The notes under the pieces: model-generated
Told to the model about the DNA's origin: nothing
The model's database searches: none
The model's input: the letters and a program-made list of their open reading frames with translations, nothing else
Shown here: positions 1-64,000 of the stretch, in pieces
Numbering within the stretch: the first letter of the stretch is position 1
Layout of the letters: the number at the start of each line of letters is the position of its first letter
Origin: Gammaproteobacteria bacterium
GTDB taxonomy: Bacteria; Pseudomonadota; Gammaproteobacteria; GCA-001735895
Direction: 5' to 3'
Length of the DNA: 64,000 nucleotides
Assembly: GCA_024225395.1 (NCBI GenBank)
Contig: JAAEMR010000174.1
Location: 6,057 to 70,056 of the forward strand
Program-made: the position numbers and the translations under genes

Positions 1-558
1 CTGTTTTAATTCATCGGGTGATTGCGGAATACCCCTGGACTCAAGATAAGAAGGACTGGCACACATAACAGTATGAATTGGCGCAAGGCGGCGTGCGATC
101 AAACTTGAATCAGGCAGGTTTGCAATACGGATAGCCAGGTCAAAACCTTCCTGAATTAAATCCACTTCACGATCATTAAAATCCAGATCAAACTCAATCT
201 GGGGGTGCGCCTGTAAAAACTCATTAATGGCAGGCCCCATATGCATCAGCCCAAAAGTTGAAGGCAAGGCAATTTTTAAACTGCCTTTTAATGTGCCATG
301 CGCATGTGATGTCGCCAGTTCAGCTTCGAGGACATCTTCCAGTATGCGTACAGACTGATGGTAAAAGGCTCGCCCGCTATCGGTCAGATTCATCCGCCGG
401 GTGGTTCGATGAAAAAGCTCTACACCCAGATGCTCTTCCAACTCCTTTAAACGTCGGCTTACAGCAGATTTAGCGACACCCAGCCTGTCTGCGGCACCAC
501 TGATACTTCCGGCTTCGACCACCCGAATGAATGCACGCATGTTCTCAAAGCGATCCAT
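1..558 (-). CDS. LysR-family transcriptional regulator, partial (N-terminal 186 aa in window; C-terminus lies beyond the window start)
   Basis: Reverse-strand translation MDRFENMRAFIRVVEAGSISGAADRLGVAKSAVSRRLKELEEHLGVELFHRTTRRMNLTDSG... shows a typical LysR wHTH followed by the substrate-binding domain. ATG at 558. Divergent from the pirin gene, a classic arrangement. Confidence 0.85.
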   Translation of the reverse strand, partial: MDRFENMRAFIRVVEAGSISGAADRLGVAKSAVSRRLKELEEHLGVELFHRTTRRMNLTDSGRAFYHQSVRILEDVLEAELATSHAHGTLKGSLKIALPSTFGLMHMGPAINEFLQAHPQIEFDLDFNDREVDLIQEGFDLAIRIANLPDSSLIARRLAPIHTVMCASPSYLESRGIPQSPDELKQ

Positions 559-625
559 ATTACCTTCTCTCTATTGTTGCGAATACATGAACAATTATTT
601 CTAATTATCACTGTTTATTCCATCA

Positions 626-641
626 TTATCAACATTGATAA
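626..641. promoter_or_regulatory. Perfect palindrome TTATCAACATTGATAA (T-N11-A type) in the LysR/pirin divergent intergenic region; candidate LysR operator
   Basis: A 7-2-7 inverted repeat is seen directly in the sequence between the two divergent start codons. LysR regulators bind T-N11-A dyads (established knowledge). Confidence 0.4.
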
Positions 642-691
642 TATTTGTAAATAGAGATCGAAACACTCTGAAACAGATAACGGGGAATGCC

Positions 692-1558
692 ATGAACACA
701 CAAATCAGTCTGACACGATTCATCACAGCGATGGAGACCTCTGAAGGTGCTGGCGTAACCGTACACCGCACCATCGGCACCCCTGCTCTGCGCAACTATG
801 ATCCGTTTATGATGCTGGACCAGATCAGCAGTGATAACCCTGATGACTATGTAGCCGGCTTTCCAGAACATCCTCACCGTGGCTTTAACACCTTCACCTA
901 CATGATCGATGGTGACATGGAGCATACAGACAGCATGGGTAATACCGGCAACCTTGGCCCGGGCGGTGCCCAATGGATGAAGGCTGCCAGCGGGGTCATC
1001 CATTCGGAAATGCCAAAGCAGGAAAACGGTTTGATGAGAGGGTTCCAGCTATGGATCAACCTGCCGTCAGCAAACAAGATGGATACGCCTGAATACCAGG
1101 AATATAAATCAGGTGCTTTTTCGGTCGCTGAAACATCTGACTACAAAGTAAAAGTACTTATCGGTAAGTTTAGTGATGTAAATTCACCTATCGTCGACGA
1201 CATAACCCATGTGTCGTATTTCGATGTGCAGGCAAATGCCGGGAAACACCTTCCACATCAACTGCCAGCCGGGAATAATAGCTTTCTATATATTTTTGAA
1301 GGCAGCGGTAAGTTCAAAGGCAACGATGTACCGTTAAATACTCTCATCGTGCTGGGCGCAAAAGATAAAGTCTCTGACCTTATTGCAGGAGAACAAGGTG
1401 CACGGTTTCTGCTGATCAGCGGTAAACCTATCAATGAATCCGTGGTTCAGTATGGTCCCTTTGTAATGAACTCAAGGGAAGAGATTGATCAGGCAATGCG
1501 TGACTACCAGTCGAACAATTTCGTCCATGATCGTGCATGGGTCAGGCAGCAAAAGTAA
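692..1558 (+). CDS. Pirin-family cupin protein
   Basis: MNTQISLTRF...HPHRGFNTFTYMIDGDMEHTDSMGN... contains the pirin metal-binding His motif (HPHRGF...H...E). ATG at 692 is preceded by GGGGAA. The upstream extension to 635 is unlikely. Confidence 0.85.
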   Translation: MNTQISLTRFITAMETSEGAGVTVHRTIGTPALRNYDPFMMLDQISSDNPDDYVAGFPEHPHRGFNTFTYMIDGDMEHTDSMGNTGNLGPGGAQWMKAASGVIHSEMPKQENGLMRGFQLWINLPSANKMDTPEYQEYKSGAFSVAETSDYKVKVLIGKFSDVNSPIVDDITHVSYFDVQANAGKHLPHQLPAGNNSFLYIFEGSGKFKGNDVPLNTLIVLGAKDKVSDLIAGEQGARFLLISGKPINESVVQYGPFVMNSREEIDQAMRDYQSNNFVHDRAWVRQQK

Positions 1559-1568
1559 AAATATAACC

Positions 1569-2114
1569 ATGCAATTGAAAAACAATACGACTCACTTTGG
1601 CATCATTGCCGTCACTTTACACTGGCTGGTGGCAATAACTGTATTAAGCCTTTTTGGTCTTGGCTTATGGATGACCGGGCTGGACTACTACGACAGCTGG
1701 TACAAGCAGGGCCCATGGTGGCACAAAAGCATCGGTATTACGCTTTTCTTCGTCATCGTTTTCCGCCTGTGCTGGCGATTGTTAAACCCGCCTCCTGCAC
1801 ATTTGACAAACCACAAACCGTGGGAGGTCAAACTGGCACACATGGCGCACCTGCTGCTCTATTTTCTAATATTGGTCATCATGGTCAGCGGCTATCTGAT
1901 CTCGACCGCTGATAACCGTCCTATTGAGGTGTTCGGCTGGTTCGCCATTCCAGCGACCATCACATCGCTGCCCGGGCAGGAAGATATTGCAGGCCTGATC
2001 CATTTAATACTGGCTTCTACTTTAATCGGGCTGGTTGTGTTGCATGCAGCCGCCGCCCTTAAACATCACTTCATCGACCGTGATCGCAGCTTAAAACGCA
2101 TTTTTGGAAGATAG
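1569..2114 (+). CDS. cybB: Cytochrome b561 family protein (CybB-like, di-haem membrane cytochrome)
   Basis: Four predicted TM helices with conserved His residues (HWLVAI..., HKSIG..., HLLLY..., HAAAALKHH). Followed directly by yceI as in E. coli yceJ-yceI. Confidence 0.8.
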   Translation: MQLKNNTTHFGIIAVTLHWLVAITVLSLFGLGLWMTGLDYYDSWYKQGPWWHKSIGITLFFVIVFRLCWRLLNPPPAHLTNHKPWEVKLAHMAHLLLYFLILVIMVSGYLISTADNRPIEVFGWFAIPATITSLPGQEDIAGLIHLILASTLIGLVVLHAAAALKHHFIDRDRSLKRIFGR

Positions 2115-2146
2115 ATTAAATCTACTACATATACAGGATAAAAATT

Positions 2147-2728
2147 ATGAAATTACCAACATTAACAACCTCATTACTTATTGCTGGTTTGACTATGGGC
2201 AGCACAACTCTGATGGCAGATGATTATGTCATCGATACGAAGGGCGCACATGCATCCATTAAGTTTCGCGTGCAGCATCTCGGCTATAGCTGGTTATATG
2301 GTCGCTTTAATGATTTCAACGGCAAGTTCAGCTACGATGAAAAGCAGCCGGATAAAGCGTCCGTTGAAGTCGCCATAAAAACCAGCAGCGTTGATTCAAA
2401 CCATGCCGAACGTGATAAACACCTGCGAGATGAAGACTTCTTACATGTCAGCAAATACCCGGAAGCAAAATTCGTCAGTACCGGTTTTACACCGGGCAAA
2501 GATAGCAATGGCATTCTCAAAGGCAAGCTGACATTACGCGGCGTGACCAAACCCGTGGAGATCAATGTGCAATTTATCGGCGCCGGTAATGATCCCTGGG
2601 GCGGCTACCGCCGTGGCTTTGAAGGCAACACCCGCTTCGCCATGTCTGACTTCGGCATCATGAAAAACCTGGGCCCAAAATCAAAAGATGTGGAGATGAT
2701 TTTATCTGTTGAAGGAATAAGACAATAA
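2147..2728 (+). CDS. yceI: YceI-family periplasmic polyisoprenoid-binding protein
   Basis: Signal peptide MKLPTLTTSLLIAGLTMGS. YceI-like motif ...HASIKFRVQHLGYSWLYGRFNDFNGKF.... RBS AGGA upstream. Confidence 0.85.
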   Translation: MKLPTLTTSLLIAGLTMGSTTLMADDYVIDTKGAHASIKFRVQHLGYSWLYGRFNDFNGKFSYDEKQPDKASVEVAIKTSSVDSNHAERDKHLRDEDFLHVSKYPEAKFVSTGFTPGKDSNGILKGKLTLRGVTKPVEINVQFIGAGNDPWGGYRRGFEGNTRFAMSDFGIMKNLGPKSKDVEMILSVEGIRQ

Positions 2729-2762
2729 ACACTTCTCTATATGATTTTTCCCATCAACGGTT

Positions 2763-3746
2763 ATGGGCCAAGAGAATAAACCGGCAAAGGTAAAGACCAT
2801 GAACGCAAAACTGAAAGTAGTAAAAGGTGAATTTATTCGATCAGAGTCGGGCTTTAGAAACTGGGTCACAAGTGATGGCAGCTCGGGCCCGAGCGGTGAA
2901 GGCGGTTTTCCCGCCGAGCCTGACCGCTATCACCTTTACATATCCCATGCCTGCCCCTGGGCACATCGCACGATGATCTTTCGCGCATTGAAAGGACTGC
3001 AAGATGTGGTATCTGTATCCGTAGTGCATCCATTAATGCCCGCAGAAAGCTGGGTATTCGGCGAATACCCGGGGGCCACGGAAGATCATGTCAATCGGGC
3101 AAACTATCTATATGAAAACTACCAGAAGGTGGATCCGGATTTTGACGGACTGGTTACTGTGCCATTGCTGTGGGACAAGAAACGCCAGACCATCGTAAAT
3201 AACGAGTCATCTGAAATTATTCGCATGTTGAATTCAGCCTTTGATGATTTTTCAAATAATAATGTGGATTTTTACCCTGAAGCATTAAGACCTCAAATCG
3301 ATGAGATCAACAACCAGGTTTACACCAATGTCAACAATGGTGTCTATCGATGCGGTTTTGCCAGCACACAGGAAGCCTATAACAAGGCCTATGATCGTTT
3401 GTTTAAAACTATAGATGAACTTGAAAACAGATTATCGAAACAGCGTTACCTGGTGGGCGAAAGCATAACCGAAGCAGACTGGCGCCTTTTTACAACACTG
3501 GTGCGCTTTGATGCGGTGTATTACCACCACTTTAAAACCAATAAAAAACGCCTGATGGATTACCCGAATCTATGGGCTTACACTCGGGAGCTCTACCAGG
3601 TTCCCGGTGTTGCAGAAACGGTCAACATGGATCATATCAAGTATCACTATTTCGCCAGTCATCGTTCGATCAATCCCACCGGCATCGTGCCAAATGGGCC
3701 TGAGATTGATTTCATGCTGCCGCATGGACGGGAAAGTATTTCTTAA
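2763..3746 (+). CDS. yqjG: Glutathionyl-hydroquinone reductase (Xi-class GST, YqjG/ECM4 family)
   Basis: MGQ...GEFIRSESGFRNWVT...DRYHLYISHACPWAHRTMIFRALKGL is collinear with E. coli YqjG, including the CPWA active-site motif. Confidence 0.8.
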   Translation: MGQENKPAKVKTMNAKLKVVKGEFIRSESGFRNWVTSDGSSGPSGEGGFPAEPDRYHLYISHACPWAHRTMIFRALKGLQDVVSVSVVHPLMPAESWVFGEYPGATEDHVNRANYLYENYQKVDPDFDGLVTVPLLWDKKRQTIVNNESSEIIRMLNSAFDDFSNNNVDFYPEALRPQIDEINNQVYTNVNNGVYRCGFASTQEAYNKAYDRLFKTIDELENRLSKQRYLVGESITEADWRLFTTLVRFDAVYYHHFKTNKKRLMDYPNLWAYTRELYQVPGVAETVNMDHIKYHYFASHRSINPTGIVPNGPEIDFMLPHGRESIS

Positions 3747-3770
3747 AACCATATCTAACAGGAGAATATC

Positions 3771-3959
3771 ATGTCCAAACCAGTCAACCCGCAAAACAAA
3801 CCCTACACTGTTGAAGTCGAAGCGGGAGAAACCTATTACTGGTGTGCCTGCGGCCGAAGTAAAAATCAGCCTTTTTGTGATGGCTCTCACCAGGGAACGG
3901 GATTTCAGCCCGTAGCATTTACCGCAGAAAAAACCAATACAGCTTATCCGGGAGAGTAA
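3771..3959 (+). CDS. CDGSH iron-sulfur domain protein (62 aa)
   Basis: YYWCACGRSKNQPFCDGSHQG is the CDGSH [2Fe-2S] signature. Clear paralog of the first module of the downstream gene. Confidence 0.7.
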   Translation: MSKPVNPQNKPYTVEVEAGETYYWCACGRSKNQPFCDGSHQGTGFQPVAFTAEKTNTAYPGE

Positions 3960-3964
3960 AATCC

Positions 3965-5497
3965 ATGTCCAATCCAACAATCGCCGACAACAAACCCGTT
4001 AAGGTCACCCTTTCAAAAGGCCAGGAGTATTATTTCTGTACTTGCGGAAAGTCCAGGAGCCAGCCGTTTTGTGATGGCTCACATGTCGGCACCTCATTTA
4101 CTCCCAGGGTCATAGTTTCAGACGAAGACGGAGACGCCTATCTATGCGCATGCAAGCATACGGCTAAGACACCTTTTTGTGATGGTACTCATAAACAGTT
4201 CAGTGACAGTGATGTTGGCAAAGAGGGCCCCGGCATAAAAACACAAGCTTCCGAGTTACCGGTGGCTCTTGCCACCCCGGAAGAACCCACTGTCGAGTTC
4301 ATCCACCAGCTCGCAAGGGATGGTTTATCGAAATTAGGTCATCATGGCCCGATGACATCGATGGGTGTGCCACGCCATGAACTGCCTCACTGGGATGATC
4401 TGCAGGTAATGGTCGCACAGATGGCAAGCAAACCACTGATGGAAGATACCAGTGTTGCTACAGAACTGATCATAGGGCCAGAAGCGGAGAAACCTTTAAA
4501 ACTGGAAATTCCCTTATTTGTGTCTGATATGAGTTTTGGTGCGCTATCAGAGGAAGCAAAAATAGCTTTAGCCAAAGGTGCAGAGCTTGCAGGCACCGGT
4601 ATCTGCTCCGGTGAAGGCGGCATGTTGCCCGAAGAGCAGCAAGCGAATTCCCGCTATTTCTATGAGCTTGCCAGTGCCGGTTTTGGCTACAAAGAAAAAT
4701 TGTTGGAGAAAGTACAGGCCTTTCACTTCAAAGGCGGCCAGGGTGCAAAGACAGGTACCGGCGGCCACCTGCCCGGCACGAAGAACATAGGCAAGATATC
4801 TCAGGTCAGAGGCATACCGGAAGGTCAGCCGGCAATATCTCCGCCAACCTTTAAAGACCTTTCCTCTGTATCTGACTTTAAACGCTTCGCTGATCGGGTT
4901 AGAGAGGTTACAGGCGGCATCCCTGTTGGTTTCAAGCTCAGCGCTAACCATATCGAAAAAGACATTCAATTTGCACTGGATGCCAGTGCCGATTACATCA
5001 TCTTAGACGGTCGTGGCGGCGGCACAGGGGCAGCACCCGAAATGTTCAGGAACCACATCAGCGTCCCGACCATTCCGGCATTAGCCAGAGCCCGGCGCTA
5101 TCTTGACGAACAGGGTGCAAGTGGCCGTGTCACGCTTATTATTACCGGTGGTTTGCGGGTACCGACTGATTTCATAAAAGCATTAGCATTGGGAGCAGAC
5201 GGTATTGCTATCTCAAATAGCGCGATGCAGGCAATCGGTTGCGTTGCAGCCAGGATGTGCAACACGAATAACTGCCCTGCTGGCATCGCCACACAAAAAG
5301 AAGAGTTACGACAAAGGCTAGATATAGAAAAATCATCCTCTCAATTACAAAACTTTTTCAACGCCTCTGTCGAGTTAATGCAGGTCATGGCCCGTGCTTG
5401 TGGGCATGATGATCTAAATAAGTTCAACAAAAATGACCTTGCAAGCTGGCACCGTGAGATGACTTTATTGTCTGGCGTTAAATACTCGGGTTTTTAA
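3965..5497 (+). CDS. Fusion protein: two N-terminal CDGSH iron-sulfur modules plus a glutamate-synthase-family FMN-binding (GltS central) domain
   Basis: CTCGKSRSQPFCDGSH and CACKHTAKTPFCDGTH motifs. The C-terminal 420 aa carry GltS FMN-domain hallmarks (…DGRGGGTGAAPE…, …ITGGLRVPTDFIKALALGADGIAISNSAMQAIGC… Cys-rich 3Fe-4S-like region). Confidence 0.75.
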   Translation: MSNPTIADNKPVKVTLSKGQEYYFCTCGKSRSQPFCDGSHVGTSFTPRVIVSDEDGDAYLCACKHTAKTPFCDGTHKQFSDSDVGKEGPGIKTQASELPVALATPEEPTVEFIHQLARDGLSKLGHHGPMTSMGVPRHELPHWDDLQVMVAQMASKPLMEDTSVATELIIGPEAEKPLKLEIPLFVSDMSFGALSEEAKIALAKGAELAGTGICSGEGGMLPEEQQANSRYFYELASAGFGYKEKLLEKVQAFHFKGGQGAKTGTGGHLPGTKNIGKISQVRGIPEGQPAISPPTFKDLSSVSDFKRFADRVREVTGGIPVGFKLSANHIEKDIQFALDASADYIILDGRGGGTGAAPEMFRNHISVPTIPALARARRYLDEQGASGRVTLIITGGLRVPTDFIKALALGADGIAISNSAMQAIGCVAARMCNTNNCPAGIATQKEELRQRLDIEKSSSQLQNFFNASVELMQVMARACGHDDLNKFNKNDLASWHREMTLLSGVKYSGF

Positions 5498-5502
5498 TAC
5501 AG

Positions 5503-5530
5503 AACGTCCGACTGGACGTTGGCTTTTACT
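5503..5530 (+). terminator. Candidate Rho-independent terminator after the CDGSH-GltS gene
   Basis: Hairpin AACGTCC-GACT-GGACGTT, 6 bp after the TAA stop, followed by GGCTTTTACT. Confidence 0.4.
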
Positions 5531-6009
5531 ATTCAGTTTCTTTTCCTGAAAGAATAGTTCAGGCCAGATTTAATACTACCCGGGTGAAAGTTATGATAAA
5601 AATATTCTATTTCTTCAACCGCTGCATAAGTTTGACTGCACCGGTTTGCGCCGTTTTTGAGTCAGCCCTGTTTTATTAAGAAGGTGGGATGCAATTGCAT
5701 GGTAGACGATCGTAAGCACCTTGCACATCAGTCCCGGGAGACTAGCGAAAAGGAATCTCAGCTGAAGCGGTAATATTTTGACCAGCCCACTTTCCTTTAT
5801 TCCAGGGCGTATGTTTTTGATGCTCAGTGGTTTGAAAGTTCGTTTCAATTCCTCAGTTTGTTGGATGCAATCAAAGTATTAACCTGTTACCCGTCAGGAG
5901 TCATACAGCTCACATCATTTTTCTCAGGATAGTCCGAATCTGATTTTCAACCCATACTATGTATTACTCTGTTGTGGTGAAACCAGCCATTTAACTTTCC
6001 TGTGATATT

Positions 6010-7014
6010 TTAAATAATTGCGGGCTCACTTCGACTCCTTTTTAGTTGTGATTGTTTATTGCAAAAAGTATTCATTAATTTTGAATTTATTAAATCGTCA
6101 GTTTTTAATGATTTAATTAGAGTACGTAATCCTTTAGCTAGTGACGCACTTGCAGAAACTGATAACACCTGTTTTGCCAAAGCAGGGTCACCAACTGAAA
6201 TCCTTATATCGCCTCTTCTAGATGCATGATGTTCAATATTTACAGTTTCCCCGGTAATAGCCATTATGGTTCTTGCAAGTTGATTAATTGTTACTGATTC
6301 TCCAGTACAAACATTAAATACTGCGGGTATATGACTAATATTTGTCATGGCTGCTCGAAGAAAACGTATTATATCTGCTACGTATATAAAGTCTCTAGCT
6401 TGCTGACCATCTCCATAAATACACAATCCTTGATGACTTAAAATTCGATCTACAAAAATTGATATGACTCCAGAATATGGAGACTCCGGATCCTGTCTTG
6501 GCCCATAAACATTAAAAAAGCGCATCCCGGTCGTTGGGATTCCATGCACTAAAGATGCTACCTGAGCATGATATTCAGAACCTAGTTTATCAGCGCCATA
6601 TGCTGTTAACGGTCTTAGAATAGAATATTCTTTAAGTGGCATTTCTGCATTATCACCATATACCGCGACAGATGAAGCGTATACAACGGGTGTTTTATTA
6701 CTTCTACAGGCATCAAAAACGTTAATTGTCCCTGTTAAATTAGTCTGATGGGTTCCAACCCAGTTTTCATTTGATTCCTGTACTGAAGCAATTGCTGCCA
6801 GGTGAAAACAGCCATCCATATCTTTCATGCATTTTCGTACCATTTCAGTATCGGTGATATCACCCACTATCATTTCACTTTGGGTAGGAATATTTTCTAA
6901 TTTTCCTGTTGAAAGATTATCGAGCACACGTACATGATGACCATCATCAATTAAACTATCCACTAAATGTGAACCGATAAAACCACAGCCACCTGTAACT
7001 AAAAACTTTGACAT
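6010..7014 (-). CDS. NAD-dependent nucleotide-sugar epimerase/dehydratase (UDP-hexose/UDP-GlcNAc 4-epimerase-like extended SDR)
   Basis: MSKFLVTGGCGFIGSHLVDSL... Rossmann motif. YxxxK region present (…VYASSVAVYGD…YGADKL…). Monocistronic, flanked by about 500 and 870 bp of non-coding DNA. Confidence 0.8.
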   Translation of the reverse strand: MSKFLVTGGCGFIGSHLVDSLIDDGHHVRVLDNLSTGKLENIPTQSEMIVGDITDTEMVRKCMKDMDGCFHLAAIASVQESNENWVGTHQTNLTGTINVFDACRSNKTPVVYASSVAVYGDNAEMPLKEYSILRPLTAYGADKLGSEYHAQVASLVHGIPTTGMRFFNVYGPRQDPESPYSGVISIFVDRILSHQGLCIYGDGQQARDFIYVADIIRFLRAAMTNISHIPAVFNVCTGESVTINQLARTIMAITGETVNIEHHASRRGDIRISVGDPALAKQVLSVSASASLAKGLRTLIKSLKTDDLINSKLMNTFCNKQSQLKRSRSEPAII

Positions 7015-7886
7015 TCCTTATACCCTATTAAGTTGTAAAACTTAAGTACTGCTAAAACTGTGCCACTTTTTTTAATAAGGGTTTAGGCTGTTTTTAAATG
7101 ATTTATCAGCATAGTGCAATGCAATCTGCACTAAATTGTTTGCTGTTTCGCATGCTGCAAGCTAATCGTACCAGGGTTCGTAACTCCAGTTCGAACCAAA
7201 GAACCTAAGACGCAGAAAGATAGGCTCTTGTAGCAGGATTTAGTTAACAACTTTTTTGAAGTGGACAATAAAAGGGGGGGACTTGTTTATTATAACTTTT
7301 AAACCTATTCCTCCTGATATCACTTAGCACTGTATTACATTACAAAAATCATCGCATACCAGCCTGTCTAGATATCACCGGCAGCTCGAGGCGAGGATTC
7401 AGCATTCTGTAACATGATGCCGTTCAAGCCATCCCACAAATCGATCCGCTCATTTACCGTGGATGCAGCCAGCTACCTCATGCCAAACTGATATTCCCCG
7501 GTCAAATACCCGATTATTTTCTTCGCGGTATGGCTATAGCTATCACCATCCAGTTCGATATGTCACTGTAGATAATGTTCAAACATCGGGGCAAGCGCTT
7601 CATTAATATTCCGGCTAGCGAGCAGACTTGTAAGCATCTTCGGGAAGCCCAATACTTCGAGCATGCTTCCGTTAGTAACAATATTCAGGTGCTACTCACA
7701 AACGACTGGATGCACGTCACCGCCCTGATATGCGATTGCTTGCCGGGCAAGTCAAGTCACATGGGATCAGGTGGAATGCGATGGACCGGTAGACTATTCC
7801 TGGTACCTTACCGATGATTTCAGGCCAGCTGACATCTAAAAACGGGTAATCATGTCACGGCTTCAGTACCTGGAATGTGAGTTTTC

Positions 7887-8312
7887 TCAGAACACGATAA
7901 TTTGCCAGTTATTACCGTCCTCTGACCTGTCCCATAGGTGATTTTCGGGGGTGGCCCCATTAACTAGTGGCCATACCTGGGCAAGTAGTTTCTGTTCATT
8001 ACTGCTCAAAGCTATTTCAAATTTTTTGTATTGACTCTGAATCGATGTGCGCAACAGGCAACTGCTATAATTAACCTGGTACTGACCATCAACTTGAATA
8101 AAGTCACTGCAGATATTCAAATAGAGTCGCTGCTGGGGCGAGCCTTCATACTCAATATCAATGGCTAAAGTTTCTCCTCCTATAAAATCAAAATCGGATG
8201 AAACTACTAGATCATCGATCTTGGTAGAAGCACTATTATTTGGGGATTTATCATCTACCTGGCCACAGGAACAAATAAAAAACAACGTGATAAAAATGGA
8301 GACTGCTTTCAT
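7887..8312 (-). CDS. Putative lipoprotein (141 aa)
   Basis: Signal peptide with lipobox-like FICSCG. Start lies 12 bp downstream of the stop of the large secreted protein gene, so the two are probably co-transcribed. Confidence 0.5.
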   Translation of the reverse strand: MKAVSIFITLFFICSCGQVDDKSPNNSASTKIDDLVVSSDFDFIGGETLAIDIEYEGSPQQRLYLNICSDFIQVDGQYQVNYSSCLLRTSIQSQYKKFEIALSSNEQKLLAQVWPLVNGATPENHLWDRSEDGNNWQIIVF

Positions 8313-8323
8313 TTTATAATCCT

Positions 8324-10429
8324 CTAGTAACTGTATATTTTCGACAAAACTGCATTATTGTTTATGAACCAGAGCGGGTTCAATGTTCCACTGCTGTTGG
8401 TATAGTCCTCAAATTGAGGATAAGCCCTCATAACGTCTACCCATTCAAGAGGATGAAACCAGTTTTCCGAGCCTGCAGTACTGATTGCCACACCCCATGG
8501 AAGTCCATTATCTGCCTGATAGTAGAGATTATTTAATGGTTCGGAAACATCATCCAGCATGCCAAAATAGTCAACGTTTACTAACGATGTTGGAGGTTTG
8601 TTTTTTAAGTGAATCTCCAGTCCTCGACCTGGATTTTCGGAGAATGCAGGACCATGAAATGTATCTGGTGTGGCGAATATAAATGGATTAAACGGTGCAT
8701 CAGGAAAGGAGTTTTCAGCAATTCCATCGATAAAAGGAATTTTCAGGCTGAATGTAAAAGTTGACGATGAACTGCATCCAGCTTCAGTCTTGTAGTACCA
8801 ACATCCCGAGTCTGGTTTAACATGCTTCCTTAGGTCGTTGCTGATCTTTAGGACGGTATGGTTGGTACCTTCTTCCAGGAGATTGGTTTGGGATGCCTGG
8901 TCGTTAATATCAAACCGAATCATGGCCTGATCAATGTTGTTATTGCTTACACCCTGTAACTGGATGGCAAATCCATTCCGGTATGCAGCACCATAGGCTT
9001 TTAACTCTCCCCTCAGGTTTAATTGTTTCACGGTATTATCACTTGTAATTAACAATGAGGATTCAAGTCGGATAACAACATCATTAAGATCATAGTCACC
9101 TTTCTCGGGCCAATTGTCTTCGAAGGCCAGGAAATAAGGGCTGTTCTGGACTAGACTGTATCCCGGGTCGGTGACCAGAACCTGATAATCCTCAACCTCT
9201 CCGTCTGCCACACCACCCGTCGCCTGAATATTGGCTGTCGAGTTATAGCGTACCCTTGCCCAGGTTGTACCCGGCTCAACATTCAGTGGTGTTTCGACCA
9301 GAAAAATTTCTGTTCCAGTCTGCATCTGGCGATCAATAACGGGCTGCTCGCCAGCATCAAACTGGCCATTCTGATTCCAGTCAATCCAGATATTCAGATA
9401 TCCAGTTCCATTCACCTTAACCTGCACCAGGCTATCCAGACCCGCTTCAAAACTGGTGATAAAGTTGACACCATCCTCATCGTAGGCTGTGAATTCGTCA
9501 GAAAGTGGAAATACGTAGGCGTCATACTCAGCATCTATGGTATTGCCAAGATAGATTAAGCTGATTCCATGGCGGGCACCGTTGTTGTTCAGGGTGGTTC
9601 CATAGGAGTCAGGGGCATCACCAAAATCTGTATCGGCGGGTAGTGTATCATCCACGATTGGAGCAATAGCACAGCGTGCACCGTCGTTATTGCTTGAGCT
9701 TGGACCGTAGGCGAATAACTCTGCCGCGGGAGCTGCAACAGTTAAATCAATACGGAATATTTGACCGTCCTGGTTTCTGCTTATATATAAATTTCCGTTG
9801 ACATCGAAATAAACTGCACCAAAAGTACCGCTTACCCCAACATTACCTAAAGATAGAGCGCTACCGTCGCTAACATTGATTCGGAATAGATTACCGTTAC
9901 TATCAACAGAGTAGGCGAATCCATTTTCCGGGTGAAAAGCCAGGTCAAAAATCGCCAGTGAAAGAGAGGCTCCATCGATAATGCGAGTCGAAACAAGGTA
10001 ATCTGCTGCACTTTCATCAAGGACTATTTTGTACAAACCAAATGAACTACCTTTTTTATACATGTAGTACGCATTTTCATTTAAAGCGACATCACCTACA
10101 AAGAAGTTAGTTCCCGGGTTGTTAGAAACCACTAGCGATTCCGCCTGAAAGTCATTTCCTATTCTTATGAGGGTTCCCCATTCATAACCCCAGCCATAGA
10201 GATAATTGTCATGAAAGTTAAAGCCAAAGCCATTTATTTTGTTGTTAGTGCCAAGATCGCTGGACAATAAGCTGTAGTCACCGGTAACCAGGTTGACACC
10301 ATACAACTGTGCAACGGTTTCCTGAATAAGGAAAGCTTTCGAAGGGCAATTATTAAATGGCGCAGATTCTACTTGAAATGATAAAACAGCAAATAACAGG
10401 CCGAGTTGTATTCTTACAAAGTTCTTCAT
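8324..10429 (-). CDS. Large secreted protein with beta-propeller-like repeats, a GEVED domain and an LruC-like C-terminal region
   Basis: Signal peptide MKNFVRIQLGLLFAVLSFQVESA. Repeated ...NGNLFRI / NGNLYISRNQDGQIFRI blades. DFGDAPDSYGT... then GGVADGEVEDYQVLV (GEVED motif). Family assignment made from memory of the motifs. Confidence 0.6.
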   Translation of the reverse strand: MKNFVRIQLGLLFAVLSFQVESAPFNNCPSKAFLIQETVAQLYGVNLVTGDYSLLSSDLGTNNKINGFGFNFHDNYLYGWGYEWGTLIRIGNDFQAESLVVSNNPGTNFFVGDVALNENAYYMYKKGSSFGLYKIVLDESAADYLVSTRIIDGASLSLAIFDLAFHPENGFAYSVDSNGNLFRINVSDGSALSLGNVGVSGTFGAVYFDVNGNLYISRNQDGQIFRIDLTVAAPAAELFAYGPSSSNNDGARCAIAPIVDDTLPADTDFGDAPDSYGTTLNNNGARHGISLIYLGNTIDAEYDAYVFPLSDEFTAYDEDGVNFITSFEAGLDSLVQVKVNGTGYLNIWIDWNQNGQFDAGEQPVIDRQMQTGTEIFLVETPLNVEPGTTWARVRYNSTANIQATGGVADGEVEDYQVLVTDPGYSLVQNSPYFLAFEDNWPEKGDYDLNDVVIRLESSLLITSDNTVKQLNLRGELKAYGAAYRNGFAIQLQGVSNNNIDQAMIRFDINDQASQTNLLEEGTNHTVLKISNDLRKHVKPDSGCWYYKTEAGCSSSSTFTFSLKIPFIDGIAENSFPDAPFNPFIFATPDTFHGPAFSENPGRGLEIHLKNKPPTSLVNVDYFGMLDDVSEPLNNLYYQADNGLPWGVAISTAGSENWFHPLEWVDVMRAYPQFEDYTNSSGTLNPLWFINNNAVLSKIYSY

Positions 10430-10761
10430 GGGTTATCACATCAGCTAAATGAATATTTGAACATCCAAATATCATGCCATCTGTATATCATGGTTCCTTG
10501 ATATACAGGTTTTGTAATGCGTGGGCATCGCATACAGCCAGATATACGGTCTAATTGATTTGGATTCCAAAGAGTAATACTGTGCTGGCGAATACATAAT
10601 ATTTAACCCGTTGGTTGTAATTTACGAATTGCGAAGCAACATAATAATGAATTTTCGATTTGCAAATATTTGTGAAAAAAATAGATTCTGGATCGGGTTT
10701 TACAGGTTGAAACCGGATAATAATGTTTATATATTTTGCATACCAAACAGTATCGTAAGGA

Positions 10762-11166
10762 TCAAATTTTCCGTTGCAAGATAATGCGATTGAGACCATC
10801 GCAACTCGCATAATCTACATGATCCATCCAACGCCGCATAATCCACCAGCCGCGCCCGCTTTCAGCTTCAGGCAGAGGCTCAATATCCGGCGGAATCTGG
10901 GCCATGCTTTTTCCATTATCGGAGACCTCAATACGAATCGTATGGCCGTCCAGAATCCAGTCTACTGTCACCTCTTGACCCGGCTGACTCTCATAAGCAT
11001 GGATGATCGCATTGTTGATCGCCTCAGTGGTTGCCGTCTGCACCTGGTAACTATTCATTTCGTTCATCCCATTTTCCCGGCACAGTACATTGATACTAGC
11101 ACTGACAAGAGAAACGCAGTCAAGACGACTGTCAATCTTCAATGATATCCTTTTAAAAGCAGTCAT
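10762..11166 (-). CDS. RsbW-like anti-sigma factor / Ser-Thr protein kinase (HATPase_c_2), stand-alone
   Basis: ...EAINNAIIHAYESQPGQEVTVDWILDGHTIRIEVSDNGKSM...GRGWWIMRRWMDHVDY matches the GHKL ATPase fold of partner-switch kinases. Confidence 0.7.
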   Translation of the reverse strand: MTAFKRISLKIDSRLDCVSLVSASINVLCRENGMNEMNSYQVQTATTEAINNAIIHAYESQPGQEVTVDWILDGHTIRIEVSDNGKSMAQIPPDIEPLPEAESGRGWWIMRRWMDHVDYASCDGLNRIILQRKI

Positions 11167-11453
11167 TTTCTGACCTCACCAGTTCACATCGGGCATTTGA
11201 GGTATTTGAATTCAGCATGATACTGATAGTTCTTTGGTCAATATGGATAAATCATCATTCATGATGAGGCTGGTTTCAGCGGTACGATGTCATTCGGTCA
11301 GGTACTGAGTGATCAATTAATACTATCGTACTGCAGTATCTCCCGTGCTTCCAGTCAATCGTTCGCATGGACGACCTCAAGCTCAATCTTTGGAAATGAC
11401 ATCCCGCAACCGTCAACTGAACAAATCATCACCGACTATTAAAAATGTATGGT

Positions 11454-12020
11454 TCACCCATCTCCGACAACAGGCTGTTGCTGATTCAGATAATCGCGTA
11501 CCGGGGGAAACAAGGGCATGTCAAGGGCTTCCATACTCCCTCGAAACCCGATCCACACGACTTCTCGGCCATCCGGCCTAAGTCTCGGCAGAACTTCTAG
11601 CTGGACTTCGAATAGAGAGATGTGATCCTGCTTGTATTCAGTATGGTTGATCTTTTGGAAGACTTGCCGAAATGCAGCAACAGGCAGATCCAACCCTACT
11701 TCCTCCAGCAACTCCCGACGGGCTGCATCTACAACGGATTCTCCCCGCCCTATGCCGCCGCATGGTAATGTGAAAACTGATTTATAGCTGTTACGGATCA
11801 ACAGGATTTTGCCATCCAGCCATACCGCAATATAGGCCCCCCGGGTTTTTGGTCGAAGAAAAAAATTAACGGCCAGATGACCCTGATAGGCGATCCGGTA
11901 AAGAATACGGAAGGCCTTATCGAGTAAGGTATCAGATTCCAACGGGAAATCTTCAACAGACCACGTTTGTGTCCCGCCAGTCATCACGACTTCATCTGTG
12001 AAACTCGTATTTGATCTCAT
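11454..12020 (-). CDS. NUDIX hydrolase
   Basis: Nudix box GGIGRGESVVDAARRELLEEVGL (GX5EX7REUXEEXGU). AGGAG RBS 5 nt upstream of ATG at 12020. Confidence 0.8.
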   Translation of the reverse strand: MRSNTSFTDEVVMTGGTQTWSVEDFPLESDTLLDKAFRILYRIAYQGHLAVNFFLRPKTRGAYIAVWLDGKILLIRNSYKSVFTLPCGGIGRGESVVDAARRELLEEVGLDLPVAAFRQVFQKINHTEYKQDHISLFEVQLEVLPRLRPDGREVVWIGFRGSMEALDMPLFPPVRDYLNQQQPVVGDG

Positions 12021-12052
12021 TAATAACTCCTCATTTGTTTACATTCAGGTAT

Positions 12053-12069
12053 CAGCAATTGATGTGCCA
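12053..12069 (-). promoter_or_regulatory. Sigma-54 type -24/-12 promoter-like element (CTGGCACATCAATTGCT on minus strand) upstream of the NUDIX gene
   Basis: TGGCAC-N5-TTGCT with correct GG/GC spacing. Forms an inverted repeat with the identical element at 12207-12223. Confidence 0.4.
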
Positions 12070-12206
12070 GTCTCTTATGGTTGGAGAAACTTAGTACTCC
12101 CAGCTTTCAACTTATATGAAGAATATCGCTAATTATTCAGCAACATGTGGTACGTGACTTCACTCCAATAGATTAACAACCTATATATAGCACCCTATTA
12201 TCGGCT

Positions 12207-12223
12207 CTGGCACATCAATTGCT
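12207..12223 (+). promoter_or_regulatory. Sigma-54 type -24/-12 promoter (CTGGCACATCAATTGCT) about 145 bp upstream of the OmpA-like gene
   Basis: TGGCAC-N5-TTGCT. Identical core to the minus-strand copy 140 bp away. Confidence 0.5.
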
Positions 12224-12368
12224 AAACAAACTTCATGAAATCTAAATGGGGTGCTAATGATGAAACTATCCATCTATTCATTTGATTCAGCCGAGGTGGT
12301 GCATATGCCGCAAAAAATAACATTGCAAAATGCATCGTCAGTTGCAAAATGGGGCGCAGAATTGATAA

Positions 12369-12884
12369 ATGAATAATCAACTGAAACTACTTAATCTAGC
12401 CCTTTGTGGCATTTTGCTCTCTGGCTGCTCCAGCATGCAGTCACCCCATGCTGATAGAGTCCCCATGTTTTCACATTCGAATCCGCTAAGAGAGGCTCAA
12501 CCACACTCTCCACTTGCAGCTACGACTGATCAGACTTCGAGCCTGGAACATTATAGTCAGTCTACTGTGTTGTACTTCACCAACGATAGTCATGACATTA
12601 CAGCTGATGCAATGCAAAAACTGTTGATTTTTTTTGATCAACTGGCTTCCACATCCTGGCAACCCATCGTGATAGCAGGGCATACGGATTCCAGTAACAC
12701 TGAGGACTACAACATTAATCTGGCTAAACGACGCACACAAAGTGTTAAAGCGCTGTTAACAGGGCTCGGTTATCCTGGTGATTATATTATCGAGCTAGCA
12801 AAGGGAGAGAGCCAGCCGGTGGCTACTAACTCAACCGCCTCTGGCCGTCAGCTCAACCGTCGCGTTGAGATCCAGATTAAGTAA
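12369..12884 (+). CDS. OmpA-family lipoprotein (SypB-like)
   Basis: Lipoprotein signal LSGCSS. C-terminal OmpA peptidoglycan-binding domain (…IAGHTDSSNTEDYNINLAKRRTQSVKALL…NRRVEIQIK). Confidence 0.8.
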   Translation: MNNQLKLLNLALCGILLSGCSSMQSPHADRVPMFSHSNPLREAQPHSPLAATTDQTSSLEHYSQSTVLYFTNDSHDITADAMQKLLIFFDQLASTSWQPIVIAGHTDSSNTEDYNINLAKRRTQSVKALLTGLGYPGDYIIELAKGESQPVATNSTASGRQLNRRVEIQIK

Positions 12885-13057
12885 TTAAAGGTTTAGCATA
12901 TCAGCCCATTATCAGTTTGACCGCTCTATCCAACTTCAGAGACGATCCCTACAGCCTGTCAGGTATATCACTGACGGGTTTAAAGCAGAAGTACAGCTTC
13001 AACCCTTGAATGATTGTTACATTGAATCAACTTTCAATTAAAAAGTGCCGGTTTTTT

Positions 13058-13624
13058 CTACTCTGCCGGAAGATGGACATCAAGGCCCAGGGGCTTACGT
13101 TTCATAATAAGGGCTTCAACCACACCGATTATTATCATCAATAACGTTGTGATGCTATAGACCTGGTAAACAAGGCCATCCTCAAAGGGCATCTGTGCCT
13201 GATTCCATTTCCATAGCAACAAGGGTACCACTGCTACCAGGCCAGGGATCGCTGCGTAACACAGATTGCGCAGTAGACGGTAGAGTCTCATCCCCAGCTT
13301 GAGACCGATAGAATCGTGCAGATACCCAAGTAACAGGAAATAACAAAAGCTGTGGCAGATACCTAGGCAGACGATCATGCCGAACACGGTATCCAGCATG
13401 TAACTCTCATATAAATTATTACTCAGCAAGGACTCCAGACTAACCGCCACTAGCAATATTAATGCGATACGGATCAACAGCTCAACAATCATCACGATAA
13501 ATAATGGTTGCTTTGCCAGTTCACCCCGCCGCGCACGCTCAGAAACTGTAAGATCGATCGCGCGCGGCGGCACTATCAGCAGAACGTATCCTAACAGGTG
13601 GAAAAAATAGATAATACTACGCAT
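13058..13624 (-). CDS. Hypothetical polytopic membrane protein (188 aa), last gene of the minus-strand export operon
   Basis: Five to six hydrophobic helices. No recognisable catalytic motif. Confidence 0.4.
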   Translation of the reverse strand: MRSIIYFFHLLGYVLLIVPPRAIDLTVSERARRGELAKQPLFIVMIVELLIRIALILLVAVSLESLLSNNLYESYMLDTVFGMIVCLGICHSFCYFLLLGYLHDSIGLKLGMRLYRLLRNLCYAAIPGLVAVVPLLLWKWNQAQMPFEDGLVYQVYSITTLLMIIIGVVEALIMKRKPLGLDVHLPAE

Positions 13625-13654
13625 GCTTAACTCCAGCTTGAGTCATCAAAATAT

Positions 13655-14638
13655 TCATTTGTCTATCCACTCCTCACGGTGTGGGTTTGATGGTTCCTGA
13701 ACTGGTTTGGGATTAACCTTCTCGGCGTAAGCTTTGAGATCACGACGTAATGCGGTTACCACACCCATTACAATCACCACAGCAAAACCCAAAAAGACAA
13801 ATCCGATCATACTGAGTGCAGTCCATTTTTTTCGTGGTGGATAAGATTCAAAAAGTGGTTCGGTCGCCGGTTGAATCATCTCCAATGGATAGTTTTCACG
13901 GGCAAAAATCAACGACTCAACGGCCAGTTGTGCCTCCAACAGGCGGTAGATTGATCGATGCACCTCCTTGTTATTGACTACCTTCAATCGGCTTTCCAGA
14001 TAGGCACGACGGCTTTTTAACTCGTCGGCATCCAGTGAACGAATATATAGGTTAAAGGCTCTAACAAAATCATTAGCGAGGCGCGCGGCACGATCCGGCA
14101 TATCCGCGGTTATTCGGATATTTAAAAGATCCGTCTTTTTATCGATATCGATATACAACGCTTCGGATTTAAATTTCTTTACTGCCTCACGCATATCTGG
14201 TTCGACGCCCTCCCTCCATGTTTTTTTTACTTCGTCCCAATCCTGCGTATATAACCACGGCATTAAATTTTGCTCTGTGATAAAAGAGCTGATAAACCCG
14301 AACGATTCCATACGTGCCAGATGTCGCTCACGTTCATTGCTTTGACTGCCATCAATGATGAAGTCGTATTCTATAACACCAATAGTATTTGCCCCCCGGT
14401 AATTCTTCGGTTGTATGCCACCGGGCGTTTCACTGATATTGATCGCAACCTTTGCCTGGGCTGAGAAACGATCCTCGATCAACCATGACAGTCCAAATAC
14501 TACTCCCGCGCCAAGGATTGCAATGATAGCTATGCGGAACTTGTAGCGCAGTAGCTGGTGCATATACTTTAGCAGCAGCTGGTACTCTGCAAACTGTGTC
14601 TCACCGACCTGGAGCTGGTTTGTTTGTTGATTAGCCAT
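13655..14638 (-). CDS. Polysaccharide chain-length determinant (Wzz/PCP family) protein
   Basis: N-terminal TM (IAIIAILGAGVVFGLSWLI), a large periplasmic coiled-coil region, and a C-terminal TM (LSMIGFVFLGFAVVIVMGVV). Confidence 0.7.
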   Translation of the reverse strand: MANQQTNQLQVGETQFAEYQLLLKYMHQLLRYKFRIAIIAILGAGVVFGLSWLIEDRFSAQAKVAINISETPGGIQPKNYRGANTIGVIEYDFIIDGSQSNERERHLARMESFGFISSFITEQNLMPWLYTQDWDEVKKTWREGVEPDMREAVKKFKSEALYIDIDKKTDLLNIRITADMPDRAARLANDFVRAFNLYIRSLDADELKSRRAYLESRLKVVNNKEVHRSIYRLLEAQLAVESLIFARENYPLEMIQPATEPLFESYPPRKKWTALSMIGFVFLGFAVVIVMGVVTALRRDLKAYAEKVNPKPVQEPSNPHREEWIDK

Positions 14639-14639
14639 A

Positions 14640-17477
14640 TCACTTGATCAGATTAATCATAGCCGCTACGCCGATAGTGTTTTTATAGAAAATATCCACC
14701 CAGGTCGCAAACGACTCCCTACCATTAATGCGGTCAACACTAAGCGGAACATAGACCGTAGATCCGGGTGTAACCTTGACATTGGATGGAGACATAAACC
14801 AACCCCAGGTACTGGCTTTTGAACGCACTGACATAACCTCGCCATTGGCTTGAACGATATAGGCATGTTCATGTTGCGCCAGTTCCTTGGTACCTCCACT
14901 GAGACCAATGTAATCCAGTGCCGCACGACCGGAACGGTATTTGTGCGAAGTCGGAAAATAGACTTGACCGATAACACTGACTTCATCCTGAACCTTGGGT
15001 ACTATGATGCGGTCACCATCCTCCAGTACAACATCTGAGACCTCATCACAATGAGTCACAGCCTCTTCCATATCAATCACCATGCGCCCGGGCGCCTTTT
15101 CCGGGGAAAGCTGTTTAAGCACCCGGAAAACATCCTCTGCAGACTGATCCTTTGGCATTTTCTGATCTTTTTCTACCCCCTGGGACACATGCACATCGGC
15201 TGCCAGTCTCTCAAGTTGATCGAACATACGGTCTAGTGCTTTTTGCTCCTTTTTACGCACGCTCTCACGCAAGAAGACTGAACCAAACAGGTAGGCATCC
15301 TCGGTAAAGCCACCCACCCTCTGAACCAGTGAGCAAAGGGACTCTCGTTTATCAATGCGATAACTGCCCGGATAAATAACCTCACCCTCGATCGTGACGT
15401 GTTTCGGTTTCTCTACCCACTCAGGCTTTTCGCGCAAAACCAGATGATCTTTGGGATGTAAAATCAGGTCAGTTGTTTCAAGTAAGTGGCCTTTCCTGGT
15501 CAAACTGATAGACAACGAATCGGTACGACTGAACTCATTATCCAAAAGGACCTGTCGAGACAAGGTCGCAGCAATACCATAGGCCTCTTCTTTCATCCCA
15601 CCTGCTGCCTTTACAAGGTCTTTAACACGCATGCCGGGTACCATAGGATAAGTACCTGGATGAAAAACTGCACCACTTACCTGTACAACAGGCGCTATCT
15701 CACCGAAACCTGTTTCTCGCTTGATGCGCTCCACCGGGTCATTGATGAGCTCTGAGCGGTTCATATCCTTGTCAAAAAGATAAATTTTATCTTTGGATTG
15801 AAGCATTGGATTGTGATCACCGTTTTTGGCGCGTAGTGCTTCACGCAGAGAAATCTGCACAAAATAGAGGCGATCCGTGCTGAGATCCGTTCTTGCCAGC
15901 AGTGCATAATCCTGATCGACGCCTGATTCCAGTCCGCCAACATTATTGATCATGTCCAGCAAACGTGTACCGGGCTGCAGGGGATATACCCCGGGGTGTC
16001 GTAAGAAGCCTTTGAATTCAATGCTCTTGACCGGAGAGTCAGCGGTCGCCTCACGCTTCATCTTCAACACCACTCGGGACAGTTGTTCGGCACGGGCAGA
16101 GTGGGTATTGAAAATAATCACCTGGTCGCGAGGCTGCAGACGGATATTGCTATCTGAGGCCTTGTTGGCGAGAGCTTCCCCGAGGTTGAAATAAATGACC
16201 TCTGTACGTTTATCACGCCTGTTTTCACGCTGCACCATGGCCACGTCAAATTCAGCCCCCTGCCGTAGAATATTGGTTGAACTGATCAGGTCTGCAATGT
16301 TCATTTTTTTGCGCCACTGGTATCCCCCGGGGGTTAACACATGGCCGGAGAGCAGCACAACATCGTCCATCTTATCCAGGATCGGTAAAACCCGTATCAG
16401 ATCTCCATTTTTCACTTCAATGCCTTTTCCATGTTTTGCCAAATCGGCTTGCAGCAAGGTGTAAAGACCGGCGTTGGATACGCGTTCTATCTGCGCCTGG
16501 GCTTTGTTTGCTGTCGGCAACAAATCTCCAGCCAATCTCAAAACCTGACCCACGGTCCGTTCCTGTCTAATTTCATAGATCGCCGGACGCAGCACATCTC
16601 CCGCGATTCCAACGGTGGCACCGATAGGCGGCACAAAGATCAGATCGCCCTGGCGCAGATAGACGTTGGCGCTGTCATCACCATTGAGCAACAATTTATA
16701 AAGATCCATGCTCGCAATGACCTTCCCACCGCGTTTAACCTGAATATTGCGCAGTGATCCCGTGCGTTTAATGCCGCTACTGGATATCAGGGCATTAATC
16801 AAAGTAGAAAAACCACTCACGGCATAGGAACCGGGTTGTACCACCTCACCGACCAGCATGACCTGAATCGAACGCAGTTCTGATAACGTAACGACGGTCT
16901 TAATACCAATCCGCTGGCTTTCGATGGTTTTCGATATCACCCCTTTGGCTTCATCGAAGGTCAGACCACTGACCGATATGGCTCCCGCTTCGGGTACAAG
17001 GATCATGCCTTCTCGAGTCACCGTAAGCGTGTATTGCACGTCTGCGGCACTGTAAGCCTGAATGGTAAAGGTATCACCCGGCCCAATCACGTAATCCTGT
17101 GGCACTGGCGCACCACTAATCGGTGTAAATGTGGCTGCATTACCAGAGAACATTTCATAACCAAACAGTTCCAGACTGCTCTGTACGGTCTGCTGCTGAA
17201 TCTCCTCTTCCAGGCTCACGGGGTCCAGCGCGTTTGATACCTTTTGTTCGATCTGGGAGGGCTGGTCATCGCTGATAACCGACGGGTCTTTAACGACAAT
17301 GATTCGTTCAGGTTGGTGTGTTTCAGTACTGCCAGTCTGCGCCGCTACAATCGCCTGACGACGTTGCATATCCTCAAGCGTTGAAACACCCAGGCGTTCA
17401 TCGGCAACCACCAGTTGGCCCACGGCTGTGACGAACAGCACCAGGACAACGGGTGCTTTCATTAATATCTTAATCAC
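14640..17477 (-). CDS. Polysaccharide export protein, Wza/SLBB multi-domain family (945 aa; SypC-like)
   Basis: Signal peptide. An N-terminal PES/Poly_export-like region (…GPGDTFTIQAY…) followed by multiple SLBB-like repeats (…GDLIFVPP…, …GDLIRVLP…, …DKIYLF…, …GDRIIVPK…). Stop overlaps the Wzz start. Confidence 0.8.
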   Translation of the reverse strand: MIKILMKAPVVLVLFVTAVGQLVVADERLGVSTLEDMQRRQAIVAAQTGSTETHQPERIIVVKDPSVISDDQPSQIEQKVSNALDPVSLEEEIQQQTVQSSLELFGYEMFSGNAATFTPISGAPVPQDYVIGPGDTFTIQAYSAADVQYTLTVTREGMILVPEAGAISVSGLTFDEAKGVISKTIESQRIGIKTVVTLSELRSIQVMLVGEVVQPGSYAVSGFSTLINALISSSGIKRTGSLRNIQVKRGGKVIASMDLYKLLLNGDDSANVYLRQGDLIFVPPIGATVGIAGDVLRPAIYEIRQERTVGQVLRLAGDLLPTANKAQAQIERVSNAGLYTLLQADLAKHGKGIEVKNGDLIRVLPILDKMDDVVLLSGHVLTPGGYQWRKKMNIADLISSTNILRQGAEFDVAMVQRENRRDKRTEVIYFNLGEALANKASDSNIRLQPRDQVIIFNTHSARAEQLSRVVLKMKREATADSPVKSIEFKGFLRHPGVYPLQPGTRLLDMINNVGGLESGVDQDYALLARTDLSTDRLYFVQISLREALRAKNGDHNPMLQSKDKIYLFDKDMNRSELINDPVERIKRETGFGEIAPVVQVSGAVFHPGTYPMVPGMRVKDLVKAAGGMKEEAYGIAATLSRQVLLDNEFSRTDSLSISLTRKGHLLETTDLILHPKDHLVLREKPEWVEKPKHVTIEGEVIYPGSYRIDKRESLCSLVQRVGGFTEDAYLFGSVFLRESVRKKEQKALDRMFDQLERLAADVHVSQGVEKDQKMPKDQSAEDVFRVLKQLSPEKAPGRMVIDMEEAVTHCDEVSDVVLEDGDRIIVPKVQDEVSVIGQVYFPTSHKYRSGRAALDYIGLSGGTKELAQHEHAYIVQANGEVMSVRSKASTWGWFMSPSNVKVTPGSTVYVPLSVDRINGRESFATWVDIFYKNTIGVAAMINLIK

Positions 17478-18448
17478 TTGAAGTTTCCTCCTTCACTGGT
17501 GACAAAACGGAGACAACCGGAGAAATCTACGATTCTTCCCGCAGAGGTGTCTGGACAACGATCCCGATAGTCGTAAATCCCGTCACCATCGGTATCAGCC
17601 GGCCCCTTGTACAGAACACTCTGTACAAAATGCGTCATGTCTCTAGGCTGTGCTACCTTGTTCGCAGCAACGGAATACCCACAACTGTCGACTGTTTCAA
17701 GTCGTGTCCGCGAAAGCCGGTTGCCAATTCCCAGGGTATACAGGCAAACACCTGAGCGACTGCCTTGCCAGGGCATCGACTCAGGTTTTGAGTCTACTAT
17801 CCCCATACCGCCTTCAAAACTGCTGCGTTGACGCATGCGCATAACGGCATGTTCAACGGCTTTATCGATTTGAGACCAGGAGGTGATCAGAATTACCGCT
17901 GAGCTACCTTCAACCCGGCTAATCAATTCAGAGACTTTATCGAGAGCCGTAGCCAAAGAGTCACTTTCAATTTGTTCCATTGAACCAGGTGAACCTAAAG
18001 CTTGTTCTACGTCATCAGCGGTAAAGTTGGTCACTAGAAGCTCCTGCCTACGCGGATTCGGTTGCTGGTCGTATTTCAGTAGTGCACCGCTATAGCTCTG
18101 ATCCGGCATTGTTTGAGCAAATCGACGCACCATCTCACGAGCATAAAAGCGAGTCTCTACACCGCGAAACTGGCCTGACATCACTGAACTCTGATCGACC
18201 AGAAAGAACAGGTTTTTAACCCGGGGTTCAAGACTAAGATGAGCAACACGGCTGTCCAGCGGAATCGGGTTGAAGAGGTGAATAGACTGTCGATGAAGCT
18301 CAGTGTTGTAGCTTTTAACAGTCGCCAGTTCAGGTTGTGCAGGAACCTTAACCAACCGTTCTAAAGAAACGCAGCCCACCGAATGCAATACGACAAGCGC
18401 AAGACCCAGGGGTTTTAACAAATGCAGTAAACTATTATTGCTCATCAT
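17474..18448 (-). CDS. Lipoprotein with von Willebrand factor A domain and C-terminal thrombospondin-type-3 Ca-binding repeat
   Basis: Lipobox HSVGC. VWA MIDAS-like …LFFLVDQSSVMSG…. C-terminus DTDGDGIYDYRDRCPDT. 4-bp overlap with the Wza gene. Confidence 0.55.
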   Translation of the reverse strand: MMSNNSLLHLLKPLGLALVVLHSVGCVSLERLVKVPAQPELATVKSYNTELHRQSIHLFNPIPLDSRVAHLSLEPRVKNLFFLVDQSSVMSGQFRGVETRFYAREMVRRFAQTMPDQSYSGALLKYDQQPNPRRQELLVTNFTADDVEQALGSPGSMEQIESDSLATALDKVSELISRVEGSSAVILITSWSQIDKAVEHAVMRMRQRSSFEGGMGIVDSKPESMPWQGSRSGVCLYTLGIGNRLSRTRLETVDSCGYSVAANKVAQPRDMTHFVQSVLYKGPADTDGDGIYDYRDRCPDTSAGRIVDFSGCLRFVTSEGGNFK

Positions 18449-18460
18449 ATTGAACCCCGA

Positions 18461-18925
18461 CTAAACATGCTCATAAGTGGCTTGAATCCAACCTGATGAC
18501 CATAGATCCTGAGGGTGAAACCCGGGGAAGGTATCTATACCCACCAGATTCTTTAGCTTATAAAGCACCATAGACATAAAGCTGAGTGTGGCCAGCGTAA
18601 GACCGAATGAAACCACGTAGTGAAAAGTAAGGCGCAAAGGTCCAGGAATGTTCGCCCTGCGTGAATCTTCCAACCGATAGCTAGATATACGCTGGTCACG
18701 CCCGGTAAAAAAACTGAAATAGAAACTGCGAAAAAACAGCGGTAGATTAAAAATACTGTCTATACGGTGACGCGAAGCCTCATCCCTGGCAATCAATGCG
18801 GATGGTAGCAAATTATAATGTTCATCAGTTAGCAAATCTCTGATCCTTTGAGGCACTCTGCTCAAGGTGAAATCAGCAAATGTCTCGCTATTGACTCTCT
18901 GTTCTATTCTCATACAACTTCTCAT
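18461..18925 (-). CDS. Hypothetical protein (154 aa), first gene of the minus-strand export operon
   Basis: ORF with a C-terminal hydrophobic helix, positioned immediately downstream of a sigma-54 promoter-like element. Confidence 0.35.
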   Translation of the reverse strand: MRSCMRIEQRVNSETFADFTLSRVPQRIRDLLTDEHYNLLPSALIARDEASRHRIDSIFNLPLFFRSFYFSFFTGRDQRISSYRLEDSRRANIPGPLRLTFHYVVSFGLTLATLSFMSMVLYKLKNLVGIDTFPGFHPQDLWSSGWIQATYEHV

Positions 18926-18981
18926 TATTAATTAATATTTTACAAAAAAAATACAAGGCTGTTTCAACTCTGTATTTCGAA

Positions 18982-18998
18982 TGCAAAAAATGAGCCAG
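18982..18998 (-). promoter_or_regulatory. Sigma-54 type -24/-12 promoter-like element (CTGGCTCATTTTTTGCA on minus strand) about 58 bp upstream of the 18925 start
   Basis: TGGCTC-N5-TTGCA. GG and GC are correctly spaced. Confidence 0.4.
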
Positions 18999-19272
18999 CT
19001 AGCTATCAAAGTGATTTCCACTCAGGTAAAGCCAGTTAATGGAATACATATGAGACATACACGGAAGAGGCCTTAAGAAGCTGATATTAATCTATGCTAT
19101 TCGCAATAAAGTCCCGATTACCAAACCACAATATTGAAGGCATATTCTGAATATGCATTGCATTTTGAGAAATTAGCAACCATAAAGCGCTTGTGCACAC
19201 AGCATTGGTAGAGAACGCCTCCCAAGGGCCAAAATAAGCCCCGGTCAGGCATGCGACAGATTCCTGGATACG

Positions 19273-19290
19273 TTGGCATGATATCTGCAG
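19273..19290 (+). promoter_or_regulatory. Sigma-54 type promoter-like element TTGGCATGATATCTGCAG upstream of the biosynthetic operon
   Basis: TGGCAT-N5-CTGCA. Nearly identical to the element at 28150 (TGGCATGATCTCTGCAG). Confidence 0.5.
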
Positions 19291-19491
19291 AACCTGAATT
19301 AGATTTGAATTGGCTTCACCGTTTCGAACCGGATCGGTAGCTTAGGGCAAGGACATATGTGAACGTCTGTTAACAACCCTGCCGGAGTCAATACTGTTTA
19401 AATATGCAGAAAAAGCCGATTTTGCTGCAAGAAGACGGCTTATTTAATGCAGTATGAAAATGATTTTTTTAATTGAGTGAGGAATTTTTCT

Positions 19492-20379
19492 ATGCCAGAC
19501 GTATTCATTTTAGGTTTCACCAAGTGTGCTACGACCAGCATGTACAATCAGTTAATGCAACATGATGGTGTTTCCAATACCAAGCGCAAAGAACCTCATT
19601 TTCATTTCGTGCAGTTTATGGGCGACCGGTTCACAGGATCCGCAGATAACGACACGGTAAGCCAGATGTTTGTTACCGACCCCAGTCAATACCTAAATCT
19701 ATACGAACCTGGAAAGCTGAGTATCGACGGTTCAGCGATGTCGATCGAAGATCCACGTATCGTGGAGAATATCGACACACAGTTCCCGAAAGCCAGGTAC
19801 ATCATCATGCTTCGTGACCCCACTGATAGAGCCTTCTCCGCCTATTCACACCTGATACGCGATGCGCGTGAAACATGCGGCTTTCGTGATGCAATCGATC
19901 ATGAATTGAGCAATGCCCGAGAAGATCACATGCCGATCTGGCGTAACATCAAGTCAAGTCGGTATGTCGATGCGGTACAACATGCACGCAAGTTGCTGGG
20001 TGATCGACTCAAAGTAGTTGCCTATAGTGATTATGCCAAAAACAACAGGCAAACGATGGATGATATCGCCCGCTTTATCGGTTTGAACCCGATTGACTGG
20101 CGGCGTGACCACGCTAACCGCTCGGGTGTGCCTAACTCAAAGCTGTTCCAGAAGGTACTGATGCGTAAATCCCTGGCCAAGACCATCTTTGTCAATGCCT
20201 TTCCACAAAGCCTGGTTACATCATTAAAACGCAACCTGATGGAGCGCAATACAGGCGCAAAACCTGAGCTGACAGATGAGGATCGTACTTATTTTCAAGC
20301 CTGCATCGCTGATGAGATCGGCAAAATAGAACCGGGCACCCAGGACAGCGAATTGTTAAGGTCACTATACCGCGCATGA
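19492..20379 (+). CDS. Sulfotransferase-family protein
   Basis: 5'-PSB-like motif …FILGFTKCATTSMYNQL…. A 3'-PB-like region is also present (…IIMLRDPTDRAFSAYSH…). ATG at 19492 has GAGG 10 nt upstream; the ORF track uses an upstream GTG. Confidence 0.7.
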   Translation: MPDVFILGFTKCATTSMYNQLMQHDGVSNTKRKEPHFHFVQFMGDRFTGSADNDTVSQMFVTDPSQYLNLYEPGKLSIDGSAMSIEDPRIVENIDTQFPKARYIIMLRDPTDRAFSAYSHLIRDARETCGFRDAIDHELSNAREDHMPIWRNIKSSRYVDAVQHARKLLGDRLKVVAYSDYAKNNRQTMDDIARFIGLNPIDWRRDHANRSGVPNSKLFQKVLMRKSLAKTIFVNAFPQSLVTSLKRNLMERNTGAKPELTDEDRTYFQACIADEIGKIEPGTQDSELLRSLYRA

Positions 20380-21671
20380 CTGATACGAAGACAGCTTCGG
20401 CTGTTCCTCACATACTGTTTGGGATGTTTCTGCTGGAGATATTTTTCCTTTTTGTGAAAAAAATTGATGGAACACTGTATGGCGTATTCGACAATCTCGA
20501 AAAGCTGTATCCGGTAATTGCGATCCTGCTGTTGACCGCTTTTATGAAACTCAAGCTCAACTCTCATTGGTGGATGGCGCTGGGGTTTTACTCGGCCTAT
20601 CTACTATATGGAGTGTTGATCTCTTTAGCGCACCAGAAGGGAATAAAAATAATTCTGGTCCAGCTTTACCATGAAATGAAGTTCTTCCCGGTGATGTTCC
20701 TGTTTGCCATGGTGCGCTGTGATGACCGTTGGGCGAAGCTGACTCTGAAGGTTATCAAACCAATCATTATTATCACCGTAGTGCTGATTCTATTTCAGCT
20801 TGCGGCTCCGGGAGCCTACGATGCCATTTTTAAAAATGGTGGTCACTTTGAGAAAGGGCATTTTGGCGGAATGTTGTTGCCTCGCCTGGTAGGATGGTTC
20901 TGGCATCCGGGCCAGATCGCATTGTTTTTCCTGATTGCAGCCGTGTTTTTTATCGTCGAGTACCAGAAAGGCAGTATCAAGTTTGGTTTCTCGATGGTAT
21001 TCCTTTGTGTACTTTTTGTATTGCTGGCCATTCAACGCTTCGAACTGCTAATCCTTATCATTGTGCTGATGACCTTCTGGTTTCGGCGCTATATCAACCT
21101 GGATTATCGTCCCTATCTGGCTGGCCTGATCTTTATCCTTTTTTCGTCCAGCATTATCTATATCATTTCAGATGAAGCACACTTCTGGACACTGCTCGAA
21201 AATTTCAATTCACCACGAACCGTTTTTCTGGTTGAGGCTCTGTTCACGCTGGTCGAGAGCAACTACTGGGGGGCCGGATGGGGAACTATCGGCAGCCATG
21301 CGGCTGCAGATGTGGCCAATGTCTATGAATACAACGCTATGAAGGATCTTTGGTGGATTAAGCTCGGACAGTATTTCTACGATACCTACTGGCCCCATGT
21401 GATCGGTGAGACAGGTCTACCCGGCTTCTTTTTCCTGCTGTTGTCCATGGTTTTCATGATCCGTGCTTTTAGACGGCCGGAAGCCAGCATCCTGATGTTT
21501 GTCCTGATTCTTACCAGCGCACTGTCATCCAACGCCCAGTCACTATATCACCTGACGGTATTCGGCTGGTTCATCATGCTGCTGGAAAACACTGACAATA
21601 AAGAAGTCCCACATGAACCGGTGAAGATATCTGCATCTACATCGACTAACAATATAGGAGTTAAATTATGA
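20376..21671 (+). CDS. O-antigen ligase/polymerase-like (Wzy_C family) polytopic membrane protein
   Basis: About ten TM helices with a large loop. ATGA start/stop overlaps on both sides, indicating operon coupling. Confidence 0.7.
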   Translation: MTDTKTASAVPHILFGMFLLEIFFLFVKKIDGTLYGVFDNLEKLYPVIAILLLTAFMKLKLNSHWWMALGFYSAYLLYGVLISLAHQKGIKIILVQLYHEMKFFPVMFLFAMVRCDDRWAKLTLKVIKPIIIITVVLILFQLAAPGAYDAIFKNGGHFEKGHFGGMLLPRLVGWFWHPGQIALFFLIAAVFFIVEYQKGSIKFGFSMVFLCVLFVLLAIQRFELLILIIVLMTFWFRRYINLDYRPYLAGLIFILFSSSIIYIISDEAHFWTLLENFNSPRTVFLVEALFTLVESNYWGAGWGTIGSHAAADVANVYEYNAMKDLWWIKLGQYFYDTYWPHVIGETGLPGFFFLLLSMVFMIRAFRRPEASILMFVLILTSALSSNAQSLYHLTVFGWFIMLLENTDNKEVPHEPVKISASTSTNNIGVKL

Positions 21672-23191
21672 ACAGAAATAATCAGTTATCAGGGGTTGCC
21701 ATTGTGGGTACCCGGGCCCGCGGTGGAATTTACGCTGTGATCGAGAACCATATACAGGCGGGTGTGTATGAAGGCTATGAGCACTATTTCATCGCCTCAC
21801 ACGACGAAGTGGGCATAGTAAATCGAGTTATTCTGGCACTAACTTCCCTGTTCACCCTGATCAGCTTGATCATTCGAGGCAAAATATCAGTATGCCACCT
21901 GCATGGGTCGATGAAGGGAAGTATTTACCGTAAGTCGACCTTCGTCTTCGTGTGTCGTTTGCTGGGCTGCAAAGTTATTTTTCATCTTCATGGCTCGGAA
22001 TTTGCAAAAACCTATGAAAAAAGAGGTGGCATTTACAAACGCCTTGTCCGTTATGTGCTAAACCAGTCAGACAATGTCTTCGTACTTTCTGACTATTGGA
22101 AAACCTATGTTGAAACAATATCAGTTAACACTGAAATCCATGTCATAAACAACTTCCCTGCTCCAGTATATGAAACGCTCTACGACACCAGAGAATACTC
22201 TAAAAAGTCAACTACTGAGCTACTTTTCCTGGGGTACATTGGTCAACGTAAGGGGATTTACGACCTCGTTGAAGCTGTCGCTTTACTAAAGGCCAGAGGC
22301 ATTGAAGGGTTCCATATCAATGTCGGTGGTAATGGCGAAGTCGACAAACTCAAAGCACTGGTAGCAGAGAGGGATTTGACTCAATATTTTAACGTTATCG
22401 GCTGGGTTAGTGGCGATCAAAAGCACCAGCTCCTGAAACAATCTGATCTTTTATTATTGCCGTCACACAATGAAGGTCTGCCGATTGCAATCCTGGAAGC
22501 CATGTCAGCTGGTTTGGCAGTTTTAAGTACCAGGGTTGGCGGTATTCCCGATGCCATCAGCGATGAACGCTATGGTCTGCTGGTGGAACCGGGAAAACCT
22601 GAAGACCTGGCCAATGCAATCTCACGTTACCTGGACACTAAAGGACTGATCAAGTCGGTTACCAGAAATGCCCGCGAGCTGTATGACGAGGTTTACTCAG
22701 CTCAAGCCAACGTCGCTAAAATCAGAACTGTAATTGACAGGTTAAAACACAAACGAAAGAAAAAAGTACTCGCAGTGGCATCCAAGGGAGGCCATTCAAT
22801 TCAATTGATGCGTCTTAAACCTGTTTTGGATCAATATGATACAAGCTATGTTTCGAGCCAACATTACGATGGCATGGATAACTTTACCCGCGTAACAGAT
22901 GCCAACCGAAATTCTAAATTCCGCCTCATGCTGTTGTTCTTTCAGGTGTTATGGATCGTTATTCGAAAACGTCCAAACATTGTCATATCAAGTGGTGCTG
23001 CACCAGGGTACTTCACTGTACTTTGTGGAAAGCTACTCGGAGCAAAAACTATCTGGATCGATAGCATTGCTAACGCTGAGGAGTTGTCAATGTCAGGGCA
23101 ACGTGCTGGAAAGTTTGCTGACCTGTGGTTAACCCAATGGCCGGAAGTAGCGCATGAAAATGGCCCTAAATATGGAGGTCGTGTCCTGTGA
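21668..23191 (+). CDS. Fusion: GT4 (glycosyltransferase family 1) N-terminal domain plus Alg14-like C-terminal domain
   Basis: GT4 EX7E region …EGLPIAILEAMSAGLAVLSTRVGGIPD…. The C-terminal 140 aa (…KKVLAVASKGGHSIQLMRLKPVL…GAAPGYFTVLCGKLLGAKTIWIDSIAN…) resemble the Alg14/PssD/Cps14F membrane-anchor subunit. Confidence 0.7.
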   Translation: MNRNNQLSGVAIVGTRARGGIYAVIENHIQAGVYEGYEHYFIASHDEVGIVNRVILALTSLFTLISLIIRGKISVCHLHGSMKGSIYRKSTFVFVCRLLGCKVIFHLHGSEFAKTYEKRGGIYKRLVRYVLNQSDNVFVLSDYWKTYVETISVNTEIHVINNFPAPVYETLYDTREYSKKSTTELLFLGYIGQRKGIYDLVEAVALLKARGIEGFHINVGGNGEVDKLKALVAERDLTQYFNVIGWVSGDQKHQLLKQSDLLLLPSHNEGLPIAILEAMSAGLAVLSTRVGGIPDAISDERYGLLVEPGKPEDLANAISRYLDTKGLIKSVTRNARELYDEVYSAQANVAKIRTVIDRLKHKRKKKVLAVASKGGHSIQLMRLKPVLDQYDTSYVSSQHYDGMDNFTRVTDANRNSKFRLMLLFFQVLWIVIRKRPNIVISSGAAPGYFTVLCGKLLGAKTIWIDSIANAEELSMSGQRAGKFADLWLTQWPEVAHENGPKYGGRVL

Positions 23192-23661
23192 TTTTATTAA
23201 CAGTAGGTACTCAGTTGCCCTTCGATCGATTTGTTAAATTGGTTGATGAGTGGGCGTGTAAAAACCCCGAGGTGGAAATTCTTGCGCAAATCGCGAGTGG
23301 CACCTATACCCCAAAGCATATGGAGTATGTTGATTACCTGGATGAGAAAAGATATGCCGAAGTATTTGAAAAGGCAGAGGTTATTTTAGCCCATGCAGGC
23401 ATGGGATCGGTTATCAGTTCACTGATCGCCTCTAAACCCGTTATCGTTTATCCACGCAAAGCATCGCTGGGTGAGCACCGTAATGAGCACCAGTTGGCTA
23501 CCTGTCAGAAGCTATCCTACCTCAAGGGATGTTATATTGCCTACGAGCCTGAGGCGTTATTTACGACTCTTGATGAACTCAGTTCGCTGGAAGGTGGATC
23601 AATTAATCCCTATGCCAATGATGATCTGCTTGCAACTATCGATAATTTTATTGCCGGATAA
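23188..23661 (+). CDS. Alg13-like / PssE / Cps14G-like glycosyltransferase catalytic subunit (Glyco_tran_28_C)
   Basis: MILLTVGTQLPFDRFVKLVDEW…AGMGSVISSLIASKPVIVYPR…. GTG start overlapping the upstream stop (GTGA). Confidence 0.7.
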   Translation: MILLTVGTQLPFDRFVKLVDEWACKNPEVEILAQIASGTYTPKHMEYVDYLDEKRYAEVFEKAEVILAHAGMGSVISSLIASKPVIVYPRKASLGEHRNEHQLATCQKLSYLKGCYIAYEPEALFTTLDELSSLEGGSINPYANDDLLATIDNFIAG

Positions 23662-23684
23662 GTCTGGATGCAAAGGTCCTAATT

Positions 23685-24995
23685 ATGAATCACATCATGC
23701 GTCTTAGTTCCCGCCTGAGCGACCCGCATATACGAGAGGTCGTACTCGGTAGTCTTATTGGCCTGGGTATAAAAGTGTTGTCAGCGGTCAGTCTATTCAT
23801 TATGAATATGGTAGTCGCGCGAACTCTTGGTGCAGCAGAGGCGGGATTGTTTTTTCTTGGCTTTACTCTGGTCACTGTTGTTGCAGCCGTAGGACGCCTC
23901 GGCCTGGATCAGAGCCTTGTCCGTTTTATAGCTGCATCTAGTGCAACTCATTCAACCGGTGTACTGCATGGCGTTTATCGAAAATCAATAGGTTGGGTAG
24001 CCATCGCGAGTATCGGATTCGCTTTACTAGGCTGGATTAACACTGACCGTTTGGTTGAACATGTATTTAATCAGCCTGGTTTTGAACCCGTGTTGCGATC
24101 ATTTTTGATAGCAATTCCGTTGGTTGCTTTATACACCATGCATGCTCATGCGCTTCAGGGGCTTAAACAGATAGCAAAATCGATGTTGACGCTCAACGTT
24201 CTGGTGCCTGTTACACTGCTACTATTGTTGCTGATTGCCCCGGTAAAATCTGCTGATGCGGTTGCTAACTACTTCAATATCGCCTGTCTGCTCACATTGG
24301 GCACAGGCCTGTTGTTCTGGATTAAATCAGCACCAAAAACAGAAAAAGTAGAAAGTTTCTCCTCAACCCAGCTTCGTAAGACTTGCACTCCACTTTGGGT
24401 CGTCGCCATGTTATCGCAAGTGGTACAGTGGGCTCCGCAGTTGATGCTAGGTGCCTGGGCTTCTTCAGAAAATGTAGCCTTTTTTGCTGTCGCCCAACGC
24501 ACGGCGATGCTAACCAGTTTCGTTCTTTTTGCAGTCAATGCGATTGCCGCCCCTAAATTTGCCGCAATGCACGCGAAAGGAGATAGTGAGGGCTTGAAAC
24601 GCGTGGCAATCTGGTCTGTGCGTCTGATGTTATTGGCTGCGGTTCCTGCATTGATGCTGATGCTTTTGGCTCCTGAATGGTTGATGAGTTTTTTTGGTGA
24701 AGAGTTCCGTGCAGCATCGACGGCGTTGATGATCCTTGCTCTAGGTCAGTTTGTGAATATCGCAACGGGTTCTGTAGGTTATTTACTGAGCATGACGGGG
24801 CATGAACGTGATTTACGCAACAATGCGATCATTAGTGCAGTTATCGGATTGACGCTTGGTTTGGTTCTAATACCAGGTTATGGTTTGTTAGGCGCTACAG
24901 TTGCTACAGCGGTAGCGGTAGCCTCTCAGAACCTTTTAGGGGTTTATCAAGTCCGCAAACACCTTGGATTTAATACACTGGTGTTCTGGAAGTAG
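23685..24995 (+). CDS. Polysaccharide biosynthesis protein / Wzx-type flippase (MOP superfamily)
   Basis: 436 aa with 12 or more TM helices and the typical Wzx architecture. Confidence 0.75.
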   Translation: MNHIMRLSSRLSDPHIREVVLGSLIGLGIKVLSAVSLFIMNMVVARTLGAAEAGLFFLGFTLVTVVAAVGRLGLDQSLVRFIAASSATHSTGVLHGVYRKSIGWVAIASIGFALLGWINTDRLVEHVFNQPGFEPVLRSFLIAIPLVALYTMHAHALQGLKQIAKSMLTLNVLVPVTLLLLLLIAPVKSADAVANYFNIACLLTLGTGLLFWIKSAPKTEKVESFSSTQLRKTCTPLWVVAMLSQVVQWAPQLMLGAWASSENVAFFAVAQRTAMLTSFVLFAVNAIAAPKFAAMHAKGDSEGLKRVAIWSVRLMLLAAVPALMLMLLAPEWLMSFFGEEFRAASTALMILALGQFVNIATGSVGYLLSMTGHERDLRNNAIISAVIGLTLGLVLIPGYGLLGATVATAVAVASQNLLGVYQVRKHLGFNTLVFWK

Positions 24996-25100
24996 AGAAC
25001 ATTGATGTGTATACATCAGCCTTCACTCTAGCAGTATATTTCCCGGGACATCCCGATCTCGACAACACATTTTGCAATTTAATAATCACGTTGGTTAGCC

Positions 25101-26054
25101 ATGAGTGAATCAATACCAAAAATTACAGTGATAATACCGGCATATAATGCTGAGAAGACAATATGTCGTTCAATTGACTCGGCTCTACTTCAAAATGATA
25201 TCGACATCGAAATTATCATCATTAATGACTGCTCATCAGATTCCACTGAGAGTGTTATAAGGAATAGATACTCAGCATACAAGAATATAAAACTGCTTAA
25301 AACCAGGCGCAATTCTGGTCCGAGTGTGGCGCGGAATATGGGTATTGAAAATGCGACTGGAAACTGGATAGCATTACTTGATGCAGATGACTGGTTTGCG
25401 AAAAATCGCCTGTCAATACTCTATAAAAATGCATTAGAGTATGATCTCGATTTTATTGCTGATAGTTATCATTTGTGTAGCAGTGAGAATACAACGCCAC
25501 ACTCAGTTTGTTTTACCATTTTTTCTAAGCCTGATAGCTTAAAGGTGATCAGTAGTTCTCAGTTTGTTAGCAAAGGACTAGGTTCTGTAAAGCCTGTTAT
25601 CAAGAAGGAATTTCTTGATAACACCGGCATTCGCTTTAATCCGTTGGTATGGCGGGGCGAAGATATGATGTTTTTCGTAACATTATTAATTAATAATGCC
25701 CATTTCGGGTTATTAAATACACCTCTTTACTATAGGCAGGATACACTGGGTTCTCTTACAAAATCAGATAAAGTAATATTACTTACAGAAATGCATGAAG
25801 TATTTGTTGAGCTTCAGGAAATTGTTATTGCTGCAGGAAAGGAAGATGATGAAGTTATAAGCGCTTTGCAGTATAGAGCACATGTCGTTCAGGATACATT
25901 GGCAGCCGCTAAGTGGGAAATATGGATAAAAGATATGCCAAAGGTTACCAGCCTGTTAAATGCTGTTCGTCATGTATTATTTAAACGTAAGCGCTATCCA
26001 GTTAATAAGGCACGGAACGGAACTCAACTCACTAGTGCAACGGGTGGGATGTAA
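25101..26054 (+). CDS. Glycosyltransferase family 2
   Basis: …ITVIIPAYNAEKTICRSIDSALLQN…IIINDCSSDST… GT-A fold with a DxD (…LLDADDW…). Confidence 0.8.
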   Translation: MSESIPKITVIIPAYNAEKTICRSIDSALLQNDIDIEIIIINDCSSDSTESVIRNRYSAYKNIKLLKTRRNSGPSVARNMGIENATGNWIALLDADDWFAKNRLSILYKNALEYDLDFIADSYHLCSSENTTPHSVCFTIFSKPDSLKVISSSQFVSKGLGSVKPVIKKEFLDNTGIRFNPLVWRGEDMMFFVTLLINNAHFGLLNTPLYYRQDTLGSLTKSDKVILLTEMHEVFVELQEIVIAAGKEDDEVISALQYRAHVVQDTLAAAKWEIWIKDMPKVTSLLNAVRHVLFKRKRYPVNKARNGTQLTSATGGM

Positions 26055-26577
26055 GCCCTCGTCTGCTCACACCTTTGCAGGTTGTTGATTTTAAATCCTG
26101 CTTTTTTGATGTATCAAAAACAGGTGTTTTTTGTTATGACACTATCTCAACATCTTTTTTTACTTTAAATTTATGTCGATATTGGTTCAGTGGCATTTCA
26201 ATAAACCTATACGATATATACGCCCTATATATGATTAATCCAATACCAAAGATCATCATGATATCGGCAACAATGGTTCTTTCAAAAACTATTTTTGTTG
26301 TACCTTCTGTATCAACAGAAATAGATCCAAAAAATATTGGTGAGAAAAGTTGACTAATTATTTTTTGAAAAAGCTGGATTACTAGCAACCAAATTAAACT
26401 GATGTTCTACAGTTTAGCTGGCACATTCAATCCCCGGGTAAGCATTAATATATAAAATGGGTATAAGCGAAAATTCGTTTTACCTGGAAGTCATATAACT
26501 CCGTTATTGAATTGATTTTATCCTGCTAATTTAATGCTATAACAAATCCGGATAACACGAAAAAGAAATCAACCATT

Positions 26578-26700
26578 AATCGTAAAAGTTAAAGCCAAAG
26601 CCATTTATATTGCTGCTGGTGACAATTTTGCCGGACGATAAACTGTATAGCCGCCGGTAACCAGATTTACGCACTAACGGGAACATCGCTTCCAAATATT
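26578..26700 (-). pseudogene. Degenerate fragment paralogous to the N-terminal region of the GEVED/LruC-like secreted protein gene (8324-10429)
   Basis: About 70 percent nucleotide identity to 10201-10330. Minus-strand translation …YSLSSGKIVTSSNINGFGFNFY matches …YSLLSSDLGTNNKINGFGFNFH. No intact ORF. Confidence 0.5.
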
Positions 26701-26752
26701 TCACTTCATGGGTTACTGGTATCTTCCTGCGGAGTATCACAGCCCGGATGCT

Positions 26753-27757
26753 TTACATGGCACCGCAGTCTTTGCTGAACACAACCCCCACCGTTTTGAA
26801 CAATAGCCTGAGGTCGTAGAGCTGGCTCCAGTTTCTCTGATATCGCAAATCCAGGCGAATGATGTCTTCAAAATCCTTGATCGAGGAACGACCATTCACC
26901 TGCCATTCACCGGTAATACCAGGTTTCACATCTAAACGGCGCCACTCGGGCACGTCATACTGATCAATCTCTTCCGCCGTGGGTGGACGTGTGCCCACCA
27001 GGCTCATGGAACCTTCGAGCACGTTCCAGAACTGGGGCAGCTCATCAAGGCTTGTACGTCTTAGAAAACGCCCTACCTTCGTAATTCGTGGATCATTTTC
27101 TGCTTTGAAAATAGCGCCTTTGGCTTCATTAACTACTTCGAACTTGCGAGCTTCCGCGTCCGGAACCATAGAACGAAACTTCCACAACTTGAATTTTCGT
27201 CCCATCCATCCACAGCGAGTCTGGCTGAAGAGCAAGGGTCCCGCCCCGTCACTTCTGATGGCAATCGCGATGGGAATGAACAATAAGCCGGTTATAAACA
27301 ACCCTAGCAGCGCACCAAAAATATCGACGACCCGTTTGATACGGGAGCGAACGGAAGCATGGGTCACAGGAAGCTTATCTGCTTCGTTTGAGACTGATGC
27401 AGATTCCATATTTTCCGATGACTCAATGTTGAGGACTCTGTTCAGCCCGGTCATGGTCAAGACCGCCTCTATCTGGGGTCTGAGACCACTGACCACGAGA
27501 TCAATGCCAGTGCTTTTCGACATCTTGATAGTGCTTACCAACGCTCCTATTCCACTGCTATCTAAAAAACTAGTTTTGGAAAAATCCAGGTTTACCTTGA
27601 GTGGCGGCACTTCAGTTTCACAAATAGATTTGAAGGTATTGTTAAACGGCACGGCTTCAACGACGGTAAATTCCTTGGGCATTTCGATGATCATGGCATC
27701 GGCACTCTTCGATATCTGGTAGTATTGACTTATTTCAATGTTTTGATTTTTTTTCAT
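26753..27757 (-). CDS. Fusion: N-terminal STAS (anti-sigma-factor-antagonist) domain plus C-terminal bacterial sugar transferase (priming glycosyl-1-phosphate transferase, Bac_transf/PglC-WbaP family)
   Basis: STAS: …IIEMPKEFTVVEAVPFNNT…LKVNLDFSKTSFLDSSGIGALVSTIKMSKSTGIDLVVSGLRPQIEAVL… with the DSSG phospho-Ser motif. Transferase: TM VVDIFGALLGLFITGLLFIPIAIAI, then …RKFKLWKFRSMV…DELPQFWNVLEGSMSLVGTRP…. Start ATG at 27757 with a GGAGAAG RBS. The 387-aa extended ORF is rejected because it would include its own sigma-54 promoter. Confidence 0.8.
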   Translation of the reverse strand: MKKNQNIEISQYYQISKSADAMIIEMPKEFTVVEAVPFNNTFKSICETEVPPLKVNLDFSKTSFLDSSGIGALVSTIKMSKSTGIDLVVSGLRPQIEAVLTMTGLNRVLNIESSENMESASVSNEADKLPVTHASVRSRIKRVVDIFGALLGLFITGLLFIPIAIAIRSDGAGPLLFSQTRCGWMGRKFKLWKFRSMVPDAEARKFEVVNEAKGAIFKAENDPRITKVGRFLRRTSLDELPQFWNVLEGSMSLVGTRPPTAEEIDQYDVPEWRRLDVKPGITGEWQVNGRSSIKDFEDIIRLDLRYQRNWSQLYDLRLLFKTVGVVFSKDCGAM

Positions 27758-27898
27758 GTAACTTCTCCAAAATACAGGTAACGTAACTAATCTGTTCTGC
27801 CTTAGGTCAGATATGGATAATTCCAATTTAAATTTCCACTGGATCACTGTTGGTTTAGTCGTATTGCTCACCCTTACAGTTTTCCATTGATCTATGCC

Positions 27899-27916
27899 TT
27901 GCAATGACTGTGCCAA
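27899..27916 (-). promoter_or_regulatory. Sigma-54 promoter TTGGCACAGTCATTGCAA (minus strand), perfect TGGCAC-N5-TTGCA, about 145 bp upstream of the STAS-sugar transferase start
   Basis: Exact match to the consensus -24 TGGCAC and -12 TTGCA with canonical spacing. Confidence 0.6.
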
Positions 27917-28149
27917 CGTTTTTGATAACGTTTTTTACTGGTTTATCCGCTTCTATTTTCAGAATGCATTGCAATATGCTTTTTCATCGAAGGTATTTTC
28001 GCGGGATGCTTATATTTGAGAAATTTTCAACCCAAATTTTATTTCTCAGTTCATCACAAAATGCATAAACTTAAAATTCTCACTAAGCCCATATGCAGCT
28101 CAACATGTAACTCGTTGATTTTTGAATTATTAAATATATATTTAATGTC

Positions 28150-28166
28150 TGGCATGATCTCTGCAG
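28150..28166 (+). promoter_or_regulatory. Sigma-54 type promoter-like element TGGCATGATCTCTGCAG about 195 bp upstream of the SypE-like gene
   Basis: Near-identical to the 19273 element. Correct GG/GC spacing. Confidence 0.5.
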
Positions 28167-28358
28167 TGTTTGCTAACACCACCACTCAATTGCGGAGTTA
28201 CAGATGAATACTGAATATACCAACCAGGCTAATATATATGCATTGGGATCTACTCAAATACGTCCCGAACAAGAACAGGTTGGCAACATAGATGAATTAT
28301 TACGTGAAATTAGCCGCCTGGATCCTGCTATTAACGGGTTGACCTAATAATTAATAAA

Positions 28359-29933
28359 ATGGTTTCAGCAAAGCAACTTACTAAATCTGGAGATATAAAT
28401 TCAGTGAATCGTCTACTCATAGAAAACCAGCAACCGGCAACACTCGAATCCGTTCGTGAGCTACGCCATTTACTGGAACAGGTAACTCTGATGAGGGTTC
28501 CACAATCATTCATAAAAAAACGTATGCTGCTTTGCCTGTCAGAAGCAGCCACAAACCTGATACAACATGCTTCAACCAGGTTGAGTCAGATCACCATGCG
28601 TTTCGGAAAAAACAACACCGGCTGGTGGCTGGAAATTTTAGATGATGGCAATGCATTGGACCCAGCCAATGCAGTATTACCAAATAGTCTGGATAAATTT
28701 AGTGAATCCGAAAGTGATCGAGGTCTATCATTATTGAATAGCTTGTGTGACCATTTTGAATATCAGGCAGCCAGCAGTGGTAACGAGTTGAACAGACTAA
28801 GACTTCTGTGGAATAGCCCGGCACAGAATACTCGACCCCATATCCTTTTGGTAGAAGATGATAATTCCCTGCGTAAATTGTATGAACTTTACCTGGCAGA
28901 AACATTAGAAGTTACCACTGCAGCCAGTGGTCAGGAAGCATTATTGAAGCTAGAAACAGAGCAGATCGACCTGGTATTATCAGATATCTGCATGCCACAA
29001 ATGGATGGCATAGCATTACGCGAGCAACTGATCACAGACAGCAATTCACGCTTGATTCCTTTCATATTTCTAACTGCGATGGGTGATACTGCTCATGTTG
29101 AAAAAGCCACCAGTCTGGGTATTGATGACTATCTGACCAAACCGATAAAGAAAGAACAGTTAATCATAACCATTCAGCGTGTGTTGAAACGATCTGAGCA
29201 AGTCTACCAACAGTTGACTGACCGCATAGATGAGGGAATCACTTCTTCACTCGCACCCAGTGTACCGAAAATGAATAATAACTGGAATCTTGGCATCGCA
29301 AATCGTCACACTGGCAGCGGTGGAGGGGATCTTTTGTTACACCGGTCAGGCAAAGATTTTATGCAGATAATGCTCACCGATATCATGGGGCATGATGATT
29401 GTGCCAAATTTTTTGCTCATGCCTGTGGTGGCTATCTCAGAGGATTGATGAATGCCGCTACTTCAGATAGAAATCCTGCGAAGTTACTGGATCAAATGTC
29501 TGACTTTTGTCTACAGGATCAACTGATGTCAAAAATAACTCTGACCAGTTGCTCAGCTGTTTTATCGAATAACGGTGAGATCACCCTGGCCTGCGCCGGA
29601 CACCCACCGCCACTGCTAATCACCCCGAAAGGCATCAGCAAACTACAAGTCAGCGGTATACTACCTGGTCTGATTCCCGATACCAATTATCAATCGACAA
29701 CATTTAAGGTGGCGGCAGATGAAAGAATCGTCCTGTATACCGATGGACTATTTGAGTCTGCAGCAGATGAAAAACTTCGGCAACAACTAGAACAGCGAAT
29801 AACTTCAGAGCTCGTTAATACCCTGAATGACCCCATTGAACAGGCACTGGAAAAAATAATGGCCGTTTTTGATGAACTGGGGGGATCACCGCCTAAGGAT
29901 GATGTACTGTTGCTTTTAATGGCGCCGGTTTAA
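28359..29933 (+). CDS. SypE-like three-domain regulator: N-terminal RsbW-type Ser kinase (HATPase_c_2), central REC receiver, C-terminal PP2C/SpoIIE Ser phosphatase
   Basis: N-terminus …LCLSEAATNLIQHAS…WWLEILDDGNALDP…. REC …ILLVEDDNSLRKLYELYL…DLVLSDICMPQMDG…LTAMGD…. PP2C …GGDLLLHRS…DIMGHDDCAKFFAH…ACAGHPPPLLI…LYTDGLFE…. Confidence 0.8.
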   Translation: MVSAKQLTKSGDINSVNRLLIENQQPATLESVRELRHLLEQVTLMRVPQSFIKKRMLLCLSEAATNLIQHASTRLSQITMRFGKNNTGWWLEILDDGNALDPANAVLPNSLDKFSESESDRGLSLLNSLCDHFEYQAASSGNELNRLRLLWNSPAQNTRPHILLVEDDNSLRKLYELYLAETLEVTTAASGQEALLKLETEQIDLVLSDICMPQMDGIALREQLITDSNSRLIPFIFLTAMGDTAHVEKATSLGIDDYLTKPIKKEQLIITIQRVLKRSEQVYQQLTDRIDEGITSSLAPSVPKMNNNWNLGIANRHTGSGGGDLLLHRSGKDFMQIMLTDIMGHDDCAKFFAHACGGYLRGLMNAATSDRNPAKLLDQMSDFCLQDQLMSKITLTSCSAVLSNNGEITLACAGHPPPLLITPKGISKLQVSGILPGLIPDTNYQSTTFKVAADERIVLYTDGLFESAADEKLRQQLEQRITSELVNTLNDPIEQALEKIMAVFDELGGSPPKDDVLLLLMAPV

Positions 29934-29967
29934 CTTAACTAATGGCAGTTTGATCAAAAGCAGTTAA

Positions 29968-30210
29968 CACAAATCCACACCATTGACCTATTCCTCATCG
30001 ATCTAACTCTAGAGGATGGTAATGGCCTTAACATTGCCAGAAATATCGGTGAAAAATCAACTGTTGGTATCATCATTGTCTCTGGAAAAACCCGTGATAT
30101 TGATCGAGTTGTCGGGTTGGAGATTGGAGCCGATGACGACATCAGCAAACCTTATTTATCCACGTGAGCTATTAGCCCGTGTTCGACCGTTCTTCGACGA
30201 ACAGAAGGCA
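29968..30210 (+). pseudogene. Remnant of an OmpR-family (ArcA/TorR-like) response-regulator gene: internal REC fragment with a frameshift, lacking both N-terminus and wHTH domain
   Basis: Translation …IDLFLIDLTLEDGNGLNIARNIGEKSTVGIIIVSGKTRDIDRVVGLEIGADDDISKPY then a +1 shift to PRELLARVRP… resembles ArcA/TorR residues about 50-125. No start codon, no phospho-acceptor region, no DNA-binding domain. Confidence 0.55.
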
Positions 30211-30342
30211 ACCGCTATCCTGACAAAAAGAAAACTTTTACTCCGAAAAAGTATCATTCTCAATAATTTAAAAAACAGTACACAACATATAGCACCAGGT
30301 TTTATTGATATTAATGATATTTTAAATATTGACTAAATTAAG

Positions 30343-30358
30343 TGGCATAGATATTGCA
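30343..30358 (+). promoter_or_regulatory. Sigma-54 promoter TGGCATAGATATTGCA about 65 bp upstream of the REC-PBP-HK-EBP operon
   Basis: TGGCAT-N5-TTGCA with canonical spacing. A TTCTCAA motif lies about 85 bp upstream. Confidence 0.55.
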
Positions 30359-30423
30359 GGTACTCATTAGTAATCAGCCATAGAAAACAGGCTAATTTAA
30401 TTTTTGAGGTTGAGGAAAACTAA

Positions 30424-30843
30424 ATGCTATTTGTTAACAATAAACAAAAAATACTGGTAATAGACGATGATGCCGGCCTGCGCAGACAGCTTAGCTTTCG
30501 ACTGGAAAAACGCGAAAGTCTCAAAGTCATAGAAGCAGAGAATGGACAGAGCGGACTGACTCAGGCCAACAATCAGAATCCTGATTTAATTATTCTCGAC
30601 TGGATGCTGCCGGACATTCAGGGCCCAGAGGTGCTCAATCAACTCAAAAATCATGATCAAACCCGTATGATTCCGGTATTAATGCTCACCGGGAAAAATA
30701 AAATTGGCGATATCGAAGATGCATTTGATCTGGGTGCTGATGCGTATTTAGTCAAACCCTTCAATTTGCAAGATTTGGCAGGAAAAGTGAATAAATTATT
30801 AAATCAGTCTAGCAAAAATGACATCCAATCCTATACTATTTAA
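30424..30843 (+). CDS. Single-domain response regulator (CheY-like receiver)
   Basis: …KILVIDDDAGLRRQL…DLIILDWMLPDIQGPEV…VLMLTGKNKIGD…LGADAYLVKPF…. Confidence 0.8.
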   Translation: MLFVNNKQKILVIDDDAGLRRQLSFRLEKRESLKVIEAENGQSGLTQANNQNPDLIILDWMLPDIQGPEVLNQLKNHDQTRMIPVLMLTGKNKIGDIEDAFDLGADAYLVKPFNLQDLAGKVNKLLNQSSKNDIQSYTI

Positions 30844-30865
30844 ACTACTTGCTGGAGATAACTGC

Positions 30866-31705
30866 ATGAAAACTCTTTTGACCATAACCATTCTTTTATT
30901 CAGCCTTACCTCCATAACCGCCCAGGCAGATGTAAATCTTAAATTTGGTGTTTATACTTCTGATAAACCCACAACGATGGTCAAAATGTTTCGCCCTATA
31001 CTCAACATACTTGAACAGGAAATGACAAATAAAATAGGCGAGCCTGTCAACATCACTTTGCATGTGGCTAAAAGCTATGATCAGGGTATCAATGACCTTG
31101 TTAGCGGACAGGTTGATTTTGCACGAATGGGGCCTGCATCCTACATCACCAGTAAAGAACAAAATTCTGAGCTGCAACTACTCGCGATGGAAAGCAAAAA
31201 AGGTAAAAAGGTATTTTATGGCATTATATGTGTTCAGGATCAAAGTCCAATAAACAAGTTAACTCAAATTAAGGGCCATAGCTTTGCATTTGGTGATAAA
31301 CGTTCAACCATCGGTCGTTACCTATCTCAATACCAGCTTGCACAACAGGGTATATATGCTAGAGATTTAAGCAGTTATGAATACCTGGGTCGACATGATA
31401 GAGTTGGCACCGCAGTTGGCGCAGGTCAATTCGATGCAGGTGCGCTCAAGGAAAGTACTTTTAAAAAGCTAAAAGCAAAAGGAGTAAAAATTCGTGAGAT
31501 CTCTCGATTTCCCAATGTCACTAAACCCTGGATTGCCAGTAGTAATTTGAATAAAAAATTATTTTCTACGCTAAAAGAAAGTTTGCTTGAACTTACCGAT
31601 GTCACGGCATTAAAAGTCTTAAAGAAACAGGGATTCCTTTCTGCCAGTGATGATGATTACAATATTATTCGCAAATCGATGTTAAGTAATGCCACTTTTT
31701 TCTAA
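30866..31705 (+). CDS. Periplasmic solute-binding protein, PhnD/SsuA-like fold; probable ligand-sensing partner of the adjacent hybrid kinase
   Basis: Signal peptide MKTLLTITILLFSLTSITAQA, then …LKFGVYTSDKP…FRPILNILEQE… typical of phosphonate-type PBPs. No ABC permease or ATPase genes adjacent. ATG at 30866. Confidence 0.65.
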   Translation: MKTLLTITILLFSLTSITAQADVNLKFGVYTSDKPTTMVKMFRPILNILEQEMTNKIGEPVNITLHVAKSYDQGINDLVSGQVDFARMGPASYITSKEQNSELQLLAMESKKGKKVFYGIICVQDQSPINKLTQIKGHSFAFGDKRSTIGRYLSQYQLAQQGIYARDLSSYEYLGRHDRVGTAVGAGQFDAGALKESTFKKLKAKGVKIREISRFPNVTKPWIASSNLNKKLFSTLKESLLELTDVTALKVLKKQGFLSASDDDYNIIRKSMLSNATFF

Positions 31706-31755
31706 AAACAAACAATAGTCAACCCTACGTAAAAAGCTGTTGATAGTTAGATTAG

Positions 31756-34086
31756 ATGAAGCCTGCCCCTCAACCCTCTACTAAACGACGTTGGCCACTC
31801 TGGTCCCAGATGGCGCTGGCACTGGTAGCGGCCCTGCTGGTCGTTAACCTGATCACTGTTATTTTTACTCGCCATATAGTCAGTGATTTTACATTAGATC
31901 AGGTTGAGGAAATTAGCCGCAGCTCTTTTGCACTGCTAACCGCAACAGCCATCGATGCGGTGATTACTGAAGACATTCCACTACTGGAAACAATTGCTGC
32001 GCACTCACTAGAGAAAACACCCAGCATGATCAGTCTTAGAATGGAAAATGAACAGGGTAAGTTGCTGGCTCAACAATCACGTCCACAGACCACGGCCGAT
32101 GACAAGATACGCAGCTACCGTTATGCCATCAAATTCGAAGGTGAGCAATTCGGTACTTTAAATATCCGATGGGATATACAGCCGATTGAAACAAAGATCA
32201 ACAATCATGTTATCAAAGTCCAGCTGTTTATATCTGCCATGCTTATTCTGCTAACACTCCTCACGGTTATACTCATTTACTGGCTTAGCATTCGACCAGT
32301 TCACCGTATTACTCACTATCTAACTTTACTATCGAAAAATAGCCAGCAGTTACCCCTGAAACTGCCTGTTTTTACAAGTAGTGAACTGGAATTACTATCG
32401 ACCTCAGCCAATGAACTTTCTGAGATGATGCAACAGCAAGTTAAACGTGAAAGAGAGCTACTTTCAACACGGGAGGAACTGTTGATTGCCCATGATGAAG
32501 CTCTCAGTGCCAACCGGGCCAAATCGGGTTTCCTGGCGACTATGAGCCATGAAATACGCACCCCCATTAATGCCATACTGGGAATTCTGGGACTATTAAA
32601 AGACACTTCCCTGAGTGAATATCAACAGCAACTGGTACAAACAGGCCGTGGATCAGGTGAGCTTCTGCTAACCATTATTAATGATGTTCTTGACTTTTCC
32701 AAAATGGAAGCTGACAAATTACAACTGGAGTACAGTGGTTTTAATATCCATCACCTGTTTGCCCAGGGAATTGAAATTCTTAAGCACCAGGCCGATGAGA
32801 AGGGGTTAACTTTTATTCTTATTATGGATCCAGGCTTACCCCGTTATGCCAAAGGCGATCCGGATCGAATTCGCCAGATTTTGATTAATCTGATCAACAA
32901 TGCGATCAAATTCACTGCCAGCGGCTGTATTACCGTCAAAGTATCGCTTTTAAAAGATAACGATGAAAGTTTTTCATTACACTGCTCGGTACAGGATACC
33001 GGCATCGGCATCGACGAAGATCATCTGGCTGGTATTTTCGATGAATTTACTATGGTTGATCAAACTCATTCTCGGCATCATGAGGGATCAGGCCTGGGTC
33101 TGGCTATTTGCAATCGTCTGGTCAATCTTATGCAAGGCAGTATATACTGTGAAAGTGAACCGACAAAAGGCAGTATATTTTCCTTTAGTATTCAACTGCA
33201 GCACATACAGGAGGATGAATGTACCAATATTACAATTCCTATAGCTGAAGTTGCAACAATAATTCCGGGCAGAGATATTCGTATCCTGCTGGCGGAAGAC
33301 AATACAGCCAACCAGTTTGTTATCAAGAATATGCTGAAATACGCAGGTTTGCAGGTAGATATAGTTGCCAATGGCCTTGAGGCCGTTGAGGCTATTCGTA
33401 ACCTTCCTTATGATATAGTTCTAATGGATATTTCCATGCCGGAAATGGATGGTCTAACGGCCACTCAGGAAATTCGAAAATACCCGGAACCTGCAGGCAA
33501 ACTTCCCATTATAGCTATTACCGCTCATGCTCTGTCAGGAGACCGGGAGCGTTTTATTAATGCGGGCATGAATGATTACCTGAGTAAACCCATTGACCGC
33601 GATCTCATGCTGAACTGCATTGCACGCTGGACAAAGGATCATACCATTCATCAACATGACGAAAACAGCCTGCAACATTCGGATACCGATAATCTGCAAG
33701 CCAAAAATGAAGATCACTATGTTGATGAACAGGTATTAAAACAATTGGTACGTGATACTGACGCTGAAATAGTGCCAGAGATACTATTGTTTTACATTGA
33801 AGATGCTAAAAAAAGATCGCAATTAATTAGTCAGGCAATTACAGAAGATAATTTCAAGGCCCTGGAATTTGAAACACATACTTTAGGAAGCAGTGCAGCC
33901 GCTCATGGTAATGAAAAGCTGCATCAGCTAGCCCGTAAAATTGAACACAGCTGTAAACAATATAATTTAAAACAAGCCCTGTTAGAAGCGAAGACATTGT
34001 CTAATGTAGCCAATGAATCCTTTCGTCTATTGGCTCAATACGCTAACAAAGGGTTCAAGTCAGATAATTGGAAAATAAAAGAATGA
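31756..34086 (+). CDS. Hybrid sensor histidine kinase (TM-periplasmic-TM, HisKA, HATPase, REC, Hpt; SypF-like)
   Basis: H-box …SHEIRTPINAILGIL…. G-boxes …DTGIGI…GSGLGLAI…. REC …ILLAEDNTANQ…DIVLMDISMPEMDG…. Hpt …HTLGSSAAAHG…. Confidence 0.85.
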   Translation: MKPAPQPSTKRRWPLWSQMALALVAALLVVNLITVIFTRHIVSDFTLDQVEEISRSSFALLTATAIDAVITEDIPLLETIAAHSLEKTPSMISLRMENEQGKLLAQQSRPQTTADDKIRSYRYAIKFEGEQFGTLNIRWDIQPIETKINNHVIKVQLFISAMLILLTLLTVILIYWLSIRPVHRITHYLTLLSKNSQQLPLKLPVFTSSELELLSTSANELSEMMQQQVKRERELLSTREELLIAHDEALSANRAKSGFLATMSHEIRTPINAILGILGLLKDTSLSEYQQQLVQTGRGSGELLLTIINDVLDFSKMEADKLQLEYSGFNIHHLFAQGIEILKHQADEKGLTFILIMDPGLPRYAKGDPDRIRQILINLINNAIKFTASGCITVKVSLLKDNDESFSLHCSVQDTGIGIDEDHLAGIFDEFTMVDQTHSRHHEGSGLGLAICNRLVNLMQGSIYCESEPTKGSIFSFSIQLQHIQEDECTNITIPIAEVATIIPGRDIRILLAEDNTANQFVIKNMLKYAGLQVDIVANGLEAVEAIRNLPYDIVLMDISMPEMDGLTATQEIRKYPEPAGKLPIIAITAHALSGDRERFINAGMNDYLSKPIDRDLMLNCIARWTKDHTIHQHDENSLQHSDTDNLQAKNEDHYVDEQVLKQLVRDTDAEIVPEILLFYIEDAKKRSQLISQAITEDNFKALEFETHTLGSSAAAHGNEKLHQLARKIEHSCKQYNLKQALLEAKTLSNVANESFRLLAQYANKGFKSDNWKIKE

Positions 34087-35486
34087 GTGATAAACCCAGC
34101 ATAATTTTAATTGAAGATGACCTGTCTCAGGCACGGCTTGTCCAGCAATATCTCAAGCATGAGATGATTACACTTACCCACGTGGCTACCGGTGAAGAAG
34201 CCAAATCGCTTATCTCGGCTAATCCACCCGAACTGGTTTTACTTGACTTGCAGCTACCCGACATGGATGGACAGAAAATTCTTCAGTGGATACGGGAGCA
34301 GGGATTTCCATGTTCAGTTATTGTCATTACCGCCCACAGTTCCGTTGATATTGCCGTAGAAGTCATGCGTATCGGTGCAGAAGATTTTCTGGAAAAACCT
34401 TTTAATGCTAGCAGGTTAAAAACCACCATTAAAAACTTGCTGGATAAAAATCGTTTACAGCATATTGTAGATAATTATCAAACCACTTTCGAACGAGATC
34501 ATTATCATGGATTTATAGGCTCCTGTTTGCCAATGCAAGCTGTTTACCGGATCATTGATGCTGCGGCTCCCAGTAAAGCTTCTGTTTTTATCACTGGAGA
34601 GAGTGGAACAGGCAAAGAAGTATGCGCCGAAGCAATCCAGAAACAGAGTACACGCGCCAACCAACCTTTTATTGCCTTAAACTGCGCGGCTATTCCGCAT
34701 GATTTAATGGAAAGCGAAATTTTTGGCCATATGAAAGGAGCTTTTACCGGTGCTGCTACCGAACGTAAAGGCGCGGCTACACTAGCAGATGGAGGTACAT
34801 TATTTCTGGATGAAATTGGTGAGATGGACATGGATCTGCAAACCAAACTATTACGTTTTATTCAGACCAGTAGCTTTCAGAGGGTTGGTAGCAGTAAGCA
34901 GGAAACTGTAGATGTACGTTTTATCTGTGCCACCAACAAAGATCCACTTGAAGCCATAGCCAATGGCCGCTTCAGAGAAGACCTTTACTATCGATTGCAC
35001 GTCGTACCGCTTGATCTACCTCCTTTACGTGATCGAGGTGATGATATTTTGGAATTAGCCAAACATTTTCTTATAACCTATGCCAAAGAAGAAAATAAGG
35101 GGTTCGAGAATTTCACCCCCGAAGTAGAGGTTATCCTTCGAAGTTACAATTGGCCGGGTAATGTACGCCAATTGCAAAATGTCATTCATAATATCGTTGT
35201 ATTACATGAAAATAAAAGTGTCGTTTTAGCACACCTCCCTCCCCCGCTTAATACCTCATTAAATGAGAATGAAATATCCCAGTTAATTCCGACAAAACAA
35301 TCAACTAAAACCTTTGAGCAACCCCATCTTACCCCGATAAGACCCCTGGCCAGTGTTGAACGAGAAACCATCGAACAGGCAATTGAACTCTGTGAAGGAA
35401 ATATTCCTAAAGCTGCAGCTCTTCTTGAGGTTAGCCCATCTACCATTTATCGAAAGAAACAAGGTTGGGATCCCGATGCTTTTTAA
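34083..35486 (+). CDS. Sigma-54-dependent response regulator / enhancer-binding protein (NtrC family; SypG-like)
   Basis: REC (…IILIEDD…LVLLDLQLPDMDG…), AAA+ (GESGTGKE, GAFTGA, …ESELFGH…) and a C-terminal Fis-type HTH. ATGA overlap with the kinase stop (alternative start at 34068). Confidence 0.85.
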   Translation: MSDKPSIILIEDDLSQARLVQQYLKHEMITLTHVATGEEAKSLISANPPELVLLDLQLPDMDGQKILQWIREQGFPCSVIVITAHSSVDIAVEVMRIGAEDFLEKPFNASRLKTTIKNLLDKNRLQHIVDNYQTTFERDHYHGFIGSCLPMQAVYRIIDAAAPSKASVFITGESGTGKEVCAEAIQKQSTRANQPFIALNCAAIPHDLMESEIFGHMKGAFTGAATERKGAATLADGGTLFLDEIGEMDMDLQTKLLRFIQTSSFQRVGSSKQETVDVRFICATNKDPLEAIANGRFREDLYYRLHVVPLDLPPLRDRGDDILELAKHFLITYAKEENKGFENFTPEVEVILRSYNWPGNVRQLQNVIHNIVVLHENKSVVLAHLPPPLNTSLNENEISQLIPTKQSTKTFEQPHLTPIRPLASVERETIEQAIELCEGNIPKAAALLEVSPSTIYRKKQGWDPDAF

Positions 35487-35540
35487 CAGGAAAACCACTC
35501 AAAATTGTGACATAAAACACTATATTTTAATTGGCTAGCC

Positions 35541-35566
35541 AGAAAGTGTCTGATTTGACACTTTCT
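35541..35566. promoter_or_regulatory. 10-bp perfect inverted repeat AGAAAGTGTC-N6-GACACTTTCT between the EBP gene and the BCCT gene (terminator hairpin or operator)
   Basis: Seen in sequence. Not followed by a U-tract. Confidence 0.3.
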
Positions 35567-35715
35567 GCTTAATAGCATCAGGAATCAGTAAATTCAGACA
35601 AATTACAGGTCTCAAGGTAAATTATAAGTCGCATTTAAGACGGTAAAAAAAAATCTATTCTGTTCATATACAAAAGCTTTATCCCTCTACCTAAGAGAGA
35701 AAATAATAATTATTA

Positions 35716-37344
35716 ATGTCTGAGGAGGCAATTATGAGTGAACAAGGTTCTGAGTATAGAGTAGGACAGGATAATATTCGTTTTATGGGGCTGGATATAC
35801 ATAACCCCGTTTTTCTATTTTCCACCATTGTTATTTTTGTTTTTTTGATCGGCTCAGTGATAGCCGGGGAAGCTGCTGGTGCTTTTTTTGGTGATCTTAG
35901 AAAATCAATAACATCGACCTTTGACTGGTTCTTTTTAATCGCCGGTAATATTTTTGTGCTGTTTTGCCTGTTCCTGATTGTCAGCCCTTTAGGTAAAATT
36001 AAACTTGGGGGAAAGGAAGCTTCACCGGATTACAGTACGCTTTCCTGGTTTGCTATGTTATTTGCTGCCGGTATGGGCATAGGCTTGATGTTCTGGAGTG
36101 TGGCTGAACCAGTTGTTTATGCCTCTGGCGTGTGGGGATATGCACCTCTTGGTGTCAGTGAAAGCAAGGAAATGGCTTTTGCAGTGACCATCTTTCACTG
36201 GGGGCTTCACCCCTGGGCAATATATGCAGTTGTTGGCCTGGCATTAGCATTCTTCACTTACAATCGAGGATTACCACTTACCATTCGCTCCGCCTTTTAT
36301 CCTATTTTTGGGGATGCTGTGTGGGGCTGGGTAGGCCATATCATCGATACTTTAGCCGTTTTTGCGACCATTTTTGGTCTTGCAACTTCATTAGGACTAG
36401 GTGCACAACAGGCCAACGCCGGTTTAAACTACCTGTTTGGAATGGAGATAGGGTCAACGGTTCAAACTATATTGATTTCTGTTATCACACTAATCGCACT
36501 GGTTTCGGTGGTAGCAGGTCTTGATAAGGGAGTTAAACGCCTGAGTGAATTTAATATTGTTCTGGCATTTTTACTCATGGCAGCAGTTATTGTGCTGGGT
36601 CCCACGATGGAAATAGTGGCCGGATTCTTTGCAAATACCGGCTCGTATTTAAGTAATATCATTCCGTTAAGTAACTGGATTGGCCGTGAAGACTCCAGTT
36701 TTCTGCATGACTGGACAACATTTTACTGGGCCTGGTGGATTGCATGGTCTCCATTCGTTGGTATGTTTATTGCCCGCGTTTCAAAAGGTCGTTCTGTAAG
36801 AGAGTTTGTTACCTGCGTTCTACTGGTTCCAACCGTTGTATCTATTTTGTGGATGTCTGCATTTGGTGGTTCCGCAATTGATCAGGTCATCAACCAGGCT
36901 GGCAGTCTGGAGAATGCCATTGTCAGTGTTGCCGCTCCAACAGCTGAGAATCCATCAGCGACTACGAACGTTTTCAATAGCCAACTTGCAGAACAGGTTA
37001 ACAATGCCTATGCACAGGCAATGTTTACCATGTTTGATGGCGGTTTTCCCTTTGCTGGATTGCTTTCTTTTATCGGTATCGTCCTGGTCATCACATTTTT
37101 TGTAACTTCTTCAGATTCAGGATCGCTGGTTATTGATACGATAACGGCAGGCGGAAAAATAGATGCTCCAGTGGCGCAACGAGTACTCTGGTGTTTACTG
37201 GAAGGCTCAATAGCCATTGTGTTGTTATGGACCGGTGGCTTATCAGCTTTACAGGCCGCATCCGTTGCAACAGGTTTACCTTTTGCGCTCATTTTATTAT
37301 TTATGTGTATCGCTCTGTATAAAGGTTTGAGCAAAGAAACATAG
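35716..37344 (+). CDS. BCCT-family transporter (betaine/carnitine/choline)
   Basis: BCCT signature …WFAMLFAAGMGIGLMFWSVAEPV… with 12 TM helices. Confidence 0.85.
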   Translation: MSEEAIMSEQGSEYRVGQDNIRFMGLDIHNPVFLFSTIVIFVFLIGSVIAGEAAGAFFGDLRKSITSTFDWFFLIAGNIFVLFCLFLIVSPLGKIKLGGKEASPDYSTLSWFAMLFAAGMGIGLMFWSVAEPVVYASGVWGYAPLGVSESKEMAFAVTIFHWGLHPWAIYAVVGLALAFFTYNRGLPLTIRSAFYPIFGDAVWGWVGHIIDTLAVFATIFGLATSLGLGAQQANAGLNYLFGMEIGSTVQTILISVITLIALVSVVAGLDKGVKRLSEFNIVLAFLLMAAVIVLGPTMEIVAGFFANTGSYLSNIIPLSNWIGREDSSFLHDWTTFYWAWWIAWSPFVGMFIARVSKGRSVREFVTCVLLVPTVVSILWMSAFGGSAIDQVINQAGSLENAIVSVAAPTAENPSATTNVFNSQLAEQVNNAYAQAMFTMFDGGFPFAGLLSFIGIVLVITFFVTSSDSGSLVIDTITAGGKIDAPVAQRVLWCLLEGSIAIVLLWTGGLSALQAASVATGLPFALILLFMCIALYKGLSKET

Positions 37345-37469
37345 CAATCATGTTAAAATGGATACTGATCACAACAATAGTGAGCAGTATCCGTTTTTCA
37401 ATTTCACCAACATTGATGACTAATATTTTCTAAAATATCACCGTCTAAAACATTTAAAAGGTAAGTCAA

Positions 37470-39098
37470 TTGCAACGAGATAGCATGGAATTTGATGTAG
37501 TAATTGTCGGAGCCGGTCCCTCAGGGCTCAGCGCTGCAATTCGTCTTGCTCAATTATCTTTACAGGAAGACAGCTCTATCTCCATCTGTATTGTTGAAAA
37601 AGGATCCGAAGTCGGTGCTCACATTTTATCAGGAGCAATACTGGAACCCAGAAGTCTGGATGAATTAATACCTGACTGGAAACAGTTAAACACTCCCATC
37701 CATACCGCTGTTAGTTCAGATAATTTTCAATTTCTTACTAAAAAACACGCTTTCACTCTGCCAACACCTCCTTCTATGCATAATGAGGGTAACTATATAA
37801 TCAGCCTTGGAAATTTTTGCCGCTGGCTGGCAGAACAGGCGGAGCAACTGGGTATTGAAATTTTCCCGGGTTTTTCCGCCAGTGAATTATTGTTTGATGA
37901 AAGTGGCGCGATACGCGGTATAGCAACAGGAGATATGGGTATTGCTAAAGATGGACAAAAAACAGACAGCTTTCAACCTGGAGTTGAACTCATTGCCCGT
38001 CAAACTCTTTTTGCTGAAGGTTGTAGAGGTTCTCTAAGTAAACAACTCATGAGCCATTACCAACTGCGCAAGGATGTAGAGTCGCAAACTTATGCTATAG
38101 GGCTGAAGGAGTTATGGGAAATTCCCGCTGAAATGCACCATGCAGGATCAACCTGTCATACCATAGGCTGGCCACTGGATAATAATACCTATGGTGGTTC
38201 ATTTATTTACCACCTGGAAAATAATCAAATTGCTATAGGGTTTGTTATCGGTCTTGATTACCAGAACCCCTTTCTTGATCCTTTTGAAGAATTTCAGCAG
38301 TTTAAAAATCACCCTTCTGTCCGCCCCTTGCTTGAAAAAGGAAAACGTATTAGCTATGGGGCCAGAGCACTTTCAGAGGGAGGTTACCAATCCATTCCTA
38401 AATTGACTTTTCCCGGAGGTTGCCTTATTGGTGATAGCGCTGGATTTCTTAATGTTGCTAAAATCAAAGGAACTCATACCGCGATGAAAAGTGGCATGCT
38501 TGCGGCAGAAGCGGTGTATAAAATACTACAGCAGGATCAACAAAATGAAGCTGTAGAGTACACTGATAAGTTACGTCAAAGCTGGTTATGGGATGAACTC
38601 AAGCAAGTCAGAAATATTCGCCCCGGTTTTCAACAAGGGCTATGGCGAGGACTTTTTAATGCAGCAGTAGAAACTTACATAACCCGGGGCAAGGGCAGTA
38701 AAACGCTGAAACACCATGAAGATCATAACCAGCTTCACAAGTCAGTTGAACACACTAAAATAAACTATCCTAAACCTGATGGTATCGTTAGTTTTGACCG
38801 TTTATCCTCGGTTTATCTATCAGCCACCAACCACGAAGAAAATCAGCCCGCACACCTAAAATTAAAAGACGACTCAATACCAGTTACTGTTAATTTGACT
38901 GATTATGATGCCCCGGAACAGCGTTATTGTCCGGCTGGAGTGTATGAAATAATCAGTGATGCATCGGGATTAGATCAACTTCAGATAAATGCGCAAAACT
39001 GCCTTCATTGTAAAACCTGTGATATCAAGGATCCCACTCAAAATATCAACTGGGTTCCCCCTGAAGGTGGTGGTGGCCCGAACTACCCAAATATGTAG
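37470..39098 (+). CDS. Electron-transfer flavoprotein:ubiquinone oxidoreductase (ETF-QO)
   Basis: FAD motif …FDVVIVGAGPSGLSAA…. C-terminal 4Fe-4S …CLHCKTCDIKDPTQNINWVPPEGGGGPNY… typical of ETF-QO. Confidence 0.8.
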   Translation: MQRDSMEFDVVIVGAGPSGLSAAIRLAQLSLQEDSSISICIVEKGSEVGAHILSGAILEPRSLDELIPDWKQLNTPIHTAVSSDNFQFLTKKHAFTLPTPPSMHNEGNYIISLGNFCRWLAEQAEQLGIEIFPGFSASELLFDESGAIRGIATGDMGIAKDGQKTDSFQPGVELIARQTLFAEGCRGSLSKQLMSHYQLRKDVESQTYAIGLKELWEIPAEMHHAGSTCHTIGWPLDNNTYGGSFIYHLENNQIAIGFVIGLDYQNPFLDPFEEFQQFKNHPSVRPLLEKGKRISYGARALSEGGYQSIPKLTFPGGCLIGDSAGFLNVAKIKGTHTAMKSGMLAAEAVYKILQQDQQNEAVEYTDKLRQSWLWDELKQVRNIRPGFQQGLWRGLFNAAVETYITRGKGSKTLKHHEDHNQLHKSVEHTKINYPKPDGIVSFDRLSSVYLSATNHEENQPAHLKLKDDSIPVTVNLTDYDAPEQRYCPAGVYEIISDASGLDQLQINAQNCLHCKTCDIKDPTQNINWVPPEGGGGPNYPNM

Positions 39099-39120
39099 TC
39101 ATTTAAAATATGTTATGGTT

Positions 39121-41136
39121 TTACACTTTACTACATCGACGACGTTTACGCCGATTGGCACTTTCATCCCTTGTTTTTACCTGTACCTCAGGAAAAGAAA
39201 CCAGTTTGGATAGCTCAGTATACTTTTCCGTTTTATGCGGAATGGCCATAGCTTCAATAAAATAATCCTGAAATTTTTCTTCTATTGCCGTTTCTATTTT
39301 TTCCACTGCCGGCAAAATTTCACTGATTTCCAGACGTGAAGGAAAATTAAGCAGCGCAATTCGAGCCCCTGTTCCTGCTGCATTGCCTACTGATCCAACT
39401 TTATCCAGATTACAGTCAGGGATTAAGCCCAATATCATGGCATATTTGACATCAATATGACTTCCAAATGCTCCAGCTAATCCTATCCGGTCAACTTTTT
39501 GAATACCCAGATGATTCATCAATAACCGAATACCTGCATGTAAAGCAGCTTTCGCCAACTGAATTGCACGCACATCGTTCTGGGTAATCACAATGGATTT
39601 ATCGGCTGAATACAACAGGTAACACCAGGTCCTACCTTGTTTAAATATTCGATGACTATTATTACCCTCAACAGGAGCAATCACTCCATGCTGATTAATT
39701 ATGCCCGCTAGATACATCTCAGCAACAACTTCAATAATTCCCGAGCCACATATTCCACTGATATTTACTCTGGCACTTTTATCAATAAAGGTATCCTCAT
39801 CTGACCAGACATCACAGCCAATTACACGAAACCGGGGCTCTAATGTCTCCTTATCGATACGAACACGTTCTATGGCTCCCGCTGCTGCCCGTTGTCCTGA
39901 GCTAATTTGTGCCCCTTCAAATGCTGGACCTGTAGGGCTTGAAGCAGCGAGAAGACGATGTTGATTACCGAGCACTATTTCGGCATTTGTGCCTACATCA
40001 ACCAGCAACATATTTTCTTCGGCCAGGTCAGGTCGTTCAGATAAGATGACACCCGCTGTATCAGCACCTATGTGTCCTGCAATACAGGGCAGTACACATA
40101 TTCGGGTTTCACTATACAGATGAATATCTATTTCCCGTGCAGGAATTATAACCATTTGATCAGTTACCAGTGTGAAAGGTGCACTACCCAGTGGTGTAGG
40201 ATCTAACCCCAATAAAATATGATGCATAATCGGGTTGGCGACGATCGTTATATCAAGTATCTCACTCTCTGCAATACCGGCTGATTTTGCTGCACGTTTT
40301 GCCAGCTGGTTAATCGCTTCCCGTACAACCCTGCTTAACTCAGCTTCACTGCCTTCATTCATCATGATGTAAGAGACACGACTCATCAGGTCTTCACCAA
40401 AACGAATCTGCGGATTCATCATATCAGCGGTAGCTACTATTTCACCCGTATCGAGGTTGCATAATTGAGCAGCGATGGTTGTTGAACCCAGGTCTATAGC
40501 CAATCCGTAAACGACCTTTTTCTCTCCGGGCCAGAGTGCAATAATATGCTGATATTGATACACCGCTACCGTAACAACCCGGTTAGATTTTTCTAATATT
40601 TTTTGTAACAGTCTTAATTGAGATAACTCGCAATCAAGAACAGGCAAATCAAATTTTGTTTTTAACTCATGCTGAAGACGTCGTTTATCTGATAGAGGAG
40701 ATTGCATATCCGGCTCTGGCAGTCTCACTGTATATAACCTTAGAGCTGGCTGAACCTGAATATCGTAGGCGGTGACTTCTTTGGCTATATGCTGTTTATG
40801 CTGTTGACTTCTTTCTGGTACATCAATAACCAGGTCACCCAGAATACGTGCATTACAGGCCAGGCGTTTACCCTGTTCGAGCCAGTTTTTGTGTAAGTGA
40901 TGATGTTCGGTTTCAGTTAGTTCAGACAGATGGTTGGAAGCAGAGACAATACCATGTTTTGAAAAATCACCCAGTTGAGGCAATACCTGGCAACGTCGAC
41001 ACTTACCCTGCCCTCCACAAACCGACTCCAGATCAACAGCAAGGCGTTGAGCAGCCTGAAGAACTGTCGTTCCTACAGTTACCTGCCCGCGTATTCCAGA
41101 TGGCATAAACAGTACTGTGGCATCTTTTTTATTCAA
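39121..41136 (-). CDS. RACo-like reductive activator of corrinoid proteins (N-terminal 2Fe-2S ferredoxin plus ASKHA-fold ATPase; COG3894/RamA-like)
   Basis: N-terminus …CGGQGKCRRCQV… plant-type ferredoxin. Long ASKHA domain with …DLGSTTIAAQL… and …DVGTNAEIVLG… ATP-binding motifs. Confidence 0.7.
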   Translation of the reverse strand: MNKKDATVLFMPSGIRGQVTVGTTVLQAAQRLAVDLESVCGGQGKCRRCQVLPQLGDFSKHGIVSASNHLSELTETEHHHLHKNWLEQGKRLACNARILGDLVIDVPERSQQHKQHIAKEVTAYDIQVQPALRLYTVRLPEPDMQSPLSDKRRLQHELKTKFDLPVLDCELSQLRLLQKILEKSNRVVTVAVYQYQHIIALWPGEKKVVYGLAIDLGSTTIAAQLCNLDTGEIVATADMMNPQIRFGEDLMSRVSYIMMNEGSEAELSRVVREAINQLAKRAAKSAGIAESEILDITIVANPIMHHILLGLDPTPLGSAPFTLVTDQMVIIPAREIDIHLYSETRICVLPCIAGHIGADTAGVILSERPDLAEENMLLVDVGTNAEIVLGNQHRLLAASSPTGPAFEGAQISSGQRAAAGAIERVRIDKETLEPRFRVIGCDVWSDEDTFIDKSARVNISGICGSGIIEVVAEMYLAGIINQHGVIAPVEGNNSHRIFKQGRTWCYLLYSADKSIVITQNDVRAIQLAKAALHAGIRLLMNHLGIQKVDRIGLAGAFGSHIDVKYAMILGLIPDCNLDKVGSVGNAAGTGARIALLNFPSRLEISEILPAVEKIETAIEEKFQDYFIEAMAIPHKTEKYTELSKLVSFPEVQVKTRDESANRRKRRRCSKV

Positions 41137-41324
41137 TTGTCATAAACCTTGAAAAGCAATTAACCGCAGAGAACGCCGGGGTACGCAAGAAGAAAAATTA
41201 TTGTTTGTACTAATCGTATAAAGAAAGCTTAAATCAACCTGTACTTTTGACAACAAAGAACAAATTTAACCAAATCACTCCTCTGCGTACCCCGGCGTCC
41301 TCTGCATTCAAAAATGTTTATCTA

Positions 41325-42230
41325 TCAGCCAGGCGACCTTCTTCGACTGCGCCGCCCTGTACCTCTAACTCTGGCACCTTCAGCAGCAGGCTCTCTAAAT
41401 CGTTTTATCCAGCGCGCACAATCAGGATCTTTACCTAACATAACATCAGCTCCCATGCTGGCACTAACCACTTCAGAATGCAGCGGGTTGGTAATGGCCG
41501 AAGTCATACCAGCCTGAATCGCCATGCTGATAAAAGCCCCATTAAAACCATGGCGGTTGGGTAAACCAAAACTGATATTAGATGCACCACAGGTTGTATT
41601 TACTTTAAGTTCAGAACGTAAACGATGAATTAATTTTAGTACCTGTTGACCGGCTTTATTGATTGCTCCAATGGGCATCACCAGGGGATCAACTACTACA
41701 TCACAGGCTGGAATTCCATAATCTGAAGCACGCTCAACTATTTTTTTGGCTACATCAAATCTGACATCGATATCTTCCGAAATACCACTTTCATCATTTG
41801 AAATTGCAACAACTGCGGCACCATACTTTTTAATCAGGGGTAATACTCGCTCCAGATTCTCTTCCTCTCCAGTCACCGAGTTCACCAGTGCTTTTCCCTG
41901 ATAAACAGCCAGACCTGCTTCAAGTGCTTCGATAATGGAGGAATCAATACTCAGCGGTACGTCCGTCAGGCTTTGAACCAGCTGTAATACTTCTGCTAAT
42001 ATTTTGGGTTCATCTGCCAGTGGTATGCCTGCGTTTACATCGAGCATATGAGCACCTGCTTTTACCTGGGCAATAGCATCACTCTCAACACGAGAGTAGT
42101 CACCATTTTTCATTTCTTCGGCCATAATCTTTCGGCCGGTAGGGTTGATGCGTTCGCCGATAATTACAAATGGACGATCAAAGCCTATCACTAACTCTTT
42201 GCTCGCTGAACTAATAACCGTTTCAGTCAT
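41325..42230 (-). CDS. Pterin-binding methyltransferase (methyl-corrinoid:tetrahydrofolate methyltransferase, MtgA/MtrH/AcsE-like)
   Basis: …IIGERINPTG…HMLDVNAGIP…ALVNSV… DHPS-like TIM barrel of methyl-THF:corrinoid methyltransferases. Confidence 0.7.
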   Translation of the reverse strand: MTETVISSASKELVIGFDRPFVIIGERINPTGRKIMAEEMKNGDYSRVESDAIAQVKAGAHMLDVNAGIPLADEPKILAEVLQLVQSLTDVPLSIDSSIIEALEAGLAVYQGKALVNSVTGEEENLERVLPLIKKYGAAVVAISNDESGISEDIDVRFDVAKKIVERASDYGIPACDVVVDPLVMPIGAINKAGQQVLKLIHRLRSELKVNTTCGASNISFGLPNRHGFNGAFISMAIQAGMTSAITNPLHSEVVSASMGADVMLGKDPDCARWIKRFREPAAEGARVRGTGRRSRRRSPG

Positions 42231-42279
42231 TTTTACTTCCTCAAAGTTTTGCTACTTGTTTAAACAAAGTTGCTTAATT

Positions 42280-43287
42280 TTAATAATCGATGCCATCATG
42301 ATCACAACCCGGATACCAGGGAACACGACCCTCTAAAACACCAGACTGCTGAATAATATCCTTGACCGCTTCTTCCTGACGATATGCCATTACATGAACA
42401 CCACTGACCCCCGAAATTTCACGTATTTGCTGGATCAGTTCGATGCAAATTTTTTGCCCTTCATTTTTTTGATTTTGCGCACTTTCCAGACGTTTAATAA
42501 TGGCATCGGGAATATGAATTCCAGGTACATTTTTTCGAATCCAGCTAGCAGTTCTGGCTGAAGCAAGTGGCCCAACACCGGGTAAAATAAAACATTTTTC
42601 AAGTAAGCCAAGATCACCTGCTTTGGTCATAAAGTCTTTTAACTTCGGAACATCAAAAATATACTGAGTCTGAATAAAATCAGCACCCGCTGCTATTTTT
42701 TTGGCCAGTCGATAGGGACGAAAATCTATCGGAGGTGCATAAGGGTTTTCAGCCGCACCGAGAAACATTTTAGGAGGGGAAGTTATCGAACGGCCACTCA
42801 GGTAACGTGATTCATCACGCATGATACGAATAGTCTCCAGCAGTGAAATACTATCCAGATCAAAAACGGGTTTAGCCTCAGGATGATCGCCCACCTGAAC
42901 CCCATCACCGCTCAGGCACAAAACATTACCAACGCCCATTGCTGCAGCACCCAGTACATCACCCTGAATCGCAATTCGATTTTTATCACGACAGGAAATC
43001 TGCATCACAGGAGCATATCCGACATTGGTTAACAGTGCGCACATGCCAATGCTCGACATGTGACAGTTAGCACCCGAGCCATCGGTGGCATTCATACCAT
43101 CAACATAACCATCAAAAACCTGTGCACGAGCATAAACATCATCGGCCAGAGCAGAGTCTGGTGGAGCCAGTTCAGCAGTGACAGCAAAGTGTCCCGATTT
43201 CAGTAAGCGTTCGAGCCGACCACGAGAGACATGCCCTTCTTTTTCGGGAAGCGGTTGAGCCGCAGGATTATCGTTTAATCCTAACAT
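42280..43287 (-). CDS. metF: Methylenetetrahydrofolate reductase (MetF family)
   Basis: …ISCRDKNRIAIQGDVLGAAAMGVGNVLCLSGDG… and …FIQTQYIFDV… MetF hallmarks. Confidence 0.7.
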   Translation of the reverse strand: MLGLNDNPAAQPLPEKEGHVSRGRLERLLKSGHFAVTAELAPPDSALADDVYARAQVFDGYVDGMNATDGSGANCHMSSIGMCALLTNVGYAPVMQISCRDKNRIAIQGDVLGAAAMGVGNVLCLSGDGVQVGDHPEAKPVFDLDSISLLETIRIMRDESRYLSGRSITSPPKMFLGAAENPYAPPIDFRPYRLAKKIAAGADFIQTQYIFDVPKLKDFMTKAGDLGLLEKCFILPGVGPLASARTASWIRKNVPGIHIPDAIIKRLESAQNQKNEGQKICIELIQQIREISGVSGVHVMAYRQEEAVKDIIQQSGVLEGRVPWYPGCDHDGIDY

Positions 43288-43753
43288 CGTCAGGCATTTC
43301 CTGTTTGTTTTTTACATCGTCCTGTACAACTCTCAGCCAGGATGAACTGCCCTTAAAACTGTAATTCACAGGTTGTTGAATTTCTTTCATTTTTTCACAT
43401 TGTGACATTTGCTGTGCACCTTTCCAGGCTTCTACCCAGACACATCGCATTTCTGGTTTAACTTCACAGGTCCCATCCATCCGAACACCACCGCAGGGAC
43501 CATTTCGTAACGATTTTGGACAATTCATGGAACACGACATCCCGCTTGAGCTGAGTGCACACTGGCCACACATCTGGCAGTCAAACATTAAACCTTTTAT
43601 CGATTTTTCAATGACTCGAACGGGTTTTTCCAAACGTTCATATCCAATGACATTCCATACCTTATGTAGTCTGATGAGAACGGGTTCAAACAGTAAGTAT
43701 ATATATTCAAGACCTCTGGAATGCTTTACCGACCAGTTGCGAATAAGTTGCAC
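43268..43753 (-). CDS. MetV-like protein (methylene-THF reductase C-terminal Zn-ribbon domain, PF12225-type)
   Basis: …CQMCGQCALSS…MNCPKSLRNGPCGGV… signature. Overlaps the metF start. Confidence 0.55.
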   Translation of the reverse strand: MQLIRNWSVKHSRGLEYIYLLFEPVLIRLHKVWNVIGYERLEKPVRVIEKSIKGLMFDCQMCGQCALSSSGMSCSMNCPKSLRNGPCGGVRMDGTCEVKPEMRCVWVEAWKGAQQMSQCEKMKEIQQPVNYSFKGSSSWLRVVQDDVKNKQEMPDDVRIKR

Positions 43754-43765
43754 TTCAGTCTCCGG

Positions 43766-44149
43766 TTAAGCGGTTTTTAAACGCATTTCATCAACTCCGC
43801 TGGCCCGGATCAACCTGTCCAGAACTTCATCGTTGTAGTTTTCTTCTAATTGTTTAACCAGTAGTTGCGCCTGTTCCTGAATATTTCCCTGAAAAGCCTG
43901 CTCAACAGTTTGCCAGGGATCAAATAGAGCATCTTCTCCTCGTTTTTTTAAACGGTTAGATGCACGGTCAATTGCATCAGCAAACTTGTATGAAAGTCTA
44001 AATCGTTCATTTCGGCGACCTATACGCATAACAACCTGTGCGGGAATATCATGCCAGTACACTATTTTTAACTTTGCCATAGTAATTCTCTGTTTTAAAA
44101 CCCGGCTAAGAGCAGCTTCAAAAATTAATTCACACTTCCGGGGTTCCAC
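43766..44149 (-). CDS. Hypothetical protein (about 105-127 aa) in the methyltransferase operon
   Basis: ORF only. Possible internal start at MAKLKIVYWHDIP. Confidence 0.35.
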   Translation of the reverse strand: MEPRKCELIFEAALSRVLKQRITMAKLKIVYWHDIPAQVVMRIGRRNERFRLSYKFADAIDRASNRLKKRGEDALFDPWQTVEQAFQGNIQEQAQLLVKQLEENYNDEVLDRLIRASGVDEMRLKTA

Positions 44150-44745
44150 TCACTCATTTTTGCGTCGAGTACCGGCAGCATGACTCCACTACCGGTAAAT
44201 ATTTTTTTAAACTGAAGATTCAACCGGGTTGCTGCTTTTTTTGCCAGTTCAGTCAATTCAGTTGAATCTGTTTGTGCCAGGTAAACCAGACGTTTGTAAT
44301 GACCAAAATACAGGGGTAATAGTTCAGGAAACCGATCAAGTCCCAGTGTACCGATCACTAAACGTTCAAAATGTATAGTCAGAAAATCTGTAAGGTAAAA
44401 AGTACCGGGTTCTTCATGCTGTAAACTGGCGTATGTTTTTTCACCGGCAAGAAAGTCATAACAATGAGCACCCGGTAAACGAGATACACCACGATCCGCA
44501 AGCAATCGATCAAGCTCCCCGCTTGTACCACAGTCACCGTAGGCCACAAAAATAGAGTCGTAAGTACCTGCTGCCAGATCAATTAAGTTAGCGACTGCCT
44601 GTGGAATTTTTTGTGGTGTGGTATGCAGGTCAGCACTGATAGCCTGTAGCTCCATATGTGACCAGTGATTCATTTTTTTTATTTCATTGACTTCTCTGGC
44701 TATGGCAGCACAGGTTATTACCAGAATTCGGGGCGGATTATTCAT
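44125..44745 (-). CDS. DUF1638-like protein, a family recurrently associated with corrinoid methyltransferase gene clusters
   Basis: …ILVITCAAIAREV…VAYGDCGTSGELD…. Family assignment from memory and moderately uncertain. Confidence 0.45.
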   Translation of the reverse strand: MNNPPRILVITCAAIAREVNEIKKMNHWSHMELQAISADLHTTPQKIPQAVANLIDLAAGTYDSIFVAYGDCGTSGELDRLLADRGVSRLPGAHCYDFLAGEKTYASLQHEEPGTFYLTDFLTIHFERLVIGTLGLDRFPELLPLYFGHYKRLVYLAQTDSTELTELAKKAATRLNLQFKKIFTGSGVMLPVLDAKMSEWNPGSVN

Positions 44746-44758
44746 CTCATGATTTAAA

Positions 44759-45517
44759 TTAAGCGGCTCGTCGCTGTGCGATCAACTGCTTGGCAATATC
44801 TGTCGTTACAGCCGCATCACGACAATAGGCATCAGCTCCAACAGCATCGCCAAATTCCTGATTCAATGGAGCACCACCAACCAGTACGATGTAGTTATCT
44901 CGAATTCCCTGCTCTTTCATCGTATCTATAACCACTTTCATGTACGGCATGGTGGTGGTTAATAATGCAGACATTCCAAGAATATCCGGTTTATGTTCTT
45001 CCAGTGCGGCCAGGTATGTTTCTACTGGAATATTAATGCCCAGATCGATCACCTCGAAGCCTGCACCTTCCATCATCATGCATACCAGGTTTTTACCGAT
45101 ATCATGAATATCCCCTTTAACAGTACCTATCACCATTTTTCCTGCCACCGGTTCATCCGACTCTGCCAGCAATGGTTTTAGAATAGCCATGCCTGCTTTC
45201 ATCGAATTTGCCGACATCAGGACTTCGGGTACGAACAGAATGCCATCTCGAAAATCAATCCCGACTATGGTCATGCCTGCGACAAGAGCTTCATTTAAAA
45301 CCTTATTCGCATCCCAGCCTCGTTCCAGCAATATTTCAGTACCTTCGGCAACTTCTTCTTTTAATCCGTTGTAAAGGTCATCATGCATTTGTTCAACAAG
45401 TTCATCATCAGGTAAAGTCGAAAGGTCCAGATCCTCTTCATCATCATACTCATCGTCTAAATCAGTCATTTTTTCACCATCTATCAGGGTGTTATAAATT
45501 AGCCGTATCCGAGTCAA
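44759..45517 (-). CDS. Corrinoid (cobalamin-binding) protein, MtgC/MttC-like (B12-binding_2 cap plus B12-binding Rossmann domain)
   Basis: DxHxxG motif GDIHDIGKNLV. …GMSALLTTT… (SxL). …VLVGGAP… (GG). Confidence 0.8.
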   Translation of the reverse strand: MTRIRLIYNTLIDGEKMTDLDDEYDDEEDLDLSTLPDDELVEQMHDDLYNGLKEEVAEGTEILLERGWDANKVLNEALVAGMTIVGIDFRDGILFVPEVLMSANSMKAGMAILKPLLAESDEPVAGKMVIGTVKGDIHDIGKNLVCMMMEGAGFEVIDLGINIPVETYLAALEEHKPDILGMSALLTTTMPYMKVVIDTMKEQGIRDNYIVLVGGAPLNQEFGDAVGADAYCRDAAVTTDIAKQLIAQRRAA

Positions 45518-45775
45518 GAATAATTACAGCTCGCTTTATAATCTGACATAACAGCGACAAAACATGACTGAAACGCGACACAATTAAGGGTATCTCTATT
45601 AATCAGATTTGTTTCTTGGGGGCAAGTAAGCAGCACACGCAGAGCCTCAATTTATAAGGAATACATGAGGATTGAAGCATGGAGCTGATGCTGAAATTGA
45701 GTAAAATATGTAGATAAGCTTTAGCGAATATTAGTATTATTGACCTCGATTAGAAGTGCTGTGCTTATTCCACCT

Positions 45776-46168
45776 TCAATATTGTGGTGCATTACCTGCT
45801 ATCTCATGAAAGTCACTCTTATCAGTGACAAATATCTGGGTTGTTACCCTGTGCCCAGTTTTAGCCTCCAGGCATCCAGTCATGACAATCACTTTTCCAG
45901 TTTCAGGTTGTTGCCTGCAGAATAAATTAGAACCACATAACTGACAAAAACCTCTAATTGACAGGTTAGTTTCAAACCAGGCAAGACCGCTTTGTTCAAT
46001 AAAATGTATCTGACTCTCTTCTACCGAAGTTGCTGACACAAAGTTACCGCTGGTTTTGCGACATTCTGAGCAATAGCAACTCACAATATCCCGAAAAGGG
46101 GCTGACAGTTCAAAACTGACACTACCGCAAAGGCATTCGCCGAGTAATTTTTGATTGTTTTTGGTCAT
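45776..46168 (-). CDS. GFA (glutathione-dependent formaldehyde-activating, CENP-V-like) family protein
   Basis: Cys pattern CLCGSV…CYCSECRK…CQLCGSNLF typical of GFA zinc sites. Confidence 0.7.
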   Translation of the reverse strand: MTKNNQKLLGECLCGSVSFELSAPFRDIVSCYCSECRKTSGNFVSATSVEESQIHFIEQSGLAWFETNLSIRGFCQLCGSNLFCRQQPETGKVIVMTGCLEAKTGHRVTTQIFVTDKSDFHEIAGNAPQY

Positions 46169-46190
46169 TTTAAGACCTCGATAGAGTCGA

Positions 46191-47915
46191 TTAAAATAAA
46201 CCTTCTATTTGACCTTGCGTATTCACATGAATTTTTTCAGCCGCAGGTACACGTGGCAAACCTGGCATAGTCATGACATCACCACAGATAACAACCAGAA
46301 AACCAGCTCCATTGGACAGGCGAATTTCACGGATTGGGACAACATGATTACTGGGGGCACCTTTCAAAGCCGGATCAGTTGAAAATGATAAAGGGGTCTT
46401 AGCAATACACACGGGGAAATCACCATATCCATCCTCCTGAAGCGCTTTAAATTGATCTCGAACTTTCTGATCAGCGATCACTCCCTGAGCACCATATAAT
46501 TCCTGGGCAACTGTACGAACCTTGTCCAGTAATGGCATTTTTTCATCATATAGAAAATGGAAATTAGCAGGTTCATTATCAATCATTTCTACAACACTTT
46601 GAGCCAGGTCGACAGTCCCTTTACCACCCAGGGCCCAATGATCACACATCACTGCATTGACTTCTATTTCTGCACACAGCTGGCGTAACAAATTAATTTC
46701 TGATTTTGTATCTGCGCTAAACCTGTTAATAGCAACAATGACAGGAATGCCAAATTTACGTGTATTTTCTACATGTCGTGCAAGGTTATCAAAACCTTTT
46801 ACCATGGCGCCAATATTCTCTTTTTTCATTTGCTGCTCATCACAGCCACCATGCATTTTGAGTGCCCTTATTGTTCCTACTATGACAGCAGCATCGGGTT
46901 TTAATCCCGACTTTCTCATCTTGATATTAAAAAACTTCTCAGCACCAAGATCAGCACCAAATCCTGCTTCGGTAACGACATAATCCGCCAGTTTTAATGC
47001 CGTAGAGGTTGCCAGGACAGAGTTACAGCCATGTGCAATATTGGCAAAAGGGCCTCCATGTATAAAGGCTGGAGTTCCTTCCATTGTCTGTACAAGATTG
47101 GGTTGTAATGCATCTTTCAACAAAGCTGTCATCGCTCCCTGCGCATTAATATCACGAGCATAAACCGGTGATTTGTCGCGACGGTGCCCCACAATAATAT
47201 TTGCCAGTCTCTCCTGTAAATCATCAATATCTGTGGCCAGACAAAAAATAGCCATCACCTCGGAAGCTACGGTAATATCATAACCATCTGTTCGCGGAAA
47301 CCCATTGGTAACGGCTCCCAGTCCATTGGTGATTTCTCGTAAAGCACGGTCATTCATATCCACCACTCTACGCCATGATACTCGACGAAAATCTAACTTC
47401 TGTTCATTGCCCCAGTAAATATGATTATCTATCATCGCTGCCAGTAAATTGTTAGCCGCGCCTATTGCATGAAAGTCACCGGTAAAATGCAGGTTTATAT
47501 CTTCCATAGGCACAACCTGGGCAAAACCACCTCCGGCTGCGCCCCCTTTCATTCCAAAACAGGGGCCCAGAGAAGGTTCACGCAAGCAGACTGCCGTCTT
47601 CTTTCCTATTCTGCTCAGCGCATCACTTAATCCAACTGAAGTTGTCGTTTTTCCTTCACCGGCTTTAGTAGGCGTCATGCCAACCACTAAAATTAACTTA
47701 CCATCAGGGTTGTCATTAATCGAACGAATGAAAGGCAGACTAACTTTTGCTTTATCCGGTCCATAAAGTTGAAGGTTTTCATCGTTAATTCCAAGTTTTG
47801 CAGCAATCTTGCGTATGGGTTTTACTTTTGCCATACGGGCAATTTCAATATCTTCTTTCGGGTTCGTATGTTGAGTGACAGACATTTCCAGATAATCCTC
47901 AATTGGTTTCAACAA
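46191..47915 (-). CDS. fhs: Formate--tetrahydrofolate ligase
   Basis: …[18 protein letters not shown]… P-loop and full-length FTHFS collinearity (…[10 protein letters not shown]…). Confidence 0.9.
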
Positions 47916-48174
47916 TTCAGTCAGATTGAATCTTGAATCAATCTATATAAATAGACCAACAGGCGAGCGACTCTTGACTGTCTATTAACGACATGACCTA
48001 CCCTGTAACTTTAACCGAAAAGCTTTTTAGTTCTTTTTGCCTTTATTTAACCTGCCACAGTTTATTCAGTTGCCCTTATTTCCCTTAGTAACATGATCAG
48101 AAAAAATTCATAAACGACATCAATTAGTCACAAAGCGCCCCCTGTCTACCGCCTTAAAGAAGTTTAATTTATAT

Positions 48175-48444
48175 TTGCAAAATCTGATAAAGAGACATCC
48201 CATGCCGACTATACACTCTAATAGACGTAGGCGTAGAAATACTGCTGAAACGAGCCAACCTCGCGGTTTCCAGCCGCCACGACAACAACTGGTTGCCCCC
48301 TATCCTCCCATGGAGTTATTGTCAGCCGGTCAAATAGAATTTATTCACCAGGCCTCCTTAACAATTTTGAGTGAAATTGGTATTGATTTCCTGTTGTCCG
48401 AAGCGCGCGATATGCTGAAAAAAGCAGGCACTATATATGTCTAG
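48175..48444 (+). pseudogene. N-terminal about 80-aa fragment of an MttB-superfamily (trimethylamine / glycine betaine:corrinoid) methyltransferase; remainder of the gene absent
   Basis: …RRRRRNTAETSQPRGFQPP…LSAGQIEFIHQASLTILSEIGIDFL…AGTIYV* matches the conserved N-terminus of non-Pyl MttB/MtgB proteins (about 480-520 aa). The ORF stops after 89 codons and an unrelated MFS gene begins inside the stop (ATGTCTAG). Confidence 0.6.
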
Positions 48445-49702
48445 TAATCTCCGAAATACCACAACACTTTTCATTGGTGTTGGTTTGTTATTTCTTAGCT
48501 CAGGAATGCTTTTTACCCTGGTTGTTGTGCGGGCTAAAGATGCAGGATTTTCCACCCAGGCCATTGCAGTTTTACAATCAAGTTACCAGTTTGGCTGGTT
48601 ACTTGCCGCAATATTTATATCCAGCTTAATACATAAAGTCGGACACATTCGTGTTTTTGCTGCCCTAACCGCATTAGCTTCGTCAGTTATATTAATTCAA
48701 ATATTATATATCCAGCAATATGCATGGATTTTAGACCGGATTGTAATGGGTATTTGTATAGCCGGATTGATGGTTGTAGCAGAAAGCTGGTTGAATGAAA
48801 TGTCAATAAACTCCGATCGCGGTAGAAATTTAGCTATTTATACTATCGTAAGTTGGGGCGCGCCTATTATAGGAGTCTGGTTATTACGCTTTGGAGAAAC
48901 ATCAGGTAATACACTTTTTTTACTGGCTTCTGTGCTTATTTCATTGGCAGCAATACCACTCTTACTTTCAGTTAGCAAAACACCCCAGTTAATAGAAGTT
49001 GAGTTTTTCGGGCTTAGGAAATTATATAACATTACGCCACTTGGATTCATCGGTACGTTAATAGCAGGCATGTGCCATGGTGCTTTTTTCGGTCTTATCC
49101 CGGTTTATGGTGTAGAAATAAACTTACAAATAGATCAACTTTCAAACCTTATCGCTTTGGGACTGTTTTCTGGTGTACTGCTCCAGTGGCCGATAGCGCT
49201 TATTTCAGACAAATTTGACCGCCGTTTTGTACTTATATCAACAGCAAGCTTTGCTGCATTTCCAGCCATATACTTTTCTTTTATTGATAACATCAGCATA
49301 ACTCAGTTGTATATTTCAATATCATTGATGGGTGCATTCACTATTAGCCTTTATAGCCAATGTATCGCCCATGTAAATGACCTTCTCAAACCAGCTCAAA
49401 TAGTTTCTGCAACAGGTTTATTAGTATTGATTTATGGCTTCGGGTTTGCTTTGGCACCATTGATTATCGGACAGTTAATTGCAATATCGGCTCATTTTTT
49501 CTTTATATCGAATGGTTTACTTTCATCTTCTTTAGCGTTGTACACTTTGTATCGCACTATTCGAACCAAACCTGTTGAAGATCAGGGTGAATTGATTAAT
49601 ATACCTGTCGCCTCGCCATATTCAGCTGTTGTAATAGCCGCAGAAGAATGGGCAGAAGACACGGACCTTGAATATATAAAAGAATCAAAAAACCCGGTTT
49701 GA
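48437..49702 (+). CDS. MFS transporter (12-TM)
   Basis: 421 aa with 12 hydrophobic helices. No specific substrate motif recognised. Confidence 0.7.
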   Translation: MSSNLRNTTTLFIGVGLLFLSSGMLFTLVVVRAKDAGFSTQAIAVLQSSYQFGWLLAAIFISSLIHKVGHIRVFAALTALASSVILIQILYIQQYAWILDRIVMGICIAGLMVVAESWLNEMSINSDRGRNLAIYTIVSWGAPIIGVWLLRFGETSGNTLFLLASVLISLAAIPLLLSVSKTPQLIEVEFFGLRKLYNITPLGFIGTLIAGMCHGAFFGLIPVYGVEINLQIDQLSNLIALGLFSGVLLQWPIALISDKFDRRFVLISTASFAAFPAIYFSFIDNISITQLYISISLMGAFTISLYSQCIAHVNDLLKPAQIVSATGLLVLIYGFGFALAPLIIGQLIAISAHFFFISNGLLSSSLALYTLYRTIRTKPVEDQGELINIPVASPYSAVVIAAEEWAEDTDLEYIKESKNPV

Positions 49703-49768
49703 TTTGATTTTAATCAGGAGGCATAGGTCATCATGAGCAATAAACAGTGCGACAACACGGCGCAATGG

Positions 49769-50107
49769 AGTTTTCAGAGCCATCTGTCGATCTCGACAAG
49801 GTACGCCCCGGGATTTCTGAAAACGAGCGGTGGTCCACGCACTACATCAAGTCAATATTAACCCTGTCCTATTCGGTGGTTATGCTTGGAATTTGACTGG
49901 CAGACGCACACCCTGTCATCTAACACCGACAAGGTTATAAAAAATTGGGGTATAATGGGTTTATCGAGCAGGGCATGATCCTGTGTGTTGAATCCTGTAT
50001 AGGCTCTGAAGAAAGTGGTAAAGGTGTCAAGCAGGAACAACAGGTATTGATTACTGAGGATGCCATTCGACGGCTATCAAATTATCCTTTTCAACGGGAC
50101 TGGATTG
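49769..50107 (+). pseudogene. Two out-of-frame remnants of an M24-family (creatinase/Xaa-Pro peptidase-like) gene: about 30 aa from the start of the catalytic domain plus the C-terminal about 80 aa
   Basis: …VDLDKVRPGISENERWSTHYIKSIL (frame 3), then in another frame …LEFDWQTHTL…GMILCVESCIG…GKGVKQEQQVLITEDAIRRLSNYP, which matches the M24 C-terminus (GMVFTIEPGIY…GVRIED.VLVTEDG.E.LT). The middle roughly 150 aa are missing. Confidence 0.45.
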
Positions 50108-50133
50108 ATTAAAAAAAATTTGGAAATTGAAAA

Positions 50134-51222
50134 ATGATCCCAACAACAATGCAAGGTGTTTATCTGTTAGGCCACGGTGGTTTTGAACAATTGCAATTCC
50201 GTCATGATATTCCAGTACCTGTACCTGCAGCAGGTGAAGTGCTGATTCGGGTTGGTGCTGCCGGTGTTAATAATACTGACATCAATACCCGCATTGGCTG
50301 GTACTCAAAGAGCGTTACCGGTGAAACGAATGCAGGAGGTTCAGGTGGTTTTGAGGCTGTAGCTGAAGAGGACGGTAGCTGGACAGGTAATGCCCTGCAA
50401 TTCCCGATAATTCAGGGCGCAGACTGTTGTGGAATCATTGTTGCTGTCGGTGAAGGTGTAGATGATAACCGCCTGGGTGAACGAGTGTTGACCAGGACCA
50501 TGCAGTCTAATGCTTGTGAAGAGTCTCCTTATGACTGTATTACACTGGGATCTGAACGCAATGGTGCATTCTCACAGTACATGACATCGCCATCACACCA
50601 CAGCCTTAAGGTTGACAACAACTGGACGGATATCGAATTGGCTTCAATTCCCTGTGCTTATTCAACAGCAGAAGGCATGTTACAGCGCTCATCGGTCACG
50701 TCTGAAACCGTATTAATTACCGGAGCATCAGGTGGCGTGGGTTCTGCAGCAATTCAATTGGCAAAACGTCGAGGTGCAACAGTGATTGCGGTGTGTAGTG
50801 ACAGCAAAGCCGAAGCCGTGAAAGACCTGGGAGCTGATCAAGTGGTTTCCCGAAACTGCAACCTTGTTACTACTCTGGGTCGTGAAAGCGTTGATGTCAT
50901 TGTCGACCTGGTTGCAGGTCCTTCCTGGCCTTCTTTACTTGAAGTCATAAAACGTGGCGGGCGTTATGTGACTGCAGGTGCTATCGCAGGTCCCATTGTC
51001 GAACTGGATGTACGTACTTTATATCTTAAAGATCTGACACTATTTGGTTGCACCCACCAAAGTAATGAGATTTTTGAAAACCTGATCGGCTATATCGAAA
51101 ATGGAGATATCCGTCCAGTTGTCGCTAAATCCTACCCTCTTGATGAAATAGTGACGGCACAGGAAGATTTTTTATCCAAAAAATACATGGGTAAACTGGT
51201 ACTCGTACCACCACAGGACTAA
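50134..51222 (+). CDS. MDR-superfamily oxidoreductase (quinone-oxidoreductase/zinc-free ADH-like)
   Basis: …GEVLIRVGAAGVNNTDI…, cofactor motif …ITGASGGVGSAAIQLAKRRGATVIAV…. Confidence 0.75.
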   Translation: MIPTTMQGVYLLGHGGFEQLQFRHDIPVPVPAAGEVLIRVGAAGVNNTDINTRIGWYSKSVTGETNAGGSGGFEAVAEEDGSWTGNALQFPIIQGADCCGIIVAVGEGVDDNRLGERVLTRTMQSNACEESPYDCITLGSERNGAFSQYMTSPSHHSLKVDNNWTDIELASIPCAYSTAEGMLQRSSVTSETVLITGASGGVGSAAIQLAKRRGATVIAVCSDSKAEAVKDLGADQVVSRNCNLVTTLGRESVDVIVDLVAGPSWPSLLEVIKRGGRYVTAGAIAGPIVELDVRTLYLKDLTLFGCTHQSNEIFENLIGYIENGDIRPVVAKSYPLDEIVTAQEDFLSKKYMGKLVLVPPQD

Positions 51223-51340
51223 TGTCATTCAAGCAGGTCTTATTTCCTTATCTGTTTTCAGCTTTGTATTCATGGTAACTGCGTAGCAACTGCATGCCGG
51301 GGTAGTTAAGGAGAAACACGTTATAAAAAAAAATCGTCTG

Positions 51341-52789
51341 TTACGGACTTTGCCCAACATAGCGCCCGCAACCTTCTGGTAATGACATATTGGCATGGGC
51401 TTTGGTATAAAAGCTTAATTTTTCAGTTACAGCTTCAGAAGGCAGGCTGGTACAACGTGTATTCAAGTCCATATGCAACTGTAGAGTTTCGCAGGTAGCA
51501 ACCAGATCACCACTAGAAGCAAATATCCGGTGAAATAATTTCATCTTTTTACCTTCAACGGTCAGGACTTGTGTGGTAATTGAAATGTTCTCGCCTGCTT
51601 TCACTTCAGCAAGATATCGTATATGGGTTTCTGCGGTAAAATAGCTATAACCTGAAGCAATATAGCTGGCATCTGCACCGATTAATTCCATAAAAGCATC
51701 AGTTGCCTGTGAACTGGCTTCCAGATAGTTCGTTTCATTCATATGTCCATTATAATCAGTCCAGCTTTGTGGCACCTGACGAGAAACAGTAATGGGAAGT
51801 TGTTTGTCTTCTACCGGTGTCCGCAGAGTAGACTCATGACTATTAATGAGTCCACCCGCCCCGCTACCGGATTTTTTCAATGCCCGCATCATTCCAACCA
51901 GGTTATCATCACGTAATTGTTCCAGCTCACGAATAGAAAGATGAGCGGATTGTGCATCCGACTGTTCGGCTATTTCATTAATCAATGAGTCGGTTAACTC
52001 GGGCACATCCATCAATTTAGTCCATGGCCATTCAAGGCACGGACCAAACTGACTGATAAAATGTTTCATTCCGGCTTCACCACCGGCGATACGATAGGTT
52101 TCAAATAAACCCATCTGTGCCCAGCGAAGACCAAAACCAAAACGAATCGCATCGTCAATTTCTTCAGTAGTCGCTATCTCATCTTTGATCAACCATAAGC
52201 CTTCCCTCCACACGGCTTCCAGTAAACGGTCTGCAATATGAGCATCAATTTCTTTACGAATATGCAACGGTTTCATACCGATAGAAGTTAATATTTCTTT
52301 AGCACGATCCAAAACGGTTATTGGGGAAACAACCGATGGAACAAGTTCAACTAGAGGTAACAGGTAAACCGGGTTGAACGGGTGAGCTACAATAATTTGG
52401 TGCGGGTTTAGTGCATTTTTCTGTAAATCAGAAGGTTTAAACCCGGAAGTCGATGATCCTAGAACAGAATCTACCTTAGATAATAACTGTATCTCATTGA
52501 TTATACGTTGTTTTAACTCAAGCCTTTCCGGAACACTTTCCTGAATCCATTTCGCATCAATAACAGCATCAGCAAGATTCTCATGAAACAGTAGTTCTCC
52601 TTCGGTAGGCAATGCCTTGTCATAAAGTGAAGGTAGACTACGTCGGGCGTTGTTCAGAACCTGATTGATTTTTCGCTGCGCTTGAGGGTCAGGATCATAA
52701 ACAGAGACATCCCATCCATTGAGTAAAAATCGCGCTACCCATCCTCCTCCAATAACACCTCCACCCACTATGCATGCTTTGTTTTTCAT
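51341..52789 (-). CDS. L-carnitine dehydrogenase (3-hydroxyacyl-CoA dehydrogenase fold) fused to a C-terminal hotdog thioesterase domain (putative betainyl-CoA thioesterase)
   Basis: N-terminus …KACIVGGGVIGGGWVARFLLNGWDVSVYDP… (NAD Rossmann of the HCDH family). C-terminal about 150 aa …YNGHMNETNYLEASSQATDAFMEL…GYSYFTAETHIRYLAEV… 4HBT-like. Confidence 0.7.
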   Translation of the reverse strand: MKNKACIVGGGVIGGGWVARFLLNGWDVSVYDPDPQAQRKINQVLNNARRSLPSLYDKALPTEGELLFHENLADAVIDAKWIQESVPERLELKQRIINEIQLLSKVDSVLGSSTSGFKPSDLQKNALNPHQIIVAHPFNPVYLLPLVELVPSVVSPITVLDRAKEILTSIGMKPLHIRKEIDAHIADRLLEAVWREGLWLIKDEIATTEEIDDAIRFGFGLRWAQMGLFETYRIAGGEAGMKHFISQFGPCLEWPWTKLMDVPELTDSLINEIAEQSDAQSAHLSIRELEQLRDDNLVGMMRALKKSGSGAGGLINSHESTLRTPVEDKQLPITVSRQVPQSWTDYNGHMNETNYLEASSQATDAFMELIGADASYIASGYSYFTAETHIRYLAEVKAGENISITTQVLTVEGKKMKLFHRIFASSGDLVATCETLQLHMDLNTRCTSLPSEAVTEKLSFYTKAHANMSLPEGCGRYVGQSP

Positions 52790-53133
52790 AGTGCCTCCTT
52801 GTAAGAAGTGGGAGCTAAAGTCTCCGTATTGCCATCAACTGATAGTATATGAGCCGGAATTTTAGAGCCAGCATCAGAAGCCAGAAATACTGCCGAGGCA
52901 GCTATATCCTGTGCACTCACCCAGGTTTTCATTGATATCCCTGACACATAACTGGTTACATCTGCAGTCCGGGTAAATGTTCCAGGATGTCGTTGCTTAA
53001 ATTTTGCTACCACTTCAGGGTCTGCATCACAGATTGCTTCAGGAGCATTTTCAGCAAGAAAGGTTCCTGGGCAGGCCAGCCCAATGCCCGCAGCGCCACC
53101 GCTAATAACAACTATTTTTTGTGGATTAATCAT
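52786..53133 (-). pseudogene. Internally deleted short-chain dehydrogenase/reductase gene (115 aa; keeps the N-terminal TGxxxGIG and C-terminal …LASDAGS…VDG… but lacks the catalytic S-YxxxK core)
   Basis: MINPQKIVVISGGAAGIGLA… jumps to …DIAASAVFLASDAGSKIPAHILSVDG…. A full SDR is about 250 aa. Confidence 0.5.
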
Positions 53134-54041
53134 TTTGGAGCCCGCTTGATTAAAGCTAATTTCTCACGTACTGCTTGCGGACCAATAATCTGAGCACCCA
53201 TACCTTCAATCACGGTAACGGCTTTTTCGACCAGTTGTGCATTTGTTGCAAGCACGCCTCTTTGAAGAAAAAGATTATCTTCAAGGCCAACCCGCACATT
53301 TCCTCCAACCAGAGCAGCAGCGGCAACGTAAGGCAGCTCATCTCTTCCGAGGGAAAAAGCAGACCAGATCCAGTCAGATGGAATATTATTCACCATAGCC
53401 ATGAAGGTATTCATATCATTGGGTGCTCCCCAGGGAATTCCCATGCATAACTGAACCATAGCAGGCGACTTTAAAATACCCTCTTTCACCAGCTGTTTAG
53501 CAAACCACAGGTGACCGGAATCAAATGCTTCAATTTCAGGTCTCACGTCCAGGCTGGTCATTATTTCACCCATTGCTCGCAACACACCCGGTGTATTGGT
53601 CATCACATAATCAGCTTCAGCAAAGTTCATGGTGCCACAGTCCAGCGTACAAATTTCCGGCAGACACTCGGCAACATGGGCCATACGTTGGGTCGCACCG
53701 ACCATATCCGTTGCCGCTGCATTTAATGGAAATGGATTTTCAGCATCACCAAAGACAATATCTCCACCCATACCTGCAGTCAGGTTTAACACAACATCTG
53801 TTTCAGAGTCACGTATTCGGTCTGTTACTTCACGATACAGTTCCAGCTCTCTTGATGGAGCACCGGATTCAGGGTTTCGTACATGACAATGTACTATTGC
53901 CGCGCCGGCTTTAGCGGCATCAATAGCACTATTAGCGATTTGTTCAGGTGAGCGAGGGACATGATGAGATTTGTTCTGAGTTGCACCAGAACCGTTTACG
54001 GCTGCGGTTATAAATACTTCGCGATTCATTGCTAATGGCAT
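53130..54041 (-). CDS. BKACE-family beta-keto acid cleavage enzyme (DUF849; 3-dehydrocarnitine cleavage enzyme-like, CdhC)
   Basis: …VFITAAVNGSG…HCHVRNPESG…GGNVRVGLEDNL… TIM-barrel Kce-family hallmarks. Sits between the CdhR-like regulator and the carnitine dehydrogenase. Confidence 0.8.
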   Translation of the reverse strand: MPLAMNREVFITAAVNGSGATQNKSHHVPRSPEQIANSAIDAAKAGAAIVHCHVRNPESGAPSRELELYREVTDRIRDSETDVVLNLTAGMGGDIVFGDAENPFPLNAAATDMVGATQRMAHVAECLPEICTLDCGTMNFAEADYVMTNTPGVLRAMGEIMTSLDVRPEIEAFDSGHLWFAKQLVKEGILKSPAMVQLCMGIPWGAPNDMNTFMAMVNNIPSDWIWSAFSLGRDELPYVAAAALVGGNVRVGLEDNLFLQRGVLATNAQLVEKAVTVIEGMGAQIIGPQAVREKLALIKRAPK

Positions 54042-54188
54042 AACAGCATCCTGATAATATTGGTGTTAGTTATAGTCACTTTTGGTAATGCCACATTGCA
54101 TGGCAATAATCATTTAAGGAAATATAAAGTAGCATGTTGATAAGCATATCTATTGCCTTTTTGCGCAGCAATTTTTACACTTTGCGCA

Positions 54189-55148
54189 ATGAAACTCTTT
54201 CAACCAACAACCCGTCCACTTGATGTCTGCCTGCTGATTTTATCAGGGTCTTCATTAATGACTGTTGCCTCAGTTCTGGACACGATGCGTGCATGCAACC
54301 GCATAGCCAAACAGAAACTTTTTAACTGGAAACTCATCAGTATCGATGGTAAAGCTATTCGCTTAAGCTGTGGTTTAAGCATCTCAGCCGACTCCAGCCT
54401 TGAAGATATAAATGGTGGCGATCTGTTAATGATCATTGCCGGATTAAATCAGGATCCCAGGATTTCATCTAAAACTTACAGGCGCATTCATTTTTTATAC
54501 CGCCACTATCAGTTCCTTGCGGGTGTCGAAGCTGGAAGCTGGTTGCTCGCTCGTGCAGGATTACTGACAGATAAAAAGGCAACAACACACTGGGAAGATT
54601 TCGAGGAATTTTGTACTAAATTTCCTGATATTGAAATGCGCACGGATCGATTTGTTATCGATGGCAAAATCATTACTACAGGTGGCGCATCACCGAGTTT
54701 TGATTTTATGCTGTATCTGATTCGAAAGCGCTACGGTTATCCACTGTCACTGGATGTAGCCAGTATTTTTATTTATGACGGTACGCACAAACCTGATGAT
54801 GCCCAGCCCAGTATATCGCTGGGAATGCTTGAGACCTATGATCAGCGTGTCGCAACCGTGATTAGAATAATGGAGCAACACCTGGATGAACCGATGAGCA
54901 TAATCCAGTTGGCTAAGGAAGTTGGGCTTTCAATACGCAGACTCGAGAACTTGTTTTCACAAACACTGAATACTTCACCCTGCCATTATTATTTACACCT
55001 GCGTTTGCAAGCCGCACGACGCATGGTGGTAGATACCCGTTTGTCGATTCAGGAAATTGCAATTCGCACCGGGTTTACTTCACTATCTTCTTTTTCGCGA
55101 CGCTTTAAACAACATTTTGGCAACAAAGCCAGTGCTTTTCGGTGTTAA
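54189..55148 (+). CDS. AraC-family transcriptional regulator with N-terminal DJ-1/PfpI (GATase1-like) domain, CdhR/GbdR-type
   Basis: N-terminus …LDVCLLILSGSSLMTVASVLDTMRACN…. C-terminal AraC HTH (…IQLAKEVGLSIRRLENLF…IAIRTGFTSLSSFSRRFKQHFG…). Divergent from the BKACE operon. Confidence 0.75.
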   Translation: MKLFQPTTRPLDVCLLILSGSSLMTVASVLDTMRACNRIAKQKLFNWKLISIDGKAIRLSCGLSISADSSLEDINGGDLLMIIAGLNQDPRISSKTYRRIHFLYRHYQFLAGVEAGSWLLARAGLLTDKKATTHWEDFEEFCTKFPDIEMRTDRFVIDGKIITTGGASPSFDFMLYLIRKRYGYPLSLDVASIFIYDGTHKPDDAQPSISLGMLETYDQRVATVIRIMEQHLDEPMSIIQLAKEVGLSIRRLENLFSQTLNTSPCHYYLHLRLQAARRMVVDTRLSIQEIAIRTGFTSLSSFSRRFKQHFGNKASAFRC

Positions 55149-55173
55149 CCAGTTATCCTGATCAAACTTCGGC

Positions 55174-56808
55174 TTAATTATCATCTACACCACGCTCTTC
55201 GAGCAAGGTGGTCAACCAGTCAGGGTCCATTTCCGGAACAGAAGATAACAATAAATCTGTGTATTCATGATGCGGAGGTGTAAACATGACATCCTTAGGA
55301 CCTTGTTCAATAACCTTTCCATTTTGCATAACCACAACTTCATCGGCAATGGATCGAACAGTGGCCAGGTCATGCGTGATAAACATATAGGCCAGGTCCA
55401 GTTCATCCTGAAGTTTATCCAACAGCCTGAGAATGCCTTCCGCTACCAGCTGATCGAGTGCACTGGTAATTTCATCACAAATAATAAAAGTGGGTTCTGC
55501 AGCAAGTGCTCTCGCAATCCCGATACGTTGCTTCTGACCACCTGAAAGTTCAGTGGGATAACGGTTATAATAATTTGCAGGATCCAGCTCAATCAGGTCG
55601 AGTAATTCATCAACCCGGGTCTTTAATTCTGCACCACGTAAACCACCATAAAACTGAGCTGGCCGGCCTATAATTTCCTTGATCTTCACTTTTGGATTCA
55701 ATGCCGTATCAGCCATTTGATATATCATTTGAGCCTGGCGTAATTGATCCTTGGTTCGATCCTGAAACCTGGGAGGCATTTCTTCCCCTTTAAACAGGAT
55801 ATGACCACTAGTAGGTGGCAGTAACCCTGTGATACAGCGAGCCGTGGTTGATTTTCCTGATCCGGATTCACCTACAACAGCTACCGTCATGCCGGCAAAA
55901 ATATCAAACGAAACGTCTTCTAATACCTTGACTGTCCCATAAGCTGCATCAATATTCTCTACTGAATAAAGTGGTAAAGTATTGGCCGGACGCTTTTTTT
56001 GTGCACTTTTAAAATCTCTCACAGCCCATAAAGACTTGGTATACTCTTCTTTAGGGTTTTCCAGCATGGTGCGGGTATCCGCTTGCTCAACCTCATTACC
56101 TTTTAATAAAACTTTAATAACATCGGCCATTTGTGCGACTACAGCCAAATCATGGGTTATATAGATCGCAGCCGTATTGAATTCATCAACTATATCCCGA
56201 ATAGCTGATAACACTTCAATTTGTGTTGTCACATCCAGTGCAGTTGTGGGTTCATCAAAAATAATCAGATCAGGACGACAGGACATGGCCATTGCAGTCA
56301 TGGCACGCTGTAACTGTCCTCCAGACACCTGGTGAGGATATCGAAAACCAATTTCATGAGGATGAGGAAGACGTAAACGGTTATATAACTCCATCGCATC
56401 TTCCTGGCTTTCTAGCCGCTTCTTTATACGATATTGCACGGGGGCTTCGGTGTGCTGATCGATCAATCTATGTGCGGGGTTGAAAGATGCCGCCGCTGAT
56501 TGAGCTACATAGGCAATACGAGCACCACGTAATGAGCGTAAATCAGCTTTAGGAGTAGTCGTCAACTCCATCCCATCAAAATCGACTGAACCTTCTGATA
56601 TTCTTGTTCCATCGCGGGTAAAGCCCATGGCAGCAAGACCAATGGTCGACTTACCAGCTCCTGATTCACCAATTAAGCCCATGACCTCACCACGATGTAA
56701 TTTCAAATCTACACCATGGACAATTTCAACCCAGTGCTCATCTGAATAACCTTCGATATGAAGATTTTGAATATCCAGCAGAACCTCATGTTTTTTTTCT
56801 TTAGTCAT
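55174..56808 (-). CDS. ABC transporter ATP-binding protein with two fused nucleotide-binding domains (GsiA/DppDF-like)
   Basis: Two Walker A motifs ([18 protein letters not shown]), two LSGGQ signatures and two Walker B motifs. Confidence 0.85.
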
Positions 56809-56812
56809 GTCT

Positions 56813-57874
56813 TCACTCCTTCAGTCCGGATGAACGATACAGCATCCAGTCGACAACAAAGTTAACAGCAACTGTGAGCAGTGCGATAGCGCCAGCGGGT
56901 ATTAATGGTGTGATCTCTCCAAATGAAATCAGCGTGGCATTTTCACGAACCATAGAACCCCAGTCAGCGGTTGGAGGTTGAATACCAAGGCCCAAAAAGG
57001 ATAGACCAGCCACTAACAAAAATACAAAACAGAATTCAAGGCCAAACTCAGCGATTAATGGTGCGGTGGCATTTGGTAAAACTTCTTTACGAATAATATA
57101 CCAGGTACCTTCTCCACGAAGTCTGGCAGCTTCAATATAATCCATAACAACAATATTACCCGCTACTGACCTCGCTAATCGAAATACACGGGGTGCATAG
57201 ATTATAGCCATGACTATAATCAGGGTCACAACATTGGTTCCAAAAATACTCAGCAGTAACAGTGCGAAGATTAAAGAAGGTATAGACATCACCACGTCAA
57301 CAATACGGCTCATAACCTGGTCAAACTTACCGCCTTTTGAAGCAGCAAGTAAGCCTCCAATAGCACCTATAAAAAATGCTAAAAAGGTTGCAATCAGAGC
57401 CAGCCCCACGGTATTACGAGCACCATAAACAATACGACTGAACATATCCCGTCCAAGTTGATCAGCACCTAGCAGCATTTCATCATTGGCTGGTTCAAAG
57501 GCCTGTGAAATAATTTCAGATTCTCCATAAGGGGCTATGATTGGCGCAAATATGCCAGTAATTGCATAGGTAAAGATAATAAACAAACCAAAAGCAGCCG
57601 TCAGGGGGGCGGTTCGCATTATTTTGGCTGACTCTTTAGGTAAAATAATGGCCAGAAACTCCCTGAATGAATAAGAGACTCCTGCCGAAAAAGCAATAAT
57701 TCCAGCCAGAATGGTGACTGCCCATAAAGCGGATTCTCCGCCCACTATGCCCATCACAAAGGAAACCAGGGTGACAGAAAACAACAACAGAAAAGCCGTT
57801 CGTTTCTGGTAGAAGGCAGCCAGACTGGAGCCACCGATTAACAGTGCGTAAAAACCAATAATAAAATAATTCAT
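56813..57874 (-). CDS. ABC transporter permease (DppC/OppC-like, with N-terminal extension)
   Basis: EAA-like loop …IEAARLRGEG…. Six or more TM helices. Confidence 0.8.
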   Translation of the reverse strand: MNYFIIGFYALLIGGSSLAAFYQKRTAFLLLFSVTLVSFVMGIVGGESALWAVTILAGIIAFSAGVSYSFREFLAIILPKESAKIMRTAPLTAAFGLFIIFTYAITGIFAPIIAPYGESEIISQAFEPANDEMLLGADQLGRDMFSRIVYGARNTVGLALIATFLAFFIGAIGGLLAASKGGKFDQVMSRIVDVVMSIPSLIFALLLLSIFGTNVVTLIIVMAIIYAPRVFRLARSVAGNIVVMDYIEAARLRGEGTWYIIRKEVLPNATAPLIAEFGLEFCFVFLLVAGLSFLGLGIQPPTADWGSMVRENATLISFGEITPLIPAGAIALLTVAVNFVVDWMLYRSSGLKE

Positions 57875-57884
57875 GATTAAAACC

Positions 57885-58841
57885 TCACTTCGGATGACGC
57901 AGGCGTGGATTGGTCAAAATAGCCCCAATATCAGCTGCCAGATTTAATAATATAAAAGTGGCTGCAAAAATCAGACAACAGGCCTGCACTACCGGAAAAT
58001 CACGTTTGGTTACACTGTCTACCAGCATTTGTCCAATTCCCGGATAGACAAACACGACTTCAACCAGAACTACACCGGTTATCAGGTAAGCTAGATTCAA
58101 AGCAACCACATTAATGATCGGAGCCCAGGCGTTTGGCAAGGTGTGTTTAACGATTACTTTCCAGGCAGGAACACCCTTTAACCGGGCCATTTCAACATAG
58201 GGTGAAGCCAACAAATTAATAATAGAAGCACGTGTCATACGCATCATATGGGCTACAACCACCAGCACCATGGTCAGCGCAGGTAGAAAAGTTCGTTCCA
58301 GCTTGTCGAGTAAGGTCATATCAGCATCAATTTTGGCAATAGCCGGAAACATGCCCCATTTGACTGAGAAAAAAAGGATCAATACGTAAGCCAGGAAAAA
58401 TTCGGGTGCTGATATTGAGGTGAGGGTTAATATATTGGCGACACGATCAAAAACGGTATTTCGATATAAAGCCACCAATATCCCCAGGAAGATGGCAATA
58501 GGTACAGCTATAAAAGCCGCATAAACGGCCAGAAACAGGGTATTGGAAAACCTCTCGCCTATGGCCTCCGAGACCGGTTTCTGTGATACCAGTGAGTTAC
58601 CGAAGTCTCCGGTCACTGCACCGCCCAGCCATTCAAAATATCGGACCGGCGCTGATCGATCCAGACCAAGTTGTTCGCGCATTGCGGCAACATTTTCTTT
58701 TGTAGCTCCCTGCCCCAGTACAGCCTCCGCTATATCACCCGGCAACAGCTCAACAGCGCCGAAGATGATGACTGAAATGACCAGTAGCGTTAATAAGCCC
58801 AGTCCCAGTCTTTTTATAACAATATTTAAAATATCGCCCAT
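57885..58841 (-). CDS. ABC transporter permease (DppB/OppB-like)
   Basis: …MTRASIINLLASPYVEMARLKG… EAA loop. Six TM helices. Confidence 0.8.
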   Translation of the reverse strand: MGDILNIVIKRLGLGLLTLLVISVIIFGAVELLPGDIAEAVLGQGATKENVAAMREQLGLDRSAPVRYFEWLGGAVTGDFGNSLVSQKPVSEAIGERFSNTLFLAVYAAFIAVPIAIFLGILVALYRNTVFDRVANILTLTSISAPEFFLAYVLILFFSVKWGMFPAIAKIDADMTLLDKLERTFLPALTMVLVVVAHMMRMTRASIINLLASPYVEMARLKGVPAWKVIVKHTLPNAWAPIINVVALNLAYLITGVVLVEVVFVYPGIGQMLVDSVTKRDFPVVQACCLIFAATFILLNLAADIGAILTNPRLRHPK

Positions 58842-59122
58842 AGCCCTCTCCAGCTAAAATGACATTATTATTGGAATATATTTCAATCTGGAAAAATCAG
58901 TCAAGTGCGCAAAAGATGTACACAAGTTGTTGGTTTGGCTAGCGTAATGAAAAAATGCGATGTCACCTTACTGGTGATCAGCACTTTTTTGATATAGCTA
59001 CACAAATCAAGAACTTATGCAGACTTTCTTCATTCAATTGATTTATCCAGATTTAAGGGTTTGACTAAATATTAGGTATAGCCAAACCCTAGCTCATTGA
59101 GGCACAAATTAATGTGTTTAGA

Positions 59123-60748
59123 TCAGGCAAACCACCAACGATGGTATCCTCTTCCTCCATCTAGCTCCCAACTGGAGGCAATGCTAGGACCATGTTGAAC
59201 CTTTTTGTTTCTAGCACCAACAAAGTTAACAAAGATCGGAATTATTGAACCGCCATCATCGTGTGACAACTGACACATCTCTCGATACATGTCAGCACGA
59301 CGTTTCTCATTCAGCTCAGCCTTAGCCTGTAGCAATAATTCGTTAAAACGTGCATTTTGCCAATGAGATTCATTCCAGGCTGCATCGTCTTTGTAAGCAA
59401 GAGTAAACATATTATCGGGCGTTGGGCGTGCTCCCCATTTAACAAATGTAAATGGCTTTTTAAGCCAGACATCAGACCAGTAACCATCATTGGGTTCACG
59501 TTTTACGTTGATATTTATTCCAGCCGCTTTGGCATGTTCACTATAAAGAACACACATATCTACAGCTCCTGGTAATACACTATCAGCCGCAGACAGAGTT
59601 ACGTCCAATGAACTATGTCCGGCACGTTTCAGGTGAAACCTGGCTTTATCTGGATCATAGGTACGTTGTTTGATATCGGGCCAGTAAGGCATATTTGGTG
59701 ATACATGGAAATCATTTCCGGGGCTACCTGCACCAAACAGGATTTTCTTAACTATTTCTTCACGATCAATTGCATACTTAAGTGCTAGACGGGTATCCAC
59801 ATTGTCGAAAGGTGCCTGATCACAAAACATAGGTAGAGTGATGGCTGATCCACTGGCTACATTATCAATCTCAATGTTTCGATTACGTTTGAGTAAATTA
59901 AGAGTTTTTAAGTCAACAGAGGTTATGGCATCAACATCACCTGTTATTAATGCCGTTTGACGAGCATTTGGATCGTTCAGATAAATCATTTCGATTTTAT
60001 CGAAATAAGCCCCTTCGCGGTGCCATCCGTCATGCCTTGTTAAATTGGTCGAAACACCGGGTTTATGGTTGACAATTTTATACGGGCCAGCACCTGCACC
60101 ATCTTTCCAGTCGATGGTACCATCGGCATTTGCGGGTAACATAACCAGGTGATAGTCAGTCATAATCCATGGTAGATCGGCAAATCCCTGGGATAGCTCA
60201 ATAACAATTGTATGATCACCATCGGCCTTGATATCTGTAACAGCTGTTAACAAAGGTTTAGCTGCGGAAGTAGATTTATCCCCACGATGGTAATTCAATG
60301 AAGCAATGGCATCTTTCGCTGTAAATTTTTGACCATTATGAAAGCTTGCATTTTTATTCAGCGTAAATGTCCATTTTTTTGCATCTGGGGACGCACTCCA
60401 CGAAGTAGCCATATCGGGGCCGAGACCATTTTCAGAAGTAATTTCAGTCAAATAACTGCGATGGACGTGAGCAAGCTGAATTTCCGCTACAGCGGCATAT
60501 TTTCCGGGATCATGGGTATGTGTTGTATTTCCATCATGAACACCCACGCGGAATGTACCACCTCTTTTTGGCGCTGCTGATACATTTGAACTCCATAAGA
60601 GAGAGCCAGTGGAAGCAGTCATGCCAGCCGCAATGGCATAACTCATAAACTCACGTCGATTGATGCGACCAGTTTTTGCATCTGTCGCCATTTGATCAAT
60701 TAGTCTGGAATTCTTTTTCTGCGTCATCTTGTCTCCTCGGTTTAACAC
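59123..60748 (-). CDS. ABC transporter substrate-binding protein, family 5 (peptide/opine/nickel type), with Tat-like signal (RREFM)
   Basis: …RINRREFMSYAIAAGMTASTGSLLWSSNVSAA then an SBP_bac_5 fold. Likely start at MTQKK (60727). Confidence 0.8.
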   Translation of the reverse strand: MLNRGDKMTQKKNSRLIDQMATDAKTGRINRREFMSYAIAAGMTASTGSLLWSSNVSAAPKRGGTFRVGVHDGNTTHTHDPGKYAAVAEIQLAHVHRSYLTEITSENGLGPDMATSWSASPDAKKWTFTLNKNASFHNGQKFTAKDAIASLNYHRGDKSTSAAKPLLTAVTDIKADGDHTIVIELSQGFADLPWIMTDYHLVMLPANADGTIDWKDGAGAGPYKIVNHKPGVSTNLTRHDGWHREGAYFDKIEMIYLNDPNARQTALITGDVDAITSVDLKTLNLLKRNRNIEIDNVASGSAITLPMFCDQAPFDNVDTRLALKYAIDREEIVKKILFGAGSPGNDFHVSPNMPYWPDIKQRTYDPDKARFHLKRAGHSSLDVTLSAADSVLPGAVDMCVLYSEHAKAAGININVKREPNDGYWSDVWLKKPFTFVKWGARPTPDNMFTLAYKDDAAWNESHWQNARFNELLLQAKAELNEKRRADMYREMCQLSHDDGGSIIPIFVNFVGARNKKVQHGPSIASSWELDGGRGYHRWWFA

Positions 60749-61125
60749 CTGTTGTTATATATCCCACCACCCTAACAAGGCTAACCTTAAAATTCAAATG
60801 GATACATAGAAATAATAAATTCTAAAAACGGTTATAAATTATTTTTAGTGGTTAACAACACTGGACAGTCATTAAATTCAATTTATCAGAAATGTTTTAA
60901 AAGTGCCTGGTGTGATGAGAGTTAACATTAAACTGTTTTCTTTACTCTTACAGAATAATAATTAAAAAAAGGTCGTCATGGTGATTGATTAGATGATGGA
61001 AAAATTTCTCCAGTGATGGATACTCCAACTCATTGTTTTCATCACTGGGTGGCAACACATATAGTGAATAGGCGCAATAAAAAACTGAGCCTAATAGTTC
61101 AGAGCAGTGATATCACTAAATTTAT

Positions 61126-61377
61126 TCATCCTCCCTTAATGGGAGAAAATATTATTATTTCATCACCTGACCCGGGGATAATACTGGCATATTCCTGCTT
61201 CTGCATCAGATCACCATTTAGTAATACAATAAAATCCTGATCATCTGGCACTTTTAACTGGCTTAGTATTTTCTGAAGAGTCGATCCCGTTGGAATATTC
61301 AATTTGCATTGGTTAAATTTTCCGCATTCCGGCAAATACTGACGCAACTCTCCCAGCAGTTTAATACAGACTTTCAT
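61126..61377 (-). CDS. MoaD/ThiS-family small sulfur-carrier-like protein ending in Gly-Gly
   Basis: 83 aa with a beta-grasp-like sequence ending …IIIFSPIKGG*. Immediately downstream of the AOR gene. Confidence 0.6.
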   Translation of the reverse strand: MKVCIKLLGELRQYLPECGKFNQCKLNIPTGSTLQKILSQLKVPDDQDFIVLLNGDLMQKQEYASIIPGSGDEIIIFSPIKGG

Positions 61378-61383
61378 ATCGTT

Positions 61384-63195
61384 TTAAAGGCCAAGTCGCT
61401 TCAAAGTCTCCTGTAACGGCCTACCGTCCTGATCCCAACCACGCAATCGATAATATTCAGGTAACATCTCACCCAGTTTATTGACCAGTCCCCTACCCAC
61501 ACCCGATTTGGCAGGTTCCTCAAGAATACGTCCGGGCAGAGTGTCATCCTTTTTGCTTAAACCCGCCTGCAAATTAAACTGGCGTTCAAGGTTCCAGATT
61601 CTCTCACCTGTTTCAAACACGCGTTGTTCATTCCAGACACCTTCACAGACTGTGTTTACCAGTTCACAGTAATCACTAATAGACCAGCCGGAACCACCCG
61701 TAAACAAACATAAACCGGTGGAGTCTATAAAAGCGACCTCATCCTGTGAAGTTTTGACAACTTCTGCTTTACCCCCGGTACCGGTAGATTTAAAGTCATG
61801 ACCATAGGGGTCGGCACGTAAGTGACATGCGCCCCGATTACTGGTCGCATAGGCCAGTCCCATACCCTGCATGGAACGACCATCGTAAGCAGCAAACTCC
61901 TGACCTTTAACCGACATGGATAATTCCGGGCAGCCATATTTTTTAGTCAACAGCTTTGAGCCCATAGCAATTTGCTGACCAAAACCTTTTCCTTTAGCAG
62001 TAAGTTCGGTTATTTCACAAAGGGCTTCGGCTGAACCAAACTCCAGTTTGATTCCAGCTGTATCTGTATCGCTGAGAATACCTGTTTCGTACATCTCCAT
62101 TGCGGCTGCAATGGTACCTCCCAGTGAAATTGGATCCATACCATATTCATTACACAAAAAGCCGGCATAGGTGGCCGCATCAATATCAGCCACACCACAG
62201 GCGGCTCCTAATGCATAAGCAGTTTCATATTCCAGGCCTCCGGATGCCCCATGGTATTGTGTTTTATCTTTGATTGAAAAATGGGCTGGATCTATCTTAC
62301 AGATGCGGCCGCAACCGATAGTACAGGCAAAACAGGCTGCATTAGTAACCAGGTTGGTATGACCATTTCTATTGCGTGTTTGCATGGCTTCAACATTAAT
62401 CTCTGAAGCCCGCTCAAACTGAACTTGCTGATTATTGCGCGTGGGCAAACTACCAAAACTATTGGTGATATCCATCATTGCCAGGGTTCCATTTCGGCGA
62501 TAACCCTGTCGCTTTGTCAGGCGGATATTGATTGACTGAAAAATTTCATTACATGCATGACTGTTGTCATTACAATGCAAACCCCGGGTTCCCCTGACCG
62601 CAATGGCTTTCAATTTTTTTGATCCCATCACTGCACCCACACCTGAACGGCCGGCAGCACGATGGCGATCATTTACTACGCAGGCAAAACGGCACAGGTT
62701 CTCCCCTGCCGGTCCGATAGAAGCAATTTTAAGTTGAGGATCAACTGCCGAAAGAAGAACTTCGGTATCCCATACTGTCTTGCCCCATAGATGTGAGGCA
62801 TCACACAATTCGACTTTTTCATTCTCAATAGAAAGATAAACAGGTCGAGAGGATTGACCTTCAATAATCAGCAAATCATAACCTGCAAGCTTCAATTCAG
62901 CACCAAACTTACCACCTGAATTAGAACAGGCTATGGCACCGGTTAAGGCTCCCTTGGTAATTACAGAGTAACGCCCTCCTGTAGAAGCCATGGTGCCGGT
63001 TAAAGGCCCGGTTGCAAAGATCAGTTTATTTTCAGCAGAAAGTGCATCTGCAGCAGGATTCATTTCTTCGAGTAGATATTTACTACCCAGTCCGCGCTGA
63101 CCGAGATATTGCTGAGCCCATTCCATATTCAGGGGTTCGACATGGCAATTTTGAGTCGTTAAATTAACTCGTAAAATTAAACGTTGCCAGCTCAT
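61384..63195 (-). CDS. Aldehyde:ferredoxin oxidoreductase family (tungsten/molybdopterin-containing AOR)
   Basis: AOR N-terminal domain …LRVNLTTQNCHVEPL…GQRGLGSKYLLEE…LIFATGPLTG…GGRYSVITK…. Cys for the 4Fe-4S (…CFACTIGCGRIC…). Full-length collinearity at 603 aa. Confidence 0.85.
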   Translation of the reverse strand: MSWQRLILRVNLTTQNCHVEPLNMEWAQQYLGQRGLGSKYLLEEMNPAADALSAENKLIFATGPLTGTMASTGGRYSVITKGALTGAIACSNSGGKFGAELKLAGYDLLIIEGQSSRPVYLSIENEKVELCDASHLWGKTVWDTEVLLSAVDPQLKIASIGPAGENLCRFACVVNDRHRAAGRSGVGAVMGSKKLKAIAVRGTRGLHCNDNSHACNEIFQSINIRLTKRQGYRRNGTLAMMDITNSFGSLPTRNNQQVQFERASEINVEAMQTRNRNGHTNLVTNAACFACTIGCGRICKIDPAHFSIKDKTQYHGASGGLEYETAYALGAACGVADIDAATYAGFLCNEYGMDPISLGGTIAAAMEMYETGILSDTDTAGIKLEFGSAEALCEITELTAKGKGFGQQIAMGSKLLTKKYGCPELSMSVKGQEFAAYDGRSMQGMGLAYATSNRGACHLRADPYGHDFKSTGTGGKAEVVKTSQDEVAFIDSTGLCLFTGGSGWSISDYCELVNTVCEGVWNEQRVFETGERIWNLERQFNLQAGLSKKDDTLPGRILEEPAKSGVGRGLVNKLGEMLPEYYRLRGWDQDGRPLQETLKRLGL

Positions 63196-63635
63196 GATTT
63201 TTCTCCAAAAGACTTAACAGTGAATGTACCACGCCAGTTAGTATCCCGAAATGGTATTTTTGATCACTGTTTTTTTTGCCTTAATAAATTATAGTTTTCT
63301 ATCATTTGAACTTATCCTATAACTAAAAATTATACTAATCAGCGTTATTAAGTATGACAATTTTCAACTGATTCACAGTATATTCGTAGCACAGATTGAA
63401 ACTTCGGAGCGCATGGGTGTTTAATACCGATCTCCTCAGTATGAGAAATCTTGAACAATTAACCATGTCCAATGTTCGTGGAGAACTTTTCATGTCTGTC
63501 GTTTTGTTTGCAATTTGCCTGCTAGGTCTAAATAAGGAACAGGCACTATTCGGAATTGTTTCACTGCTGGTTTCCTTATTCATATTGAAACTGGGTATTG
63601 ATGATTACTACCTGCTGCAATGCCGTCGCAGATTT

Positions 63636-64000
63636 TTAAAACAAAAAAATACGGTAATGGTGGAGCCTCCCTGTTCCAGAAATTGAAAAAGTGTTTGCAC
63701 GGAATCGATAAAGTGTGCATTGCGAACCAGTAGGCCGATCAGGTCCGGAATGGAAAATCCTTGAGAAATCAGAGTAGTAACCATGACAACCTACAACATC
63801 AGTGTCTAATGCAATCAGTTCATTGTTTCCAATAACCTTACTGGCTGATTCCTGAAACCAGGGATTAGTTCTCTGTCCTGAACTGAGCAACCTTGTTTCA
63901 CAGTAATCAGCATTTTGAGAGATAACTGATTGATGCAGAACCGACCATAATTCATTTTCTGTGATGCCCGGTTGAATGGCATCACGTAGCTGGCCAAGAG
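63636..64000 (-). pseudogene. M24-family metallopeptidase (creatinase/Xaa-Pro peptidase-like), partial: open frame enters from beyond the window end and terminates prematurely at 63636
   Basis: Single minus-strand frame …QPGITENELWSVLHQSVIS…ELIALDTDVVGCHGYYSDFSRIFHSG… matches the M24 core up to the DxD/TRTF region. It stops about 150 aa before the expected H/E/E catalytic residues. Confidence 0.5.

Follow-up and report, generated by a model that had tools for sequence, protein, structure and literature searches.

Rv1364c of Mycobacterium tuberculosis is a multidomain PP2C-kinase-STAS protein, with a PAS sensor and without a receiver domain. Synechan, the product of the xss cluster, is a sulfated exopolysaccharide (EPS). 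In Vibrio fischeri, the SypE residues R19, R22, E48 and R107 are predicted to contact the STAS protein SypA (PMC10120452). In Anabaena PCC 7120, a STAS-Bac_transf protein, All4160, has been described together with the phosphatase HenR and the kinases Alr3423 and All2284 (bioRxiv 10.64898/2026.04.08.717354). When Ser74 of All4160, which joins a STAS domain to a priming glycosyltransferase (STAS-PGT), is phosphorylated, polysaccharide synthesis is blocked, and loss of HenR, a REC-SpoIIE phosphatase, with a kinase remaining gives a null phenotype (bioRxiv 10.64898/2026.04.08.717354; PMC13555669). Given this phenotype, a kinase and a transferase without any phosphatase are expected to shut the pathway off.

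Here, a 64-kb stretch of gammaproteobacterial DNA (the window) was analyzed, in which a sypE gene lies beside a STAS-PGT gene. It is the genomic context of this SypE that is unusual, not its architecture.

The sypE gene and its product

The open reading frame 28359..29933 (+) counts 524 aa from ATG 28359. The gene probably starts at GTG 28404, giving 509 aa; this start was chosen by gene callers (P0001, a 100% identical protein), and the N-termini of the homologues all coincide with it in the family alignment.

28404..29933, + strand: sypE orthologue, 509 aa from GTG 28404 (Pfam, Aliivibrio SypE match)
about 28434-28790, + strand: RsbW-like Ser kinase domain of SypE (Pfam)
about 28842-29174, + strand: REC domain of SypE, phospho-acceptor D194 in LVLSDICMPQMDG
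about 29361-29921, + strand: PP2C/SpoIIE domain of SypE (Pfam)

The initial annotation had read this frame as a kinase-REC-phosphatase protein of the SypE type and had named domain HMMs as the check. In the Pfam search, HATPase_c_2 (RsbW-like) was found at residues 26-144 (E 6e-15), Response_reg at 162-272 (E 7e-25) and SpoIIE at 335-521 (E 7e-26; all in the 524-aa numbering). All three matches exceeded the gathering cut-offs, so that the N- and C-terminal regions keep their assignments. SypE of Aliivibrio sp. S3MY1 (locus L004), the Aliivibrio reference used here rather than V. fischeri ES114, matched residues 4-506 with 41% identity (E 1e-133). These matches identify the product as a true SypE-type tripartite regulator and SypE orthologue. 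The view that such an architecture is rare did not hold. A homologue search returned 785 cluster representatives at E<=1e-5, nearly all of the best 120 carry the identical three domains, and the architecture, with hundreds of homologues, is common in marine Gammaproteobacteria.

An alignment of 185 family sequences was used to inspect individual residues. The catalytic residues are kept in the kinase domain (E47, N51, H55, D80, R106 and G107), in the REC domain (D151/D152, D194, T224 and K246) and in the PP2C domain (D309, D326, D331, D447, D499 and D500). D152, D194 and K246 are invariant in the family, and position 224 is always Thr or Ser. Next to its ATP lid, the kinase domain departs from the family at two near-invariant positions: W85L is unique among the 185 sequences, and G105D occurs in four of them. 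These substitutions lie in or adjoin the G2 box and the ATP lid. They could reflect decay of the kinase half. Relaxed constraint on SypE overall was also considered and is unsupported, because the protein departs from conserved columns at seven positions, which is mid-range for the family (0-16). The protein is 100% identical across the three metagenome assemblies read, and it is the sole PP2C within the window.

The STAS-transferase fusion

The neighboring STAS-transferase gene was confirmed to be divergent from sypE, with its reading frame at 26753..27757 on the minus strand and sypE on the plus strand.

26753..27757, - strand: STAS-priming glycosyltransferase fusion (STAS-PGT), 334 aa (Pfam, AF2, Foldseek)
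about 27413-27718, - strand: STAS domain of STAS-PGT (Pfam)
27557-27559, - strand: codon of putative phospho-Ser67 (FLDS67SG) of STAS-PGT (motif)
about 26777-27337, - strand: PglC-like Bac_transf domain of STAS-PGT (Pfam)

The true start is ATG 27757, not TTG 27916. Pfam detected STAS (E 2e-14) and Bac_transf (E 1.5e-64), and the layout is a STAS domain, a disordered linker, a membrane helix with an invariant Pro162, and Bac_transf. The protein is 65-77% identical to gammaproteobacterial STAS-PGT proteins and 56-61% identical, at 93-99% coverage, to cyanobacterial ones (Nostoc, Lyngbya, Phormidium and others). It belongs to the XssP/All4160 family by its architecture and by the published description of that family. 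The AF2 model (pLDDT 76) matched PglC (8e37, TM 0.76), SpoIIAA (1tid_B) and RsbV (6m36) in Foldseek, and the modelled STAS domain superposes on SpoIIAA and RsbV with an rmsd of about 2 Å. PglC is monotopic; by analogy with its re-entrant-helix fold, the N-terminal STAS domain would therefore sit in the cytoplasm.

The fused STAS is the only STAS domain within the window. It keeps the FLDSSG phospho-serine motif, identical to that of SypA (Ser56), and D66, S67 and S68 are invariant in 37 members of the STAS-PGT family. Ser67 is the equivalent of Ser74 in Anabaena All4160. Overall identity to SypA is only about 25%, and the SypA residues D22 and E87, predicted to contact SypE, are replaced in the fused STAS by T31 and Ala. 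The window SypE keeps R18 and R21, the partners of these replaced contacts.

An origin of the fusion by joining of a local sypA and sypR was rejected, since its PGT domain is 70-85% identical to other fusions and 33-36% to SypR-like PGTs. The gene order in syp loci, PGT and then STAS, is the reverse of the domain order in the fusion and also contradicts this origin.

Promoters of the sigma-54 type and the surrounding genes

27900..27915, - strand: sigma-54-type promoter of STAS-PGT, TGGCACagtcaTTGCA, perfect consensus TGGCAC-N5-TTGCA
28150..28165, + strand: sigma-54-type promoter of a short gene relic and sypE, TGGCATgatctCTGCA, -24/-12 elements
30343..30358, + strand: sigma-54-type promoter of the stand-alone REC gene, upstream of 30424
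7050-7065 (-), 10464-10479 (-), 12054-12069 (-), 12208-12223 (+), 18982-18997 (-) and 19274-19289 (+): six further sigma-54-type promoters of the EPS cluster

Sigma-54 elements had been proposed before both sypE and the transferase gene, and both were found, at 28150-28165 (+) and 27915-27900 (-). The latter lies 142 nt upstream of ATG 27757. Over the whole window there are 24 sigma-54-type matches, no more than chance gives. Nine of them fall in the 3.7% of positions that are non-coding and at most 200 nt upstream of a start on the same strand (binomial P about 1e-7), and each of these nine belongs to the EPS cluster at 7.0-30.4 kb. The two divergent promoters place sypE and the transferase gene under joint control. 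Upstream of the nine promoters, k-mer counting gave AT-rich noise only and no common SypG-binding (enhancer) motif, and an Rfam scan of the window returned no matches.

6010..26054, strand not assigned: EPS cluster (Pfam, promoters, orthologues in type-2 loci)
30424-30843, + strand: stand-alone REC gene (Pfam)
30866-31705, + strand: PhnD-like periplasmic binding protein gene (Pfam)
31756-34086, + strand: SypF-like hybrid histidine kinase, HisKA-HATPase-REC-Hpt (Pfam; 44% to Aliivibrio SypF)
34083-35486, + strand: SypG-like sigma-54 activator, bEBP (Pfam; 55% to Aliivibrio SypG)

The EPS cluster encodes an epimerase, a DUF4842/GEVED protein, a NUDIX protein, an OmpA-like protein, a Wza-like exporter (945 aa), a VWA protein, a sulfotransferase, a GT1+Alg14 fusion, an Alg13-like protein, a Wzx-type flippase and a GT2. 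Eight of its proteins (exporter, VWA, OmpA-like, NUDIX, DUF4842 protein, epimerase and two family-less proteins) were compared with the type-2 loci L170 and L172 and align full length at 50-82% identity; gene loss therefore looks confined to the switch components. Behind sypE, the 104-aa frame 30022-30336 has no family match. The gene order REC-binding protein-histidine kinase-response regulator is also present in the loci L084-L086. No sigma-70-family domain was found among the Pfam-scanned frames, which comprised nearly all frames of at least 110 aa and the 104-aa frame, with 45208-45546 and nested frames on the opposite strand set aside.

Relics of lost switch genes

Between its promoter and sypE lies the remnant of two syp genes; the stand-alone kinase and two further relics are inside the EPS cluster.

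28204..28347, + strand: sypA'-'sypD relic, a 47-codon chimera of a sypA 5' end and a sypD 3' end (Smith-Waterman, phmmer)
10762..11166, - strand: stand-alone RsbW-like Ser kinase, 134 aa (HATPase_c_2 E 1e-21)
11304..11390, - strand: HenR-like REC-SpoIIE phosphatase pseudogene relic, residues 22-50 of about 430 (blastx)
12260..12370, + strand: free-STAS gene relic, first 37 codons, ending before the phospho-site (blastx)

The first relic aligned with SypA of locus L084 with a Smith-Waterman score of 64, which none of 5000 shuffles matched, and its C-terminal 18 aa align with residues about 201-218 of four SypD proteins. In a phmmer search against 4,449 frames, the top 45 rows were all SypA or SypD frames, at consistent positions. 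The promoter at 28150..28165 has the same 38-nt spacing to ATG as the sypA promoter of L084, and the leader behind it, AATTGCGGAGT..CA.ATGAAT, can be aligned with the sypA leader there. By these alignments, the promoter is identified as the ancestral sypA promoter, now driving the sypA'-'sypD relic and sypE. The relic itself is a deletion scar: the phospho-site of the free STAS is gone, together with all of sypB and sypC and the greater part of sypD. No intact free STAS gene (SypA) is present within the window.

Related loci were collected in two scans. On genome contigs, the full-length SypE alignment drew mostly unspecific hits to receiver domains and gave one useful locus (Aliivibrio, L004); on metagenome contigs, a scan with the PP2C half alone gave about 70 usable loci. 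Free STAS (SypA) and SypD stand upstream of sypE in 39 of 40 related loci, in the canonical order sypA-B-C-D-E, and the PGT gene adjoins sypA in 20 of 32. None of the 40 carries a STAS-PGT fusion; hence the SypE-fusion pairing has no co-evolutionary support. Close relatives of the fusion, in L087, L088 and L177, show no SypE in the flanking sequence that was read, about 8-10 kb per side where the contig allowed. In these three loci, equivalent sigma-54-type elements precede a free-STAS/STAS-PGT operon; in the window, the 142-nt leader of the fusion gene shows no relic of such a free STAS.

In the stand-alone kinase the GRG is intact. Its homologues share contigs with STAS-PGT homologues in at least six relatives (contigs matched by their lengths, 39979, 51324, 43297, 43408, 34336 and 23598), and in L170, L171 and L172 the homologue immediately follows a REC-SpoIIE gene within one operon. 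This marks the stand-alone kinase as cognate to the STAS-PGT module. The initial annotation had regarded this kinase as a possible additional input. It is indeed RsbW-like and relevant to the switch, but it is not peripheral, as it co-occurs with the STAS-PGT family.

In L170, L171 and L172, an intact REC-SpoIIE gene of 420-439 aa stands between the NUDIX and kinase genes. In the window this place is a 288-nt gap, common to four independent assemblies, which holds 29 codons of the gene with two in-frame stop codons. The relic is identical to the L170 REC-PP2C protein at 19 of 29 positions and 55% identical to that of L172 (blastx), and none of 5000 shuffles reached its score. The free-STAS relic has a sigma-54 promoter on one side and the OmpA-like gene on the other, and it is 51% identical over 37 aa (E 2e-10) to a full-length STAS113 which precedes OmpA in L172.

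A proposed merger of two switches and its alternatives

The inventory of the window is thus one STAS domain, located on the priming transferase, two RsbW-like Ser kinase domains, and one PP2C, in SypE. We propose, with moderate confidence, that two partner-switching modules have merged and that SypE now sets the Ser67 phosphorylation of the transferase. One module would be the canonical syp switch, with the free STAS protein SypA and SypE; the other would be of the XssP/All4160 type, with STAS-PGT, the stand-alone RsbW-like kinase and a REC-PP2C phosphatase. Deletion of the REC-PP2C gene and of the genes for free STAS proteins would have left the transferase STAS as sole substrate and SypE as sole phosphatase. 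Since the locus retains no phosphorylatable partner domain other than the one on the transferase, the enzyme that starts exopolysaccharide synthesis, the SypE switch probably controls this enzyme directly. SypE acting on the fused STAS would follow from the remnants in the locus and not from a conserved pairing, and genes for a further STAS protein or PP2C may lie outside the window. The initial suggestion that the STAS-transferase is the SypE substrate agrees with the uniqueness of this STAS in 64 kb and with its FLDSSG motif, but the partnership is not ancestral.

In this model, the SypF-like hybrid kinase, with the PhnD-like binding protein, would sense a signal and phosphorylate both the SypG-like activator, thereby activating the cluster's nine sigma-54 promoters, and D194 of SypE. 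SypE would be a functional orthologue, toggled by its receiver domain between its N-terminal RsbW-type Ser kinase and its C-terminal PP2C Ser phosphatase, with phosphorylation placing it in phosphatase mode. The stand-alone kinase, and possibly the SypE kinase domain too, would phosphorylate Ser67 and keep the PglC-like transferase inactive; the dephosphorylated STAS would license the first lipid-linked step in the synthesis of a probably sulfated exopolysaccharide. The direction of the switch is modelled on V. fischeri SypE and Anabaena All4160. A more far-reaching version is tentative: the locus may be a natural module swap, in which SypE directly sets STAS-PGT phosphorylation after the loss of SypA and the HenR-like phosphatase, and the long-sought target of free SypA in V. 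fischeri and in other vibrios would then most likely be SypR. SypA in that reading would be a detachable regulatory subunit of the priming transferase SypR. The adjacency of PGT and sypA genes points to SypR as the target of free SypA, and the locus lends comparative support to the idea of SypA-type STAS proteins acting on the priming transferase.

SypE may instead be an orphan of the deleted syp operon, serving a STAS protein elsewhere or decaying, with the transferase under the stand-alone kinase and an unlinked phosphatase. We regard this as possible but doubtful. The fusion family co-occurs with the kinase family and not with SypE, none of the 40 SypE loci has the fusion, SypA and the fused STAS are unlike at the residues predicted to form the interface, W85L and G105D are unusual, and the three nearby relics mark a locus under remodelling. 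However, SypE retains its full length and all of its catalytic residues, its conserved-column departures are mid-range, and the identical sequence was found in all three assemblies. It also keeps its sigma-54 promoter and its place ahead of the SypF- and SypG-like genes. Moreover, since the REC-PP2C gene of the fusion module is a pseudogene, an unlinked replacement must be assumed. We consider it unlikely that SypE acts only as a receiver-controlled phosphatase replacing the HenR-like protein, its kinase domain being inactive or used for docking while the stand-alone kinase phosphorylates the STAS. This reading is a sub-case of the merger. The REC-PP2C architecture of the lost gene is precisely that of the C-terminal two thirds of SypE (26-27% identity), the stand-alone kinase has its GRG, and both substitutions lie in or near the G2 box and ATP lid. 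On the other hand, the six kinase-domain residues listed above are all conserved, and D105 is also present in a few other family members.

The domain families are also those of RsbU/RsbV/RsbW and SpoIIE/SpoIIAA/SpoIIAB, so that the RsbW-like domains might be anti-sigma factors and the STAS might free an alternative sigma factor for the EPS genes. This is highly improbable here. No sigma-70-family gene was found among the Pfam-scanned frames of the window, the cluster promoters are of the sigma-54 type with a bEBP gene next door, and the STAS is covalently joined to a membrane enzyme. The V. fischeri STAS protein functions downstream of SypE, at a level below transcription (PMC10120452), and in Anabaena HenR has no effect on transcript levels (bioRxiv 10.64898/2026.04.08.717354).

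Discussion

The 2026 Anabaena study described a STAS domain fused to a sugar transferase and switched by phosphorylation, and the window physically links that system with SypE: a SypE with a deleted STAS partner stands beside a STAS-PGT with a deleted phosphatase. The locus would be a clear example of the merger of regulatory modules, documented by three gene relics. If the surviving parts cooperate, the SypE/SypA and HenR/All4160 circuits would be interchangeable versions of one mechanism, the phospho-control of the committed lipid-linked step in exopolysaccharide synthesis. Binding of SypA to SypR would then be a concrete hypothesis for the established genetic system of V. fischeri.

Compared with V. 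fischeri, the window SypE has the same three-domain order and length (41% identity to the Aliivibrio protein), and R19, R22, E48 and R107 correspond to R18, R21, E47 and R106. The locus likewise has SypF- and SypG-like genes downstream, sigma-54 promoters and the FLDSSG phospho-site in its STAS. In contrast, free SypA and SypB-D are replaced by the relic at 28204-28347, and the sole STAS is part of a PglC-like transferase from another lineage, whose PGT domain is 34-36% identical to SypR-like PGTs and 70% to cyanobacterial ones. The cluster's EPS genes differ from those of syp, with no more than about 20% identity between its exporter and SypC, and a sulfotransferase and a second, stand-alone kinase are added.

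With All4160 and Synechocystis XssP of the synechan cluster, the window shares the STAS-membrane helix-Bac_transf layout and the Ser motif, and its sulfotransferase recalls synechan. As in the All4160/HenR system, there is a stand-alone RsbW-like kinase, and relatives have a REC-SpoIIE phosphatase. The window differs from that system in its gammaproteobacterial host, in a REC-SpoIIE gene reduced to a pseudogene relic, in an only phosphatase that sits in SypE, which also carries a kinase, and in transcription through a SypF/SypG-type sigma-54 cascade.

The RsbU-RsbV-RsbW and SpoIIE-SpoIIAA-SpoIIAB systems of B. subtilis use the same three domain families and phospho-serine chemistry. The window differs from them in having no sigma factor output, in the fusion of kinase and phosphatase through a receiver, and in a STAS fused to an enzyme; because of this last fusion, the output of the switch is most likely enzyme activity rather than transcription. 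Rv1364c likewise unites a phosphatase and an RsbW-like kinase in one polypeptide, but its domain order and content differ: its STAS belongs to that polypeptide too, and it is not linked to a glycosyltransferase.

Domain architecture and identity of the SypE-like regulator

The ORF at 28359-29933 (+), initially annotated as a three-domain regulator, is real: it matched HATPase_c_2, Response_reg and SpoIIE of Pfam, all above the gathering cut-offs.

Pfam domains of SypE (524-aa numbering)
26-144: HATPase_c_2
162-272: Response_reg
335-521: SpoIIE

Gene callers on three metagenome assemblies set the start at GTG 28404, giving 509 aa (P0001, 100% identical), and 24/24 aligned homologues start at the same position; residue numbers below therefore follow the 509-aa form. 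The Aliivibrio sp. S3MY1 syp locus (L004), retrieved by genome scan, has the order sypA–B–C–D–E–F–G. The window SypE is 41% identical to its SypE over residues 4–506 (E 1e-133), and a hybrid kinase and a sigma-54 activator encoded downstream are 44% and 55% identical to SypF and SypG, respectively. Every catalytic position was kept in a 185-sequence family alignment.

Residues kept in SypE (185-sequence alignment)
Kinase: E47, N51, H55, D80, R106, G107
Receiver: D152, D194, T224, K246
PP2C: D309, D326, D331, D447, D499, D500

The SypA-contacting residues predicted for Vibrio fischeri SypE, R19, R22, E48 and R107 (Milton & Visick; PMC10120452), correspond to R18, R21, E47 and R106 here. Two substitutions adjoin the ATP lid, W85L, carried by the window sequence alone among the 185, and G105D, shared by 4 of 185; they may be a sign of decay in the kinase half. 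The architecture had been called rare but is common: 785 cluster representatives were found at E≤1e-5, and the three domains recur in almost every one of the best 120, whose sources include Psychromonas, Moritella, Bacterioplanes, Cycloclasticus and Sedimenticola.

Context of sypE and a sypA'-'sypD relic

The unusual feature of this SypE is its context, not its architecture. For about 80 loci around SypE relatives, all six reading frames were searched for ORFs matching HMMs of STAS, PGT (phosphoglycosyl transferase), SypD, SypE and SypG; counts were restricted to the 40 whose sequence extends 8.2 kb or more beyond SypE on its upstream side. A free STAS gene (sypA) lay upstream in 39/40, as did sypD (39/40), mostly abutting sypE directly, and a STAS–PGT fusion was detected in 0/40. 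Both sypA and sypD are absent from the window, where the following feature was found.

28204–28347, + strand: sypA'-'sypD relic, a chimeric ORF of 47 codons that gene finders predict, flanked by a sigma-54 promoter and sypE

Its N-terminal part resembles the SypA N-terminus of the canonical syp-type locus L084 (Smith–Waterman score 64, reached by 0/5000 shuffles), and its last 18 residues resemble SypD residues about 201–218 of four SypD proteins. When it was searched by phmmer against 4,449 ORFs, SypA/SypD ORFs filled 45/45 top rows at consistent positions. Moreover, the DNA of its promoter and leader is alignable with the L084 sypA promoter, and the spacing is 38 nt in both. Judged by these alignments, the relic is a deletion scar: sypB and sypC were lost together with the SypA phospho-site and the greater part of sypD.

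Between sypE and a stand-alone receiver gene lies a 104-aa ORF (30022-30336, +), called in all three assemblies of the organism, with no match in Pfam or NCBIfam; canonical relatives have another gene, or none, at this place. Among the regulators at 30424-35486, a PhnD-like protein and the hybrid kinase have their nearest counterparts in L088 (76% and 70%), a SypE-less locus of a close fusion relative, whereas those of SypE and the sigma-54 activator are in L084 (62% and 80%). These mosaic affinities hint at recombination between two paralogous loci.

The STAS–transferase fusion

The divergent STAS-transferase neighbor was confirmed as a 334-aa protein running from ATG 27757 to 26753 on the − strand; a longer TTG-initiated ORF is merely leader read-through. 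Its identity is 65–77% with proteins from Chromatiaceae and from unclassified gammaproteobacterial MAGs, and 56–61% with cyanobacterial proteins of the same two-domain make-up. The family is the one known from Anabaena (All4160, All2285) and Synechocystis (XssP). In Anabaena, the RsbW-like kinases Alr3423 and All2284 phosphorylate Ser74 of All4160, loss of the REC–SpoIIE phosphatase HenR is rescued by non-phosphorylatable All4160 S74A, and transcript levels do not change (PMC13555669). The motif FLDS67SG, invariant across 37 family members, is identical to that of SypA (Ser56).

In the AF2 model of the fusion (mean pLDDT 76), a confidently predicted STAS domain is joined to the PGT domain by a disordered linker (114–130). 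By Foldseek, the model matched the small PGT PglC (8e37) with TM 0.76 and 36% identity, and its STAS matched SpoIIAA/RsbV at an rmsd of about 2 Å. The N-terminal helix of PglC is re-entrant. Given this helix and the KR…D…P162 pattern conserved in the fusion, the STAS domain would lie in the cytoplasm, which would settle the topology worry of the Anabaena authors. An intact free STAS gene lies directly upstream of the fusion in the loci of three close relatives (L087, L088 and L177) and is missing in the window.

The stand-alone kinase and two further gene relics

The 134-aa HATPase_c_2 kinase (10762–11166) has 68 homologues. At least six are on contigs of the same sizes as those of fusion homologues (39979, 51324, 43297, 43408, 34336 and 23598 nt), three of which also bear the same organism label; L170 and L087 are one contig. 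The initial annotation was right to see this kinase as relevant, but we read it as a cognate kinase rather than an additional input. In three loci with kinase homologues (L170, L171, L172), the kinase gene comes after a REC–SpoIIE gene of 420–439 aa. The order in L170 and L172 is NUDIX, REC–SpoIIE, kinase; L171 is without NUDIX and has a free STAS gene between REC–SpoIIE and kinase. In the window, NUDIX and kinase are separated by 288 nt, as in four independent assemblies, and two remnants were found.

11304-11390, − strand: REC–SpoIIE (HenR-like) relic, a 29-codon REC remnant in the NUDIX/kinase gap with two in-frame stop codons
12260–12370, + strand: free STAS relic, the first 37 codons, just ahead of the OmpA-like gene, whose start it overlaps

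The former shares 19/29 residues with the L170 REC–SpoIIE protein, a score matched by 0/5000 shuffles. The latter is 51% identical (E 2e-10) to the free STAS preceding OmpA in L172, which is intact there (113 aa); L170 has a 49-codon relic at this place.

HMM scans of all window ORFs found one STAS domain, on the transferase, one PP2C, in SypE, and two RsbW-like domains, in the SypE N-terminus and the 134-aa kinase. The EPS proteins compared with type-2 relatives (exporter, VWA, OmpA-like, NUDIX, DUF4842, epimerase and two without family) aligned at full length with 50–82% identity, so gene erosion in the locus looks confined to the switch components.

L171 (Rhabdochromatium marinum) encodes another type of STAS-glycosyltransferase fusion at 6630-8279 (Glyco_tran_WecG + STAS, 549 aa), directly upstream of the REC-SpoIIE, free STAS and RsbW-like kinase genes, with a sulfotransferase alongside.

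Sigma-54 promoters and other genes of the cluster

The pattern TGGCAC-N5-TTGCA, with up to two mismatches, gave 24 matches in the whole window, not above the chance number. Nine of these lie in non-coding positions at most 200 nt ahead of a start on the same strand, a class comprising 3.7% of positions (P about 1e-7); they span 7.0-30.4 kb, each preceding a cluster gene or operon. As proposed, both sypE and the fusion gene have sigma-54-type promoters, and together with the SypG-like activator (34083–35486) this placement makes a single sigma-54 regulon of the whole cluster, both genes included, plausible. Identical 16-mers, TGGCACATCAATTGCT, at 12054-12069 (-) and 12208-12223 (+) form back-to-back promoters of this type, serving the NUDIX/kinase operon on one side and the OmpA-like gene on the other.

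A sulfotransferase gene (19477-20379, +) heads the glycosyltransferase/flippase operon (cluster 19477-26054). Together with the XssP-type priming enzyme it suggests that the EPS product is sulfated and, given the 56-61% identity to cyanobacterial proteins, that genes were once exchanged between Cyanobacteria and Gammaproteobacteria. At 21668-23661 (+), a GT4-type glycosyltransferase–Alg14-like fusion (507 aa) precedes an Alg13-like Glyco_tran_28_C protein (157 aa), a split, eukaryote-like Alg13/Alg14 pair within a bacterial EPS operon. A probably secreted 701-aa protein (8324-10429, -; DUF6923 + GEVED + DUF4842) has its own sigma-54-type promoter, is conserved beside regulators in L087, L088, L170 and L177, and has a shorter paralogue in L084; within the regulon, it may act as a matrix or adhesin protein. 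The unrelated block at 35716-47915 (one-carbon and quaternary-amine metabolism: BCCT transporter, ETF-QO, RACo corrinoid activase, pterin-binding and B12-binding proteins, MTHFR, formate-THF ligase) looks like a corrinoid-dependent methyl-transfer pathway of the glycine betaine-type demethylation kind.

Does SypE act on the fused STAS?

The simplest account of the locus is a merger of two homologous circuits that it formerly contained side by side. In the merged circuit, the transferase-borne STAS would be the sole substrate, the 134-aa protein its cognate kinase, and SypE a receiver-controlled phosphatase, perhaps also a second kinase. The main argument comes from the Anabaena genetics: a kinase and transferase without a phosphatase are hard to square with a working pathway, and SypE would fill this gap. 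Several points argue against it. No conserved SypE–fusion pairing occurs elsewhere, identity between SypA and the fused STAS is no more than about 25%, with two predicted contact residues changed, W85L and G105D are atypical, and our reading covers the 64-kb window out of a larger genome. We consider the chances that SypE acts on the fused STAS to be about evenly balanced. That SypE is an orphan, as these points would allow, seems rather unlikely, and an anti-sigma mechanism deserves very little weight, since no sigma-70-family gene was found among the window ORFs scanned.

Comparison with known systems

Both parent systems are already known, SypE/SypA and All4160/HenR/kinase (published 2026); what is new here is a hybrid of both circuits with reciprocal losses. 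The hybrid locus provides comparative evidence placing SypE-type enzymes and STAS–PGT proteins in a single functional scheme. Likewise, it supports the hypothesis that the target of free SypA is SypR, the priming transferase. In 20 of 32 loci, sypA is preceded by a PGT gene of the same strand whose end is no more than 2.5 kb away.

Follow-up and report, generated by a model that had tools for sequence, protein, structure and literature searches.

The gene cluster described here is a new instance of a type of methyl-transfer system, dependent on vitamin B12, that is already known from aerobic marine bacteria, and the enzyme that appears to be missing from it illustrates ordinary gene decay beside a known system. 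The cluster lies in a 64-kb stretch of DNA that we call the window. The reading that we favour, and consider probable as a whole, is that of a known aerobic cobalamin core, an mttB stub that is a deletion pseudogene, and a core that is working with unlinked partners.

The core is a minus-strand operon, which runs in the order fhs, GFA, corrinoid protein, DUF1638, PF13769, MetV, MetF, pterin methyltransferase and RACo/RamA:

46191-47915, minus strand: formate-tetrahydrofolate ligase, fhs (Pfam FTHFS, E 2e-265; NCBIfam NF010030, 901 bits, above the 652 cut-off; likely start at 47885, giving 564 aa)
45776-46168, minus strand: GFA-family protein, intact in the window (Pfam GFA, E 4e-17)
44759-45517, minus strand: cobalamin-binding corrinoid protein, MtgC type of aerobic bacteria (Pfam B12-binding and B12-binding_2; DxHxxG motif in the form GDIHDIGKN)
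44125-44745, minus strand: DUF1638 protein (Pfam DUF1638, E 3e-26)
43766-44149, minus strand: small PF13769 ('Virulence_fact') protein, role unassigned (Pfam E 2e-15; 104 aa, 43766-44080, in the JGI version)
43268-43753, minus strand: MetV-like zinc-ribbon partner of MetF, PF12225 (Pfam DUF5981, 'MTHFR C terminal', E 7e-26)
42280-43287, minus strand: MetF-type methylene-THF reductase, MetF2-like (Pfam MTHFR, E 4e-35)
41325-42230, minus strand: pterin-binding methyl-THF:corrinoid methyltransferase, MtgD/MtgA type (Pfam Pterin_bind, E 1.5e-31; NCBIfam NF005719, 360 bits, above the 259 cut-off)
39121-41136, minus strand: RACo/RamA-like ATP-dependent reductive activase of corrinoid proteins (Pfam Fer2, RACo_linker, Raco_middle and RACo_C_ter; 387 bits against the NCBIfam AcsV-like model, below its cut-off; the JGI start gives 661 aa, 39121-41106)

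The corrinoid protein falls below the cut-offs of both NCBIfam equivalogs for the anaerobe MtgC (220 versus 370 bits and 176 versus 310 bits). From the literature, a corrinoid protein of this type would take a methyl group from a substrate-specific MttB-family enzyme, and the pterin-binding subunit (MtgD type) would hand it to tetrahydrofolate. The resulting methyl-THF would be oxidised by MetF/MetV, while RamA and DUF1638 would hold the cobalamin in its reduced state. In the opposite direction, and together with a homocysteine-binding subunit, this core would yield methionine. The genes named in the earlier note, from the BCCT transporter to the formate-THF ligase, were all recovered in place with Pfam and NCBIfam; DUF1638 and PF13769 are two further conserved operon members that it did not mention. 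Its 'complete' route from methyl-THF to formate was overstated, as no FolD (methylene-THF dehydrogenase/cyclohydrolase) was found among the window ORFs of at least 150 aa.

On either side of the core lie further genes:

35716-37344, plus strand: BCCT-family betaine/choline/carnitine transporter (Pfam PF02028, E 4e-177; NCBIfam TIGR00842, 460 bits, above the 407 cut-off; nearest equivalog the glycine betaine BCCT model, 532 bits, below the 650 cut-off)
37470-39098, plus strand: electron-transfer flavoprotein:ubiquinone oxidoreductase, ETF-QO (Pfam Fer4_ETF_QO, E 1e-49; ETFQO_UQ-bd, E 3e-42)
48437-49702, plus strand: MFS transporter, intact (Pfam MFS_1, E 9e-27)
50134-51222, plus strand: Zn-dependent dehydrogenase/quinone-reductase family protein (Pfam ADH_N and ADH_zinc_N)
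51341-52789, minus strand: carnitine 3-dehydrogenase (CDH) fused to a thioesterase domain (Pfam 3HCDH_N and 4HBT_2; NCBIfam NF005716, 748 bits, above the 592 cut-off)
53130-54041, minus strand: BKACE-family beta-keto acid cleavage enzyme (Pfam BKACE, E 2e-95), whose context suggests a role in dehydrocarnitine cleavage
54153-55148, plus strand: AraC/DJ-1 regulator, GbdR/CdhR type (Pfam DJ-1_PfpI and HTH_18; NCBIfam GbdR, 222 bits, below the 480 cut-off)

That a proteobacterium of aerobic type has a corrinoid-dependent system is no anomaly: the MtgB/MtgC/MtgD(/MtgE) system is already described for Ruegeria pomeroyi DSS-3 and occurs in Alpha-, Gamma- and Deltaproteobacteria (Mausz et al. 2025, PMC12478193). 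It works in the demethylation of glycine betaine as well as in methionine synthesis, and is found in marine Gammaproteobacteria, frequently as operons (PMC12478193). The R. pomeroyi system shares with the window a separate corrinoid protein, a pterin-binding methyltransferase, a RamA-like activase and DUF1638, together with a second MetF for methyl-THF oxidation, THF-linked C1 oxidation, a BCCT transporter and nearby carnitine-to-betaine genes (CDH and BKACE). It differs in that the window core is one tight operon, which adds MetV, PF13769, GFA and fhs, and in that the window lacks MtgB and MtgE and has only a deletion stub as the adjoining MttB.

Core subunits of this kind also double as a split methionine synthase, in which DUF1638 is genetically tied to B12 reactivation (Price et al. 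2018, PMC5764234). This role, as a ground for retaining the core, was absent from the earlier note. In the Phaeobacter inhibens synthase the corrinoid protein likewise adjoins DUF1638 and the activase is RamA-like (ferredoxin plus DUF4445/RACo). The P. inhibens order of homocysteine methyltransferase, unknown ORF, corrinoid protein and DUF1638 (PMC5764234) matches that of Rhodobacteraceae loci. In contrast, the window has no homocysteine S-methyltransferase (PF02574) gene, and the linkage of its operon to MetF/MetV and fhs suggests oxidation of methyl groups. Desulfitobacterium hafniense MtgB-MtgC-MtgA (for glycine betaine) and the Eubacterium limosum MttB-superfamily demethylases MtpB, MtcB and MtyB are likewise built on three components (a substrate methyltransferase of the MttB family, a corrinoid protein and a methyl-corrinoid:THF methyltransferase) with RamA-type reactivation, whereas the hosts here are proteobacteria with ETF-QO.

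The same operon is present in 80 loci; they come from Gamma-, Alpha- and Betaproteobacteria and Acidimicrobiia, and their corrinoid proteins are 70-95% identical and their pterin-binding methyltransferases 63-92% identical. In most of these the activase gene is kept at the 3′ end of the operon and the PF13769 ORF sits between DUF1638 and MetV. Identity to Rhodobacteraceae corrinoid proteins is 74-78%; the Rhodobacteraceae loci at 75-78% carry S-methyl_trans, an unknown ORF, the corrinoid protein and DUF1638. Nor is it the rule that an MttB gene adjoins the core: of the 47 related loci whose flanks extend a full 10 kb in both directions, 27 (57%) have no MttB within 10 kb. MttB paralogs are multiple and often unlinked, with up to seven pfam06253 paralogs in a genome, and the R. 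pomeroyi genes are scattered (PMC12478193). In loci L098-L101, an MttB of canonical type is found on its own, with an AraC-type regulator on either side.

In the window, MttB is represented by about 80 codons, as had been noted (Pfam MTTB; tblastn of the window). The stub and its leader are:

48202-48444, plus strand: mttB pseudogene stub (Pfam MTTB positions 2-71 of 500, E 6.8e-12)
47967-48201, plus strand: retained 5′ leader/promoter region of the former mttB operon (77% identity to 4139-4349 of contig L087)

The ORF spans 48175-48444 and its likely start, as called by JGI, is the ATG at 48202, giving 80 aa: 78 codons of MttB N-terminus (48202-48435), two junction-derived codons and a TAG stop. 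No other similarity to MttB was found in any frame of the window (tblastn with six full-length MttB proteins), and neither an MttB-family gene nor a homocysteine-binding subunit was found in the window and its flanks of about 9 kb on the right and 4 kb on the left.

The origin of the stub is seen by comparison with L087, a related metagenome contig that hosts an intact operon of mttB, an FAD oxidase (a DAO gene), a DMGDH-like gene (DAO+FAO_M+GCV_T) and an MFS transporter. Its MttB is 514 aa long and intact (Pfam positions 2-500 of 500), and residues 1-78 share 81% identity with the stub. By blastn and alignment, the window lacks 5,206 bp of this operon. Window positions 48174-48435 align to L087 4530-4792, and 48435-49803 to L087 9999-11369; the deletion junction at 48435 thus joins L087 4792 (mttB codon 78) to 9999, and falls 2 nt before the MFS start ATG. 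In this lineage a single deletion of 5,206 bp, with microhomology of about 1 nt, took mttB from codon 79 to its end together with the two oxidase/demethylase genes, and fused the stub to a point 2 nt upstream of the MFS start. No repeats or IS elements were found at the junction. Since a single deletion removed the rest of mttB, the stub is a pseudogene, the leftover of one deleted gene copy. By parsimony, the L087 arrangement is probably ancestral. Upstream of the mttB leader, L087 carries a DAO gene where the window has fhs.

Six assemblies, each from a different JGI sample, share the deletion: their junctions are identical, their SNP sets differ, and their identity to the window is about 99.6-99.7%. 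The deletion is common to all sampled variants and therefore predates their divergence, so that the description 'freshly inactivated' holds only in a relative sense.

The lost mttB was an accessory paralog. It stood first in an operon of its own, divergent from the core, in which it was followed by genes for an FAD amine oxidase, a DMGDH-like demethylase, an MFS transporter and a DddP-like M24 protein. Against the D. hafniense glycine betaine methyltransferase (9yce/2qne; DSY3156) the L087 MttB scores 306 bits, compared with 447 bits for the L010-type MttB, and the lost paralog thus falls outside the canonical glycine-betaine MtgB type, in an MttB subfamily of its own. What was lost, a gene of a separate operon and a distinct subfamily, is therefore not the pathway's single specificity component that the earlier note had taken it for.

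The stub lies in a small patch of gene decay, with two further deletion-derived pseudogenes:

49750-50109, plus strand: M24 (DddP-like) remnants (tblastn with the 409-aa L087 protein)
52813-53133, minus strand: short-chain dehydrogenase (SDR) remnant (tblastn with the 257-aa L087 SDR)

The M24 remnant aligns only to aa 7-25 and 288-409 of the L087 protein, and is fragmentary by blastn too; the intact L087 protein scores 430 bits against the DddP model, below its cut-off. The SDR remnant aligns only to aa 1-60 and 210-256, aa 61-209 being deleted. Frameshift alleles of GFA have 1-bp indels at 46001 (L001) and 46145 (L003 and L004). The Zn-dependent dehydrogenase has no match in L087, and BKACE is 93% identical to its L087 homolog.

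Inactivation and a trans-encoded paralog, the alternatives raised previously, are the right ones to weigh. Among the junction-sharing variants, the seven core genes (RACo, pterin methyltransferase, MetF, MetV, PF13769, DUF1638 and corrinoid protein) are free of indels, and of their SNPs 21 are synonymous and 5 nonsynonymous (binomial p ~3e-8 against 72% nonsynonymous, from 26 SNPs in closely related strains). These genes are held under purifying selection, which would also follow from an MttB-independent role. This pattern is unlike neutral decay and makes it unlikely that the corrinoid-dependent quaternary-amine pathway has been or is being lost in its entirety, with the deleted mttB its sole substrate methyltransferase and the rest intact by recency. 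Such a loss would agree with three deletion-derived pseudogenes and GFA frameshift alleles within about 7 kb, with the lack of a further MttB in the window or 4-9 kb beyond, and with the deletion of the DMGDH-like and FAD amine-oxidase genes, which could have done the next demethylation steps. CDH and BKACE also appear less constrained, with synonymous and nonsynonymous SNPs about equal (6 and 6, and 4 and 5, respectively). However, methionine synthesis in the described family also requires the core, and several unlinked MttB paralogs are typical there (PMC12478193); 57% of the fully flanked loci have no linked MttB, and the lost paralog is outside the canonical glycine-betaine subfamily.

It is improbable that the stub is kept as a short upstream ORF, whose translation couples MFS expression to the old mttB promoter. 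The stub ORF does run into the MFS start (ATGTCTAG), with translation stopping 5 nt after the MFS start codon, and the ORF stays open in all strains. The leader, which in L087 lies upstream of intact mttB, now precedes the stub and the MFS gene; no promoter consensus in it was significant. The MFS gene has lost its own upstream region to within 2 nt of the ATG and is nonetheless intact, with 92% aa identity and a dN/dS of 0.09 versus L087, and 1 synonymous and 0 nonsynonymous SNPs. However, the stub itself is drifting: it has 0 synonymous and 2 nonsynonymous SNPs among the junction-sharing variants, substitutions at sites that do not vary among the five closest full-length homologs, and a dN two to three times that of its neighbours. 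Any upstream-ORF role would therefore be independent of its sequence. Finally, we give almost no credence to a sequencing or assembly error (an intact mttB hidden by a chimeric join or a collapsed region), which had been suspected at 48.4-48.5 kb from nothing beyond the abrupt junction and is ruled out by the same junction in six independently assembled contigs with dozens of SNP differences, at a breakpoint exactly between two segments collinear with L087.

For the organism, the weaker constraint on CDH and BKACE makes the loss of quaternary-amine catabolism as a whole conceivable. The core itself, we infer, is still functional, its partners being one or more MttB paralogs and/or a homocysteine methyltransferase subunit with genes in other parts of the genome.

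The truncated mttB of this cluster is the leftover of an ordinary 5.2-kb deletion; genes around it are decaying too, whereas the neighbouring corrinoid core is conserved. Pfam and NCBIfam scans bear out every gene that the earlier note had named in the cluster, and there are two further conserved members that it lacked, a PF13769 ORF and a DUF1638 gene. The annotated features are as follows.

35716-37344, BCCT transporter (Pfam/NCBIfam)
37470-39098, ETF-QO (Pfam/NCBIfam)
39121-41136, RACo/RamA-like activase with an N-terminal 2Fe-2S (Fer2) domain, the last gene of the operon (Pfam)
41325-42230, pterin-binding methyl-THF:corrinoid methyltransferase, MtgD (Pfam Pterin_bind; NCBIfam NF005719, 360 bits, above the cut-off of 259)
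42280-43287, MetF (Pfam/NCBIfam)
43268-43753, MetV-like PF12225 protein (Pfam/NCBIfam)
43766-44149, minus strand, PF13769 ORF
44125-44745, DUF1638 protein, directly downstream of the corrinoid gene
44759-45517, stand-alone corrinoid protein with a B12-binding cap and a Rossmann domain (Pfam B12-binding_2 and B12-binding; the DxHxxG motif reads GDIHDIGKN in translation)
45776-46168, minus strand, GFA protein (Pfam/NCBIfam)
46191-47915, formate-THF ligase (Pfam/NCBIfam)

The cluster had been described as complete for oxidation to formate, which is not strictly so: FolD was not seen among the larger ORFs of the window. Rfam gave no match at or above a family's gathering score in the window, and promoter and terminator scans did no better than shuffled expectation. 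The small PF13769 ('Virulence_fact') ORF is kept across phyla, in most of the related core loci (L007-L086), either between DUF1638 and MetV or ahead of the pterin methyltransferase; the accessible text of PMC12478193 and PMC5764234 assigns it no role.

The claim that only about 80 codons of MttB are left stands. The ORF at 48175-48444, with a probable start at 48202, matches positions 2-71 of the 500 in Pfam MTTB (E 7e-12) and reads to a TAG after 80 codons, straight into an MFS gene at 48437-49702. The full-length TIM-barrel (about 470-520 aa) that is expected of a functional PF06253 member is not present, and tblastn with six full-length MttB proteins found no further MttB similarity in any frame of the window. 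The stub is a pseudogene remnant of mttB. A pyrrolysine or recoding reading of the TAG was rejected, as what lies downstream is the MFS gene and MttB similarity continues in no frame. Used as the query of a word-based search for homologs, the 89-aa stub matched itself alone, because it is too short. Among the proteins searched no intact same-species allele turned up; full-length proteins came no closer than L087/P0185 at 81% identity, followed by P0186-P0188 at 68-77%.

The history of the stub can be read from a related metagenome contig, Ga0209141_1000138 (L087), which came up when metagenomes were scanned with the MFS protein as query. The MFS proteins of the two are 92% identical and their DNA is 82-88% identical. 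After a leader shared with the window, L087 carries the following genes in order.

Gene 1, intact 514-aa MttB that covers Pfam positions 2-500 of 500 and shares 81% identity with the stub
Gene 2, 437-aa FAD amine oxidase-like protein
Gene 3, 850-aa DAO+FAO_M+GCV_T protein of the dimethylglycine/sarcosine-dehydrogenase type
Gene 4, MFS gene
Gene 5, DddP-like M24 gene
Beyond the M24 gene, further genes, then carnitine 3-dehydrogenase (CDH), SDR, BKACE and an AraC regulator

Both sides of the break are collinear with L087 (window 48174-48435 with 4530-4792 on the left, and window 48435-49803 with 9999-11369 on the right), so 5,206 bp are absent from the window. A single deletion of this length, from mttB codon 79 through 2 nt ahead of the MFS start codon, would have taken the remainder of MttB and the two downstream FAD demethylase/oxidase genes. 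The deletion ends have one base in common. No repeats or mobile elements were found at the junction, and an IS-element or repeat-mediated event was rejected on this ground. In the mttB 5′ leader, L087 has a 181-nt palindromic insertion (4350-4530) that is absent from the window; its 78-nt arms are 77% complementary, and it is MITE/REP-like.

The exact junction recurs in six contigs that come from as many JGI samples and were assembled independently of one another; they are 99.6-99.7% identical to the window and carry dozens of SNPs relative to it and to each other. A misassembly at 48.4-48.5 kb, which the earlier note had allowed for, is excluded by this identical junction in six independent, SNP-distinct assemblies. 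The deletion is common to every variant sampled and is therefore older than their divergence. The loss of the gene is thus not very recent, whereas one of the two alternatives in the earlier note was a freshly inactivated pathway. Two NCBI assemblies with contig numbers into the millions (GCA_024449705.1 and GCA_024449935.1; L097, L102 and L104) and seven JGI samples contain near-identical sequence as well. The near-identical sequences and clustered pseudogenes hint at a host-associated or otherwise bottlenecked population. Relative to the window, all six related assemblies have a 6-bp in-frame insertion (GCTGTA) at 50356, in a Zn-dehydrogenase gene.

There are signs in the sequence that the stub is under relaxed constraint. 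It has different residues at positions where its five closest full-length homologs all agree, both of its polymorphisms are nonsynonymous, and its dN relative to L087 exceeds that of neighbouring intact genes two- to threefold. Other genes nearby are also affected. Comparison with L087 shows that an M24 gene survives only as fragments (49750-50109, plus strand) in the 430-bp 'intergenic' gap that follows the MFS gene; its intact L087 homolog, of 409 aa, is similar to the DMSP lyase DddP, with a score of 430 bits that is below the cut-off of 600. Between CDH and BKACE lies an SDR remnant (52813-53133, minus strand), from which residues 61-209 of the 257-aa L087 homolog are gone. The window has an intact GFA gene, which seems to be decaying in the population: related strains carry two independent 1-bp homopolymer frameshift alleles, an insertion at 46001 in L001 and a deletion at 46145 with a SNP at 46148 in L003 and L004, which come from two different samples. 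CDH (6 synonymous and 6 nonsynonymous SNPs) and BKACE (4 and 5) look relaxed as well.

The genes downstream are a CDH fused to a thioesterase (NF005716, above cut-off), a BKACE enzyme and a GbdR/CdhR-type AraC regulator, by Pfam and NCBIfam. These form the known carnitine-to-glycine-betaine route, and the region is for this reason a quaternary-amine catabolic island. Further along, a tungsten/molybdenum-type aldehyde:ferredoxin oxidoreductase (61384-63195, minus strand) with a ThiS-like small gene (61126-61377 region) adjoins an Opp/Dpp-type ABC transporter. This oxidoreductase and the ThiS-like gene are unusual neighbours for a presumed aerobe. Another truncated M24 fragment is found at the end of the window (63708-63998).

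Which MttB was lost? The L087 MttB is only 38-41% identical to those of L010 and L012, loci of the closest relatives where the gene adjoins GbdR-like regulators. Against the D. hafniense glycine betaine methyltransferase (9yce/2qne) the L087 type scores 306 bits and the L010 type 447 bits; against 4yyc the scores are 356 and 756 bits. The lower scores suggest that the L087 type belongs to a subfamily other than the canonical glycine-betaine MtgB (the DSY3156/4yyc group). Low identity and lower structure scores together point to an accessory paralog that had a transporter and demethylase/oxidase genes of its own downstream. As judged from these comparisons, the lost paralog was not evidently the canonical glycine-betaine enzyme.

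The core itself is widespread. With the corrinoid protein as query against species-representative genomes, it was found at 80 loci in Gamma-, Alpha- and Betaproteobacteria and Acidimicrobiia, at 70-95% corrinoid protein identity. The majority gene order is corrinoid protein, DUF1638, PF13769, (MetV, MetF), pterin methyltransferase and RACo. At two Rhodobacteraceae loci, with corrinoid proteins 75-78% identical to that of the window, the order is homocysteine S-methyltransferase (PF02574), an unknown ORF, corrinoid protein and DUF1638, which is how Price et al. 2018 (PMC5764234) describe the split methionine synthase of Phaeobacter inhibens. The window protein falls short of the cut-off in each of the two NCBIfam models for anaerobe MtgC. 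It is probably an ortholog of the roseobacter split-methionine-synthase subunit and not of the anaerobe MtgC, as judged from identity, gene order and model cut-offs.

A closely similar system has been described in aerobes. According to the accessible text of Mausz et al. 2025 (PMC12478193), Ruegeria pomeroyi needs MtgC and MtgD both to make methionine and to demethylate glycine betaine, and demethylation additionally relies on MttB-family MtgB proteins; betaines induce RamA, DUF1638 and a second MetF; marine Gammaproteobacteria have the MtgC/MtgD system too; and pfam06253 paralogs number as many as seven per genome and may be scattered. As in that system, the window has DUF1638 next to the corrinoid gene, a RamA-like activase that combines ferredoxin and RACo/DUF4445 domains, and an MtgD-type pterin methyltransferase as a separate protein. 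A linked MttB is missing from 27 of the 47 related loci with full 10-kb flanks, the only ones counted. Since the system is already described and so many loci lack a linked MttB, a demethylation core in a respiratory proteobacterium is no anomaly and an adjacent MttB is not to be expected. The earlier note had treated such a core in an aerobic-type bacterium as an oddity; the available portions of PMC12478193 and PMC5764234 already cover this kind of system, and the window core is a further member of it. One example of an unlinked layout of substrate subunits is seen in L098-L101, where a lone canonical-type MttB (87% identical to the L010 MttB) is flanked by two divergent AraC/DJ-1 (GbdR-like) regulators and corrinoid genes are absent for 10 kb around.

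Is the core still used? Among the variants that share the junction, its seven genes (RACo, pterin methyltransferase, MetF, MetV, PF13769, DUF1638 and corrinoid protein) have 21 synonymous and 5 nonsynonymous SNPs and no indels (binomial p ~3e-8 against a neutral 72% nonsynonymous). On this SNP pattern the core appears to be still in use and under purifying selection. Continued selection would imply that partners remain: unlinked MttB paralogs (at least one), a subunit that binds homocysteine and serves methionine synthesis, or the two together. No MttB was found in about 9 kb past the right end of the window or about 4 kb past the left end. A search with the L010-type MttB gave 7,998 matches at 75-93% identity and the samples were indistinguishable; P0127, a JGI and Logan candidate for this organism's unlinked MttB, was rejected because the samples are unrelated. 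In our judgement it is quite unlikely that all MttB-family genes have been lost and the core is selected solely for split methionine synthesis or for shuttling C1 units, or that it takes methyl groups from a non-MttB donor; a lesser variant has the stub as an upstream ORF that couples to the MFS gene. Any persistence of quaternary-amine demethylation would depend on unlinked MttB genes.

A corrinoid operon without an adjacent MttB in a respiratory proteobacterium should not, then, be taken for an exotic pathway or a broken one. Its core is a module in shared use, methionine synthesis included, that serves with unlinked, interchangeable substrate subunits. This locus is a natural example of modular loss, in which an accessory substrate operon (MttB and two FAD genes) went in one deletion and the shared core was kept. 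The intact L087 operon (MttB, N-methyl-amine oxidase-like, DMGDH-like, MFS and DddP-like M24 genes) points to an uncharacterised MttB subfamily. This subfamily and its operon are the main lead from this work, and the substrate of the L087-type MttB could merit determination.
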